A DNA stretch of 64,000 nucleotides from Takakia lepidozioides (taxonomy: Eukaryota > Plantae > Bryophyta), in the NCBI GenBank assembly GCA_030704615.1, contig CM060732.1:7502001-7566000 (forward strand), read 5' to 3'. Under the pieces are notes generated by a model. It saw only the letters and a program-made list of their open reading frames with translations. It had not been told where the DNA came from and searched no databases. Below are positions 1 through 64,000 of the stretch, piece by piece. The position numbers and the translations under genes are program-made. Within the stretch, counting starts at the first letter, position 1. Every line of letters begins with the position of its first letter.

Positions 1-3000
1 GCCCCAATGTGATAGAGTCGCCAGAGCACATATTCAAAATGGCGAGGCAGATCAAATTTGTCACGGATGAGTGAGCTCCATTTCCTTTGAACTCGAATCC
101 TTCTGCGAAACTCCTCTAATTCTTGAGCTCACTTGTTATTGGTTGGTAAATGCCTTTGTGTGCTTACCTTTACGCAAGGTTTGTGTCCCTTTTCTCTCTC
201 TTCTCTCTTTCTGCAGCCTTCATCTGTGTAATGGGCTGCGCAGGCTAGGTGTGAAGCTGGTTTTCAAGTCCAGTTTCGACAAGGCCAACCGGACCTCGGC
301 TACATCGTTTCGCGGTCCTGGGCTGGAGGAAGGCTTAAAGGTGAAAACGTCAAGTGCGAAGTATGCTTGGATCAGTTGTGTTCGCCAGTGAGGCAGCTGC
401 CATTGAAGAACTAATTTGCAAACGAGGATTTTGGCGGCTCTACGCATGGGTCGATCAAAATTGTTCAATAGATCTGCTGTGCGCACCCCAGTCGCCCTTG
501 GCAAGCTGTTCACCGAAAGTTTTCAGCTTCAGTCTTGGTGGCTTGGACTCATGTCATAGTGTAGAGGAAGGATCTGTCAGTGTCTTTCAAAAATTGCTGA
601 CTAGTGCCTGTTCGTGGACTTCCTAAACAGTTGCATCAGCTCTTGTACAGCTGCTTCTGCTTACCTTTGTAGCATTGGTGATGAGTTGTTGGTAAGCAGG
701 TCCTCCAGCAGGTGAAGACAACTTTTGGTCTCCCCATTGTTACTGATGTGCATGAATCTTATCAGGTCTCTCTCTCTCTCTATCTCTCCCCCTCTCTCTC
801 TCTGATTGACAGAACTGATATTGGTACCTCTGACCACTTCCTGGTTTGGACTGAGATCAAAAGGTGTTTTCCCAACACCAAGAGATCTGTGAAACGTTCG
901 ATTCAGAAGTGGCGCATAGAAAAATTCCATAATGAGGAGGTCAAGGCTGAGTATGTCCAGGCCTTGCAAGAGGCTCTCCCTCATTTTGTCCAATCGCCCC
1001 AAGAACTTCAGTCTCGCTCTGACAATGCAAGAAATGACGTCGAAAGAGCAGTGGCCTCTTGGGAGAGTTTCGTGTCCTCTGTGGCTGACAAGATCATTGG
1101 GAGGAAACTAATTGTCTGTGGTAGAGCTGTTAATTGGTGGACCAATGAGATTAAACTCAAGATAGCTGAGAGATGAGCCCTCTATAAAGAGTGCTGCAAT
1201 TTGAAAACCAACAGAGAATTGTGGGCGAGGTACTACCAGCTCCGTAAAGATATCAATCAGCTTGTTAGGTCTCAGAAGAAATTATACTGGGACAAGTTAT
1301 ACAGTGAAATATACTCAAACCGCCATGGTGGTAATGACAAGAAATTCTGGTTCGCCCTTCAACGTTTGTACAAGCAGAAAAACGGTCAGCAAGTACAAGG
1401 GCTGAGACTACTAAAGGTGCAGTGGTGACTTCATCGGTTGACATTGTCAAAACCTTTGAAACTCACTACAGTATCCTTGGCAGAACTTCTAGGTCTAACA
1501 GTGAGGGGTCTTCTGCTGAATGGAGGGACACAGTTGGAAAAACTGTTCCTATGATTCAAAACAGCCCTGATGAACTGGAGTATATTTCAATGGCTTATAA
1601 CGCTCCCATTAGTTCTTCTGAGATTGTGGAAGCAATTGAACATTTAAACGGATATAAACCTGGTGGACCTGATGGTATAGTCAACGAGCTTATCAAGCAC
1701 GGTGGCGATCCCATGATAGAGGCCCTAGTTCTCCTCTTTAACCTTATCTGGAAGACTGAAATGATCCCCTTTCGCTGGCGACAGGGGGTCATTGTCAATC
1801 TATACAAGAAGGGTGACAGAGAAGAACCGGGGAACTACTGTGGCATCACGCTCCTCAATGCTGTTGGCAAGACATTCTGCAGAGTTATAAGTACTCGTCT
1901 CGAGGTTGATCTGGAGTCTAGAGGTTGTTCCTTTTTGGGAAGGAAAAAAGAAGGGAAACCCACTTATGTCTTTTTCCTGGATGTCAAAAAGGCTTATGAC
2001 ACAGTGTGGAGAGATGGCCTATGGTTCCGCCTCTGGTCTTGTGGGATCAAGGGAAAGATGTGGAGAGTTGTCCACAACTTGTATGCTCACACCAAAAGCT
2101 GTGTCACTGTTAACGGACAGAAGTCTAACTTCTTTGACATAGACCAAGGTGTAGCTCAAGGATGTACTCTCTCCCCTCTGCTCTTCAATGTTTTCATCAA
2201 TCAACTCCTCGAGGATGTGGAAAGTGAGGGATTTGGGTTAAGGGTGGGTGATACCGCCATACCAGCCCTTATGTTTGCGGATGACTTCGCAGGCATAGGG
2301 GAGACTCCAACCAATCTCCAGGAGTTGATTGATTGCGCGAAGAGATACTTTGATCTTTGGGGTCTAGAGGCTAATGTCAGCAAATGTGCAGTGGTAGCAT
2401 TCAACGACAGAGGAGAGAGAGAAAGTGATCTTAAGTGGCAGTGGGGTAGCCAAGAGATCCTGGTCCTCCCTTCCTACACTTACCTGGGCGTTGAGTTTTC
2501 CTCCAATTGTAATTGGGATGCACATATCCGGAAAGTTGTTCAAACTGGCAAGGGCAAAGCTCTGGGGCTCACTAAATTTTTCCACTGCAGAGGGGTCAAC
2601 TCTGCGGTAAAGAAAACCATGCTTTGTCGCCTTATTAGACCTGCCTTGGAGTACGGATCTGTAAGATGGGTTGATAACTCCAACCAGGCTAAGTCTCTAG
2701 AATCCATTCAAGTGGGGGTGCTTAAGGAGTGTATGTCAGCATGCTCCAAAACAGCCAATGTGGCTGTTCGGGGTGAGTTTGGCATTCCGTCCTTAAGCTC
2801 CGACGAGATGAATTCAAGGTCAGATGGTGGGGTCAGCTGCAACATATGTCCAACACCAGATATCCTAAAGTTAATCGACTCTATATCTTGGAAACAGGAC
2901 CGCAATGTCAAACAGGCTAAGTCCTGGCAGAAGAGAGTAGAAGAGATTCTCAAGGACCTGGACCTGGAACCGCAAGTCTTGACCCTGCTGGATAAATCTG

Positions 3001-6000
3001 ACTTAGAGGCTGTAGTGTCCAAAGCCATGTCTGTTACCATGAGATTGTCTGATGAAAATGAAGTTAGGCAGAAAACTTCCCTGAACTTGTTTCCAGTCGT
3101 GACATGGGGAGGACATCTTGGATGACCTCAAGGGTCTACCCACTCTCGGCACTAGACTGAAATTTAAACTCAGGGCAGGAAGCCTACCTTTGAACAGCAA
3201 ACAGAAGCAGAGAGGAAAGGGAGAGTGCAATTGCCCGTTGTGTGGGCAACCTGAAGACAGTATTCATTTTCTGATATACTGTCCGGGGTTCTCTCACCAA
3301 AGAGACGCTCTCGTCAAATCTATCAAGGGAATTGTGCCTGTACCTCTGTTTACCAACTTTGAAAGTCTCGAGGCTGAGCAAAAAAGCCCAGGCCCTCCTG
3401 AGGCCTAGTTATTGGGCAAATCGCACACAGCAGATTGATGCTTGTGTGAAGGGATTTCTAGAGGATATCTGGAAAACCCGGATTAATTCTATATATGAAG
3501 GTAAGTCTTACTACCAACGTCAGCCCCTGACAGAGGTAGGTTCTGTCCCTTTTGTTTCCGCTCAAACTGGGCGCGGGGTCATGGCCACAAGGCTACGGCA
3601 AACAACGTCTTATGAGTACAATCTCTCCCTCCCTTTCTCCGCCAAGGCCCCTCCCTACATTCTTTCCGGCTGCTAATGTAATCTCTTAACATGTCAGATG
3701 TGTACGTGGATGGCAGTGTGAGGCTGTGGGGAGGGTTGCAGACATTATTCAAATTCCAGCCTTCTTATGCCGGCAGGTTGTGAGCCCCCTCTTTCATCGA
3801 GTTCAGAGTCTAGGGTTTTCTCCATTATAACATGGTGTTCAAGTTCTGAAAGTTTTCACTGGAAGCATGCAGAGATGTATCCTCTCCCAAACAAAAAGTG
3901 GAGAGACTGAAGATTCTACATTTCACAGAGTGGGATGTTGCTTCTTTCTCACTGCTCCATGTGCTGGTGAACATGGTTGCAAGATTGTTGGAGTGGTTAC
4001 TGAACAAATCTCTGTATTTCTTCTCCCCGCCTTCTTATTCACTCAAATTCCACTGTGCCTTGCTGTGGCATTTCCCGAATTACTGAAGGGTGATTTGCAC
4101 ATTGCAGACAGACCTCCTGGTGGCCGCTGCAAAGACAGGAAGAGTGATTAACATAAAGAAGGGCCAGTTCTGTGCCTCCTCTGTAAGCCATCTTCCATAC
4201 TGTATCGTCATTTTTGAAATGCTTTCACTGACTTATGTAAGGTTTGTAAAAGTGAAGCTCCAGCAATGGGTGCAATTCCAGTTGAGGCAGTTGACAGGAA
4301 ATGCCTTTGCAAATGATGTAGGCAAAATGAATCTGGAGTCTTGCCTTCGCTTGGTTTTTTAATGGCTTCCTCAAGGACAGAAACACTAAGTTTATTTGGA
4401 TGGACACTGTAAAAATTAAGGATTGCTTGCATTAACCATGGTGATTTGTTGTTATTGCATTCAAATTTTCAGTTGCATTATGGTAACATTGCCTCTGTTG
4501 TGTATGCAGGTTATGGCAAATTCTGCAAACAAGATCAGGTTGGCAGGAAATCCAAATGTGATGGTGTGTGAACGTGGCACCATGTTTGGCTACAGTGAGT
4601 TCTGCACTCTCTCTCTTGGTTTGGAGCCTGAAGAGTACCAAGTGTGATATTTGTTCTTTGTCAAGTGGTTTGTTCTTTGTCAACAAGGAGCTGCAACTGG
4701 GTTGAGGCACCAATTTAGACCAGCAGCAAATTTCCATGTGAGGCTGTCGTACTGGTTGATGACTTTTTTCCACTCGGCTCTTCCTATTCAGAGCCAGCTC
4801 AAAGACGTTTGGAACTATCAATCACTAATTCAGAACTGTCTAAAAAGCATTCAACGCCATTTGCAAGCACCAAGCAACAGAGGCAGCATAATCTGGTCTG
4901 GTAACTTCAAGGCTGTTGTGACTTCATCTTCAGTTATAATAATAAGTTACCCACCAGTTTTTTAATCCTGTGCAGACGATCTGATTGTTGATCCTCGCAA
5001 CTTAGAGTGGATGAGAGAAGCCAATGCCCCTGTGGTGAAGTAACTTAACCCAGATTTTCTTGTGTGACTTCTGTTTGATTCTTCAGCTTCACTAGCTTTT
5101 TGTCCTTGAATCACCATGTCCAACTTTTCTGTCAGTTTAATAGAAAGCAGCTTCAATCACAACAAGTTTTGTATCTGTACTATGAAGACCAGCCTTATGG
5201 TTCTTCTATAGTTAAGGGTTCAACTTTAAGATGATTAACATGTGGCCAATCTGTTTGCTCCTTTACCGTCAGGTCAGGTGGCAAAGGGACTCAGAGGTGC
5301 TACAGAATGGCTTGAATTAATTATATTTTCGAATGTCTTTGATACGTGTGGGAAGATAGCTATATTGTAATGGCAGATGTCACATGTGAAAAGAACTGTT
5401 TCCTGCAACCGTGTGTAGGTGGCTGATCTAACTCACTCGCTGCAACAACCAGCTGGCAAAAAGGTATGCTTCATCCACGAGATCAGGTCTCCTGCCTTGA
5501 CCTCTTCTCCTGTAATACGCTGGTCTTTTTAGCCGGTAGGTTGTGTAATTTCGGTGGTATTTACTGATGTAAGAACAACTCAAGTAGTTTTCAAGGTCTC
5601 ACTCCCTTCTGAAGGTTTTTGGTTGGTATTGATCTGCAAGAACTTGACTAAAACTGTGTGGGCACCCCAATATGACAGTTTTTTCTCTCGTGGTTGGGAC
5701 AGCTTGAGGGGGGTGGTGTGGCAAGTGGAGGCTTGCGTGAGTTGATTCCTTGTGTTGCTCGGACATGTGTGGCAGTCGGTGTTGATGGTATTTTCATGGA
5801 GGTTTGTCTGGAGTCGCTTGCCTCATTCTGTTATTAGTGAAATAGAGTGGATGCTAACGTGGCATTACATTATATGAAGAAACCCCAAATAATTTGTCTT
5901 TATATTACACTCGGATGGCAGAGTGTTCAAAAATCTGTTCCGTGATGGAATCATACCTGGTTATGTCAAAAAATAATCTTGTGGCTTCGGGGACTGACTA

Positions 6001-7704
6001 TCGCTGAACTGTTTTTAGTAAGCCGTCCTACGTGGAAGTGGTCAAAATTTGGTTCTGCGGCTGAACTACATTTGCATTCTCTACACTTTCAAGTTGTGGA
6101 TTGTTGCATATCCAGACCTAGATAATCTCAGATGTGACTGAAGAGATGGGGCAATTGGACACATACTGCCTATGGCTAGTCTCTCTAGTTTGCGGGCAAG
6201 TAAGTCCCAAATTCATCCACGTATAAGAGTGCATCTGTGACAAGTTAGGATGTCAACTGGATAGTTCAGGACCAAATCAGACGATTCTGCCCATTAGTTT
6301 GTCTTGGTTCAACGTACAACAGTTTATTTCATGAACTGATTTTGGGCACTACTGCCATTGAAATTAGCTTAGTGATAATGTAATTTGGAGTGGATCCGTA
6401 GCAGGTCCTGAAGTGTTACAAATGGTAACAAATTTGACGTTCTAGTGATATTTATCTACTTCTGAGTATTGTTACAGCTACACTTTTGAAGGATTCTCAA
6501 GCACAAAATATTTAACAGTTTGCAAAGCAAATGCCTTGAAAGCGCCCTGTGAGTTATTTGTGGACAGTGACAAGTGGGGTGAGTGAGTGTTGGTGGTGCA
6601 GGTACATGATAACCCATTGCAAGCTCCAGTTGACGGCCCGACTCAATGGGTATGTCTCCTCTAGCCCTTCCCCTCTGTCTTCTCTTCTATCGACAACAGG
6701 TTATGACCACAAGGTTATAGAAACAGAGTCTAAATAACAAAGTCTTGCTGTTGAGAACAACCAATAGAGATGTGCCAGCTAAGTTGTTGTGGATAGTTAT
6801 CCTCTAGGAAGCAAGTCATTCTACATAGGGTCATCTAAGGGTTCTATGACTCCCTGGTTTTGGTGGATAGGACTGAGTTCTGCTACAGAGGCCTGGTGGA
6901 ATTGAGTTGCTGCTATATTGGTGAAATCCTGTTGTTTTACCAATGTATTGTGCCCAAGAATTGGACCACTGAGTTGTATGTTGCATGTGGATTGTCAGCC
7001 CCTGCGCAACTTTAAGGCTTTGTTGGAGGAGTTGATTGCGATTGCAGTAGGTCTTCTCTCCTATCTCAGTAATGTCATCAGTAGAAGAGATGTAGACTAT
7101 CATTTTTTGCTGCGCACTGCCAATCCAATAACCTGCACTGTGTCAAAGTATGCACCTGCAGTCCAATTTAGAGGCCAACACTTGCCCATCCTCAGCTGCA
7201 ACCACCAAACTGACCCCTCTTAACACAGGTTTACAGCCACCACTGTAGAGCTAGCTCACTAAATGTTTGTGAGAATCATTTAGATGGTCGAAGAAAGGCT
7301 AATTTGAATGGACACTTCACAGGCAAACCAAATACAGCACCCAAAACTTCACAGATGTTGTCTGGATGATGTTTATCTCCAGGGCCACATCTGATGCCAT
7401 CTTTCAATGTACAGTTTTACCATAGGAGTCACAGGCAGGTTAGAATCTTCTGGAAAGTGTACAGTGACAGTTGTAATGCTGTCTTGCACTCTTCTGTGGT
7501 GCCAAACTACAGAAAGCCAAAGTTTTACTGAGACTCTCTTTATTCGTAATTGTGTCTGTCTCCTGCCCCAGCCATCTCTCTCTCACAAATGCACTGCTAC
7601 CAAAAGATGCAGTACCTGAATTAGTGTCGTGAAATGTGCAGAGAGTGACGAAGGGGAAGCAGCCATTTAACATTGACCTGACCCCTGTGGATGAGGACTT
7701 CTGA
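1..7704 (+). CDS. KDSA: 2-dehydro-3-deoxyphosphooctonate aldolase (KDO8P synthase), spliced; start lies upstream of the window
   Basis: Exons <1-70, 244-340, 700-765, 3717-3776, 4108-4182, 4510-4594, 4976-5034, 5419-5463, 5703-5801, 6602-6649, 6999-7046, 7642-7704, all GT-AG and in phase. They translate to [99 protein letters not shown], collinear with plant KdsA. Confidence 0.97.
804..3620 (+). mobile_element. 5'-truncated, decayed non-LTR retrotransposon (RTE/RTEX-like LINE ORF2) inside a KDSA intron
   Basis: End of APE endonuclease (TSDHFLVW). RT motifs [39 protein letters not shown]-terminal CPLC..H..C zinc knuckle. Premature stop at 1174-1176, several frameshifts, and an internal deletion before the FLDVKKAYD motif. 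Degenerate ~19-bp TSD: 782-800 atctctccccctctctctc vs 3621-3639 atctctccctccctttctc. Confidence 0.95.
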
Positions 7705-9047
7705 CACCATGACCAGGATTAGGTGTTTTGTACTGCACAATAGGTATCGCCAAGAAGAAAATGCCTGATGGCAAGTGTCTTTTGAGTAGCCATTTTTTTT
7801 TTGCTGCTGAGGGGGGATGCATGCTATTCTGTTAGAGAGCGCAATTGCACTCATTCTTCCTTCCATCAATTTTGTAGCTGACAAGGTTTCAATTCAACTT
7901 CCAAGACTTGCTTGAGCTTGATTTGAAGGATTAGACCTGTCATTTGGGCCTTCTCGAAGTGGTGTGGCAAACTCTAACATTATTCCATGCCAGACATTCT
8001 ATCTGGCATCAAAGCTGTCGGTGTAAGTGGCATGATTAAATTTGTGATTTCATTAGTTGTATCATTCTATCTGGTGCTCCCGTACAGGTGAATCAAGTTA
8101 CAAGCCTTGGAATGTTTTGATCTGATTCCGGTAATTAGACACCTCACCTATGATGCTGGTGTTTTCCAATAATATCATTGCTCACTGAGAATAGTGCTAA
8201 TCTAAATTGGGGAGAGAGGCTATGGACATCTGCTTTTGAAACAGAATATTGGGGAGAGCCTTTGGAAGGGTGAGCCATGACCTCTCCAGTCCTCTTGCAA
8301 ATGCTAGAAGCCATCTGGACTGACCACGTGTGAGATTCTAGTCTTCAGAGCAAATGTGTGAGGTGATGTCAGAGAGCCAAACCTAAACTGTGACATGTCG
8401 TTTACATGTATCCTTTGTATATCGTAGGCAGACAAGATCAATCACCAGGTGTTGAAATGGGATGCGAAGATGAAGGCGCAGCCTCCAATCCCGGAGGCTT
8501 CTCACTGTCTACAGTAAAGACCACATAATGTGCAATGTCGGAGATGTTTCTGACTGAAAGTACCGTCCCTTATCAACCGTTTAGGTGATAATTAATTCAA
8601 ATTGGAAGTGTCTAACGCTTTTTGGGGAATTTTTCAAAATTTGGCCTAATTGCACATGTTGTTTGTAATAAGATGAAAATTTCATTGAACAAAAATCAAC
8701 ACAAATATATGCGTGTGGAAATAACTTCCTACAAATCCCAATCTATTTGCGAGAGCTCCATGTAACTTCAAAAGGCCCCTGCATGGACTCGACAATGTCA
8801 TCATATTCATCCTCCTTTGCCTCCTCATGGATTTCGACGCGATTGAAAATCCTGCAAAATATTCTTCACAAACTTCTTAAGGATGTTGAAACCCTGCAAA
8901 GCTTTATTTACAAATTGACATGAGGTAACTGTACAAAGGATGGAAAGTTCCCATAGCGAGGGAAGAGTTAACATAAAAGAAATGAAAAAGAAAGCGTAGC
9001 AAGCTAATCAAACCAAATGATCATCCCATCCAATTGCCTGAATCACA

Positions 9048-9920
9048 TCAGACAAAGAAATGGGTGTGACATCGGGAAGAGCAGAACAAAGCCATGCCAG
9101 CTACAGTAGCCCGATGCAAGATGGACATAGCTTGTGCCCTCTGTAGTGCTACGGAAACCCAATGTCTATAGAAAGCTACGAAGACGGAAGCCTGGGGATG
9201 CCGTTGATCTTGTTCTGAGCAGCATAATGAGCACAAGTACGAAGAAAGTCGTCAAACTGACGATGAAGACATCCAAAGATCTCCACAGCCAGTGGAAGGA
9301 ACACATCTGTGGGATGACGGTCTTGATAGTTTCGTTGCTTGGTCTGTGCAACAATCAAAGCGGCAGTGCCTTGGGAAGAGGCCGAGCGAGAAAGTCGGAT
9401 CAAGTGGGATCGGTAATGACAACATCTACAAGGGTGCGCAAACCATCTCGAGTTGAAAGGATGTCGACGCGCTGACGCGTCGACGAGTGGACTGAGGCGT
9501 ACGAAAGGGAAGTATGTGAGTTTGCTCCCACAATAAATGGAATGCAGCCTCTCGAGCAACAGAGGCGACGGCGTCCCGCACAACATCATGAGTTGCAACA
9601 GAGGCGACGGCGTCCTGCTCATGAGTCGTTGTACGATCTCCTCCACATGGACAACGAAGGAGATGAACAACAAGTGGATCTATGGGCTGGTGACAAACAC
9701 AGCGCTGTAAGCCAAACACAGAAGGATGTGGTAAGCTAAGATGAAAGTGGAGAGCCGTGACAAAAATTGGGGACGGCAAATGAAACGGTGTGATAGTGGG
9801 TCTTGCTATAAGCCATGTACTTGCCCTTGGTCCCGACAAGGTAAGAGCCTGACACGATGCACATCAAAAGAGATGCAACAGAAAGCATGTTAGAAAAGGT
9901 TTGTTGGTGCACACGATTCA
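9048..9920 (-). mobile_element. Remnant of a restriction-like-endonuclease (CRE/R2-superfamily) non-LTR retrotransposon, C-terminal part
   Basis: Across minus-strand frames: CVCHQPIDPLVVHLLRCPCGGDRTTTH (CCHC-type finger), RRRVDI..LVDVVITDP (RxD..D motif), KQRNY..FLPLAVEIFG, RHWVSVALQRAQAMSI. Frameshifted, with an internal 39-bp duplication near 9557-9634. Confidence 0.8.
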
Positions 9921-9977
9921 ACTTCCACAGTTTTGAGTGTTGAAGTCACTACAGCTACTTCAAAATTCAGTTCCATT

Positions 9978-11930
9978 CTTGCAAGCCGCTACCGACCTAC
10001 CAACTTTCAACCTGCCTAATAAACTTTTAGGATTTTTTACCATTTTTTTGCATTAGTTTTGTGTTTCGCTCACCTTGTTTCTCGCTTGTCTTTTGGCAGT
10101 GTACGTATGCGATGTATTCTCACGAAGACAATGATACAATGGATTCTCCAAGTGTTCAAGAAGACAATGATACAATTTCATTTTGACCCTGTAATTGAAT
10201 GGCAAGGGAATCAATTTGCTGCCGTTGTGGGGAAGATTTGTTTGATGGCACACTCAGGGAAGGATCAGAAGGGAAGGACCATATTGCATATTTACATAAA
10301 ACACAAATGCGCTCTAAATCTACATCTAGAATATTCATCTGGCTGTGAGGGTAAATCACTCTCACTTTGGCCTAGTTATAGGCTGATTGCCCAATGTAGT
10401 CATAGCCACGGGATGCAAAGAAGAGAAGCGAAAAGATTGCCCAACACCATGCTGCATCATAGCTGCCGTGGACCATTTACCTGCAAGGTATCTCGTTCTA
10501 ATACCATCTAGAAGGTAGGATCATAATCGCATTGGTCCTGCATTGTCCCATATCGATCGTCCGTAGTCTAGACATCGCGTAGGATACTTAAGCAGATTGG
10601 GTCTACGGGAGGTAGTCGGGGGGGGGGTGGCCTGTAGTAGGGCTCCGTATGTATACGGAGCCACACTACCGCGTCATAGCCGGCCTCCTCAGGGCCAATC
10701 ATAAGGCAGCTCTGCGGCGAGCAAGCTGCTCTCGACTGCTGCGGACTAGATAGTGGCTGCGACGAGCTTGCTATTGTTAATAGTATGGGCTCCGTATATA
10801 CCGAGCCGCGACAACAGTGAGGTATATACCAGTGTTGTACTGGTATGTGCCAGTAGGCCGGGGTATGTGCACTGGTACGAGTAATGGTATTGTAGAACAT
10901 ACCAGTTGGGTATGTCTTGGGGCATATACCCTGGCTATACTATGGACCCGGGTTTTGAACGCTTAACCTACTCCCTACCTACCATACCAGTCTAAGTATG
11001 AACTATTTTCATACTCCGCTTGAGACCCGTATTGAGGATTGATGAACCGAAGCTAGCATGGGAACTCCACTTTTGTGACCCCGAATTCGCACTTTGAAGC
11101 TTTGGCATACAACTTGATACAATAGGGGTAGAAGGTATGGCGTACAATGATCAGCATACAAGGTGCAATATGCAGGATTTCTTCAGATTTTGTCATGGCA
11201 TCAAGCTTTTCTCCCATTTGTTACAATCCACCCTTACATATACAAAGACCTTCACTAATTTATGAGCAATACAAATTAGTTTGCATGGGCATGTGTGATT
11301 GCAATTTTTTTTTACCTTTTGTACGTTGCCCTCAATCTGGTTTTAATTTCAGCTTTGAATACAGTATGATGACTGTTAGGGTATACCATACCATTGCACA
11401 TGCTCCCCCCATATGTCATTTGAGTTTTTGCCCTACCCATGCCCTGGACCACCATATCTCAAAATTGGAAATACCCATACCCATCCTATAACCTACCGTG
11501 GCCAGTCCTAATCTACCCCGGGCCGTACCAAGTTGGACCCAAGAGCCAAGTTGGACCTACCAGTACCAGTTTGGTATGTCAAAATGGACATACCAGTACA
11601 ACACTGGTATATATGGAGCCCCTACTATTAACGGTAGCAGGGCGACACGTAGGCACTATCTGACGTAGCAGTAGAGGGCAGCTTGCAAGCAGCTACCGAC
11701 CTACCCACTTTCAACCTACCTGATAAACATTTAGGGTTTCTTACCATTCATTTGCACTAGTTACGCTCAGCTCGTTTCCCGTTATATAAGTAACAGCAGG
11801 TAGGTCGTAAATCATAATCGCATTGGTCGTGCATTGTCCCATATGGATTGCCGGTAGTCTACATCGCGCAGGATACTTAAGCAGATGGGGTCTACGGGAG
11901 CTGGTCGGGGTGGTGGGGGCCTGTAGTAGG
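9978..11930. repeat. Dispersed direct repeat: blocks A (9978-10070) and B (10512-10641) recur as A'B' (11682-11930)
   Basis: cttgcaagc.gctaccgacctacc.actttcaacct.cct.ataaac and atcataatcgcattggtc.tgcattgtcccatat...ggatacttaagcagat.gggtctacggga...cctgtagtagg each occur twice. The first copy has ~440 bp extra between A and B. Confidence 0.85.
10721..11686. mobile_element. Non-autonomous foldback element with long (~100-130 bp) terminal inverted repeats
   Basis: 10721-10850 aligns to the reverse complement of 11589-11686, including a perfect tatataccagtgttgtactggtatg / cataccagtacaacactggtatata pair. No transposase ORF inside. Confidence 0.75.
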
Positions 11931-12053
11931 AATGAGTCCTCCATCTTCAAGGGTGGAAATATGGGTACAGTGCTACAAAGGAGAGTGACGGGAAACGACA
12001 AGTTCGCTCTTGATTCCGAAACCAAACTCGTTCTGAAAACGCGTGAGAAAAGA

Positions 12054-12061
12054 GCGGGAAA
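12054..12061 (-). promoter_or_regulatory. Canonical E2F binding element (TTTCCCGC) upstream of ORC4
   Basis: gcgggaaa on the + strand ~370 bp upstream of the ORC4 ATG. E2F sites are typical of plant replication-licensing gene promoters. Confidence 0.6.
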
Positions 12062-12428
12062 AAACATGCCCGCCTTCCCTCTCGGCAAGGAGCAGGAGCA
12101 TGTGCCCGCGTCAGGTCCTATATGTGTTTCTGGATAGAAGGTTTTGGATACATCCTCTCGCTGTACTGGCTTTGATAGGAGACAATGGAACTCTTAGGAC
12201 TCTGCTTGCTAGCATAAACCGCAGATTTTACAGTAATGCCGGCTACTGGGATTTATGACCAAACGTCAATTTGAAGAACCAGCAAGGGGTCGTTTGATAT
12301 GAGAGAATTAGAACCTCTTACGGCCAGTGTTCTTGAATTGATACGGTGAGGAGCGCTGCACCTGGATTGTTTGCTGAAAAACGCAGATCAAGAGGATTAC
12401 CTGCTAATGCCAGTGAGGATTGAAAGAA

Positions 12429-15400
12429 ATGGGAAGTTGCGCTGGAGAAGGGGTAAGTCCAGTAGCAGTGAAAGAGGGTGTGGCACTCCTTCGTCGCAGG
12501 CTGTGCGGAAATTCTAGCAATAATCTCCATTCTCTGCCATTGCTCCCTGACGCAGACCGTCATCGCAGGTAAGCTTGCTTCCCTGCAGGTTATATTCCCA
12601 ATTGGATCTGGACTGACTGAGGTGACCAGCCTACAATCAACGCAGATTAATATTATGCTAGTTTGTCACGAACATCTCTTATGTATGATTGGTCTGGCTA
12701 ACTGTAGGTCAAGCAAAGACCGGGGTGTTGTGGAAACCCTCTTTCGATCAATGCTTGTTTGCATGCCCTGTAGATTGGTTGTGCTGGGATAGTAAGGCTT
12801 GCTTGTCTGTGTTAACTCGACCTATCATCCTTGATTGCATCTGGTCACTTCGAATTTGAACAACTGCTTATACTTCTAAAATTTGATACCCGCGACTTTT
12901 ACATTCTAGCTGCACTTATGTTGTCTCCTCTTGAGATCATGACTGTCCAGAAACTCTCCCTCTCTTAGACAACAGCTTTTGGCGGGGCATTCGGATGATC
13001 TTTCTGGGTTAGCTTTACAACTATTGCTAGTGCAATCGTGCAGGCAGTTGCAAGATCTCTTGACGCAAACCATTGAACACGGATACAACAACTCTGCCCT
13101 GCTCCTTGGCCCTCGAGGCTGCGGTAAATCCACGGTAGCCCCCTCCCCTCCCCCAAGCCTGTGTCTTAATGTAATTATCAATGGACAGAGTGACTTGCTT
13201 CTGTTCAGAATTTTCCCATGTATCCACAAGTCTCTGTCAGTCCCAGCTCCTTCATCGCTCGACCAAAGTTTTTGTAAGCCATTACTTCTATTCGTCTTGT
13301 GGATATGAGCTTCATATTTCTTAGCTTTCGTGAATGATGGGAAAAGAAGAATAGGAATGGAAGTTCACCCTGAATCTTAATAATCAGCTGTGTGCAAGCC
13401 GCCATGCCCCACTAGATTGGGGAGGTATGGATTTGGTGAGAAATGCAAAGAATGAACAGCATGGCAGCTTTCTTGGATGAGTAAATTCAAATAACACTAC
13501 TGTGTCTGAGGCCCGAAGAGTGTGAGCTCTCTAGTCAATTTCTGGCTCGTCTTCCCCTGTTGTTCTTGATGGTCACCTGACGTGGATTTTATTTATACAG
13601 GTTCTAGGGCGAGTGTTGACAGACCTCCAATCTCATTTTCCAGACAGAGTATCTCCTGTAACGTTCCCCCCCCCCCCCCCCCATTTTGCACCCAATTTAG
13701 AGTGCTACTACCATTGTCCCAGATTGTAATGTGTACATATGGTCTTCTCGGGCCAGGGGAGGGAAAGGGCATATTGTCATCTGACTAGGATGCTTGTGAC
13801 TGAGATCTACCACTATTGATATATTCAGGATTAGATAGTTTGCAACATATGTGGAGGACTCTAAAGAGCCATACGGACAAAGAGAAAACAGACCTCAAAA
13901 ATGAAAGAAGCACTACATGCATCTTCTCCGTTTGTTTCATAATCATCAATTGTCCTTCCTTTACAGGTCCTGCTTAATGGTCTACTGCATGCTGACGACA
14001 AATGTGCCCTGAAGGTTTGTTCTTCTTCATGCTTATGTGAAATTGTCATGTCTACCTATGGCTTGTCCGGGCAAGTATGCGTGGCATCAGTCCATGCATG
14101 TCAGGCGGTAGCTGTGCAGGATGATTGTGGAAGATTATGTGAGTGTCCATGCCAAGTCTCAGCAATACCCCATTGTTTGCATTTATAATTTAGTGATGGC
14201 ACTTTGTGTGGCTTTATAAGATTCTGTCAGGGCATATTTAGTGTAGGATCACACCGGCCTTTGAAACTCTTAGTTCTCTTGATCCCTTCCTTCATGTTGT
14301 CGTCTTCTGATTTGTTCCACACTCTTCTCCATAAGCTCTTCTGGCTGCCTATGACTGTTAGACATGGCTGGATGAAGGCGTTGTAAAGTGATGTGCTCTG
14401 GTGCATTGCTATCATGATTGGGAACTTCATGATGACATTCGGGAGGGAAAGGCCTCTGTCTCATCAGATGGTTGACATAAATTAGGCTTAGCATATACGG
14501 ACTGCCAGGAGGGACAGAAGGTGTTGATGGCAGCCTTGGTTGCGTTGCAGGAGATTGCAAAGCAGCTTTGCATGGACCACCATCTTCTTTTCTCTAGCAC
14601 GGTAACCACATTGTTTCATAGATAGGCTTCTGCAAGAGAACGAATGAAATGAAATGAGACAGTTCAGTGTTTTGTGGATGGGCCAGTGCAGTTCTTGAAA
14701 TCTGTATCTTAAGAGTTTGTTAAGAGTATGTGCCAGTATATGGGATCATGATAGGGGCTCCACATCAGAAAGACTTGAGCTTGTATTGACTTGTCTGTCT
14801 CACTGTCTAAACAAGCAAAGCTTGGCTTACTTTTGGGCTTCCCAAGCTTGCAAATGATGTTAGCATAAAGATAAATGGTAGCTCAGTGCTGCGTACTTCA
14901 CATTTGTCAATTTATCTACCAGTATAGACAGAGTGAGTATATGTGTAAGTCTGGATTTGGTGGCGGGAAGCAGGCATCATTTGATGAAAACTTGCAATTT
15001 TTGGCGACCATGCTCAAGTAAGAATTTCCTTTATTACTGTTCTGTCCATTTCACAGCATGCTCTGACAGAAGAAACCACGGATAGTTGCTACACAACAGT
15101 CTTGTCCCATGTAGCTTAACTGCTCATGAAGTTCATATTCAAATCTACATCCAAATCTACTTGACTTTGCAACAATTTTAATGTTGATGCCTAAGTGCTG
15201 ACTCAGTTGTATAGATCTGAAAAATTGGATCATTTCCCAAGTACTTTCAATCCTAAGCAGACATGAGCTCACTCAATTTTCTTGGTTGATATCAGAGCCG
15301 TTGGTTGTCTAACATGACAACTCCAGGTGCCACCATGGCGTGCTCAATGGCTGGCCTAGCTGGCAGCTCCATCAACCTTCAGTTCAGTGTCCAGGGCTTA

Positions 15401-18400
15401 CATAACCTACTTCGCTGCAGGTTTAAGGTTTAGGATTTAGACCTGACTACCTTGGTAGTGATATGTTCTTTTGGGTGCAGGGAGTGTGCATTGTCTCAGA
15501 GAACAGTCATCTTTGTACTTGATGAGTTTGACCTCTTTGCCCAGGTATTTACATTCTGGTGTGAGAGACAGAAAGAAATGAAGTAGAAACACTTCAGGAA
15601 AAAGAAAAACCTGAAGATTGTATGGGAGAGACAGAGACGATATATCTTGATGCCAGCTTAATGCAGCATTGTCTCGATTTGATTTCTAGCTATATTCTGC
15701 ATCAGCTAAGGGTGATGTTGACATTGGGTCCTACATCAAACTAAGAGTTGGATGTGGTGATTGTGCAGAAGTTGTCCTGTCTTAATTTAGTCTGTCAGTC
15801 ATGTCTGGGATGTCATTTATGACAAACCTGATGAGCTTTTTTGTTTGGAGACAGAGAACAAAGCAGCAACTTCTCTACACTCTGCTGGACGCTATGCAGT
15901 CATCATCCTCACAGGCGGCTGTCGTGGGCCTGAGCTGCCGCCTGGTATGCATGTTGCTTCTTGAAGCCTTGACCCTCGAAAATTCTCTACTCAACGGAAA
16001 CCATTTTTGCGCTCTTATCATTCTACAGTGCTTGCTTTTTGTACTTTCTCTGGGCTGTTATTCAGGCGAATTGGTGGAGCCTTGGAAGAATTTCTCAAGG
16101 CCAATTAGTTAGTCGTGGGCTGTGGACGAGACTAACAGGGCAGAGAGAGCTCTAGCTGGTGTTTGCAGCATTACTCATCTTGGTCCAAATGTAGACTTAT
16201 AAGTCAAGGTCTTAATTGATGCAATCTTGATGCTGGATTGATAGATCAGATAGCCCCCAATTGCAGCTGTATGATGATTGATGGAGAGGAAAGCAATGAG
16301 GTAAAAATAGTTGGGATGGCAGTTTTTCCGCGGTAATTCTGTAAACGATGTGTGCCGAATATGTTTGTGACTTGCCTTCCTGTGGCATGCTTGTTAGCTT
16401 TTATTTCATATATGTTTCAGCACAGTGATCTCCCATTCATGAGGCAGTTCAATGGTGGACCAGGACACAGATCAGTTGCTGGAAAAGCGGGTGAGGTCAC
16501 GTTTCTCTCATCGCAAACTGCTCTTCCTCCCTCCCTCATTGGAAGAGGTACAAAGGTGAGGCAATGATGTGTGCTGATAGACGTCATGCCCTGAAGGTCC
16601 AGTCTCTGTACCTGTCCATGTGACAACATCTAGGTTTCTTTTGTCATCGTGCACGTCTACGTAACTTTCTGGGCTGTCTAATACCTGTTGTTCAGTCTAA
16701 CTGTCCATCAACCTAGTCTACTTGACTTGTCATCTTAGGGATGATATGGGTGCTTCTCCCCTGGCAAGTAGAACCAATGCTTATGACGATGGAATATTCA
16801 TTTTTCTCGACATTCCAAAACATATTCATATGCTTGCAAGAACTCTGCAAATAGTGTGTACCATCAAATAGAAAGCACGGTCTTCTCCGATGGGAAATAT
16901 ATTTATCCTTACATACCCAACCACCCATTTGAATGTATATCTCAGGACTGTCATTTGATTTTCCAGTCTCAAGATCCCTCTAAGATGGTCTTTGTTTTCA
17001 TCCCCTATATCTCCCTTGTCACTCTCTCTGTGTCTGCAGACTGCTGCATGATGTGCTAATGTTGCCTGAGGACAAAAGTTTCAGCCATTCCACATATGCA
17101 AAATATTTCAATCAGAACACTACGGTATCCTTCAATTTGGGTTATGTCCTGTGGCAAGAGTATTAGTCTGACGGACGGCTATTCTGGATTCATGTCTGAT
17201 GTACGTTGTCATTGCTTGCTTAAGCGTTTGTCAATGTCTTAATACACCACTTGCTTAAGCATTTGTCAATGTCTGTACCCTTTGTATGCATATGCCTGAG
17301 ACAATCGTGATTTGCATGTATTTAGCACCAAAGACTAGCAGGAACGGTTGTGTGGTGTACGTGTTTTCTAGTATCTAGGGCGTCCATAGAGAATGTTCGT
17401 GTATTTCACCTTCTTTTGATTTCATTTCGTATCTCAATCCAACTTCAACTATTTGGCTGCCTCCTATCTCTCTTCAGGGTCAAAATCACCTCCATATAGT
17501 AGCACTACATAGTTGCAATTGCTTTGCTTGTCAGAGAGGACAATATTGTAATGGACATGAGTCCAGCACAGTTTGTGGGGATCTGAGCTGATTTAGGTAC
17601 AACATGGTTTGCTCACCTTAACCAGACACAACAGAAAGTGTTGGAGCAGGAAAGCATACAAGTGCTCATCAAAGAATTCACTGCTGCGGATCTGAGCCCC
17701 CGCCGAATACTAGACTTTGCGTATGTGTTGGCCTGCCGATTCTTGATCTTGGATCTATTTTCTCTTCTCTTCTTTCTTTCTCTTCTCCTGCTCATCCTCT
17801 TTGTGGCACATTCATGTCACTTGGAGCTGGATGTTTTGGTTCTATTGTAGAGTTCAAGGACCGTTATGAGTTGCCTCAAGAAGTTGCTTGTAAGGCCAGT
17901 TGGTGTGTTTACAATTTGGAAGTCCAGGATTAGGCAGGTCGTGTTGACTGTGGCAGCTCTGAGAAGTGAAATTTACGGGCGTTCGGTTGGAATACAACTT
18001 CTTTTGTGTCAATTTCTCCTATTCAGGTTCAGAGCACTGTGCAACCTCAATCGTGAACTTGGCCTCCTGTCAACAGCCAATTTCAAGGCAGCTAGCACTG
18101 CCCTTCAACGCCAGCCAAAACTGGAAGCCTTGCAGAGTAGGCCCTATCGACCCTGGGTGCAGTATTCACATCTGATAATGATGTAACTATTATTCAATTC
18201 TTTGTAGAACTCTTATGGGGAGAACACCTCCTGTTTCAGTCACAATCAAGTGAAATAGTTGGAGAGTGAATGAAGCAGATGCATCCGTGTTGGAGCTGTA
18301 TTTGCTGGTGTCCATGAAACGGCTGGAGGGAAAGGAGCACGAGACTTACAACTTCAATGCTGTCTTCAAAGGTAAGCAGTGGAAACATGGTCTCACACCC

Positions 18401-20147
18401 TTTGGTGCTGAGAGTAGAGATTCGATGCATGCAAAATGTGACAACGGCATGGCCAAGTGAAACCTTCTGTAGAAGCAGGGCCCCAAAAACTGTTGTCTAC
18501 TGCTAGGTCCTCGAGAGAAAAGGCCTGCTGCAGTGCCTGTCCCCTATAACCCCCTCTTATTCTTAAGAATGTGCCTCTTTTACTTACTACAACCGTTGTC
18601 TCCACATGGAAGGATAATTGAACTGATGAAGTGGCTGCAGAATATGAGCAGCTTCAAGAGGCGCATAGAACTAGTGATCATTACTCCCGCCCAGTTTGTC
18701 TGAGGGTAAGTTTTTCATGAGTGAGCCCTTGCCTCTGTCAATTAGTCCTCTCTTCATCATGTCCATGAATTTCATTCAATTTGCATGGCCATTGTTGGCT
18801 GATGTGGCGTGGGTTTGTCGGCTTCTGGCATAATTTTTGCAGTTGCAGGTTGTTATGCTAGTAGTCTGCAGTCCCACTTCCTGAGTAAGGTGGTACAAGC
18901 AGAATTTTCCAAGCAAATCTGAAGTATTGGTTGTATGTATGATCTGTTTTCTATGTAGAAAGTAGTCAAGAGAAGGTTGTGCTAAACATACTGTGGGAAG
19001 GTTTGGGGCGGTGCTTTTTAGGCATTTGAGCACTTGTTGGACAGAGAGTTGATTGCTTTTGCTGACAGCAGAGGGCGGGGCAACGCCATCGAGTTTCGAG
19101 CTGCGGAGCTTCTTATAGCTAGCCATGAGCTCCACGAGGGCCTCAAGAGCAATCCTGTGTGCCCGGTACTGCTCTATCTCAACTGTTCTTTGGTTTCTGT
19201 GGTTCTACTGTGTTGTTATACCGGTGTCCCTTGGGCTTCTGCAGAGATCATAGAAAAAAATTTCTATGTTTTCTTTATCTCTACTGTGGTGAGCGTATTA
19301 TATATCTTGGTATTGTCCAAATCTGCCATGTGAAGAGCCAGTCCCGCACAAGGCTTTGAAGGCGCAGCAGCTACAAGCTAGCAAATTCCACAATTTCGGT
19401 TGTAAACTGTGACTACCTTATCCCATGGGTCCTTGTGGCTGGTCAATAAATTTCTCTCTCTCTCTTGAAGTCTCACTACTGGAGTGAGCCCATCACATAG
19501 GTTGTCTGTTCCCTCTTGTTCCCCCCAAACTGGGCGCGGGGACTATGGCCACAAGGCTACGGCATATGTCTTATGAGTACATTCTCTCCCTCACAAGGTT
19601 TCCTCGGATGAAAGATTCCCTGCAGCATATCTACACAAGGCTCTCCACCTTAGAGGATCACTGGATGTTGATTGTAAATTTATAGTTCTAGTGGCTAGTT
19701 ATTGGGGTCCTGCTTTTCTGTCTTGTCATCCTTCTTCCAATGTCCCATAAGCTCCTTTGAGATACCTGTGGAGGTTTAAGTTTCGCACCATACGATGGGC
19801 CCATGAGGGCCCCTGTGGACCTTTATAGAGTTCCTTTCTCCTCTCACGTACTACTAAAGTACCATTCACTATCTGAGAAGTAGGGAGGGAATCAATCACT
19901 TGAGACGTTGAATTTATCACAATCCCATGTTGGGTGCCGTCGGTACACCCGATCCTATGCTGCAATTGTCCTTCTCTCAATTCTCTCTTTTGTTGTACAC
20001 TTCTCTTATGTGCTGCAAAGGTCCCAACAGTTCTTCCAGACTTACTTTAATGTAAATTGTTGGCACCGTAGTCGTCTTAATTAAGTGTGTTCCCTGTGGG
20101 TGCAGACAACCCTCTACCAGTGGTTTTCACACGAGGCTTTCCAGTAG
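12429..20147 (+). CDS. ORC4: Origin recognition complex subunit 4 (AAA+), 16 coding exons
   Basis: Exons 12429-12568, 13044-13134, 13601-13657, 13967-14014, 14551-14601, 14974-15017, 15481-15544, 15855-15944, 16464-16555, 17040-17124, 17635-17720, 18027-18136, 18279-18371, 18641-18705, 19022-19165, 20106-20147. Walker A GPRGCGKS, Walker B VLDEFD, LLEKRVRSRFSHR, SVLELYLLV. The last exon (TTLYQWFSHEAFQ*) is slightly less certain. Confidence 0.95.
19466..19581 (+). mobile_element. ~115-bp 3'-terminal copy of the KDSA-intron LINE family, in the last ORC4 intron
   Basis: Aligns to ~3500-3620 (caaactgggcgcgggg..atggccacaaggctacggca..gtcttatgagtaca). Flanked by ttctctctctc / ttctctccctc. Confidence 0.88.
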
Positions 20148-21747
20148 GTGTGGAACTGGGAGTGATCCACCAGTTTGAAGTCAGATTCTCTGCCTCCAGT
20201 CTAGGAGCTACCTGTGGGTGGCCACATCTGAAGTGCAGTAGGCTGGAAGGACACGACATTGGTGAGCCGTGTTGAAATGCATCCAATGTCACCTAGTCTA
20301 TGAAGTTTGTCCTTGGAATCTCAAAGTGAATACTACTCGGAACATCAGAAGCTGGGCATCATTGATGGTGTGGATTTGGGCCGTGTTAGGAAAACACCAG
20401 AGTTTGAATTCGAAATCTTTCAGTTTGCACCAGGCCCCATACCTGCCTGGAGTCTCATCTCAGGTAAGAATTGGTATAAAACCCACCACATATAGTAGCC
20501 GGGATGTTTATGTAATATTCACTGGAAAGTGCATGTAGCTGCCTGTACTTCCCGCATTTGAAATGTTGTGAGGGGAAGGGGGTCCTCTGTGCCCAGACAT
20601 TTAGTGGTCAGGCTGGCACCAATTCTGTCACCGGTTTTTTGAGCTCAGGGTGTCAAGCTATGACAGAATATTACAGAAAGAGTTTGCGAGCAGGAACAAT
20701 AACCCTCCCAGCCAGATCATATTTATATGGCACTCTCCATAGATCTGGTCGTTCTTATAACACAGCCCAAGTATGAGCTCCCGAAGCATGTACATTTAGA
20801 GCCTTCGTTGACAACACTTCTCAACACCTGATATTTTTGAAAGCAGAAGTGCAGCTTGCTTCCTACAGATAGGAATCAAACTGACAAGGCTGTCTTTCAA
20901 CTGGGACTGCTGTAAGAGGTATGCATATTGGACCCATATGGCTCTCTTCACCTGGTTGTCTGCAGTCTCGAGAGACAGTGTTGCGCCTGTATCTTCTGAA
21001 GCAAGCGGTACAGTACAGGAACATGCGATGGATCCTCATTGTAACGCCAACTAGCCTGTGGAAAACAGAAGACACAAGGCAGATGGCATTCTTGTGAGGA
21101 GCGCTTGAACTTCGAAACAGGCAAGCCCCAACCCGAATTCCCCGTGCTGCAGCTCACTATTCAGCTTGCCAAGCATATCCAATATAGACTACACCTGGGA
21201 TAGTCACTGCCAGTCTCATGCTTGGTAATGACAGGTAACAACCACAGCATGAGACTTGCATGGGTGCGTGCGTCTCCCTTTGTGTAGATGATGCGTTGCT
21301 GATACGCCAGTCTAGTCTAGGGTGATGACGACGACTGGCGAAGGAAGACGAATGGTACTCTGGGGCTCGCCTGGGTAGATGCTAGACGATGGTTTCGTTT
21401 TGTAACCAGATGTCAAATAGCATGTATCACATGCCGCGCACATGCCCCCACCTGACACGCCTCTTGAGGTAATCACTCCAGGTATCAGCAAGATGATTGA
21501 TTCGCAAACTACTTACTCACCGAGTAGTTTCTCGGACGGGTTTGTCTTATTCGTCAAACAAAAGCGAAGTATATCGCTCTGACCTTCACATCCATTACCT
21601 GAATTGACGAAGAGACAAAACAACTAAACCAATGAAACTGCCAGCAGCATTGTACAGAAAGCAACCAGCAGCGGGCAGAGTCGTATAAATTCAAGCACCA
21701 GCTTTCTTAACCCGGGATCAACTGATTGTTGTGATACAAGTATTATA

Positions 21748-23343
21748 CAGTGTTGTTTTTTGACAGGTAGCCCTACCTTTTTTGTGAACGGTTATTTTTT
21801 TTGTTGACTTTCACTGTGACAGACAACTTTGAGAAAATGCCTTTGAGAAAATGCCTTTCACATGACCGGTTGACAAATTTTTGACCTTTCACACAATTTT
21901 GTCATATGAAATTAAAACGAAAAATGAAAAGAAGTGTGAACTACAATTAGTGAAGCTCCAGTCCGCGAATACATACGGTATTGTCTTTACTATTTTCATG
22001 GGTTCCAACCCAAACATGTAGCATTCGTACCACTTATTCTCTAACTATAAGACTTTAGCATTTTTAACCTCTTCATACGAAGCCCCAAGCCTCTCTTCTT
22101 TGAGAGATATTTTCTTGGCTTATCAATGAGCTAGGAAATACAACATGCCAGATGATTGTAAGTTTGTAAGTAAAGATTTAGTTTTCCCATATCATCTTCG
22201 TTTTTTAGACTCCTACTTTCCCCCCTTAGGGTGTTCGCCTTTCGACACGCTTTTACGGCCTTCTTAGGGTTATTTTTTCCTCCCTCTGTTCTGCTTTATA
22301 CGTACCTTTTTTGATAAAGTACCCAGGGCCACTGTCCACTGTTCTCTTAAATTTAAAAATAAATAAAATCATGCAGGATGGCCGCGTCAAATTAGGTGCA
22401 GTTGTTTGAATATGGCACCTCCTCCACAACAAATGCTTTTGAAATAGGATCAGGAGATGGACTCAAGAAGAATTTTTTTGGCACTGAGGCTGCGGGTACC
22501 CCTGTAAGGGAGAACAAGTCAAACAGGCACTACATGTTTTGAACCAGCAATTCATTTTGGCCGCCAGACTCCAATACTTAATTGTGCATTTTACAAGGGT
22601 GTATCAAGAGTGAAGACCCTAAACGGGAAGCAAGTGCATGCCCACATTATCCAAAATGGATTCGAGCCAAATATCCGAACTTCCATTTAAGCAGACTTGC
22701 ACTAGCACATGAGGCTTTGAGCCTTTGAGCAGAGTTGCTGATCTTGGACAAGATTAGTCATATTTGTCAATGGATTGTATCCATGTGAGAGAGTTGTGCT
22801 AGGCTTTGCAATATGCAGTGTCGTTGTTACTTAGAAAAAAATTATGTCCCTTGTCGCTCCCACAAACCGAACACTACGTGAGTTGAGTTCGCATAAAACT
22901 CATCAAACATTCTTGACAGTAGCCACCGGTTCGAGATCACATGCCAGAGAAGAGAATCGCCAATTGATCTTCCTCATAGGCCAGCCAGCAGCCAACGTGG
23001 CTCAAGTTCTTAAATGAAAAAAAACCGCTGGCTGGCAGTGCCTCAGTGAGGCTCCCCTAGGTGAAACTAGTAAGATTAATAATAACTACTAACAATTTGT
23101 ACCTTTTTTAGCCTCTCCTTAGGTGGACTTACTAATAAAATTGCTAATAACTATCAGTGATCTCTGGTAGATTCTCTATTCACAACTTTAACCTTTCAGG
23201 CTTTGTGAGCCTCTCCTAGGTGGACTTAGTAATAAAATTACCCCTAATTATCTGAAATTTCTGCCTTTCTTTTGACAGGATCATTTTTTTTTTGCCTTTT
23301 TTGCCTGTCAAATGCCTTGTGACAGGTGCAAAAATCAGCATTG
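21748..23343. mobile_element. Possible non-autonomous hAT-like DNA element
   Basis: Imperfect TIR: cagtgttgttttttg vs reverse complement caatgctgatttttg. TGACA(G) motifs cluster near both ends. No clean TSD. Confidence 0.35.
22518..22675 (+). pseudogene. Decayed fragment of a PLS-class PPR protein
   Basis: Frameshifted reading VKQALHVLNQQ / PPDSNT*LCILQGCIKSED / GKQVHAHIIQNGFEPNI matches the first L-motif of PLS PPR proteins. Confidence 0.7.
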
Positions 23344-23723
23344 GATACAACCGGATCATTCCAGTCACCGCAGCTTCATGATTCCCAAAGATACTATTTT
23401 ATTGCCTGAACTACAATCTCCACCAGTCGCAACCTTTGGCCCCTAATCAAGTCACCCGCTGCCGCAAAGCGTGGGAGCTGCGAAAATCATTTGCCCCGAG
23501 ACCCATTACTTAGCTGGACTACCCTCAACGACACCAGCTGTGCCTAATCCAACATGGCTTGCTTCCAATACAAACCCAATAATGTATAATAATCCCCCGA
23601 GATGCCCCATACAATGCGTATTCCTCGCTACCACAGCCTTCCCTTGCTGTTCCCAACCCTTGTTCGCCCTTCTCTTCCCTCTCCCTCCAATTTTCTATTC
23701 CACTTTTTGGGGGCTTCGGTATA

Positions 23724-23830
23724 GGGTAATGCCCTGAGTGGAGGGCATTCCCAGATTTAAGGGCCAGATGCCGAGGGCGGTAGCCCGAGGGATCGCAAAT
23801 CCGGGAATGCCCGACTCCAGGGGCATTACC
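23724..23830. mobile_element. MITE family 1, copy 1 (~105 bp)
   Basis: TIR ggtaatgccc / gggcattacc plus internal gggcattccc.gattt / aaatccgggaatgccc. Homologous to 38184-38287 in inverted orientation. Confidence 0.85.
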
Positions 23831-23876
23831 GTGCGTAAAGAACTGCCACAAAATTTAAAAATAATAATTTAATGAC

Positions 23877-23947
23877 CGGTGCATTCTGCATTTCGGAATG
23901 CACTCAGGGGAGCTGATGGGGTGCATTCCAAAATGCAGAATGCACCG
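23877..23947. repeat. 71-bp near-perfect hairpin / mini-MITE
   Basis: cggtgcattctgcatttcggaatgcac pairs with gtgcattccaaaatgcagaatgcaccg (26/27). Confidence 0.85.
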
Positions 23948-24670
23948 CGCTGAATTCTGCTTTTTAACCGCACGATAGATACAAAGAAAATTTTGTGGCA
24001 GTGCTGAGAATGATATGAGAAATTTGAGGGGTGAGACAGATGGGTGGAGAGGGCAGAAAAGGCGGTGGTGGTGGTGGTGTGGAGCAAAGTGGGAGGGAGC
24101 AGACAGCAGCAGAGAGAGATCGGCGAATGGTCGCAAGTTGATGAGGAGTATTTAGTACGAGGGGGATAAAATCGCCCAAATTAGGGGGGCATGCCTAACG
24201 GGTCGCTTGCCCGTGCATGCATGCCTGCACGCGTCATGCGCTGGCGCCACGCCACGGCATCCCATGGCCATGGCCATGGAGCGGCCTGCCCGCCCGCGCA
24301 CGTGCGGGAGGGTGGGCAGCCGGCAAGCCCCGCGCCATGCGGTCGCCACAGCGGGGAGGCTATCCGAAGGTTGTCCGGGGCCGCCCGCTGCCCGTGGCCG
24401 CGGGCGGGGCAGCCCGGTCGCCTGGCTGGTTGGGGCGTGGCGCGGTCTGCGGCGGGGCCAACAGCGGCAGCAGCGCGGCTGCAACAGTGGGAGGGGGTGG
24501 GTGCCGGCTTGCGCACAGATTGCTGGAAGGGCGCTTTGCATCGGTGCATGCAAACACGGGGCGGGATTAGCAGGAGGAGCAAGGGTGGTCGGGAAGGAGG
24601 GTGTGGTGTGTGGGAGGCGAGCAAGGGGGGTGCTGGGGGGGTGGGGCTGAGGAGGTGTTGAGAAAGAGAA

Positions 24671-24701
24671 GGGGGGGGGGGGGGGTGGTGGTGTGGGTGG
24701 T

Positions 24702-24732
<31 letters not shown>
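24671..24732 (+). repeat. Poly-G tract (G15 and G31 separated by GT/GGT units) upstream of the DRB coding exon
   Basis: Directly visible. Exact run lengths may be unreliable in the assembly. Confidence 0.9.
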
Positions 24733-24733
<1 letters not shown>

Positions 24734-24989
24734 GTGGATTGGATGGATTGTACATGGTGGCAGAGACAGGTAGGTGGGCTGCTCATGTGGTGAAGGCTGC
24801 ACCTCATTTAGGTGCCGTTCTTCTGGCCCAGAGGTGAGTGGCTGTGGTGTTGAAGTTGGGTGCTTGGATGTAAGATGAGGCCTGAGGCCCCAATGTGGAA
24901 TGAAGGGCGGGGTGGGAAGAGGGGGGTGAGGGGATGCAGTTGAAGCTGACAGTGGGGATGTTGGCATGTTGTTGGGATATGTCACAGGT

Positions 24990-26947
24990 ATGTACAAAAA
25001 TCAGCTTCAAGAGCTCGCTCAGAGGAGCTGCTTCAACCTCCCTGCCTATGCATGCATCAGAGAAGGGCCTGACCATGCGCCACGCTTCAAGGCCACCGTG
25101 AACTTCAATGGGGAGGTTTTCGAGAGCCCTAATTACTGTAATACCTTACGGCAGGCTGAGCATGCTGCAGCAGAGGTGGCCCTTAACACATTATCTCGAA
25201 GAGGACCTTCACAGTCCCTGGCTTTTAGAATTCTTGTAAGTCGTCTACTTTCTAAGGCAGCTGGATGCCGTTTGTGTACGTCCTAGTATCTCTTGCTCTA
25301 TCGCTTGCGGTGTCGACAGGCTCAACGGTTGTGATGTGTGTGGATTGGTAGTTGAAGTTGTCAACGTGGGGATGCAGGATGAAACAGGGGTGTGCAAGAA
25401 CTTACTTCAGGAAACAGCACAAAGGGCAAGTGTGTCGTTACCTGTTTATACGACTACTCGATCAGGACCTGGACACTTGCCTGTCTTCACATGCTCGGTT
25501 GAGTTAGCAGGCATGACTTTTCCAGGAGAGGCAGCCAAAACTAAGAAGCAAGCTGAGAAGAACGCAGCCATGGCTGCCTGGTCCGCTCTCAAGCAATGTA
25601 AGCCCAAGCCCGTGACTTACTAGTCCTGCTAGTGGCCTGTTTGGGCTTTTTATTTAGGTCTTACCCCACGTCAATGACATGAGTTTGCTCCTTCATTTAC
25701 ACTTGCAAGTATCAACCTTTGCCCATGTATGTAGGTCCCTTTTAGTCAAGCTTGCTGATACGGGTATGAAACTGAAGGTGATCATATGGCTCCATTGTAC
25801 TGAGCCTTGTGAAATCAAAGGCTCAGCCTTGGAACCATACACACTCGTCAGTGGGTACCAGTCGTTTAGTGTTGATGGTCCCTGTACTTGGCTAGGCTTC
25901 CAAATATTGGCACGAAATGTAACAAGGGCTTCGACTTGCCCAACCTGTGTCGGGCATGTGCGATAGCGTGCCGGAATAAGTGTTTCTGTTTTTCTGCTGA
26001 TGATCTCTTATCCTCTCATACATGAAGCTGCAGTGGGATTGATTTTAAGTAAGCTCACATTGATTGATGTGGCAGTTGCGAATCAAGGCCGGTCCACGAC
26101 ACCAATGCTGGAGTCGGAAGTGAGTGAAGAGCAAGAGCAGAACACCATAGCACGGGCACTGGCCAGTGCTTATGGCAAGGAAGTGCCACCGTTGTGTCAA
26201 CCTGGACAGTCTCCTGTGGGGTCGTCCTTGCCAACACCGGCAGCCAGGATCAGAGTGGTGCCAATGAGGGAAGGAGGGCAGGGAACAGCAGGTGCCATGG
26301 GGCAGTATCATTCAGGGTCGTGGCTGCCTGATATGGCTGTTGATTCAGTGCAAGGGCAACGGTTTCTGCGGACTCAGCATCTTAGTACTGTCTCAAAGGC
26401 TGCACCAGGATGCAGGTCAATGGGTCCACCTCGTGCAAGTTCCTCAGTGACTTTGCGCGACGTGTCTGGGAGGTCGCGGGAAGCACTAACAGCCAGTAGG
26501 GCAGCAGCTGGTGGTATGGGTAGCATGAGCCGAGTGGCACCTGTCCAGTTGCGCAGTTTGCAACGCAGGGATCGGCATGAAGTGCCACTACCTCTGGACG
26601 AGCACCAGCGGGATGAGGATGAGTGGCTTCGGGGTGACACCCCCAAATCAAACACAGAGTCAGACAAGAGTAGTGACAGGAGTGAGACAGATCGGGGCTC
26701 TTCGATGCTACATGGCTCATATAATTCTATGGCGTGGTCAGCAGGCTCCTCACAGTGGTGGAGCATGCAGTCGTTGGCTATGACGAGGCTGCCAGCAGGC
26801 CAGGTCCCACCAGTGCGGGTGCGCCAAATGGTAACAGTCCATGCTGCACCGCCTCCTCGCCGCCCAGCACCAGCAGAAGATCCTGATAATGAGGCAAATG
26901 AGGGAGAGGCAGCAACACGCAAAGTACTCAGCCAGCTGAGCCTTTGA
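24990..26947 (+). CDS. DRB2: Double-stranded RNA-binding protein, DRB2/3/5 clade (2 dsRBMs plus disordered tail)
   Basis: Exons 24990-25235, 25378-25597, 26076-26947. MYKNQLQELAQRSCFNLP..GPDHAPRFKATV..AEHAAAEVAL and DETGVCKNLLQETAQR..KKQAEKNAAMAAW. An acceptor at 24985-24987 implies an upstream (UTR or short coding) exon. Confidence 0.95.
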
Positions 26948-29679
26948 AATTAAAGGGTGCCTCTGGTTTATGCATTGTGATATTTGGGGTATGCCTTAAA
27001 TTGGCATGACGTGCCATCTCTCTGGATGGATGGTCCACACGCTTTTTCTTCTGCTGGGGTGGATATCGCATCCTTTGAGATGGGAGTGTCTGAAGAGAAA
27101 GAACTCTCTTGGTAGGCATATATATATACTCTTTGTAGAGGGCACGTTCCATCCCATGGGATTGTTATTACGTACGCTGGGTTTTACTGCCAGTCTGGTT
27201 GGGAATCCCATGGGATGGCACGGTTCAAGGGCCTCCAGGATGTTAAAGTCTGCTATTCTCTATTTAGGTCATTGTTGATGTGATGATTTATGTTGTAGCA
27301 GGTTCTTTGTGAAATAAGATTCTTGTTATGCATCTTTTGTGCACTCACCCACTTTGAATGGTGACCCTGGTCTGTGACGTTTACTCTTAAGGTAGATGCA
27401 GCATCTTTCCTCTCTGGGACGCATGGAGAGGGGCTGCATTTTGCAGGTCACTTGTGGTCTGCTTGAGCAGCTGGTGACCATGCTCTTGAGCAACCCTGCG
27501 AACATGTCCTGGTTTGTTTGACATTTTCAGAAGGCTATGGAGCCCGCGGGGTTGTTTCTATAAGCAATGTTTGCTCTAAGTGTGGTTTTTTTCACGTGTC
27601 ATGTGGAGTTTGTCAGCAAGGCATCTGTTTGCTGAGTTTCATCTCTTTTTGGCTGTTCAGAGAATTCCGAGTTTACTTATGGTGGATGCCCTGTTTTTCA
27701 TTTAATGAATTGGAGGTTTTTGGTAATGTGGGGGCTTTCTTCGCTTTTCTACCCATGTCCTTGTTACTCTCAAGTGTCGGCAGTGTAGAAGCCAATGTAT
27801 TTTGAGTCTCAGTGAGATCTGCATGCATTGAAGGAGTGTTATGTACATTAAGGGGGGTGAGTCTGCAGGAGGGAATGTCAGCAAGTACCAGAGGTGGGGA
27901 GGTGGGAAAGTGTAGAGAGAGGGAATGGGGTTGGAATGTAGAGATGGGGCGTGGATTCCCTGTAGTGAGGTGGTCCAAGTTCTCTCTGAAACAGAATCAC
28001 AACAAGCACTAGATCGTAGGGGCACGAAGGGGATGGGCTTGGGCACATTGCCCACCCCGCACATGGCTGCAGTAGTGTAGTGTGGGGAAACTTTCTTTCC
28101 ACAACAGAGTTGAACTCTGGGAGGGGAAGAGGTAATGTAGAGCTACCTCAGGGTGTCTAGATGTGACCTTGGAAGATGTGACCTTGGATCACATCTTGTT
28201 ATTCCATTCTGGATCTTGAGTTCAGTGCTGTCAATGAAATTCCCTTTGCTGCAAAGATAACGTGATATGAGTCAATAAGAGTATTAGAGGGAGAAATATC
28301 GTCTGCTGAATGTGACATTTGCTCCTTTTGAGCATGTTAGAAACATCAGAAGCAGCAGAGTGGGATGGAAGAGGGAGGCAAGGATGGACGGAAGGAGGCA
28401 ATGGGTCTGTTGTTGACTTGGCCATGGGTGTTGCGGGGGGTGGTGTCGTTAGCCACCTACCGCGGGCGGGCCATAATGGGCCATGAAGGCGGCAAGGGCA
28501 GGACGGGTTTAAAGCCCACAGCACGTTGGCCCACGCGCCCCAATCAAAGCCCCTCTTACTTAGGGCCCACTTTCCCTTCCTTCAACTCCACTGATCCTCA
28601 CCATACCACAGTAATAAGCTCGTGAGGGATATGGGTCTTCTCATTTGTTGAGGTGGGCGCAATCAGGGCTTTGACACGAGGTGACCTTCCCCTGTTCCAT
28701 GGAGTTGTTTATTATCTCTTCACATTCATTGCCCGGGTGCCCCATGTGCTGATTCATTGAACTGAAGCTTCTCTCTCTCTACTGCTCAATCAATGCAACT
28801 ATTTAAATACACCAAGTGAGTCACATGCGTACTAGTGCTAAACTTGGATGACTGGTGTTGTATGTGCAAACATTAGTACCTGCAGCCTTCAAGTCTCATT
28901 ATTTGTTTACTCTCCTCTTTGCTTCTCAATTAATCAACTTGACAACTTGTTACACCAAATGAAGTGACCCCAACTTCCAAGCGTACTAATTCAGGTAACT
29001 TGTTGTGTGATTAAATACCCCACAAGTGCTTCAAGCTTCACATCAGTGCATTTAATTTCTGATTTAGGAATGCGATCGGTACACTTGATTTGCAATTGGC
29101 TGTCAGATTTTTTATTTTTCTTTTTATTGCTGACATCCAGGCTCTTGGATGACTTGACAAGTTGTTTTCTAGCCTCTCATGTGTCCCAAAGCAAACAGGT
29201 AACTTACCCCTACTCCAAATGAAGATGGAGGTGGTTGTGACACCCAGTTGTTGGGTTGGCTATCATCAACTAAGTTATTTGGGACCAATTTCATTTTGCT
29301 ATCCCAATATTTTGTGAACTTTGTGACAGACATTAGAAAGGACAGGCCTCACTTTGTATGATGGCCGATACCGGGCCATTTATGTATGCCTGCAGTCAGG
29401 CAGGCCCAGAGAGGTGTTAGTGGACACGAAGTCATCACCAAACATTAAGACCTTTCCACTAGGAACGGTAGATGAGAACTGGGTACCGCCCAGTAGTTAT
29501 AGCTTTTGATGAAGACTGTGGGTGAAGTTGGCTATATTTACTGACAATGAAGGTTAGGCTAGTTGAGTTCGAGACATTCATCATCCCTCACAAGTCAAAA
29601 ACAGGAAAGGCTCCCAGAGCATACAGCTGATTAGCAGAGATTAGCATGTTTTCTGTTCATCCGGACTCGATCCGCCAAT

Positions 29680-30454
29680 TGTAGTAGGTACTAGGGTAGC
29701 CTGTGCCGTTGGCCCAAGTGTCCAGTGCCATCTAAGCTCAAGTTGCAAGACTGTGTCTCCTATGTAGAGGCCCAAGTGCCACCTCTAGGGTAGCCTCTGC
29801 CATTGGCCTATGTGTGAAGAATTGAAAATCTAAGACCAAGTACAATTTCCTATGTATCCAAGTGCGTCTCCTATGTAGAGGCCCAAGTGCGAAATTTAGT
29901 TGAATTTTCACAACCAAAATTGTTCATATTTCTATAAGTTGATATCTAGGGTAGCATGTGCCGTTGGCCCAAATGTCCAATGTCATCTAAGTCCAAGCAC
30001 AATCTCCTATGGCCCATGTGCGAAGAATTGAAATCGATATACTAAAATGAAGTTGGATGTTTGTTTAGTTACAAAGAATGTGTGGTACATGAATGAACTA
30101 ATTTGAGTAGTAATATATGCAATCCCCTATGTATCCAAGTTCGGCTCCCATCGAGGCTTCATATATTGAGATATATATCCCAGGAAAGCCCACTTTTCTA
30201 ATTTCCAACGACCAGAAGCACTTGAAATTCCAAATCTCCAAAATGAAGGGCCAATCAGTGCTCTAGGAAAGCCCACTTTGCCATTTTCGCGAATTTCCAG
30301 TGACCAAAAGTACTTGAAATTCCATATCTCCCCACCGTAGGTCCAAAAATCATGAGACCAAGCCGGTGCACCCCTCCTCACCGAGGGTTTTCCAAAGGGC
30401 ACCAAGCACCAGGGCTAGGGTCATGCGGTTTGGGGAGATCTCAACGACGCTACA
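29680..30454. mobile_element. Solo-LTR-like repeat-rich segment
   Basis: Begins TGTAG and ends CTACA. Internal repeats: ctagggtagc..tgcc.ttggcc (x3), tctcctatgtagaggcccaagtgc (x2), aggaaagcccacttt...acttgaaattcca (x2). No matching TSD. Confidence 0.4.
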
Positions 30455-30543
30455 AAACAAAACTGAATAAACAAAACAAACAAACTGGCTTCCTTGGTAA
30501 GGTGGACACATTGCCGAAGCAAGCGTAACTTATGGTGTCAGAG

Positions 30544-30658
30544 ACCCAAAAGGGCTACTGCCTTCCTGGTAGGAAGGTGGATACCTACCTTTGTAACAAC
30601 CATGGGTGGTTTGAACCCACAACCACTCATAAGAGGGTATGCCCTTACCACTAGGCTT
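30544..30658 (-). mobile_element. tRNA-derived SINE
   Basis: Minus strand gcctagtggtaagggc (A box) ... ggttgtgggttcaaacc (B box), then a 3' body containing a ccttcc-loop-ggaagg hairpin. The body recurs at 40701-40735, 51668-51701 and 52895-52971. Confidence 0.7.
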
Positions 30659-31151
30659 TTCGGTTGTTGATGCTTCCTTCATATATTTGATGTGGTGTAA
30701 GAAGGTGATCTAAAATTTGAGCTGACATGCTTGGCTGATGGATACAACATCCCTATTTATGGGCTCCTCTTTGCTATGCATCAGTGTTGCACCTGCCCAA
30801 CTTAGTAACTCCTCCTTCCCTTCCATAAGTGATGAAAAATTTAACAAAGTAACCATGGGAGAGGACAAAATTATGTTACAAGCCTGGGGGCATAAGTGTA
30901 TAATTGTAGGAGTGTTTTAATGAATTATGTATGATGGTAGGTATCTCTATTCACGAAGGAGGCCCAATCCATTACGCAATGAGCCGCTTGTTAGCATAAA
31001 CATGAACATTTAATGGTGAGTATCCCACCCAAAAACCCATGTGACGATCAGCTCAATGAACCTCTTTTCCTTTTTTATTTTACTCTCAAAAGGGAACACC
31101 AACCGGAAGATAATAGGAGTAATGTAAGAACTTAATGCACACATGCAACAT

Positions 31152-31609
31152 CTGACAGGATGGTATGCCGGTTTTCGGCATGTCAAATCTTCCCCACCCT
31201 CTCTTGAGAGTGACATGGAACTGAAGGAGTTCAGACGGGGTTACAGGTGTGTAACTCCACTAGGGGTTACACAGAATGGATTGTAACTCCACTCAGTGTA
31301 ACTCACACTTGGTCTCGAAACTTGACTAAGTATAAAATGGACTAACCAGAGTTATATGAGAGACAAGCGTTAGAGAGGGTTACACCCATTGCAGTTACTA
31401 CCTGGTTACATGCAAGAGCCTCCCATCAAGAATCGGACCCGCAACCTCGCCACCTGCAATGCTATCGCCTTACCGTCATGCTATCCATTGCAGCATGAAA
31501 CCCACTGGGATTCTTAAGTATTTAACAGTGAAACCGAGGTAAGATGGGGTGGGGAGGATTTGACAGGGGGAGCCCAGGCTGCGGGGAGCCGGCGATAGTA
31601 CCGTCAGAT
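31152..31609. mobile_element. TIR-bounded non-autonomous element with nested repeats
   Basis: tctgac..gccgg..tgtcaaatcttccccaccctctctt (31152-31205) is inverted relative to aagatggggtggggaggatttgaca..ccggc..gtcaga (31541-31609). Interior has repeated GTTAC/GTAAC motifs. Confidence 0.55.
31424..31490 (-). mobile_element. Degenerate tRNA-like SINE head
   Basis: Minus strand tagcatgacggtaaggcg (A-box-like) ... ttgca ... gaggttgcgggtccgattc (B-box-like). The stems do not close into a functional cloverleaf. Confidence 0.45.
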
Positions 31610-31974
31610 CCACTAAGTTCTTACATTATTCCTATTGTCTTCCACACCAACCTTGTGTTTGCCTTTCCGGCTTTTGAGGGTTTTTATTGGCTCCTCCTGT
31701 TCCCTTCAGTTCTATCACATTAAGTTCCATAATATTCAGTTCTCTTCAGATTTATCCCTTCACTTCCATCACATTCAAATCCCTTATATATTCAGTTCCA
31801 TCACATTCAGTCCATTTCAGTTCTATCCTTTCGAATTTTACAAGGCATGTTGATCAGGAAACATAGGGATTATGTCTAAGAGCAAGCAAGAAAAGAGTGG
31901 TCTTGAACAAGTGCGGCAAGGCTGTTCTTCCACTGTTACCACCTTTAACACTTCACAGCAGTAGTCGCTCTATC

Positions 31975-34900
31975 TCATTGCCTGTGCACACTAGGACATA
32001 ACTGTCTTCCGCCCAGTAAGCTTGAAAAATTTCTTTGTAGGCGTAAGACTGCATCTCTCAAGTTTGATGTCACCTCCAAGATGCTTCTTGGAGCAGCAGT
32101 ACACAAGAAAAAAGTACTAGCAACAGAAATAGAACTAAAGGACTGGCCTTCGAAGTGATGACTGCCACCTGCCTCTCTGCGTGCAACTAACGATGGCATG
32201 TCTTTTCCAGATGCCGGCACAGTATTTTGGTTGTTCGCTTGGAAGTGTACTGCTGAATTACAAGAATAAAAATCCAATGTTTCAACCTCTTGCTGTGCAC
32301 TTGAGCTAGCCAGACCGCCTGTTGGATACCCCTTTCTTCCCGCTCTTCCTGTAGCTTCCAACATCTTCACAGCCTCCCAGTTGTTCATGGCCGCATATTC
32401 ACTCAGAGGTTCAGGCTTTTCTGTGGAAGACAAAAATATAGACTTCCCACCAAGCACAGTTGCTCTTTTCCGTCTGATAGCAGCATCCAAAAGGATATCT
32501 TTATTTTGCTGCTTGGTTGCGAGGTTTCTGCGAACGGTTCTGCGGTGCAGCTTCACAATGTCACCTGTAGCTCTAACAATGCGCCTTCCCCCCTTCTTCT
32601 GACCCCAACTTCTGACCATGAATGTTTCAGGTCTATTAGGGAATGCCACCTTGGCAGGTACGTGATCATATAATTCAAGCTGGTCATAGGGGAGCGCCTC
32701 CTCTGGGTGCACCCGAGTGCCTTTAGCTTTAAAAGGGTGCCTCGTATCCTTGTGCATGCTCGCAGATGATGAAAATAAGTTGGACGCATCAGCCAAAATT
32801 CGCAGAAATGGCAGGAGAGATGCTTGTTTGTTCCTTTCTCCTGCCCTGGTCTGCACCAATCCCACCCACAGTGTCCTCACTCTTTCTTCCCCTACAAAAC
32901 CTTGGAGTAATTGCGATACTACTTGTTGCTCCCTACCCAGTGCAGGGTAAATTGATAGACATTACATTGCAGTTGGAAATACCCCCTGATTTCCCAGGGT
33001 GTGTTTGCTGATGGTTAACTGCATGTACCCATATCTAGGTGGAAACCCTAGTTACTCCGTTGGTCCCATTTAACGAAAGGTCGACAAGAGTCCTTACCGG
33101 ACCAAATAAAGATGAGTAGCAGAAGATAGAGAAGTGGCCAAATTTTTGCAATGCAAGTGCCAGCTGTTGCTGATGGAGCCAGCTGTCCCCAAATTCAACA
33201 CTGGTTCCCATAATAATTGCTGGTGCTGGTAAGCGAGCCCACCCCTCCTCCCTCACATCCTCCTTCACCAACTGTACAGGAGCCCTCCGTTGCCCATGTC
33301 TGCTCCTCTGTCTGTCCCTGTGACACAACACACCAACCTCTTTGTCAAGATAAGTCTGCAACATGTTTGCTCACACAATGCAATCATTATGTCGCACACT
33401 AAGCAGAGGGAATCAGGAAAGCTCTCTGTATCAGCATAGAGCCATGTATTTGCCCACACCTCCTGTTCTTCTTCATTTTCAACAGAATAACTAAAATGGA
33501 CTGCTCCTGCCTAAACTAAACCGTCCAAATCATGTGGTCGTAGCCAAACAGAGAGAGAAGTCCTTGAAGAATTCGAACAGGTGAGTGTCTACTTGCACCA
33601 ATGGGCACTAGTGTCAATCAAATTCTTCATCTGACAAGTCATTGCAGTATTTCTACAGTAGAATAAGCAACAGGGGGGGAAAAGTCAGTGCCAAGCAATT
33701 TGCCTGTGAGTCTTTGTGTTGAAAGGGGGACAGGTGTTTCTGTCCGCATCATTTCTCCAATCACACTCCACACGCCTCCGGAAAGTTTTGTGACAGCCAG
33801 TGTAATTCATAGGAACCACAGCGTCTAGCAGCCTCTCTTTCCACCATTGCTCAACGTCCTACATCCGTCATAATGTGTCTGGTCAAAACTCCTTCTCAGG
33901 CTTGCATCTCTATCTGTAAGAGCACTACCACACATACTGAAAACCTGCTAGTTAGGAATGCTCATCAGTCTCCACAAAGTTTAGTCATCTCACTTCCATC
34001 CACTTTCCTACAACTACCACTATTTCAGAGGAATACCACCCACTTTCCTAAAATGTATGAGAACATGTCATCATCAGGTCAAAAACTTCCAGCCTGCACA
34101 TATACAGAATCTTTTTGGATGCTGAAGCAGGAGGAACAGGGAAGAGGAAACCAACTTGAAATTTTCTTAGAGCTTGATTTCGCTCAGCACCAACTGCGGC
34201 AGTGAGGACCAGCTGGGGGCGCAAGGACTTAGCAGTACGCCGAATGTCACGCAGCAGCGCTGTAACACAATCACACCGCCACTGGTCCCATACCTCACGG
34301 TTGTCATCAGGAGCCAATCCAGTGTCCACCTGGTAAAGCTCCATTGTCCTCTGAAATGCACACCCCCATCCCACCATGCTGTAGCCTCTGCAATATGTAG
34401 CTCAAAATTATGAGATGATTAGAATTTGGTACTATCACAAACATACACACTAAAAAATGCTGTCAGCACCATCCTGACTCCAGGTAGGCCCTGTCTGCAG
34501 TTGGAGATGATGCTCAATCAATGGAGGCCTCAGTATGAAGAGGGGGCTCGATGGGTGACCTGCAAACTGCAACAGCAAAAGATACCTGAGCTTTCGCACC
34601 TTGTCCCTGGGGTACTGATGGCCATGCACAACAGGGTGCTCATTTGGAAACCGGATGTAGTCAAGATGCAACCCATCAACCTCATAGCCTGACACGATCT
34701 CCCGACAAACGCCCACAATGTGCTTTCTTGCTTCAGGCAAACATGGATTTATGCTGACATAGAATCCCCTGTTTAGTGGCTGCAGGAGCATAATCCACAT
34801 CCCATCAGTGGTCCAACCACAAACCAAGCTACAGATAACTCCAACAGCGACACAAATTTGTCTAGCATCGTGCGAAACAACAGAAGGGGTGATCCATGCT

Positions 34901-36339
34901 ACCACATTTGAGTTAGAACAGGCAGAACCTGGCGGACACCACGGTGATCGTACCAGCTCCACTCTGGACGACGCCAGTACATGTGGTTTGGGTTTGTTGG
35001 GGGATGTGATCCCCTCCACAAGGGCATCACTGTCATCAACCTTCCTCAATTCAGAATGCGTGCCCCCCTAGCTCGCAAGCTTATGAAACAATGTTTGAAA
35101 AGACATTGTAATCGCATGGGAATGAATGATTGCGTCCTGATGTTACGAGAGCCTTGATGTTGCAGTGCTAACAAACAACTGTAATTCCTTCCCATCAATC
35201 ACTTATTGCTTAGAAAAAGAGTTCTAAACCTCAAGGCTTCACCACAGACAGCAAGGCTGACAGTTTTACACCACCGAAGAGCCGTTCATTCACAATGAGC
35301 AGAGACAGCTTTGAATACCCTCAGCTAGCAGGCATGCATTCCCCTATCCTATCATTCTTTACGAACGTGTTGCTACATATCAAGACCCCGTTATGCGACC
35401 GTAGCCTTGTAAAGTTGCATAACTCTCAATGGATCAGAAATAGGGATGAAGATATAAACTCTGAGGGTCGTTCATTCACCCCTGCCATACTCGTCCAAAC
35501 CTGATTTTGTTTCAAATGACCAAGGTTCCAACAGATAGCCAGGGTGGCACCCAGGCGACACTCTAAGTGCTCACAGCTATGTTGGAGGTTCAGGTTGAAG
35601 GGCCACCCAGCCACGCAAAATGTCTCTGAGTTTGATTACCTTGATGATCACAATAAGCCCCCTAGCATTGGATTGCAAGCTCTGCTCAGAGTCATCCTTC
35701 ATATGTCCTACACGCCCCCAAGAAAGTAAAGACAGTTACCGTTTATCCATGCGTGCAGGGCCATGTTGTGTGCATGAGCTTCACCAATAGCAAGTCGAAG
35801 TGGGTCAAATCCTGGGTTCTTCCACCCATAACATTCACTCCACGGCTCCGACTTTGATTCATAGTAAGTGCTTCCATTCCCCCGCACCTGCTAACCAACG
35901 GCGTCTTCCCCTTAGTGAAAACCTTGGCTTCTCAGAAGAATCAAAGTGCAATCACTCAAGCGAAGGAATAAATGCCTCCTAATCATACATTTGCACATGC
36001 TACTCCGACTCAGGCAGAGATTGCGGACCTACGACCTGGAAAAAGACAGTATTAAAGCCCGCTTGCGCCGAGCGCTTCATAACGTTCGCAATGTCGGCAT
36101 CAGTGTGGAAATCATAGCGCGTCAGCCACACTGCTCTTACTTGATCCCCGTACCTCTGCACCATTCCCATAATTCCTCCCCTTCAATAACCCTACGACCT
36201 CAGTTTGATCTGGCCTCAATGCAGTTACACTTGAGATCAACAAATTGCAAGGAAAAATCCCGTCGAGACTCCGCCTGAAGGAGCACTTCTGCGGACTCCA
36301 TCGATAACCAAACTTCTCTAATCCAGTCCTCAAGGACAT
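31975..36339 (-). CDS. Glycoside hydrolase-like family 10 (GHL10 / DUF187, YddW/DigH-like) protein with long C-terminal extension
   Basis: Well-supported exons 36155-36036, 35887-35740, 35029-34929, 34779-34600, 34350-34156, 33858-~33704, 33355-33098, 32850-31975. They give VRAVWLTRYD..AGFNTVFFQVRGNG..YES..EPW..PGFDPL..EAH..LHAWINV..RPEW..INPCLPEAR..YEVDGLHLDYIRFP..WDQWR..LLDAVVPMNY..FSIFCYSSL. The first exon (36339-36229) and a small exon near 33459-33505 (needs a GC donor) are tentative. Confidence 0.88.
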
Positions 36340-37643
36340 TATTGACCACCGATCAACAAGTACTTGTATAGATCCCAAAACCCATCCATTATACAGCGCT
36401 ACTACTACAGACAGATTGTGGTGAAGGGAAATAACCAGGGACCCACCAGATTAGGAAGTCGGCCCTCCCGGCGAAACGCAGGATCTTCACCCTCCACGGG
36501 TGACAACAGCGCCGGACACAGGGTGGAGGTCGTGGATCTCAAAGGCTGGGCAGAAGGCTCCATGGCTCCAAAGTGCAATCAATCGAGCGAAGGAATACTG
36601 CACATCATGACACCAAATTGCTGACTTCCTGCAGATTGCAATCAAACCAGCGTTGTGGAAGCGCATAAATCTTTTCCACAACTCTGTTTCTTCAGCAATT
36701 ACTTTGAAAACATCAGCCTCAGGTGCACGCATGCAAAACGACGGCAATCAAGAAGGGGCATGGAAACACGCCATCTTGATTGAGGTGGGTTGCAACCCAA
36801 CCCACTGATGCAACCTATCTCTACTCACTGCAATGAGAAGACCCGGTTTCCACACCTTAGGGCCCCCATAGCTAAAAGACTGTGTCTAGATCCCACACTA
36901 GTACTCTGAAGCTTGAGCGAGGACATGCTCATCCAGCTTGCAGATTCGCAAGCGACAAAGATACTAATTTTAGCAGAGATTGCGTGCACTGCGTTCTTTA
37001 GATTTCCGATGAGGTGTACATATCCACTCAAGTTCAAGAAAAAGGGAAAGGTTGAAGAATCTTTGCGGACCCTGTGGATTTGGGGGCTGGCATCCCCGCT
37101 CTAATCGTTTGCATACCAAGCCTCATTATTGCGATAACATTGTTTACCTCTCCACGAATCTTCGCATCCAGACAATCGATAGTTCCGATCTGATGGGGTG
37201 GATCTGAGAATCGGTTGGATAGTCTCTGGTTCGTTGACATTGGGGATCTTGTGCATGTGGGTGTGGGGTTCAACCCCAGGTGGTCTCGTCTCATCTGCCT
37301 TGGGGGCTGGGCTGGGGCTCTGTCCCCCCTCAATGCCCAAAACAGAAACAATCAAAAGGGGAAAAAATCTCACAATTTCCAACACTTTTCTAGTAGGCAC
37401 CCAAGTAAATTTTCTTCTGTGTTGGAGGTGAGAATGAACGTCATGATCATCACAATGAAAGCCTTTTCCAGGGGTGGGTTCCGCATACCTAAGGGATTTT
37501 GCCTGCCTAATATGGAGTATTTCCCGGAGGATTAAAAAGCAGAAATCTACGCCTCATGCCACTAGCACATTATGCCAGTTGCACTAGCATAATGTGTTTG
37601 ATTAGGACTGGCAGCCAATGAGAGGGCGGCAGACTCAATCCTT

Positions 37644-37750
37644 TACGTACTGGAATGGGCCGCCACATGCCATTATGGCGGTTTCGGCGGCCGCTCGCCA
37701 CCACCTTGCCCCCCACAATGTCATATGGCGGCCCATTCCATAGTATGTAA
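37644..37750. mobile_element. MITE-like foldback (~105 bp)
   Basis: tggaatgggccgccacatgccatt vs aatgtcatatggcggcccattcca (22/24 inverted), with TA-containing flanks. Confidence 0.7.
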
Positions 37751-38183
37751 GAGCCTGCTCTAGATTTTCCTATGTATTTTTTAGGGCATTTTGAAGCAGA
37801 ACTCCCCAGGATGCACAAGTGGCATGGAACCAGTCGTGCCACTGGGGGCGGGAGCGTTGGAACGGGTGGTTCCATTTCTGGAACCTCGTTGCCAGAGGGA
37901 GATTAGTGGAACGCAATCTTGTCCCTTGGATGACATATCATCTAGGGTTGATGTGAAGCCAGCTAGTCAAAGGGTGGAACCATGTGAGCAAATTTTTACG
38001 CAGCAAAATGTTCCTGCCCACGGACTTTCCGCTATACGTAAAGAACTAGGGCTGATATCTGTATATTATACAGCTTAACAGCCAGCCACACAAGTACTAG
38101 TGAGTGTAATGCACACCTGCGATATTTCTTTATCTTTCCCTCCAAGATGAAAAGATAAAGAAATCATCCCATTTCTTTATCCA

Positions 38184-38287
38184 GGGTAACGCCCCTTGTG
38201 TGGGGCATTCCCGGATTTTCGGGCCTTCCCATGGGGCTACCTCCAGGCCCTTAAATCCGGGAATGCCCTCCACTCAGGGCATTACCC
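38184..38287. mobile_element. MITE family 1, copy 2 (inverted relative to 23724-23830)
   Basis: Reverse complement begins gggtaatgccctgagtggagggcattcccggatttaagggcc, one mismatch from copy 1. TIR gggtaacgccc / gggcattaccc. Confidence 0.85.
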
Positions 38288-39139
38288 TATGCAGAAACCA
38301 GGTAATGGCCATCTCTTGACAGGACTACTACTGTAATGGAAGTGAGATTTGATTCTCTTACAACCAAGACTGAGGAATCATCAGAATCGGATGTCCATAA
38401 CATGCAATTGTTTACAAGCTGGCTAGGACCATAAGAGTGGTATTGTGAAGTAACCACTCTTTCATATAGCATTATTCTATACTAGCATTCATCATAGTAC
38501 ATTGAGAGCTAAGCAACATTCTTCTAATATGGGTGACCAGTAACTCAAACCCGGCCTAATGGTTTCGACTGGAATAAAAACAAGTTGACGCCTACCGAAG
38601 TGTGCATAAATTACGGTGTTTCTTCACCCCATAGGGCTACCTGGTCATTACACACCGAAATGATTACTATATGGGGATTCCTGGATGGATGGATGGATAA
38701 TGATATTAAAAATGGATGTAATCCATATTAGGTTTTTCTTAGGCTTTGTCTCCTCCAGTTCATCGTGTTTGTCTTCGGCGTTTCTCTTCCTTGCGGGGAA
38801 GTCCTTCGGCCCTTTTCTTTGGTGAAGTTCTTGGTCTACAAGTTGAGGTATGGCTTCCTCAACTCTTCTATGGTGCTTATGATCTTTGTGTTTTTTTTTC
38901 TCTGTGTTTTTTTTTTTTTTTTTCGTGCTTTAATATTTTATTTTTTTCATTTTTTTCTTTGATTTTTAATATCTCCACTTGATCGTGATTGCTAACTCAT
39001 ATTACAATGCTAATATATTGTATGTCATATGATACTCAAATCAACTCCACAAATGTTTGAATGTATAATGCAATATATTTATGTCTTATACGGTTGTACA
39101 TAGGTATATCTATGTATGTATAATAATATGATCACCCAA

Positions 39140-39461
39140 TGATTACACATTCTGCCATACACACATAAGAAAAAATGTATATAAAGTAGTTTGGAATTGT
39201 TGTGTAAGTTAGTCGATATTGTCTCAAGCTTCCATAGTTTGCATCATATTTATAAAAGTGTATGGCTCTTCTTCATATTCATTGACACTTACACTTGCTC
39301 TGATTACACATCCTACCATACACATAAGAAAAAATGTATATAGACTAGTTTGGGAGTGTTGTATAAGTTAGTCAATATTGTCTTAAGCCTCCATAATTTG
39401 GATCATATTCATAAAAGTGTATGGTTCATCTTCATATTCATTGACACTTACAATTGCACTC
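39140..39461. repeat. ~160-bp tandem duplication in an AT-rich intergenic block
   Basis: tgattacacat.ct.ccatacaca..taagaaaaaatgtatata...cttcatattcattgacacttaca occurs at 39140-39300 and 39301-39461. Confidence 0.9.
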
Positions 39462-40363
39462 CTCTTCAGATATATGGATTATATAGCTTGGATATGACAT
39501 TTTAATGGACCCATACATACATCTTCCATCCATAATGGTTCGCATTTTTATAAATATATGGCCCACATGATCAACTATTGAGCTATATATATATATATAT
39601 AGAATGAGGAGAGAGAAGATGTACAAACAAAAATGTGCAAGACAAACTCTTAATCATATTTAGATGGTCATTTCTTGCGAATTGTCATACATTTCATAAT
39701 GAACATCAACATATAATGAAGTGCAAAAAACAATGTCATTTCAAAGATGTGATCACATAACATTTACAAAAACACTAAATGAAAGTGTAGTCATGTTTAT
39801 TTCACCGGCAAAGAAAGGTCACAATTTCGAGATACGGCCTACATCGCCCTTTTCAACAAAGAGACAAAAGAACATACAAAACAAAAATAGGGTTTTAGCT
39901 TTGGGATTAGGACAACAACTAACATTGAGATGACAAGTACTTAGAAAAGAGAAGCAAAACAACACAAAACAATATTAGAGTTCATATGGAGATTAGGTTA
40001 TACATATATGAACTTCATCCAAATCAAATGTATGGATGACAATTTGAAGGAAAAGATTGTAATATCATATGTTAATTTCTCAAATAATTCTATTATTTTT
40101 TCTATTGTATTTCTATATATTTTAGTCATCATAGTTGGTTTTGTATTTTTAAAGCCAACATAAACACAAAATAAAAACTAAACCTAACAAGTACATTCTC
40201 TAAATGTATGAAAAATAGTTCATGAGGAAAAAAGACATAAGATGGTGTCTTTATATTGCTAAATGGGTTTCACCTTTTTCATATGGATTATTATTATTAT
40301 TATTATTATTAGTTTTATTAAACTAAATGATTTATTTCTGTTTTTTTATTCAACATGTGGAAT

Positions 40364-40423
40364 AGGGCATGTTCCAGTCGCTATAAACTGCAAAGGGCAT
40401 GTTCCAGTCGCTATAAACTGCAA
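40364..40423. repeat. Perfect 30-bp tandem duplication
   Basis: agggcatgttccagtcgctataaactgcaa x2. Confidence 0.95.
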
Positions 40424-41387
40424 TGATTGATGTATGGCGACCCACTGGATTTCCGTGATCATTGCATTTTATTCATTGCTGCTGGTCCCGCCATACACTG
40501 TACTGATTAGTGCATGGCAGGTGGCAGCGGCGTGGCAGGCCTTCATGGTGGGGCGACGTGGCAGGGAGCTAGGTAGAAGGCAAGGCAGCGATCAGGAGGA
40601 GCCGACGTGGCAGGGAGCCAGGAACAAGCCAGCCCGGGCATGAGCACGGGATCCCGGCCCGCGACACTATCCTAAAAGGGCTTGGGACATAGTGCCGAGG
40701 GAGGCTACTGCTTTCTGCTGGGAAGGTGGACACCTCTGGAAAATCATTAGAAGAAACACAGATATCGGACGGGGGAGTGCAGCTTCTCGGTAAGTTTAAA
40801 GTGTTGGTGCACCCTCGAATCCAACCCAGGAATTACATTTACTGGACGTAGTAAAATAGGAGCAGGCTTTAGATTAGCAACATCCAAACGAGGGTAGCAG
40901 AAGATGCTACACCATGAACCACACATCCCCGATGTCAAAGTCAATGTAGAGTGAGTTCAGTAGACAAGAACAATTCATTTAGCCAATATAGAAAATTGAA
41001 GTACTGCACATTGACAGAGCTGGTGTCTCCCACACCATGAACGAAACAGGGAGAGGGGCACCAAAATATTTTTGAAAGGGGTAATTCTGTAGCCCCACAC
41101 ATTTGCTGTTGGCATGATGCATAAGGCCCCAGAACATGTTGAGGAGGTCCCATATGGCCGTCGAGAAACTGCTCCTTATATCTGCTAATCTCAAACATCA
41201 GTACTCGCAACTAGATATTGAATGCCTCACATGGCTGTAACTACCCCACTCGCTACCTACTTTTTACTACAAAACTTTAGGGTGAATCTGTAAGGTAAGC
41301 TTAGGGAGTGAGATGACTCACAAATTGAAGGTGACTCTAGAAAGCAAAACGGAGGCCTCATACAACTTGGGAGTTGTAACATAATGG

Positions 41388-43282
41388 TCAATATCTCTTA
41401 GCATATGAGCAAACTACAGCCGATGGTGGGGCATCCCAAACATCCCATTGCTGCTGAAAAGCTTCTAATTCTTGGATGCATTCAGCTACAGACCTACTTA
41501 AGAATCTTCTTCTACAATCAGCAGATTCAGCTCCAACTGTTCCGTCATAGACTTCTTCCCAATGTGGTCCCCACCCACCTTGGGCATCACAGAGGTCTAA
41601 CCCCTCAACAGGTCCAGGCCAACCCCAACCCTTGTCTAGCCCATTCATAATTGCCCGTGCCTCTGCTCCACTGGCCTTGGGAGTGCAAGGTCTGCATTTA
41701 GCTCCATTGAGAGGTCCCTTGCTTCCAATTGAAGCTACTGGCACGGACCACGTAGTTGGAGGCCATGAATACCTTCGATAGCTTAGTACACAAAAAGGGA
41801 GCTTATTGTATTTGAAAGGTATACTGGATACACTGAGCTGCATCTTGAATGCTGTCTCTGAGTTAAGGCCTCTATGACCCCGATTGTGAATCAAATGTAG
41901 TAACCTCAACCTTGCTAATGCAACCCAGCTAGTATTTGAGTTGCCAATGCCAAACCTGTCATTGAGGCCACCATACTGAGAACCATAAGGAATATGATAG
42001 AAGTTTGGATTGAATGATTTCAGAGGTGGTAGTGGTCCACTCCAGTAGCCATCCACTCTTGTCCTGATAATCCACTCGTACTTGATGTTGTGCTGGATCT
42101 CATATTTTAGTATCATGTCCAGGCATCCTTCCACCAGATTGAAGTACTGCAGCAGGCCCTGTGGTCCATGCATTCCAGGTGTTAAATTCTCAGCTTGAGT
42201 CCTCAACATTGGTCACAATGTATGTGCATAGGCATTGGAGTTGCGAGTGTGTAGTGTGAAGGGCTTTCTCTGGGAAGCCTGTGCAGCTGCTGTATCTCCC
42301 TGTCATGGTTGTTCCCTTTTTCATTAAGATGTGTTTAGTCTATTTCTATGTCCACAGATGCATAGCGTAGATCATGGTCTGCTGGGAGCAAAAAAGATGG
42401 TCACGACTCTCCTACATTCACGTTGCAGATGAAAATGTGGCTGATTCATTATAGATACTGGAAGCTCACAGAGACAGGAGTAGTCTCACATAACACAAGA
42501 CATTGAAAAGAGAGCCTAGCCCGACCTTGCTCACAGAACCGAGGGAGTTTATTGAACAGTCATTTGAAGAACACGGTACTGAACCAGTAAGACGCACCAA
42601 CAGTGTGCTAATTAATACCTGTATTCCATTTGGCGAACCTGCACCAGTAAGAACTTCTCGTTGAATATCGGACTCTGGCACATGTCGAGAAATAAATATG
42701 CGTGCAGCAGCGAGATTGGAAGCCCCTTTCAGCAAGGTGAATTTGTGTGTATTTCCATCTAAAGGAGAATGTAGAAACACATCTGTGTCGTTGTAAACAT
42801 TCAACAGATACTTCTTGATCGTCTCCCCGGTCAATTCAAAGGAGCGTGCTGCCCCAACCAGGCAAACTGCCACTTTTCCTGTCCCATACTGTTGGGCTTT
42901 CGGACGTGCTGCATCTTCACACCGATGCAAGCTCATTACTTGATCCTGATCCTGCGACGGCACGGAGGGACGATAGTCAACACGAACCCAACAAAAACCA
43001 CAAAACCACAAACCATTCAGACGATTCTACGCACCAAACGTTCAAACGCAATCTGAGGAACAATCAGCCTCCAACCTTATTTCCAAGTCCTCCTGCAGCT
43101 TCCCCATGAACGTAATTGGTCAATTGAGATTGCCATGAACTTATGTGTAAGAAAGTTATTTGCGAGAGAGGCTCCCAAGCTGGCAACCAGTGACTGAAAA
43201 ACGCAGTGCAGGCTATGAAGAAGCCCACCGCCATCAAGCGCACGATCCCTCCCCCTCTGTACACAGACACAAACCCGGCCAT
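41388..43282 (-). CDS. Conserved plant protein of unknown function (DUF7796-like), N-terminal membrane anchor
   Basis: Exons 43282-43076, 42951-42619, 42158-41388. Motifs VAVCLVGAARSFELTG, SPNGIQGLLQYFNLVEGC, WIIRTRVDGYW, YGGLNDRFGIG, GPLNGAKCRPC, recognised from a conserved land-plant family. The DUF number is from memory. Confidence 0.88.
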
Positions 43283-43661
43283 AACTCCCCGCCCCCAAAC
43301 CTCTCCTCACCGACGACCAAGCCTCATCATTCCTAGAGTACCCCGCGGACCGAGACTCGCCCCTTCCTTCTGACGATCCAACCCTTCCGACTACTTAAGG
43401 GGCCCTGCGGATTAACAGGGGGATTTTTAGCTTCTCTCGATATATTAAGTCAGGACGACTGCCGTCACCGTCAACGTCCGTCGATGCCGAGGCGACGGAC
43501 CCTGTCGACGATCGTTCCCGTTGACGGCTTGATGTGTGTCGGTGGCGATGCGACGGACGTGCGACGGACGCTTCCGTTAACGGGAACGAGCGCACTGAGG
43601 AGGTGCGAGGAACAGGACGGCGCTGCGGGGGTCAGTCTTGGGTCTGCGGGGTGGCTCTGCG
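43283..43661. promoter_or_regulatory. Short head-to-head (bidirectional) promoter region
   Basis: Only 379 bp separate the divergent ATGs at 43282 (-) and 43662 (+). CpG-rich, with inverted repeats. Confidence 0.7.
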
Positions 43662-46600
43662 ATGGGGCACGGAGCTGTGGCATTGCCATATCCTGATCGC
43701 TTCTATGCTGCAGCAGAGTATGCAGGATTCACAGGTGCATCTGCGGGGAGCTTAGATACGGTCAAATCCTCGTCGCTTCGGTTGTCTGATGACACCGTTC
43801 TTCTTCTGTATGGGCTCTATCAGCAGGTTCACATTTCTCGACCTCCGTTCCTACGAGATTTAACGGCACGCCTACGTTACTGGAAGTAGATCTAAGCAGC
43901 TGTCCCGCTGTTGATGCATTCGGCTAGAAAATCTTGCACGTAATGTGATCAAGTGTTGTGTCAGGACCTAACGCATTTGTCGTGGATGATGCTTGTGGTG
44001 GTATTGGAATGTAGTGTAGGGGATTTAGCGCTTTTTCAGGTTGCTAGGGGCGTGAGGTATAATGCAGATCAATCCATGACGTCTTGGAAATCGTTTAATG
44101 CGTCTGAAAGTATTGGTTGAGAGGATTTTCCGAGGCAGATTATGAAAGCTCTTTTGTATACAAGAAATATGGAAAAGCTGGATTCCATTGGGGTTTAGTG
44201 AGTGCGCACCTCGATGTGGTGTTTCGCTGACTGAGCAGGCTAGTGTGGGACCGTGCAATCTACCAAAGCCCTGGAGCTGGAATGTCGTTGAGCTTGGGAA
44301 ATGGACGAGGTAAATCAATTTCTCCCTGCTCAGTCTGACACCCTCCAGTGGCTTCCCCGGGGCACATTTCTTTTTCTTGAGATTCTTCATTACTTTTGAT
44401 GGATGCAATTAGGGAGGCGATTCCCAGAGAATGAAAAGAGTGGGTGGAATGCACAAATGGGATGATAGCTTCGTTCAACTGAAGACCATGAGGTTTAGAT
44501 GCCAGATGTTCAACACTTGAACGAGCTTCATTATCACCAAAATCTGCTACTCTGTTTCAAGTAGGGTTCCTCTTCAGTGCTTGTGTAATTCTCTCTGTCA
44601 TCAGATCAAAGATGATCGATAAATATCAGAATATCAGAAAACAGTGAACACATGTATAAATGTTATTTTGGTGAGGTTGCAATGATCTGGTCAGAGGTAT
44701 CACACATAAACGTCATCCAGAGTTGGTAACACTTCTGAAGGGATTAATATCAGGGGTCGGGGCAGAGACAGAATGTACTAATAAGACGTTGTTTGCCATA
44801 GCCTTGTGGCCCGGGGCACAGAGGGAGAGAGAGAGAGAGAGAGAGAGATCTCCAAGTCATTATTAGCACCAAACAACAGCTGGAACACGCACCCTCATTC
44901 TCTCACTTTGGTCTTGGAGGATGGTTATTAAATTTTCTTCAAATACTTCGACATTCCACCATGCACAAGCTCGAATGCAGTTCTAGCTTTGGGCTGAGAC
45001 TTCCTTGCTAACGGAGCTGTTTTTCATCCTATGAGTGTAGCAAGTATGAACTGGAAAAATTTGGGAATCACGCTTATTTTGTGGAACACCTGGCTGCCCT
45101 AATCATCTAGCAGCTCAGCGAACAACAGTCCATAGTTGAGTTTTCCCATTTGGAAAATAACTTTCAGCCTCAATTCTGAAGCATATCCTGGTCTGTTTCT
45201 ATTTCTTTTTCAGATTCAAACATAGGTGCATATCCAATGGCCTTCTCGTTTGCCTAAGGCTTACGCGAAAGCCATCGTCAAAAGTTGCAGCTATAAGTGC
45301 CATAAAGTGGTTCAAATTAGGAAGAAAGTTTGCTAAAGCCGGAAATCTGGCACTTTCTTGTCTGACCCTTGGATCAGAAAGGTACAAGTTTTGGCAGGGT
45401 CCACATCCATTGTGGTGTATGTCAAAATCTCAATGCAAAATAATTGAATGCTCATTTGCTTCCTTTTGTTTAGATGTAAAGTGAGAATGGCAGTAGATTG
45501 ACAGATGAAGTGACTTTGGCCATAATCTCCCTCTAACTGCAGAGGGTTGAGAATGTCCACTTTCTGACCGATCATTCAGGTAGCTGCAGATTCACTGATT
45601 TTCCAATGTAACCTGGTGAGGAATGATTGCAAAACACCAACTTAGTGTAACTTCAGCTTGAAAGGCTGTGCCATCGCTATTGTAAAACAATTGAGGATGA
45701 AATCATAGCCAGCATAGTCTGGTTGTCTATAGAAGCCTCAATCAACCTTACAACTGATATTAGGGTAAACATGGTGTTGATCTGTTAAGTGATGGGTCTG
45801 GCACTTTTGTTTACAGTTGGAATCAACTGGCAAAGATGGATTCTATGGAGGCCATGAGACTCTTCATACGGACTTTGGAGGTTGGTTGGTTGGTTGGGTT
45901 CCCCCAATTGTTTTGTTAGTTTTAATTTTTCCATTTTTCCGAACTGCCAAATGAAGCTGGACAGCTTGGAGAAGATATCTTGAATTCTTTGTTGTTCGAC
46001 ATGTTATTCACAGGAAGAAGATCGTGACTGGTGGTCTAAGGCTCAAGAGCAAGATAAGGAGGTTGTGGGAAACACAGTAAGCTGCCCCCCCCCAGGCCAT
46101 ATAACTCCTAGGATGTCTCAACTGAGCGGTTCTTTCGATTGATCATGCCTTACCTGTAGATAGATTGGTCACCAGGGCCTCATTTGCTTGAGGGAGCTAC
46201 CTAATTCCAGTCCCTGCATGCAAAGCTTCTTTTTGCTCTCCCCTATTAGCAAATTACATTTGATGCAGATTTAGTGCAGTGGTTTTCCAGGTCACGTTAA
46301 TGTACGTGTTGTTGTGCCTTGATCCAATTTGTTTGTGGTCAGGTAATCATGTAGGCAGTCAGTGTGTGTGTATATTGATGTATGTGGTCTCTCTCAGCCT
46401 CCTCTGCCTGCAGATCTGCAAGTGGCAGACCCGGAACCTGCTGTACAAGAGGAAGCGGATGAACCCCCTCATGTGATTGTTTTGTTGCCATCAAATGGTG
46501 CTGCAAAGGTTAATGGAGGTGCTAGCCAAACAGAAGAGAAGGAGATCGTCACAGAGGAAGAGAACGAGACCATGGCAGGGGGGCTCAAGGCAATCACTGT

Positions 46601-49600
46601 ATACAATGAATGGGTCTCACCTCCAGTAACTGGCCGTCGGCCGCCAGCACGCTACCAGGTTCTGTAACAACTGTGAACAAGAGTGGGTCAATGGCTGTTT
46701 ATTGCAAATCGTGATGAATGGATTAACTGACTATTCTCAACTGATAAATTTTGTTACGTGAGTTGTAGTTGTGACATGTTGTCATTTATCAGTCTCAATT
46801 CTCTTTCATGGCTTATGTTTCTACAGACCATCAACTGTAAAGGATGAAAAAGGGGATTAGCCTGCGATGTCCTATGGGGTCTTGGCAAAGTGTTTCTGAA
46901 TTGTTCATGTTCTTTAACATGAACATGCAGCATGCAGCAGCAATTGTAGAAGATAAGCTTTTTGTGATTGGTGGAAACCATAATGGTCGCTACTTGAGCG
47001 ATGTACAGGTACTTACATTCGTTCTTCAAACCTTTCTCTATAATAGGCCTGAATACAGGAACACACTGCAATGCTTCATGTTTGCATTTGCCTGCTGTGA
47101 TGTAAAGTCTTGAGCTACGCTGGTATGTCCTGACGAAGTAACATGGTCCCTTCAGGTGCTTGATTTGAAGGCGTGGGGATGGTCAAAGATGGAGCACAAA
47201 GTTTTACAGTCCCCACTATTACCACAAGCACCAGCTCAATCTTGGTTTCCTCCATCTGCAGGACACAGTTTGGTAGGATGGCTAAATAGTCCACCACACC
47301 TCTGTATATGTATCTGTTGTCGCCTCGTGACTATAAAGACAGTATTTTAAAGCAGGAAGCTCTGCATCGTTACAAAGGAAAGATATAAAGAGGTCTGACT
47401 CCTGCCAATGCAAGCGTCAATTATAAGGCGACCTTATGCTCAACCACTGGGCCCATCTGTTGGATGCTTAATTGTAAGGAGGCGATTTCAGCCCATGGAC
47501 AGTTCTAGGTCATAGTCTCATCCTCTACTTCTGCATGACAGGTTGCCAGCGTATTCTGAACTGTGTTCCTGTACAGATTCGGTGGGGCAGGAAGCTCCTT
47601 GCAGTGGCTGGGCATTCAAAAGAACCATCTGATACAGTCACAGGTCTGCTACTTCCTCCAGAGTCACCATGGTCATGTACTGAGGTTAGTTGCTTACAGT
47701 TTAATGTACCTGGTTACCTTCATTCACCTCCCGTAATAATGGCATGCTCTAATCAGAAACTCTTATTGGGGTGGCGATGCAGTCCGTGCTTTTGATCCAG
47801 ACACATCGTCCTGGGCTGTCATGGCAGTAGCAGGCAAGTCTCCGGTAGGCTACCTTATCCTTCACCATACATTCACTCTACACTGAGCAACTGCATAGAG
47901 TGACGTGTGTAGATCCAGAGCTCCCTTTGACTTTGTTTGCAAAACATCCTTATCCAGGTCGCACGTGGAGGCCAGTCAGTCACGCTTGTGGGCTCAAACT
48001 TGGTTATGTTTGGGGGCGAAGACTCTAAAAGGCGAATTCTCAATGATCTGAATATTCTGGATTTGGAAACATTGACGTGGGAACTTATAGATGCAAGGTA
48101 GGTTGTTCAACAGTTGCACTGAAATTCATCTTGGTAAGACCTTCATGCTAATATTAATCGGTATGTCAGTAAGTTCAATGCCTGGTGTACCCTTTATGTC
48201 TTGCTGTTCAGCTTACATCTTTTGACTTGGATGGAATTTACCACCCACTTAGGGCTGCATTCCCAAACAGCCCGATTCGACTCCTGTTTGGGGAGTCCAC
48301 TTGGACCTCTTTGGCTTGGGGAAGTTCTGACTGAGGCTGTCCATGTGCAGGGGTATGCCTCCATCTCCACGGTCAGACCATGCTGCAACAGCTTATGGAA
48401 AACGCTATATATTCATATTTGGTGGTGGCTCACATTCTAGCTGCTTCAATGACTTGCATGTGCTTGACCTTGAGAATGTAAGTCATGTAAGTATCTTGGA
48501 GAACATGTTAGATGGTTCACCCAAATGCACCTTATTTGCAAGCATGTGTGTGGAAGTCAATGTAGTTCAATTTCGATCCAATGCGCTCACATAAAGTGGA
48601 TGCTGACAGATGGTGGGGCTCCAGTGCACCTTGAGCATGGTGCATTCTTAGGGCCTGTCCAAAGGGCAGGGTCTGCACACTGGTATCTTCAATCAGACAT
48701 TTAAATAGGCACAAAAATCTGGGATTTTGGTGGAGGAAGGAGGGTATGATTATGAGCTGTAGGTCTGAAACTTCTATAAATGTTCCTGATCCGTCCATTT
48801 CTAGATCTTTGAAGTTGAATCTTGGTATTCCCCCCTGTCCCAATTCTTGTTCTCAAAGCATACAATTCTCATTTTTGCTATGAAGTACCTTTCTAGAGAT
48901 GAACCACAACAGAGAGTCAAATATGTATAACACAAAAGTTAACAATTGTCATATAAGTGATTTTTCTTTCAAATTCTTCTTGTATATTTTCCCTGAGGAT
49001 GGGGAGCCTGTAACTACAAAATATATGAATGAGAAAGCATGTGTCTGCATGGAGTTCTACCTTTGAAGTCAAAGTGAGAGTGATTGCTTACTTTCTTAAC
49101 TACGTAGACATCGCATTATGAAACTAACCAAGAAGTGTAACTTGGGTATGGGGATGACATGGCAGATGGAATGGTCACAAGCACAGGTTCAAGGCATGGT
49201 GCCCACACCACGAGCCGGCCATGCTGGTGTTACTATTGGCGATAATTGGTTTATAACTGGTGGTGGAGATAATAAGAGTGGTATTTGCTTTGTCCATTCT
49301 TTGTCTGTCTCTTCTTTGGTCCATCTACTGTTTGTCACTGACAACAAGGAATTTGCTTCAGTCTTATTTGGAAATACTGACCCCCATGTATATTTCCGGC
49401 ATTACTATGAGATACTCTGATTGAAATGTCCATACAACTCAGATAGTTGTGACTGAAAGGTAGTAGCGAGCGGTGGATATCTTGAACCCACCGTTCACCA
49501 TGATCTTTGTGTTGTAGTGACTAAAAGGTGTTGTGTGTTCTTGCTAAGTTTCAATCTCATGTTGTTCTATTGGCTGATGCTTTGATAATGGCTTACCAGG

Positions 49601-51932
49601 CATTTCTGAAACACTGGTTTTGAACATGGCCACCTTGGCATGGTCTGTAGTAGCTACTGCACGGGGCAGAACAGCTATTGCCAGTGAGGTTAGTTGCATC
49701 GCTTTTGAATGCTCTGGTAGCGAGTTGGTAGGATGTGGAAAGGGTGTGGTACAAGTATCTTCCTGCATAAACCTTGAGGATATGGGCTTGTACAACAAGC
49801 CCATTTGCAGGTTAGGCAATGTGGTTGTCTGAGAAGTGATGTGACGTGCTTTCAGCTTTTCATGTTCATTCGCTGTCAAAAGATGAAGTCGGGGGTTTAT
49901 AAAATCCATTCCAGGAGTTCAACTTATGAATATTTGCCATGTTCATATAAAAGAAGCTGTGTATGCCCAAAGTGAACCTTGGTTTTGTTGTGGGCCACTG
50001 ACAGGGCTTGAGTATTGTGGCTGCTGAAGACTGCCTAGTAGCTTTCGGGGGATACAATGGTCACTACAGCAATGCGGTTTGCATTTTAATCCCTTCCACA
50101 TCCTTTCATCTTCTGTGTAGTCCTACCCAGCTAGATTGTACGCTTGAAACTGATGGATGGACTGTACACCAGGTACACATCTTCAAGGCTAGTCCTGTGG
50201 AGAAGTCACGCCCGAAAATTCTGGAGTCTCCAGCAGCAGCAGCAGCTGCTGCCTCTGCAGCAGCTGCATTTTCTGTGCCACGATCTTCAGCTGCCCCATC
50301 ACCGTCAGCAAATGGCACAACACCCTCCTCTGGAGACCAGCAAGATATAAGGACCGAGGACATGCCCATGGAGAAGCCAACAGGGGTAGCGTCTCAAATC
50401 CTCTTCCATTGAATTGTTGCTAAAATTTGGAAGGCACGGCTTTCAGCACCCATATAATGTTGTTACATGAGTGCAGAGAACCACGGAAGAGGAGGATGCA
50501 ACAAGAGAGAAGCTGGTGGCAGCACTTAAAGGGAAGGAGGAACTAGAGGCAGCAGCCTTAGCAGCACATGCTGAGGCTATCAAGTTGACCCGTGAACTTG
50601 CTGCTGCTCTCTCTGCTTCATCTGAATTAGAACAGGTCTGTTACTATCTTTGAGGTTAACTCATTTGCAGGAGATTATGAGGAGGTAAATTTAAGCTTAG
50701 GAGTGAACTTCAAACCGAACTCCGCAAGTCAACTTTTGTTCATGGGTTATATACAACTAGTTATCTCTGATAAAGGGAATGAAAATGAAGTCCAAGAGGT
50801 GATAGGAAGAATTTTGGGAAGAGATGGACCATTCTTATATATGCTGAAGATTGCATGTTGCGTGCTAAATAAGAGTAGCATGCACTGACATGCGCATACG
50901 GGCAGAGGTGGGAACTTGTGCATTGTGCTAGCAAGAGGGGTTTACCATATTTCCTTACTTTTTTGCTGGCACATTTTAGAGCACAGCACTGCTTTCTGGT
51001 GTGGCTTGGATATCTCTCACTTTCTTGTGTATGAAAAACAAACAAAAAGGCTTTGTTTGAAACAGCTGAAGGAAAGCTTGCAGGGCACAGAGCATGAAGG
51101 TATGCAGCTTACATGAACATTATCAGGTCTCTCATGGAGATTGTGTTGTGTTTTGACATGACTGTAGGTTAGCCACCGAAGGGTCAGTTAGATTTGTAAT
51201 ATTGTATTGGCCTACAAGGGAAAAAAGTTGTTTTCTACCCTTGATAAAGGCATATATATCTAGATTAAGACATATGTTTAGTACTTGGATCTGCTTAAAG
51301 AACGCACCTGAGCTGCAGGTCACATTGCTACTGACTCGTACTACTTGTCTTGTAGGAACTACACTCTGTACGTGGACAATTGGCGGCAGAGCAATCCAGG
51401 TCTTTCCGGTTAGAGGTAAGGCCCTATGTTTCAAGGAGATGAGGATGAAGTCCTCTATTTCCTGATGGCACATCTTGTATCTCCTGCTGTAATCTTAATT
51501 TTTATTATGTGTGCAGTAAAAATGTTGCAGTTCATGAAGCTTTCATGCGTTTAACACTTGTCGAAGTTGTTCACGGGATGTGCTTACCCTACAAGCACAT
51601 TCTGGGAGTGCTAATCGTGAGGAAAGTTTACTCCTGCCAAAGCAAGCATAGATTATGGTGTCACTTCACCCAAAGGACTACTGCCTTCCATTTGGAAGGT
51701 GATTCTGTACTTATAGTGAAGTTCTTATTGGATGCATGTAAAGGTGGATGTGGCGGAGTTACGACAGAAGCTGCAAACCATGGAGGCGTTGCAAAGGGAG
51801 CTGGATCATCTGCGCCGCCAGCAGGCCAATGCCGATGAAGCTGCAGCCCAAGCAGCACAGAAGCAGCAGAATGCAGGTGTTTGGAGCTGGCTGGCAGGCA
51901 GCCCGCCAGATACCAAGTCTGTAGAAACTTGA
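43662..51932 (+). CDS. ACBP4: Acyl-CoA-binding domain and Kelch-repeat protein (class IV ACBP), 18 coding exons
   Basis: Exons start at 43662, 44239, 45817, 46014, 46398, 46931, 47156, 47577, 47783, 47958, 48351, 49166, 49600, 50005, 50173, 50478, 51356, 51744 (stop at 51932). LPYPDRFYAAA..LLLYGLYQQA; Kelch repeats FVIGGNHNGRYL, MFGGED, PSPRSDH..IFGGGSH, PRAGHAG; coiled coil; GVWSWLAGSP. Confidence 0.96.
44773..44811 (-). mobile_element. ~39-bp 3'-terminal copy of the KDSA-intron LINE family, in ACBP4 intron 2
   Basis: Reverse complement ggccacaaggctatggcaaacaacgtcttattagtacat. Degenerate TSD cggggcagagacaga (44758-44772) / cggggcacagaggga (44812-44826), next to a (GA)n tract. Confidence 0.85.
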
Positions 51933-52894
51933 GCAGTAGGTGCAGCTTAGCTATGTACAAGTCAGCTGCAATCCCCTCTCCCCATACATCCTCCAGTATC
52001 TGGGTTCGGATCTCATGGAATGGATGAAGGGGCTTTTGTTAGTATATATCTGGAAAGATTGATTCAATGTCTCTACAAAAGCATGTGGAAAATCTTCGGC
52101 TTGGACATTTTCTCAGCTGCAGAGTCTAAGCATGGGCATGAACACAATAATAGGATCATCGGCTTGTGCTTGTAGTGAGACTTACAGGAAGAACACGATG
52201 AGCCATGCCTTCCATGCAGGTACTTACTCAAGTAGCGTCACTGACTTGTCCAGTGGCTCAGATGACATGAATGCTATAAGTTTGCACTGGTCAAGCATGA
52301 AGCATGCTGTATGTAAGAGACCTTGACACCTTACATGGTCAAGGTGTATTTATAATCCTTGAAGTGAAATTTTGACTGAAATGGTCTTTGAGCAAGCTTC
52401 TGGTGGGATGCCCCCAAGTAGGAGCTTGAAATGTTTGGATTTGTATGTTTCTCCGTTTCTCTTGTTCCATTTGTGTACTATGTGCATGTTGCCAGGCCAT
52501 TCGAGTTGTGCTATTAAAAACGGTTGGATTCCTTTTTTGTTAAATCTTTTGATAACCCTCTACCAACCAGCAAGATGCAAACAAAGATGAGCTGTGTGAT
52601 ATGAGGATTTCAGGAGGCAGGAGTGTGGACTTTATCACCTGTAGCGAGGTTGAATACCAAGGAAAAGCAGCTGGTGGAAATACTAATAGAAATGTATATT
52701 TTGTATTGGAGTCCCTGGTTAGAGTTGATGTTGAGACTGGCAGCATGCATTCTAGAGATCCTTCCCAACTATGAGTTCAACTTTGAGTCTATCATGGTTC
52801 ATCTGTAGTTAATTAAAAAGTAAACCCGCTCAAGTTTTTTTTTTTTAAATGTGGACTCTTGCCAAAGCAAGTCTAACTTCTGGTTTCACTTGAT

Positions 52895-52971
52895 CCCAAA
52901 GGGCTCTTCCAATGGGAAGGTGGACACCTTCATGACATCCAACATACATATGTGGTTTTGAACCCACAACC
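52895..52971 (-). mobile_element. Truncated copy of the 30544-30658 SINE
   Basis: cccaaagggct..cttcc aatg ggaaggtggacacct ... gtggttttgaacccacaacc is shared with 30544-30624. Confidence 0.65.
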
Positions 52972-53568
52972 CCTAGTGAATATGGTATTATACTTGGCTA
53001 TCTATTGGATTGTCCTCAAGTTATTATAGAGGATCCTGGGTCACTAGCTGGAGCTTCTTTGGAAATAACCTCTCCTGGCTAACCACAAATTCAAAGCTGA
53101 AGTCTTAGCATACAGTAGAAGTTGTACAAACTGTCTTGATAATACATTTGTTTAGGACAACATCTAATTTCAGCAAGGCCATTTCTAATACCCGGTTATA
53201 CCCTGGGCCAACCCTTACATTTATTTGAACAATAATAATACCCTGACCTGACCTGACCTGACCTGGCAGGTAATTGTTTCCTCAAATTTCAGGTTACCCT
53301 TACCTTGAGGATAAATAACTATACAAAGTACAGCGGCTAGTCAGTTGATGTGTCGGCGAGGTAGCTCGCACTGCTGCTTTACCGAACTACTTTCCCCCCC
53401 TCGCGATAGCGGACAGGGAGAGGCAGGAGAATCTAACCCTATTTTGAGCATCACGATTCAGACCACACAAGATATAAGGTACGTAAGGTCCTGATTCGTT
53501 CCCGGGTATTTCCCTTTTGAATTAAAAAAATGAAGAATAAATAAAAAAGTGGCCAAGGAAACTGAAGG

Positions 53569-53577
53569 AAACCCTAA
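53569..53577 (+). promoter_or_regulatory. Telo-box (AAACCCTAA) in the 5' region of eIF2-alpha
   Basis: Exact motif ~140 bp upstream of the ATG, probably in a 5'UTR intron (donor near 53479). Telo-boxes are typical of plant translation-machinery genes. Confidence 0.5.
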
Positions 53578-53709
53578 TTCTAAAGAGGATTTGCAGTGCA
53601 GTGGGACAGAGGCTGAGGGCACTTGTCTGATACCAATCCGATCGGTGCTGCTGTGTGCTTGTGATACGGATATTTGTGCTTCGGCAACTCTGCCCCCATT
53701 TCATCGACC

Positions 53710-56700
53710 ATGACGGTCACCGACTGTCGCATGTATGAGGCTCGTTATCCGGAGGTGGACGATGTGGTCATGGTTCAGGTCCGTGATGTTACAGTGTGGA
53801 GGTGATTTCATGTGTGTTTAATGTACAAGGTTGATCAAAATCTTGATGTGGTCTGGTTCACAGAAAACTCAAGTAAATCGGCTTAAGATCATACATTTTT
53901 CTTGTCACAGTCTATTCGTCATGTTAATAGACCCAAATTCATCGGTGCAGGTTAAGAACATTGCAGAAATGGGAGCGTATGTTGCACTCCTGGAGTACAA
54001 CAACATTGAAGGTATGATTCTGCTTTCAGAGCTGTCCCGGCGCCGGATTCGCAGTATCAGCAGCCTTATTAAGGTAGGTCGGCAGGAGCCAGTTATGGTT
54101 CTGAGGGTGGATAAGGACAAAGGTTATATTGATCTCAGCAAGCGCCGTGTCTCTGAAGAAGATGTGGCGGGCTGTGAAGAACGCTACAATAAAAGCAAGC
54201 TCATTCACTCCATTATGCGCCATGTTGCTGAAACCATGGAAGCTGATCTTGAGGTAGGGCTCTTTGCAGTACATATTTTTTTAATGTAAAACGCCATTTC
54301 TATGTGCTGCATCGAAACAATTTTTCTCTCTTGGGCAATCTGAGGTGTTTGCTTAATGTGACAATTAGGTCAAAACACAGTAGTTAGGTGTGGGGCTTGC
54401 ATGTCAACTTCACTAGTTTAGTAATTTGTCGGACTCCAATTGGCAACTATAGAGGCCTTTAAGAGTGGTACACCTGCTGTTCTATGACTCAAATGCTTGC
54501 AATCCTCTGCAGAGAGATATCACCTCAGGGTTCCAAGTGGGCTCGAGCTCTTTGGTTGTCTTAGAAGATGTAAAAATGTTCAGATGTACAGTTTTTCAGT
54601 CCCAGACCGGGGGCTTGCAGCAATGCATTCTACTAAAAATAAGGCAAAGTGGTGCTAGCCTTAAACTAATACTGGGCACCCTTTTCATGGCCTGGGGAAA
54701 CAGGATCTATATACACACGTAGCCTGGCCTTTGTACAGAAAGTACGGGCATGCATTTGAGGTGGGGCATCCTTCAATTTTAAGTAGTAGTGTCATATAGG
54801 ACTGAACTTCTAAGTTGTTTGTTATGCTTTTATGCCAAGACCTGAGTGGCTGTTGATCCTGCATGATCAGTTTTCCTTCTTTTGTGCAGTTATTTGCCCT
54901 CATTGTAACCAGCTTCGCTGACCTCAAGAAATGCAGTGACTACCTGCAAACCCATCCATATATATCCGTCCTATCTCTCCTTAAAGAACTCCAACACCTT
55001 TCCCACTCCACCCCCCACACCCAGCCACCCTAAACGCTACTAGGCACCTACCAGCATTTAACCACCCATACATTCAACCCCCAGACCCCGTCTCCCCCAA
55101 CTTCCCCCACCCCTCCCACCAATGGACCTTGCTCACCTGACAACCCACACTGCCTATCTCCCACCATTTGGAATCTTGGATCCATCTCCACCAGCATCCC
55201 CAGTCTAGCACACATTCTCACAGATTCACACCCACCCCTGCAGTTTGCTGTCTATCTCTTCAGGGTTTCTGCAGTTTATGTGGCTCTTTATTTCCTTACA
55301 TTTTGTTATGTTTTGGCCAGATTCCAGTTTGTGTTTTCTTCATTTGAATGTGGAGGGCTGGTTGGTGTGGAGGGCAGGCATTCAAATTGATAGTTACAGA
55401 TCCAGACTTGGTGCTCAGTGGACTCACCAAGGAAGTGAAAGAGGCAGGCCCAGATGGTCAAGAGGTGGGTATAGGCATCACATGGTGGTCGCTTCATGAA
55501 AGTTCTGCTTTAAATGTAAGAAGTTTGTAAAGCTGATCTGTATGCACATGTCAATTGTGCAGGTAACTAAGGTAGTGCCAGCCATGACTGAGGAGGTGAA
55601 GGACTCTCTCATAAAAAACATCCGGAGGCGGATGACTCCTCAACCCTTGAAAATTCGTGCTGATATAGAACTGAAGTGCTTCCAATATGATGGGGTCCTT
55701 CATATTAAGGTATGTTGTTCATCACCCCCTAGTTTCTAATTTTTGCCAGAGGGAGTGACTCTTCTGCTGAAGGACAACATGCGTAGAGGGATGACTAAAG
55801 GGATGACTCTGCTGCAGGATGCAATGAGGAGAGCAGAAGAGGCCGGTACTGAGGAGTGCCCAGTGAAGATAAAATTGGTGGCCCCGCCCCTCTATGTTCT
55901 TACCACGCAGACACTGGATAAGGTTAGTGGTCTTTGTTTCCTCTGGTGACATGTACAATGGAAGCCCACTGAGCAAATGTTCGGGTGCTGATGATTTCTG
56001 CTATAGCGGACATTGGTCTTCCCCCCACCATTACCTCCTCCTTGTCTTGACTGGCCCCTGGTTGCTGATGGGAGTCGGCAGAAGTATTCTGCTTGTGATT
56101 TTAAGTGATGCTATGGTTTGTTTCATAACATAACCTATTGTGCTTGATGCTGGTGATGTACTAGTTCCACTGTATGTATATCAAGAAGGAAAGCTTGGCC
56201 TGGATTAAAACGTTCTTTGTAAAAGGCATGCACTGGAAATATGCATCACCATTCATGTGTGAATTTATTGTTTGATGTAGCAGTGGCTGCAGCCAGAGGA
56301 AACCAAAATAACTCTATGTTAAGTATGGATGCATTCTCATGTCTAGTGTGGGACTGGCAGGACTTGGGCATAACAGTGTTGGAAGCCGCCATCAAAGCAT
56401 GTGTGAAGGAAATTGAGAAACATAAAGGAAAGCTTCTGGTGAAGGAGGCTCCTCGCGCGGTGCCTACCCTGTTCCCCCTTTTTGTTTTCAACCTCTTGCT
56501 GCAGTACTTTCCGCTGTACATTGCTAGTCAAATTCTTAGGTTTGGTAAATGTTGGCGGTGAAAATTTGCTAGTTGCATTATCAATTGTGAACAAATTAGC
56601 CATTGTTTTTTCTGGTACCGTAATATTGGTGTCTACTTAATGATTTCAGGTGAGTGAGAGGGATGACCGACTTCTTGCGGAGACAATGCAAAAGCTTGGG

Positions 56701-56802
56701 GCAGCGAATGCAGAGGTTGATGGAGACAGAGATAGTGAAGAGGAGGAGGATACTGGCATGGGAGAGGTTGATGTGGAGGCGGGGGTGGGCCTAACTGAGT
56801 AG
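53710..56802 (+). CDS. EIF2S1: Eukaryotic translation initiation factor 2 subunit alpha, 8 coding exons
   Basis: Exons 53710-53778, 53951-54253, 54704-54760, 55378-55464, 55563-55709, 55818-55922, 56361-56459, 56650-56802. [13 protein letters not shown]; [16 protein letters not shown] (GCN2 phospho-site intact); [11 protein letters not shown]; KLVAPPLYV. Confidence 0.98.
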
Positions 56803-59334
56803 CACTTGGTGAAGTTGGTTGTCTTTTTATAGACCAATTAGTTCTTCTTGATGGGTACTGCCAGTAGCTCCAGGTTTCCGTTTAGTTTTGATCAATATTT
56901 CCTTTTCCGAAACACATTGCAGATAAAGGATTGCCTGTTCCTTCAAATATGTTCATCCATCTCTTATGAGGTCCAAGGGTCGTGCTCTGTCTACCTAACT
57001 TTTGGTGCCTGTTATTTGTAACCAAAGATGTTGATGATGTCAGTGTGAATTGCGGTCAGGATGTCTCTTTCCAGTAACCATTTCTGGATGGATCTGACTC
57101 TATGTATGCATAGATGGACTTGGGAGTTCACACTTGAAGAAGCTCCTATGCAATATGCAGCAGAACTGGGTATATGCGGGAGCCCATATCTTCAAAGACT
57201 TGCTTAACCCCGACTATCCATGTGATCTTTCCGCAATCTGTGAACTTTTTCTAATTGTGAAGAATTCTGGTGTGGTAGGTCATCAGTGTTGCATTTTTTT
57301 ATTTTTTTTTTTTCTTAACAGGGGATGCCATGGTATATTTTATTATAAATTATTAGAGGGAAAAAAATTAAAACTCAAAAGCGCCATGAGACACACACAC
57401 CGATGAGTGATTATCTTTCCATATCCCTGTGAGCCTAAGGCTCTTGCACAACCAGAGATTGCATCGATGTGAATTTAGTGCAATGAAGAGCTTTTAATCA
57501 TCAACGGAAGTGGAGCTTGGAAGGCTTTGAAGCTTTCTTCACATGTTTCCAATTCACGTCTTTGTCCCTGTCATACTCCGGCGATGCGATGGACTGTGGT
57601 AGCGATGTTGCACCAGGTTGGCAGAGGGAGCTTGTTCCATTCGCAATGGTCTGCAGAAGTGCTTGTGCAGATAATACCCTGGTGGGCCCAGGTGATTGTG
57701 AAGACGAGGCTGATTTGCGTTTTGAGGGTTTCTTTTAGTGTCTGCACATAGTTTGATCCAAGCTTTCCTTGCTTCTATTAGCAGATCATAGTATTGTGGC
57801 CCGGGCCAAGGCATCAGATACACACTCGGAACAATTGCTGCGATGCCCCAACTTGCACAAATGCACATTTACCTCATTAGTAGCCTCTACACCTAACCCA
57901 TAAGCCCCATAATTATGTACTATATAAGTTGTGAGCGTACTTCTTTTGAAACCACATCTAACCAATCTTGCTGCAAATTCTCAGCCCCATTCTTCTACCT
58001 CTAATGCAAGTCAAGAATTTGAAGTAGCCATTCAATCATGTGTTTCATGTGTGTCAGCCCAACACCCCACAAGTTCTCGCTCATACAAGACTGATTGTGT
58101 GGGATTTGAACCCAATCAAGACCAGCCCCATTGGTAGCCCCCACACATACACACAAAGAGGGAAAATTCAAACAAATGAATGCCCCATCCTTGTGTGCGC
58201 CCCCGCTTGGCTAGGGGACTAACACCTACATGCACGACTCAAAGAGAAGAAGCCACAGAATTCAGGTCCAAGGAAACAAACAGATGAAAGCAAAGTGAAC
58301 AATGACAAAACATCCTCAAGTAAGAGAGCCTACTATAATAGCTCTTATCATTGCTGCAAGTTGTCCAGTACAATTGAATCCCAACTGATCTACTACATAA
58401 GTCACTGCTAGTACAGCTCTTATCATGGCTACAGCTCCTTATAGTCCAAACTGATAGCCCTTATGAATGTCATAGCTGCAGCTCCCATAGAAGTCCCAAA
58501 ATGCAAGTTGCGAAATAACTTAACCTGCCTACTGTTAGTCAAAGTCAACAACACCAAAAAACAAAAGATAATGACTTGCCAAACGACTCATAGAAATTAA
58601 AAAAAATTGACAAAGAACCCAGCTAGGCTTGCTCGAATAAAATTCTCTCAATGTCAAAATCAACATGAACATACAAACCAATGTATTCATGCAAACACAC
58701 AAGTAAACCACAAAATTAGATGTCATGGGCGAGCTCATATTCTCGTCATACACAATCCACAACTCTCTGCAGTGTGCCACATCAAAGCTGGTCAGTATCT
58801 TTACATTTCACTTGCAATTTTTTCACAAGTGGTTGTGACGTTGTACAAAACATCATCCCAAACAGCAGGGGATATCTCCACATACACCCCAATAGTACCT
58901 TCGTCTCTATCCAAATTCAACACATTTTCTCCTCCACGAGCCCTTCATGGAGTACTGAAGAGCTCCCAGGTTTGGTACCTCCCCCCTGGGCATCACTGTT
59001 CTCCTTGGACCAACCCACCCTTCCGTTAGACCATTTGCTAGCTCTATATTGAATAACAAATGGGACCGGGGAGTCATGCCTCTAGGTTTCATGAACTTCA
59101 CATAGAGCACATACGAATTCACCAAAGAGTTGTCCACGCTATGAATGTACAACTTGTGCCACCATTATTTGTGGTCACGGATCTGAACTGAATACTACTC
59201 ACTTAGTTGATGCATGTCTCCACACACCCCCCCCCCCACCCCCTCATCATCTCTTGCTAATGCTTCACAACAAGAGAAGTGAGCACAAAATGACGAGCCC
59301 CTTTATGCCATTTTTTAATGAAACACTTGCGTAG

Positions 59335-59400
59335 GTAGCCCAGTGGTTGGGTATTTGTGCCTTGCATGTGCATAATTTGGGTGATCATGGGTTCAATCCT
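59335..59400 (+). mobile_element. Degenerate tRNA(Ala)-like SINE head or tRNA pseudogene
   Basis: gtagcccagtggttgg (A box), gtgccttgcatgtgc (anticodon-arm-like, TGC), atgggttcaatcct (B box). No acceptor stem. Confidence 0.45.
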
Positions 59401-59734
59401 ATAAGATGTGCCATCAACTGTCCATTGGCCTCTCGATGGGCTGTGTATTGAGCAGTAGGCTCTGTACTGTATTCATTGGACGTTAAACAAACTTTAACTT
59501 TAACTTTATGAACCAATTGGTTGCCATAGGTGAAATAGTAGTACTCAATAGATTCACACATTTGACATCAAACCAAGACACAACAAACATCTTCTTGCTA
59601 ATGTGCGTATAGTACTCCATTTGGCTTTTTTTTTTTTTTTTTTTTCCCCAAATCCAAAGTTGAAGGGAAACAAACGGTCTTCACAGTGCTAGTGGCGTAA
59701 ATGCCCGAAGGGAGCTACACCATGAAATTGCTCA

Positions 59735-59805
59735 CGTGAGCCTATGAGCCGAGGCTCACGATTGACCAACTAAGCGTGACGCCCAAGCTCACGCTTAGTT
59801 GGTCA
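59735..59805. repeat. Twin perfect hairpins (9-bp and 17-bp stems)
   Basis: cgtgagcct / aggctcacg (59735-59760) and tgaccaactaagcgtga / tcacgcttagttggtca (59763-59805). Confidence 0.9.
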
Positions 59806-61400
59806 CACTTAGTGGTTGTGAGCGCAAAGTGGTGCGGTATTAGAAAGGGGGCCTATACCCGAGAACAAAGGCAGACCTATTCCCGCAAGAATACCAGCAG
59901 AGCCATTTAGAAACTTGGAATCGTTGTGACCGATGCTGTCATTCAATCATGGGATAAATATTGGCAAGAGGCGATGCACGGAAATTCACGGAAATAGGTA
60001 AAATATCCACGGTTATGGCCTCATGAGCAAGCTCACGAATTAGCATTCCTCACGGTGTGTGGATTGTTTGTGACTGGTTGTGATGTTTCCCTCCTGTGTG
60101 CCCAATGGCTTATCTGAAAGGGAGTTAATTTCCCCCCCCTCCTCAAGGGCCTCAATTGTGAGCAGTCGCTAGGTTTCCTTTTGAACAAAAAATAAAATAA
60201 AATAAAAAAATCCTGTTTACCAATAGTATATTCGGGACATATGAACGGTATATCCAACAATGCCTTGCAATATTGACAAAGAAATCCGGGGCAACCTTGC
60301 TTCACAATTTTTCGAGCTCCAAAAGCTGTTAAGATTTGTATAGAGGACAGGGCAGAGCGGCAAGAGGGGGTTGATCTGCAAGTACCGCAAGAGATTGAGG
60401 TTGGAGGCACGGCTAACTAGTTGGAGAGAGGGTTAGGATGCAAAACTGATTTACCCGCCAACAAACATACCCCTCCAGCTCACGATACTTACTCGACTGG
60501 GCATATCCACACCCTAACTGGACATTCGAAACAAACTTGACTTGACCTTACCCTAATTAAAAATGAATTTTACCCCGTCCTCAAGGGGTATTGTTTTTTT
60601 GGGCCAGTAACTCAAATCCAGGTAAATGGGCTAGAGTTGGCTGAACGGCATTATTTGGAGTCTTTCATGTCGCACCACCTTCAGTCCCTTGCTCGGTAAG
60701 TTGATCATGAAGAATCTTTCTTTACCCGGACAGATCGTAAATCTCAAAGTAACAAATAGCACTAGTTCAGTGCTTGGAGGTACTACTGTGGTCTTGGGGG
60801 CAGCTGACGTCTCATTGCAAGAGCTTGCCCTTGAACATGTAAGTATACTTTTTACAATCTTGAGCTTGAAACCTGGTTTTTAAGGATTGGTTTATTATGC
60901 TTGAGCTATATTTTGAAATCTGGTCAAGTCTGGTTTATAGTGAAGATGAGACTACACCATACACTGAACTTGTCCCCTCATGCACAGATCTACAATGACT
61001 TTTGCATTGTTTCTATTTAACCAATTGAAGATCTCGTTTGAAGTGTTTGGGCCTTGATAATCAGAGCAATCAATATGAACAGATGCCATCCCGTCCAAAA
61101 TTCTATCAAATGTTTAGTCTTGACCCTCTTTCCCAGCACTCAACTACAAAAGCAAGTGCCCATTCCAGAGCATATGATGATGCCCAGGGAACAACCCAAT
61201 GCTACAAGTACAAGAGGGTTCTTTCCTTTCACTATACAACACATTTCTCTACCACTGTTTTATCCTAACTCTGGGTCTCTTGGGTATAATTCTGTCAACA
61301 TGGAGGCTTACTCTAAACTCGCTCATTTTGCCAGAAAGTATGAGAAAAAGAAAGATAACGGATCATACAATCAGGAGGCTCACCTGTGTGCCACCACTTA

Positions 61401-63209
61401 CTACGCAATCTTAAGACGTTTCCGGAAGACAGCTTTGGTGCTGACTATTGCAAGAATGATCCCATGGTGACACTCGCCCCTGACAACAACACCAGCTCCT
61501 CAAAGAGGGGACTCTCTTGGAGATAGATCCGCAAACCGATAGTGCTCCAGAAACTTTCAGTCCACACAGGGTCTGCTGCGCCCATCTTATCCCCTGCCTC
61601 CAGTGGAAGTAGTTCCCACCCTGCTGCTCCATAATGCAGGCGTGGCGAGAACGCAGGCACGTACCTTGACACCCAAAGGTATGCACAGTGAGCGCCAGTG
61701 GTCAATACATTGACAAAGCGAATTAAACAGAAGCTATTATCAATCTCCCACCCTCTAACTTTGTCCATATCACTTGTAAGAACTTTGTTTCAGCTTGAAA
61801 GCAAATGAGATCCTAGAATGGTATCTTCTTGCCATTTGCTTCCAGAAAGCCCAGTGAGTGCCAATAGTCAAAAGCAAAGCTAAACAATAAAGCTACAGGG
61901 ACAATACAATCTCGCACCCTCTTACCCAAGGAAAATTTCATCCATATCACTTGTAATTATGTAATATGCACATATACAACACACCATTGCCAAGAATCTA
62001 GAAGGCGGCACTCTAACTATTGGTTAGTGCATGGGACCCTTGGAGCACCAGGTACTTCCATGCACAGGTTCTACATCTCAAGAAGTGTGTTTACAGTTAC
62101 AGGTTTTCTAACTTTCTAACTTGTAGGCACACACAAAATACAGATTATTGAAAACAAGTACATTAGGATAGGGTACAAATGGTGCCCTTGCAAACTACTA
62201 TACCTTGTTGTAGAGACAACGCACCACCCTTTGTGGTCACTCGTAGAATTGACACAAACTTCACCTAGGTTCCTGCATGTCAGCGTGCATTCCTCGCGTT
62301 GTACTGAATCTCTATAAGTCCTCCGCAAATCCGTGCGGTCTGCCAAGAAGTTCCATACAAAACGCAAAGTGTCGTCTACAGTTTCTATTAGCGGAGTACT
62401 CGAAGGGTTATTCAAAAATACGCCAACATAGTGGTTTGCATACACTTGTGTTGGTGTGATCAAACTCTTCACTAGGTCGCATGTCATCCCTGGTTGAGTG
62501 GATAGAAGACAACCCACTATGTCCTCCACCAGAGAGGTATTTACCTGAACACCCACATCCAAAAGAACCAGAACAGAAGGCAAGACATCTTATGAGTGTG
62601 CTCTATACAGGCTTCCGCTACAGTAAATTCAGGCCACAAGGCTACAGCGAACGACATGAGTAAAATTTATATACGTTTTCGCTAACAGCATATGTATCCA
62701 TGCGTGCATGAATCTTGCATTTCTGTAACATTTAGCTATCCTCTTTGGACCTAATAAGTTTTTCCAGTCAAGGCATTCAGAATTTCATTATTTCTTTCTT
62801 AAGGGCATGCAAGGCTCTTTACATAGACACTCTAAGGGCATCACAGGTGAGGCTATCACTGCACATTTACTCGCCATCTCTACCTTGATGGCCTGCTTCA
62901 GATGTCCTCCCAGCCGCTCAATTGGGAACACTGTAACTCCTCGAGTCAGAAGCTCTGGACTCTAGAACTTGGAACTCAATTCTACACCTCTGCATTAAAC
63001 ATCAACATATGGAGCCACCATAACCTGAATTGTCTGCAGGAGAGGTACATCAACTGCTGAAACACTGTCATTTGCAAGAAGATAAAGTGATCGTGCTACT
63101 AAGGAAGCTGCGGCCACAACTGCACTGGTGTTCACATTTGCAGCATCATCGTAGTGGCTATGGTAGAGCAAGTTATGAAACGCAGAGTCAAACTCTTCCA
63201 AGACAACTC
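61401..63209 (-). CDS. NCSTN: Nicastrin (gamma-secretase subunit), last three exons; the gene continues beyond the window
   Basis: Exons 63209-63025, 62544-62204, 61664-61401. VVLEEFD..YHSHYDD..VVAAASLVARSL; CLL..PGMTCDLVK..YVGV..RFVWNFLADRT; STTRYVPAFSPRL..DPVWTESFW. As assembled the frame stops at 61445; the conserved-looking tail ends at 61401 in another frame. Confidence 0.93.
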
Positions 63210-63280
63210 CTGTATGCGAGATCACATGAAATGCAAGAACAAACACGTCAACCAGCATCACTATATAGGCTAAAAGTTGC

Positions 63281-63346
63281 TCTGCCCAAACAGGGCGCAG
63301 GGTCTATGGCAACAAGGCTACGGCAAACAACGTCTTATGAGTACAT
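63281..63346 (+). mobile_element. ~66-bp 3'-terminal copy of the KDSA-intron LINE family, antisense in a nicastrin intron
   Basis: cccaaacagggcgcagggtctatggcaacaaggctacggcaaacaacgtcttatgagtacat. Decayed 19-bp TSD tatataggctaaaagttgc (63262-63280) / tatgtaagctgaaagttac (63347-63365): 15/19, all mismatches are transitions. Confidence 0.88.
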
Positions 63347-64000
63347 TATGTAAGCTGAAAGTTACATAGCCTAAGAGCCTGCAGACAGCAGGATTTGGTC
63401 TTCTACCCGACAAAGGCGACCTACTTGTGAAAAGGTCCCTTTTGGACCTGTGGCCTGATTGGGGTGTAATTCTCACAGGACAGATGAACTGCTATGCATT
63501 ACAGGAACTCAACAGCCCGCTTCAACAAGAGAAGAGCCTAAAGCACTACAATGAGATCTCAGTTTGACCCAGCTGATGTCAGAGGCCATGGTTGCTATCA
63601 CTTCTTCACAGTGACAACCAGCACCTCAGTTGCCGACAGCTACAGTGCAGGCTTCTTCAGTGTTTACATAGTGCCTCCATTACTCTGGGTCAGCCATGAT
63701 TTGTAGGTGCTGAGTTGGCAGGTCCTATGCAAAAACAAAAAAAAGGGTAGAGATGTGTCCAAGTACAGGGTTTAGTACATGGAGTAGGCATCCTGAAGCC
63801 TGTAAGGCCCACTCAGATCTGAAAGCAAGGTCAGGAAGGAAAACCAACCATCGTAGAAGAATGAAGGTAAAGCTATGACTCTTCCCACACTGACATATTT
63901 CAGAAATCAATAATGGTGGAAACATGACCCTCCCCTGTTCTTTACCTTTTCCATCCAGTGTGCTAGTCCTTCCAAAGGCGGAATTCAGAGCATCTAACCA

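What the first reader, a model, noticed from the sequence alone, without database searches (positions are those of the whole stretch)
31975..36339. Intron-containing bacterial-type GHL10 (YddW/DigH-like) glycoside hydrolase in a plant genome
Seen: at least eight in-phase exons rebuild a full GHL10 TIM-barrel (RAVW, GFNTVFFQVRG, EPW..FDPL, LHAWIN, NPCLPE, VDGLHLDYIRFP, PMNY) with no disabling mutation, between ordinary plant genes. It is therefore a domesticated nuclear gene, not contamination. Known: the family is mainly bacterial, E. coli DigH/YddW cleaves denuded septal peptidoglycan, and non-seed plants such as Physcomitrium keep plastid peptidoglycan. Inference: it came by horizontal or endosymbiotic transfer and may be a plastid-division peptidoglycan hydrolase or act on symbiont/cell-wall glycans. 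The tentative first exon (MSLRTGLEKFGYRWSPQKCSFRRS..) is S/R-rich, like a transit peptide.
Basis: partly seen in the sequence, partly recalled or inferred. Interest (0 to 1): 0.82.

Follow-up and report, generated by a model that had tools for sequence, protein, structure and literature searches.

The report
Moss gene for bacterial-type wall-glycan hydrolase
This is a real, intact, nine-exon moss nuclear gene for a bacterial-type (GHL10/DigH-like) sugar-chain-cutting enzyme, acquired long ago from planctomycete-like bacteria, and it is an untested candidate for trimming the remnant bacterial wall around chloroplasts, although it has no chloroplast-targeting leader.

Summary
Observation confirmed, with corrections. 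A minus-strand gene of nine exons (36563 to 31975, about 711 codons) has canonical GT-AG introns and no stops. It encodes a GHL10 TIM-barrel domain plus a roughly 290-residue C-terminal extension specific to streptophytes. The real start is further upstream, and the N-terminus is short.

Orthologues occur in Marchantia, Riccia, Ginkgo, Spirogloea, Mesotaenium, Klebsormidium, a prasinophyte-like alga and, fused to LysM, Cyanophora. None came from a flowering plant. Marchantia shares at least six of the eight junctions.

The green-lineage proteins form one clade nested among Planctomycetota/Phycisphaerae proteins, not named cyanobacterial ones. This fits ancient horizontal transfer followed by vertical descent.

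In three of eight planctomycete loci examined, the homologue sits in a murQ, sodium-solute-symporter, GHL10 operon, with muramoyl-alanine amidases nearby in others. That ties the subfamily to MurNAc-containing glycan, meaning peptidoglycan.

A role on plastid peptidoglycan is therefore plausible (about 0.45). It is weakened by the lack of any signal or transit peptide, which an orthologue mRNA confirms.

No RNA reads could be obtained for this window. The spliced model was never joined; exons were searched singly.

Earlier scan notes report other peptidoglycan genes in this genome, but not this one.

The parts
36447..36563 (-). Exon 1. The start codon is at 36563-36561, in GCCATGG context. The exon encodes a short N-terminus ending in the conserved motif EDPAFRRxGRLPNL.
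   Evidence: tblastn: the Met of orthologue P0165 aligns to 36563, and Marchantia, Ginkgo and Spirogloea align to the motif. An in-frame stop lies five codons upstream. The GT donor follows 36447.
36036..36155 (-). Exon 2. Start of the GHL10 barrel (RYGDQVRAVW ... GFNTVFFQ).
   Evidence: 67-79% identity to orthologues. GT-AG junctions are fixed by junction peptides.
35740..35887 (-). Exon 3 (VRGNGS ... EPWS ... FDPL ... LHAWIN). It ends one base into a codon.
   Evidence: Pfam GHL10 profile 42-90, E 3.3e-6; tblastn; junction.
34929..35029 (-). Exon 4 (MPLWRGSHPP ... HPEWSWYD). It is in a frame different from the neighbouring long ORF.
   Evidence: tblastn 52-68% identity to all orthologues; junctions.
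34600..34779 (-). Exon 5 (PLNRGFYVSINPCLPE ... VDGLHLDYIRFP). It carries the Asp-Tyr active-site pair.
   Evidence: Pfam GHL10 profile 129-167. It aligns to Cwp19 5oq2. It is 66-84% identical to orthologues.
34156..34350 (-). Exon 6 (RTMELY ... WDQWRCDCVT ... LTAAVGAE ... KFQ).
   Evidence: Pfam GHL10 profile 175-227. It is 64-77% identical to orthologues. The exon has the same limits in Marchantia.
33732..33858 (-). Exon 7 (DVEQWWKERLLDAVVPMNY ...). The donor at 33732 is the only canonical GT that keeps the conserved end; the boundary is less sure.
   Evidence: tblastn; enumeration of donors and acceptors.
33098..33369 (-). Exon 8. It holds a variable linker and then the last barrel strands (PAPAIIMGTS ... 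FSIFCYSSLF). Both boundaries are less sure.
   Evidence: tblastn 54-70% identity; splice enumeration.
31975..32850 (-). Exon 9. This is the streptophyte-specific C-terminal extension of about 290 residues (LLPFLRILADAS, HPEE..PYDQL, a basic GGRRI..IVKLHRRT block, NWEAVKMLEAT), plus the stop codon at 31975-31977.
   Evidence: 33-40% identity over 170-270 residues to Ginkgo, Marchantia, Riccia, Spirogloea and Logan orthologues. No Pfam family. In the model of orthologue P0167 it is mostly disordered, with one helix, a hairpin and a long helix.
36112..36378 (-). It is not part of the gene's coding sequence.
   Evidence: It lies within intron 1 and overlaps exon 2 in another frame. No orthologue aligns to it.

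Best explanation
Shown: the locus is an intact nine-exon nuclear gene of a moss. It encodes a protein of about 711 residues made of a GHL10 (YddW/DigH/Cwp19 family) TIM-barrel glycan hydrolase and a conserved streptophyte-only C-terminal extension. The gene is old. It has been inherited vertically at least since the common ancestor of green algae and land plants. A single origin shared with glaucophytes is not rejected. Its nearest bacterial relatives are lipoprotein GHL10 enzymes of Planctomycetota/Phycisphaerae. Those bacterial genes often lie in operons with the MurNAc-6-phosphate etherase MurQ, a sodium-solute symporter, ROK kinases and muramoyl-alanine amidases.

Inferred: the plant enzyme still cuts the GlcNAc-MurNAc glycan of peptidoglycan. 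It would work on the plastid peptidoglycan layer during plastid division or turnover, as DigH does on denuded septal glycan in E. coli. It would act beside the amidase-activating M23, MltB and carboxypeptidase activities already proposed for mosses.

Not explained: how a protein with neither signal peptide nor classical transit peptide would reach the space between the plastid envelope membranes. The conserved N-terminal motif or the C-terminal extension would have to provide targeting.
For: Gene reality:
- Collinear GHL10 hits.
- Nine open exons with GT-AG junctions.
- Marchantia locus L006 also has nine exons; seven were mapped and six of the eight junctions verified at the same protein positions.
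- All 52 columns conserved at 90% or more in a 66-row family alignment are kept.
- pN is 0.09-0.22 in exons 1-8 against saturated pS of 0.59-0.77 versus orthologue mRNA L009.

Fold:
- The AlphaFold model of the closest orthologue, P0167, has a barrel with pLDDT above 90.
- Its best PDB match is Cwp19 5oq2/5oq3, E 7e-24, TM 0.77.
- The Cwp19-type active-site positions W, Q, W, D-Y, S/T, Y, G and aromatic-Ser are present (PMC5765458).

History:
- Orthologues are listed.
- The green clade has SH-aLRT 100 and sits inside a clade whose every named member is Planctomycetota.
- The Cyanophora domain's best hits are also Phycisphaerae, at 51-61% identity.
- The AU test does not reject one eukaryote clade (p 0.745).

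Link to peptidoglycan:
- The family members DigH and Cwp19 cleave peptidoglycan glycan (PMC12288456, PMC6016235).
- A murQ (TIGR00274, 374-390 bits), SSF, GHL10 operon occurs in L013, L015 and L016.
- An SSF gene is adjacent in 6 of 8 loci, and Amidase_3 is adjacent in L012.
- There is an SSF::GHL10 fusion and a beta-lactamase-fold::GHL10 fusion, and the Cyanophora copy carries LysM.
- Every taxon found to hold the gene belongs to a lineage credited with a full Mur gene set, and no angiosperm appeared (PMC12681378).
Against: There is no export or import signal. The bacterial kin have an LxGC lipoprotein signal, and the plant proteins do not. The N-terminus is short, partly acidic and conserved. 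In an assembled orthologue mRNA, an in-frame stop lies three codons before the ATG.

GHL10 relatives are reported on other substrates: starch for DogH (PMC9967864), and sialic acid for the structurally related GH156.

E. coli DigH is only a distant outgroup of this subfamily.

No annotated orthologue was returned for Physcomitrium or Selaginella, although they keep plastid peptidoglycan genes. Co-occurrence is therefore imperfect or hidden by annotation gaps.

There is no RNA evidence for this window and no biochemical data for any plant or planctomycete member.
Confidence: 0.45

Rival explanations
1. The gene and enzyme are the same, but the protein does not act on the plastid wall. It is a cytosolic (or otherwise non-plastid) glycanase. 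It would work on soluble amino-sugar oligomers, such as muropeptide or chito-oligomer turnover products, or on an unrelated glycan.
For: There is no signal or transit peptide, and the short N-terminus is confirmed in an mRNA. The basic C-terminal extension has no known targeting domain. Substrate diversity is reported in and around GHL10 (PMC9967864; GH156 and PgaB as structural neighbours). The bacterial operons suggest sugar salvage rather than wall remodelling.
Against: The phyletic pattern follows lineages that keep plastid peptidoglycan and includes flagella-less Zygnematophyceae. The Cyanophora copy is fused to LysM. The operon partners MurQ and amidase point specifically to MurNAc glycan.
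Confidence: 0.3
2. The enzyme is aimed at microbes. It would degrade peptidoglycan of bacteria that associate with or attack the plant, for defence, signalling or nutrition.
For: The family cleaves bacterial peptidoglycan (PMC6016235, PMC12288456). LysM fusions are also typical of microbe-sensing proteins.
Against: There is no secretion signal. The gene is strongly conserved as a single copy with a fixed intron pattern for hundreds of millions of years, and it shows no family expansion. Loss in angiosperms is not expected for a general defence enzyme.
Confidence: 0.1
3. Rival on origin only: the gene came from the cyanobacterial ancestor of plastids by endosymbiotic transfer. Its resemblance to planctomycete proteins would then reflect later transfers among bacteria or uneven sampling.
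For: Cyanobacteria hold many GHL10 proteins (Atlas clusters; PMC6016235). One origin for glaucophyte and green copies is not rejected, which fits an event at or near plastid origin.
Against: In three searches, every named protein among the best 120 non-eukaryote hits is Planctomycetota/Phycisphaerae, and none is cyanobacterial. The tree nests the plant clade among these. The only two genome-collection loci found are Phycisphaerae MAGs.
Confidence: 0.12
4. The locus is bacterial contamination, a recent insertion, or a decaying pseudogene.
For: None beyond the bacterial affinity of the domain.
Against: It has eight spliceosomal introns, with junctions shared with Marchantia where they could be mapped. 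Plant genes and a retroelement flank it. It has no stops, keeps all conserved columns and has low dN/dS. The closest database relatives are plants at 65-86% identity per exon.
Confidence: 0.01

Closest known systems
Planctomycetota/Phycisphaerae GHL10 lipoproteins (annotated 'family 10 glycosylhydrolase' or 'YddW, UPF0748'); uncharacterised
   Same: They are the closest bacterial kin, at 42-54% identity over the whole barrel, with the same DGLHLDYIRFP, NPCLPE and PMNY motifs. The plant clade nests among them.
   Different: The bacterial proteins are about 400 residues long, with a lipoprotein signal and no C-terminal extension. Their genes lie in murQ-symporter operons. The plant protein has lost the signal, has gained a conserved N-terminal motif and a 290-residue tail, and is encoded by a nine-exon nuclear gene.
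E. coli DigH (YddW), a divisome-localised hydrolase of denuded peptidoglycan glycan
   Same: Same Pfam family and barrel. It is the proposed functional analogue (PMC12288456).
   Different: It is only distantly related. DigH scores 97 bits against the subfamily HMM, where the full-length kin tabulated score about 410-550. It is a long outgroup branch and has the DDY form of the active-site motif. This locus is not a DigH orthologue.
Clostridioides difficile Cwp19 (PDB 5OQ2/5OQ3), a GHL10 lytic transglycosylase
   Same: It is the best solved-structure match, both by sequence and by fold for the orthologue model (E 7e-24, TM 0.77). The equivalents of the conserved pocket residues are present (PMC5765458).
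   Different: Identity is 22%. Cwp19 has a signal peptide and CWB2 wall-binding repeats. The equivalents of its Arg132 and Gln295 are not clearly conserved in the plant and planctomycete subfamily.
Annotated but unstudied plant and algal orthologues: Marchantia MPTK1_3g10680, Riccia R1flu_005799, Klebsormidium KFL_006860060, Ginkgo Gb_36659, Spirogloea SM000056S17940 and Cyanophora tig00000169_g11892
   Same: These are true orthologues. They show 55-86% identity per exon, the same exon structure in Marchantia (nine exons, six of eight junctions mapped), and the same N-terminal motif and C-terminal extension within streptophytes.
   Different: The Cyanophora protein is 1305 residues long, carries LysM domains and lacks the streptophyte tail. 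Several gene models are truncated or over-extended.

Membership tests
Pfam GHL10 (PF02638, formerly DUF187) | Significant match to the family profile | tested here: met
   Three exons match collinear parts of the profile, at 26.9, 23.5 and 21.9 bits and E 3e-6 to 1e-4. As a fragment, each is just under the 27.9-bit whole-protein cut-off. The joined protein was deliberately not scanned. Full-length orthologues score 92-154 bits.
Pfam GHL10 (PF02638, formerly DUF187) | (beta/alpha)8 TIM barrel like Cwp19 | tested here: met
   This was tested on the closest orthologue, P0167, as a proxy and not on the window's own protein. Barrel pLDDT is above 90. The best PDB match is Cwp19, E 7e-24, TM 0.77.
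Pfam GHL10 (PF02638, formerly DUF187) | Conserved pocket residues named for Cwp19: Trp36, Gln77, Trp127, Asp196-Tyr197, Ser250, Tyr297, Gly328, Phe367-Ser368 | tested here: met
   The window has RAVW, FFQ, HAW, HLDY, TAAVG, PMNY, IIMG and CYSS at the aligned places (PMC5765458). All 52 family columns conserved at 90% or more are kept.
Pfam GHL10 (PF02638, formerly DUF187) | Equivalents of Cwp19 Arg132 and Gln295 | tested here: inconclusive
   In the plant and planctomycete subfamily the Arg lies three residues further from HAW, and the Gln position reads Met-Asn. The alignment here is ambiguous.
Pfam GHL10 (PF02638, formerly DUF187) | Cleavage of peptidoglycan glycan strands | not testable with these tools
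   This needs enzyme assays. It has been shown only for Cwp19 and DigH (PMC6016235, PMC12288456).
E. coli DigH/YddW orthologous group | Lipoprotein signal and export to the periplasm | tested here: not met
   There is no hydrophobic signal or lipobox. The N-terminus is short and conserved.
E. coli DigH/YddW orthologous group | Close phylogenetic affinity to DigH | tested here: not met
   DigH is a distant, long-branched outgroup with a different motif form, DDY.
Planctomycete-type GHL10 subfamily | Placement inside the clade, and the shared motifs NPCLPE, DGLHLDYIRFP and PMNY | tested here: met
   The tree of 134 domains and the tree of 48 rows place it there, and the motif alignment agrees. 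The window itself was placed by exon-level identity to the streptophyte clade, not as a row in the tree.
Nuclear-encoded plastid peptidoglycan machinery | N-terminal plastid transit peptide | tested here: not met
   The start is at 36563, only about 25 residues before a conserved acidic motif. Orthologue mRNA L009 has a stop three codons upstream of its ATG. No predictor such as TargetP was available.
Nuclear-encoded plastid peptidoglycan machinery | Presence only in lineages that keep a full Mur/PBP gene set | tested here: inconclusive
   The gene was found in a glaucophyte, a prasinophyte-like alga, Klebsormidium, Zygnematophyceae, liverworts, this moss and Ginkgo, with no angiosperm (distribution of Mur genes from PMC12681378). 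Against a clean pattern, no annotated Physcomitrium or Selaginella protein was returned, only the best 120 hits are listed, and genomes themselves could not be searched.

The most novel reading that the evidence does not exclude
This family would be the missing glycan-strand hydrolase of the plastid peptidoglycan wall. Under this reading, a planctomycete-derived gene was acquired before green algae and glaucophytes split. The host then recruited it to cut the endosymbiont's wall, and it was lost together with the wall in flowering plants. It would reach the envelope by a non-classical route, using its conserved N-terminal motif or its basic C-terminal tail. That would add a non-cyanobacterial, PVC-group gene to the host's control of plastid division.
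Probability: 0.3. Interest if true: 0.78.

Novelty: new variant of a known kind. Interest (0 to 1): 0.6.

Why it matters
Plastid peptidoglycan is needed for chloroplast division in mosses and is now argued for in gymnosperms. The enzymes that open or recycle its glycan strands are, however, barely known. This gene family is present from glaucophytes to Ginkgo and is automatically annotated but unstudied. No paper in the searchable library mentions it in plants.

Three results make it a concrete, testable candidate:
- Its bacterial kin sit in MurNAc-utilisation operons.
- It traces to Planctomycetota rather than to the cyanobacterial endosymbiont.
- It lacks a classical transit peptide.

It also adds to the evidence that the plastid wall machinery is a mosaic of bacterial sources. 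If localisation fails, the finding still stands as a well-documented ancient bacterium-to-plant gene transfer, kept under purifying selection for an unknown glycan function.

Tried and rejected
No reads were laid, and expression and splicing of this window's gene remain unshown. An assembled mRNA of the closest orthologue (L009) served as indirect support.
Exons were searched singly by reference, and stored orthologue proteins served as proxies for the fold, the tree and the domain scans.
- Genome-collection scan with the Marchantia protein: it gave only two loci, both Phycisphaerae.
- Cyanobacterial comparators: I tried to obtain named sequences through cluster look-ups and a plasmid tblastn (best 32% identity, in Priestia, Bacteroides, Deinococcus, Pantoea and Ralstonia). 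None was obtained, so no named cyanobacterial row is in the tree.
- AU test on the 134-row set: it did not finish in three runs. It was repeated on 48 rows.
- C-terminal extension: no Pfam family and no meaningful Atlas neighbour (score 0.75).
- Motile-sperm explanation for the phyletic pattern: rejected, because flagella-less Zygnematophyceae keep the gene.
- NCBIfam has no model that names the plant or planctomycete GHL10 protein.


Full report
**What is there.** Three exon-sized ORFs match Pfam GHL10 (PF02638) at collinear profile positions: 42-90, 129-167 and 175-227. The best solved-structure relative by sequence is Cwp19 of C. difficile, 5OQ2.

Exons were sent singly by reference, and stored orthologue proteins were used as proxies.

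A full HMMER scan of 1.84 billion representatives with the 205-residue ORF around exon 5 returned full-length relatives at 67-80% identity. These are:
- Riccia fluitans KAL2634320.1.
- Ginkgo Gb_36659.
- Spirogloea and Mesotaenium.
- A 1305-residue Cyanophora protein that adds LysM domains.

**Gene model.** tblastn of these orthologues, plus Marchantia MPTK1_3g10680, Klebsormidium KFL_006860060 and several transcript-derived proteins, marks nine collinear coding blocks. Scoring of junction peptides and enumeration of donors and acceptors gives canonical GT-AG introns whose phases add up.

| Exon | Coordinates (minus strand) |
|---|---|
| E1 | 36563-36447 |
| E2 | 36155-36036 |
| E3 | 35887-35740 |
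| E4 | 35029-34929 |
| E5 | 34779-34600 |
| E6 | 34350-34156 |
| E7 | 33858-33732 |
| E8 | 33369-33098 |
| E9 | 32850-31975 (with stop) |

The total is 2136 nt, which is 711 codons plus the stop. Each exon is open in its frame. Introns 1-6 are firm. Introns 7 and 8 lie in variable linkers and are the best canonical solutions only.

The real start is the ATG at 36563, in GCCATGG context with an in-frame stop five codons upstream.

**It is a genuine, constrained plant gene.**
- Neighbours include a plant-specific DUF7796 gene, a reverse-transcriptase ORF and an S1-domain ORF.
- The Marchantia locus (L006) also has nine exons; seven were mapped and at least six of the eight junctions fall at the same protein positions.
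- Added exon by exon to a 66-row alignment of plant and planctomycete proteins, the window keeps the consensus residue at all 52 columns conserved at 90% or more.
- Against the mRNA of the closest orthologue (L009), non-synonymous differences are 0.09-0.22 per site in exons 1-8. Synonymous sites are saturated at 0.59-0.77. The summed dN/dS is about 0.14.

**Protein anatomy.** AlphaFold on the closest orthologue, P0167, using the alignment, gives a confident TIM barrel over residues about 30-400 (pLDDT above 90). The N-terminus is disordered. The C-terminal extension is mostly disordered but holds a helix, a beta-hairpin and a long helix.

Foldseek ranks Cwp19 first (E 7e-24, TM 0.77). GH156 sialidase and the PgaB C-terminal domain follow.

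The pocket residues proposed for Cwp19 (PMC5765458) have counterparts here: RAVW, FFQ, HAW, the Asp-Tyr of HLDY, TAAVG, PMNY, IIMG and CYSS. The Arg132 and Gln295 equivalents are unclear.

The C-terminal extension (exon 9) is conserved at 33-40% identity from Spirogloea to Ginkgo. It has no Pfam family or Atlas neighbour.

**No targeting signal.** Bacterial kin begin with a classic lipoprotein signal (LxGC). The plant proteins instead begin 0-25 residues before a conserved motif, (C)PYE.EDPAFRRxGRLPNL.

In the assembled mRNA L009, a stop lies three codons upstream of the ATG. The same short start is seen in a second species, in L007 and L008. The transit-peptide reading is therefore not supported. 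No localisation predictor was available.

**History.** Searches with Ginkgo, the Cyanophora domain and the P0167 domain each list plant or algal orthologues first. After those, among named entries, they list only Planctomycetota/Phycisphaerae proteins at 40-61% identity. No angiosperm and no named cyanobacterium appears in the best 120 of any search.

A 134-domain IQ-TREE (LG+C20, quick search, DigH as outgroup) gives these results:
- Klebsormidium, Zygnematophyceae, the moss-like transcript, Ginkgo, the liverworts and P0008 form one clade with SH-aLRT 100.
- The branching order is roughly that of the species.
- The clade is nested in a group whose named members are all planctomycetes.

P0008 sits on an intron-poor, 67% GC, gene-dense eukaryote contig with ORC3 and HSP70. 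It is likely a prasinophyte-like green alga.

Cyanophora pairs with a protein whose cluster holds an MMETSP transcript. On a 48-row set, forcing all 12 eukaryote rows into one clade is not rejected (p-AU 0.745). That constrained tree even has the higher likelihood.

The simplest reading is one ancient transfer from a planctomycete-like donor into an early archaeplastid or green ancestor, followed by vertical descent and loss in flowering plants.

Caveats:
- The donor labels rest on MAG names.
- Cyanobacterial GHL10 proteins exist, but none could be placed in the tree by name.
- The tree searches were the 'quick' kind.

**Function.** Two family members are proven peptidoglycan glycan cleavers: DigH (PMC12288456) and Cwp19 (PMC6016235). 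Both are distant from this subfamily, so I looked at the gene neighbourhoods of eight planctomycete kin:
- Three (L013, L015, L016) have a tight same-strand operon of murQ, sodium-solute symporter and GHL10. The murQ gene passes the TIGR00274 equivalog cut-off at 374-390 bits.
- Six of the eight have the symporter next door.
- Two have a ROK kinase immediately downstream.
- L012 has an Amidase_3 gene adjacent, and L016 has a weak Amidase_3 signal in a neighbour.
- One relative is a symporter::GHL10 fusion, and another is a beta-lactamase-fold::GHL10 fusion.

A transporter-kinase-MurQ cluster is the known MurNAc utilisation module of Tannerella (PMC7670621). That its MurT belongs to the same symporter family is my recollection and was not tested here.

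This is guilt by association. It nevertheless points specifically to MurNAc-bearing glycan as the subfamily's substrate.

The remaining support for a role on the plastid wall is:
- The LysM fusion in Cyanophora.
- A taxon list that matches lineages credited with a full Mur gene set: glaucophytes, prasinophytes, Klebsormidium, liverworts, mosses and gymnosperms, but not angiosperms (PMC12681378).
- Retention in flagella-less Zygnematophyceae, which argues against a motile-sperm pattern.

Against it:
- The missing targeting signal.
- Reports of other substrates in and around the family (PMC9967864).
- The absence of annotated orthologues from Physcomitrium and Selaginella in the lists.

**Context from this scan.** Earlier, mostly unchecked notes call this genome a moss. 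They list other peptidoglycan-type genes elsewhere in it: MltB-like, M23, YkuD-fold and PGBD anchors. None of them covers this locus. I used them only as context.

**Verdict.** The gene is an ancient, vertically inherited, planctomycete-like GHL10 hydrolase gene with a plant-specific tail. A role on plastid peptidoglycan is the best single hypothesis (about 0.45), but localisation is the open problem.

No paper in the searchable library treats plant GHL10 proteins. The known moss peptidoglycan-hydrolase study (Utsunomiya et al., cited in PMC12681378) could not be read.

Noticed in passing
L013:2140-6200, L015:2135-6206, L016:2029-6182: Planctomycete genomes carry a tight operon of murQ (MurNAc-6-P etherase), a sodium-solute symporter of about 630-660 residues, and GHL10. 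It is often followed by large Golvesin_C/fn3 (and weak Amidase_3) proteins and a second GHL10 with a CarboxypepD_reg domain. It looks like an undescribed peptidoglycan/MurNAc scavenging locus.
   Followed up: partly
L007:6001-8094 (Logan SRR33208241, 19-kb contig): In another plant the orthologue (P0165) is an uninterrupted 697-codon ORF on a 19-kb contig. Its neighbours (Ras, CCDC39-like, IFT122-like) appear only as short fragments. This could be an intronless copy in a genome, or a chimeric transcript assembly.
   Followed up: no
P0009 (Cyanophora, 1305 aa) and P0358 (MMETSP transcript): The Cyanophora protein adds at least two LysM domains and a very long Ala/Pro/Arg-rich tail. Its MMETSP relative starts with MFFFNAF, which is reminiscent of the phenylalanine-rich start of glaucophyte transit peptides. 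This was not tested.
   Followed up: no
window 24000-28000: A GC-rich stretch (0.51-0.57, against about 0.45 around it) has strong positive GC skew (up to 0.26) and long overlapping ORFs on both strands (24152-24997 minus, 24191-24661 plus, 26000-26947 plus). None has a Pfam match. It remains unexplained.
   Followed up: partly
window 1422-3125 (+): A 567-residue ORF has a reverse-transcriptase domain (RVT_1, E 4.5e-25). It is a retroelement remnant or copy.
   Followed up: no
window 41388-43011 (-) and 53831-54289 (+): The upstream neighbour is a two-exon plant DUF7796 gene (E 8e-107 and 2e-34). Further on there is an ORF with an S1 RNA-binding domain.
   Followed up: no
window 36563-36447 and orthologue N-termini: Most streptophyte orthologues (not Klebsormidium) keep a cysteine in an L-(L)-C-P context within the first about 25 residues. 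This is just where the bacterial kin have their lipobox cysteine, though the spacing to RAVW differs. Whether it is a relic or a lipidation site is unknown.
   Followed up: partly
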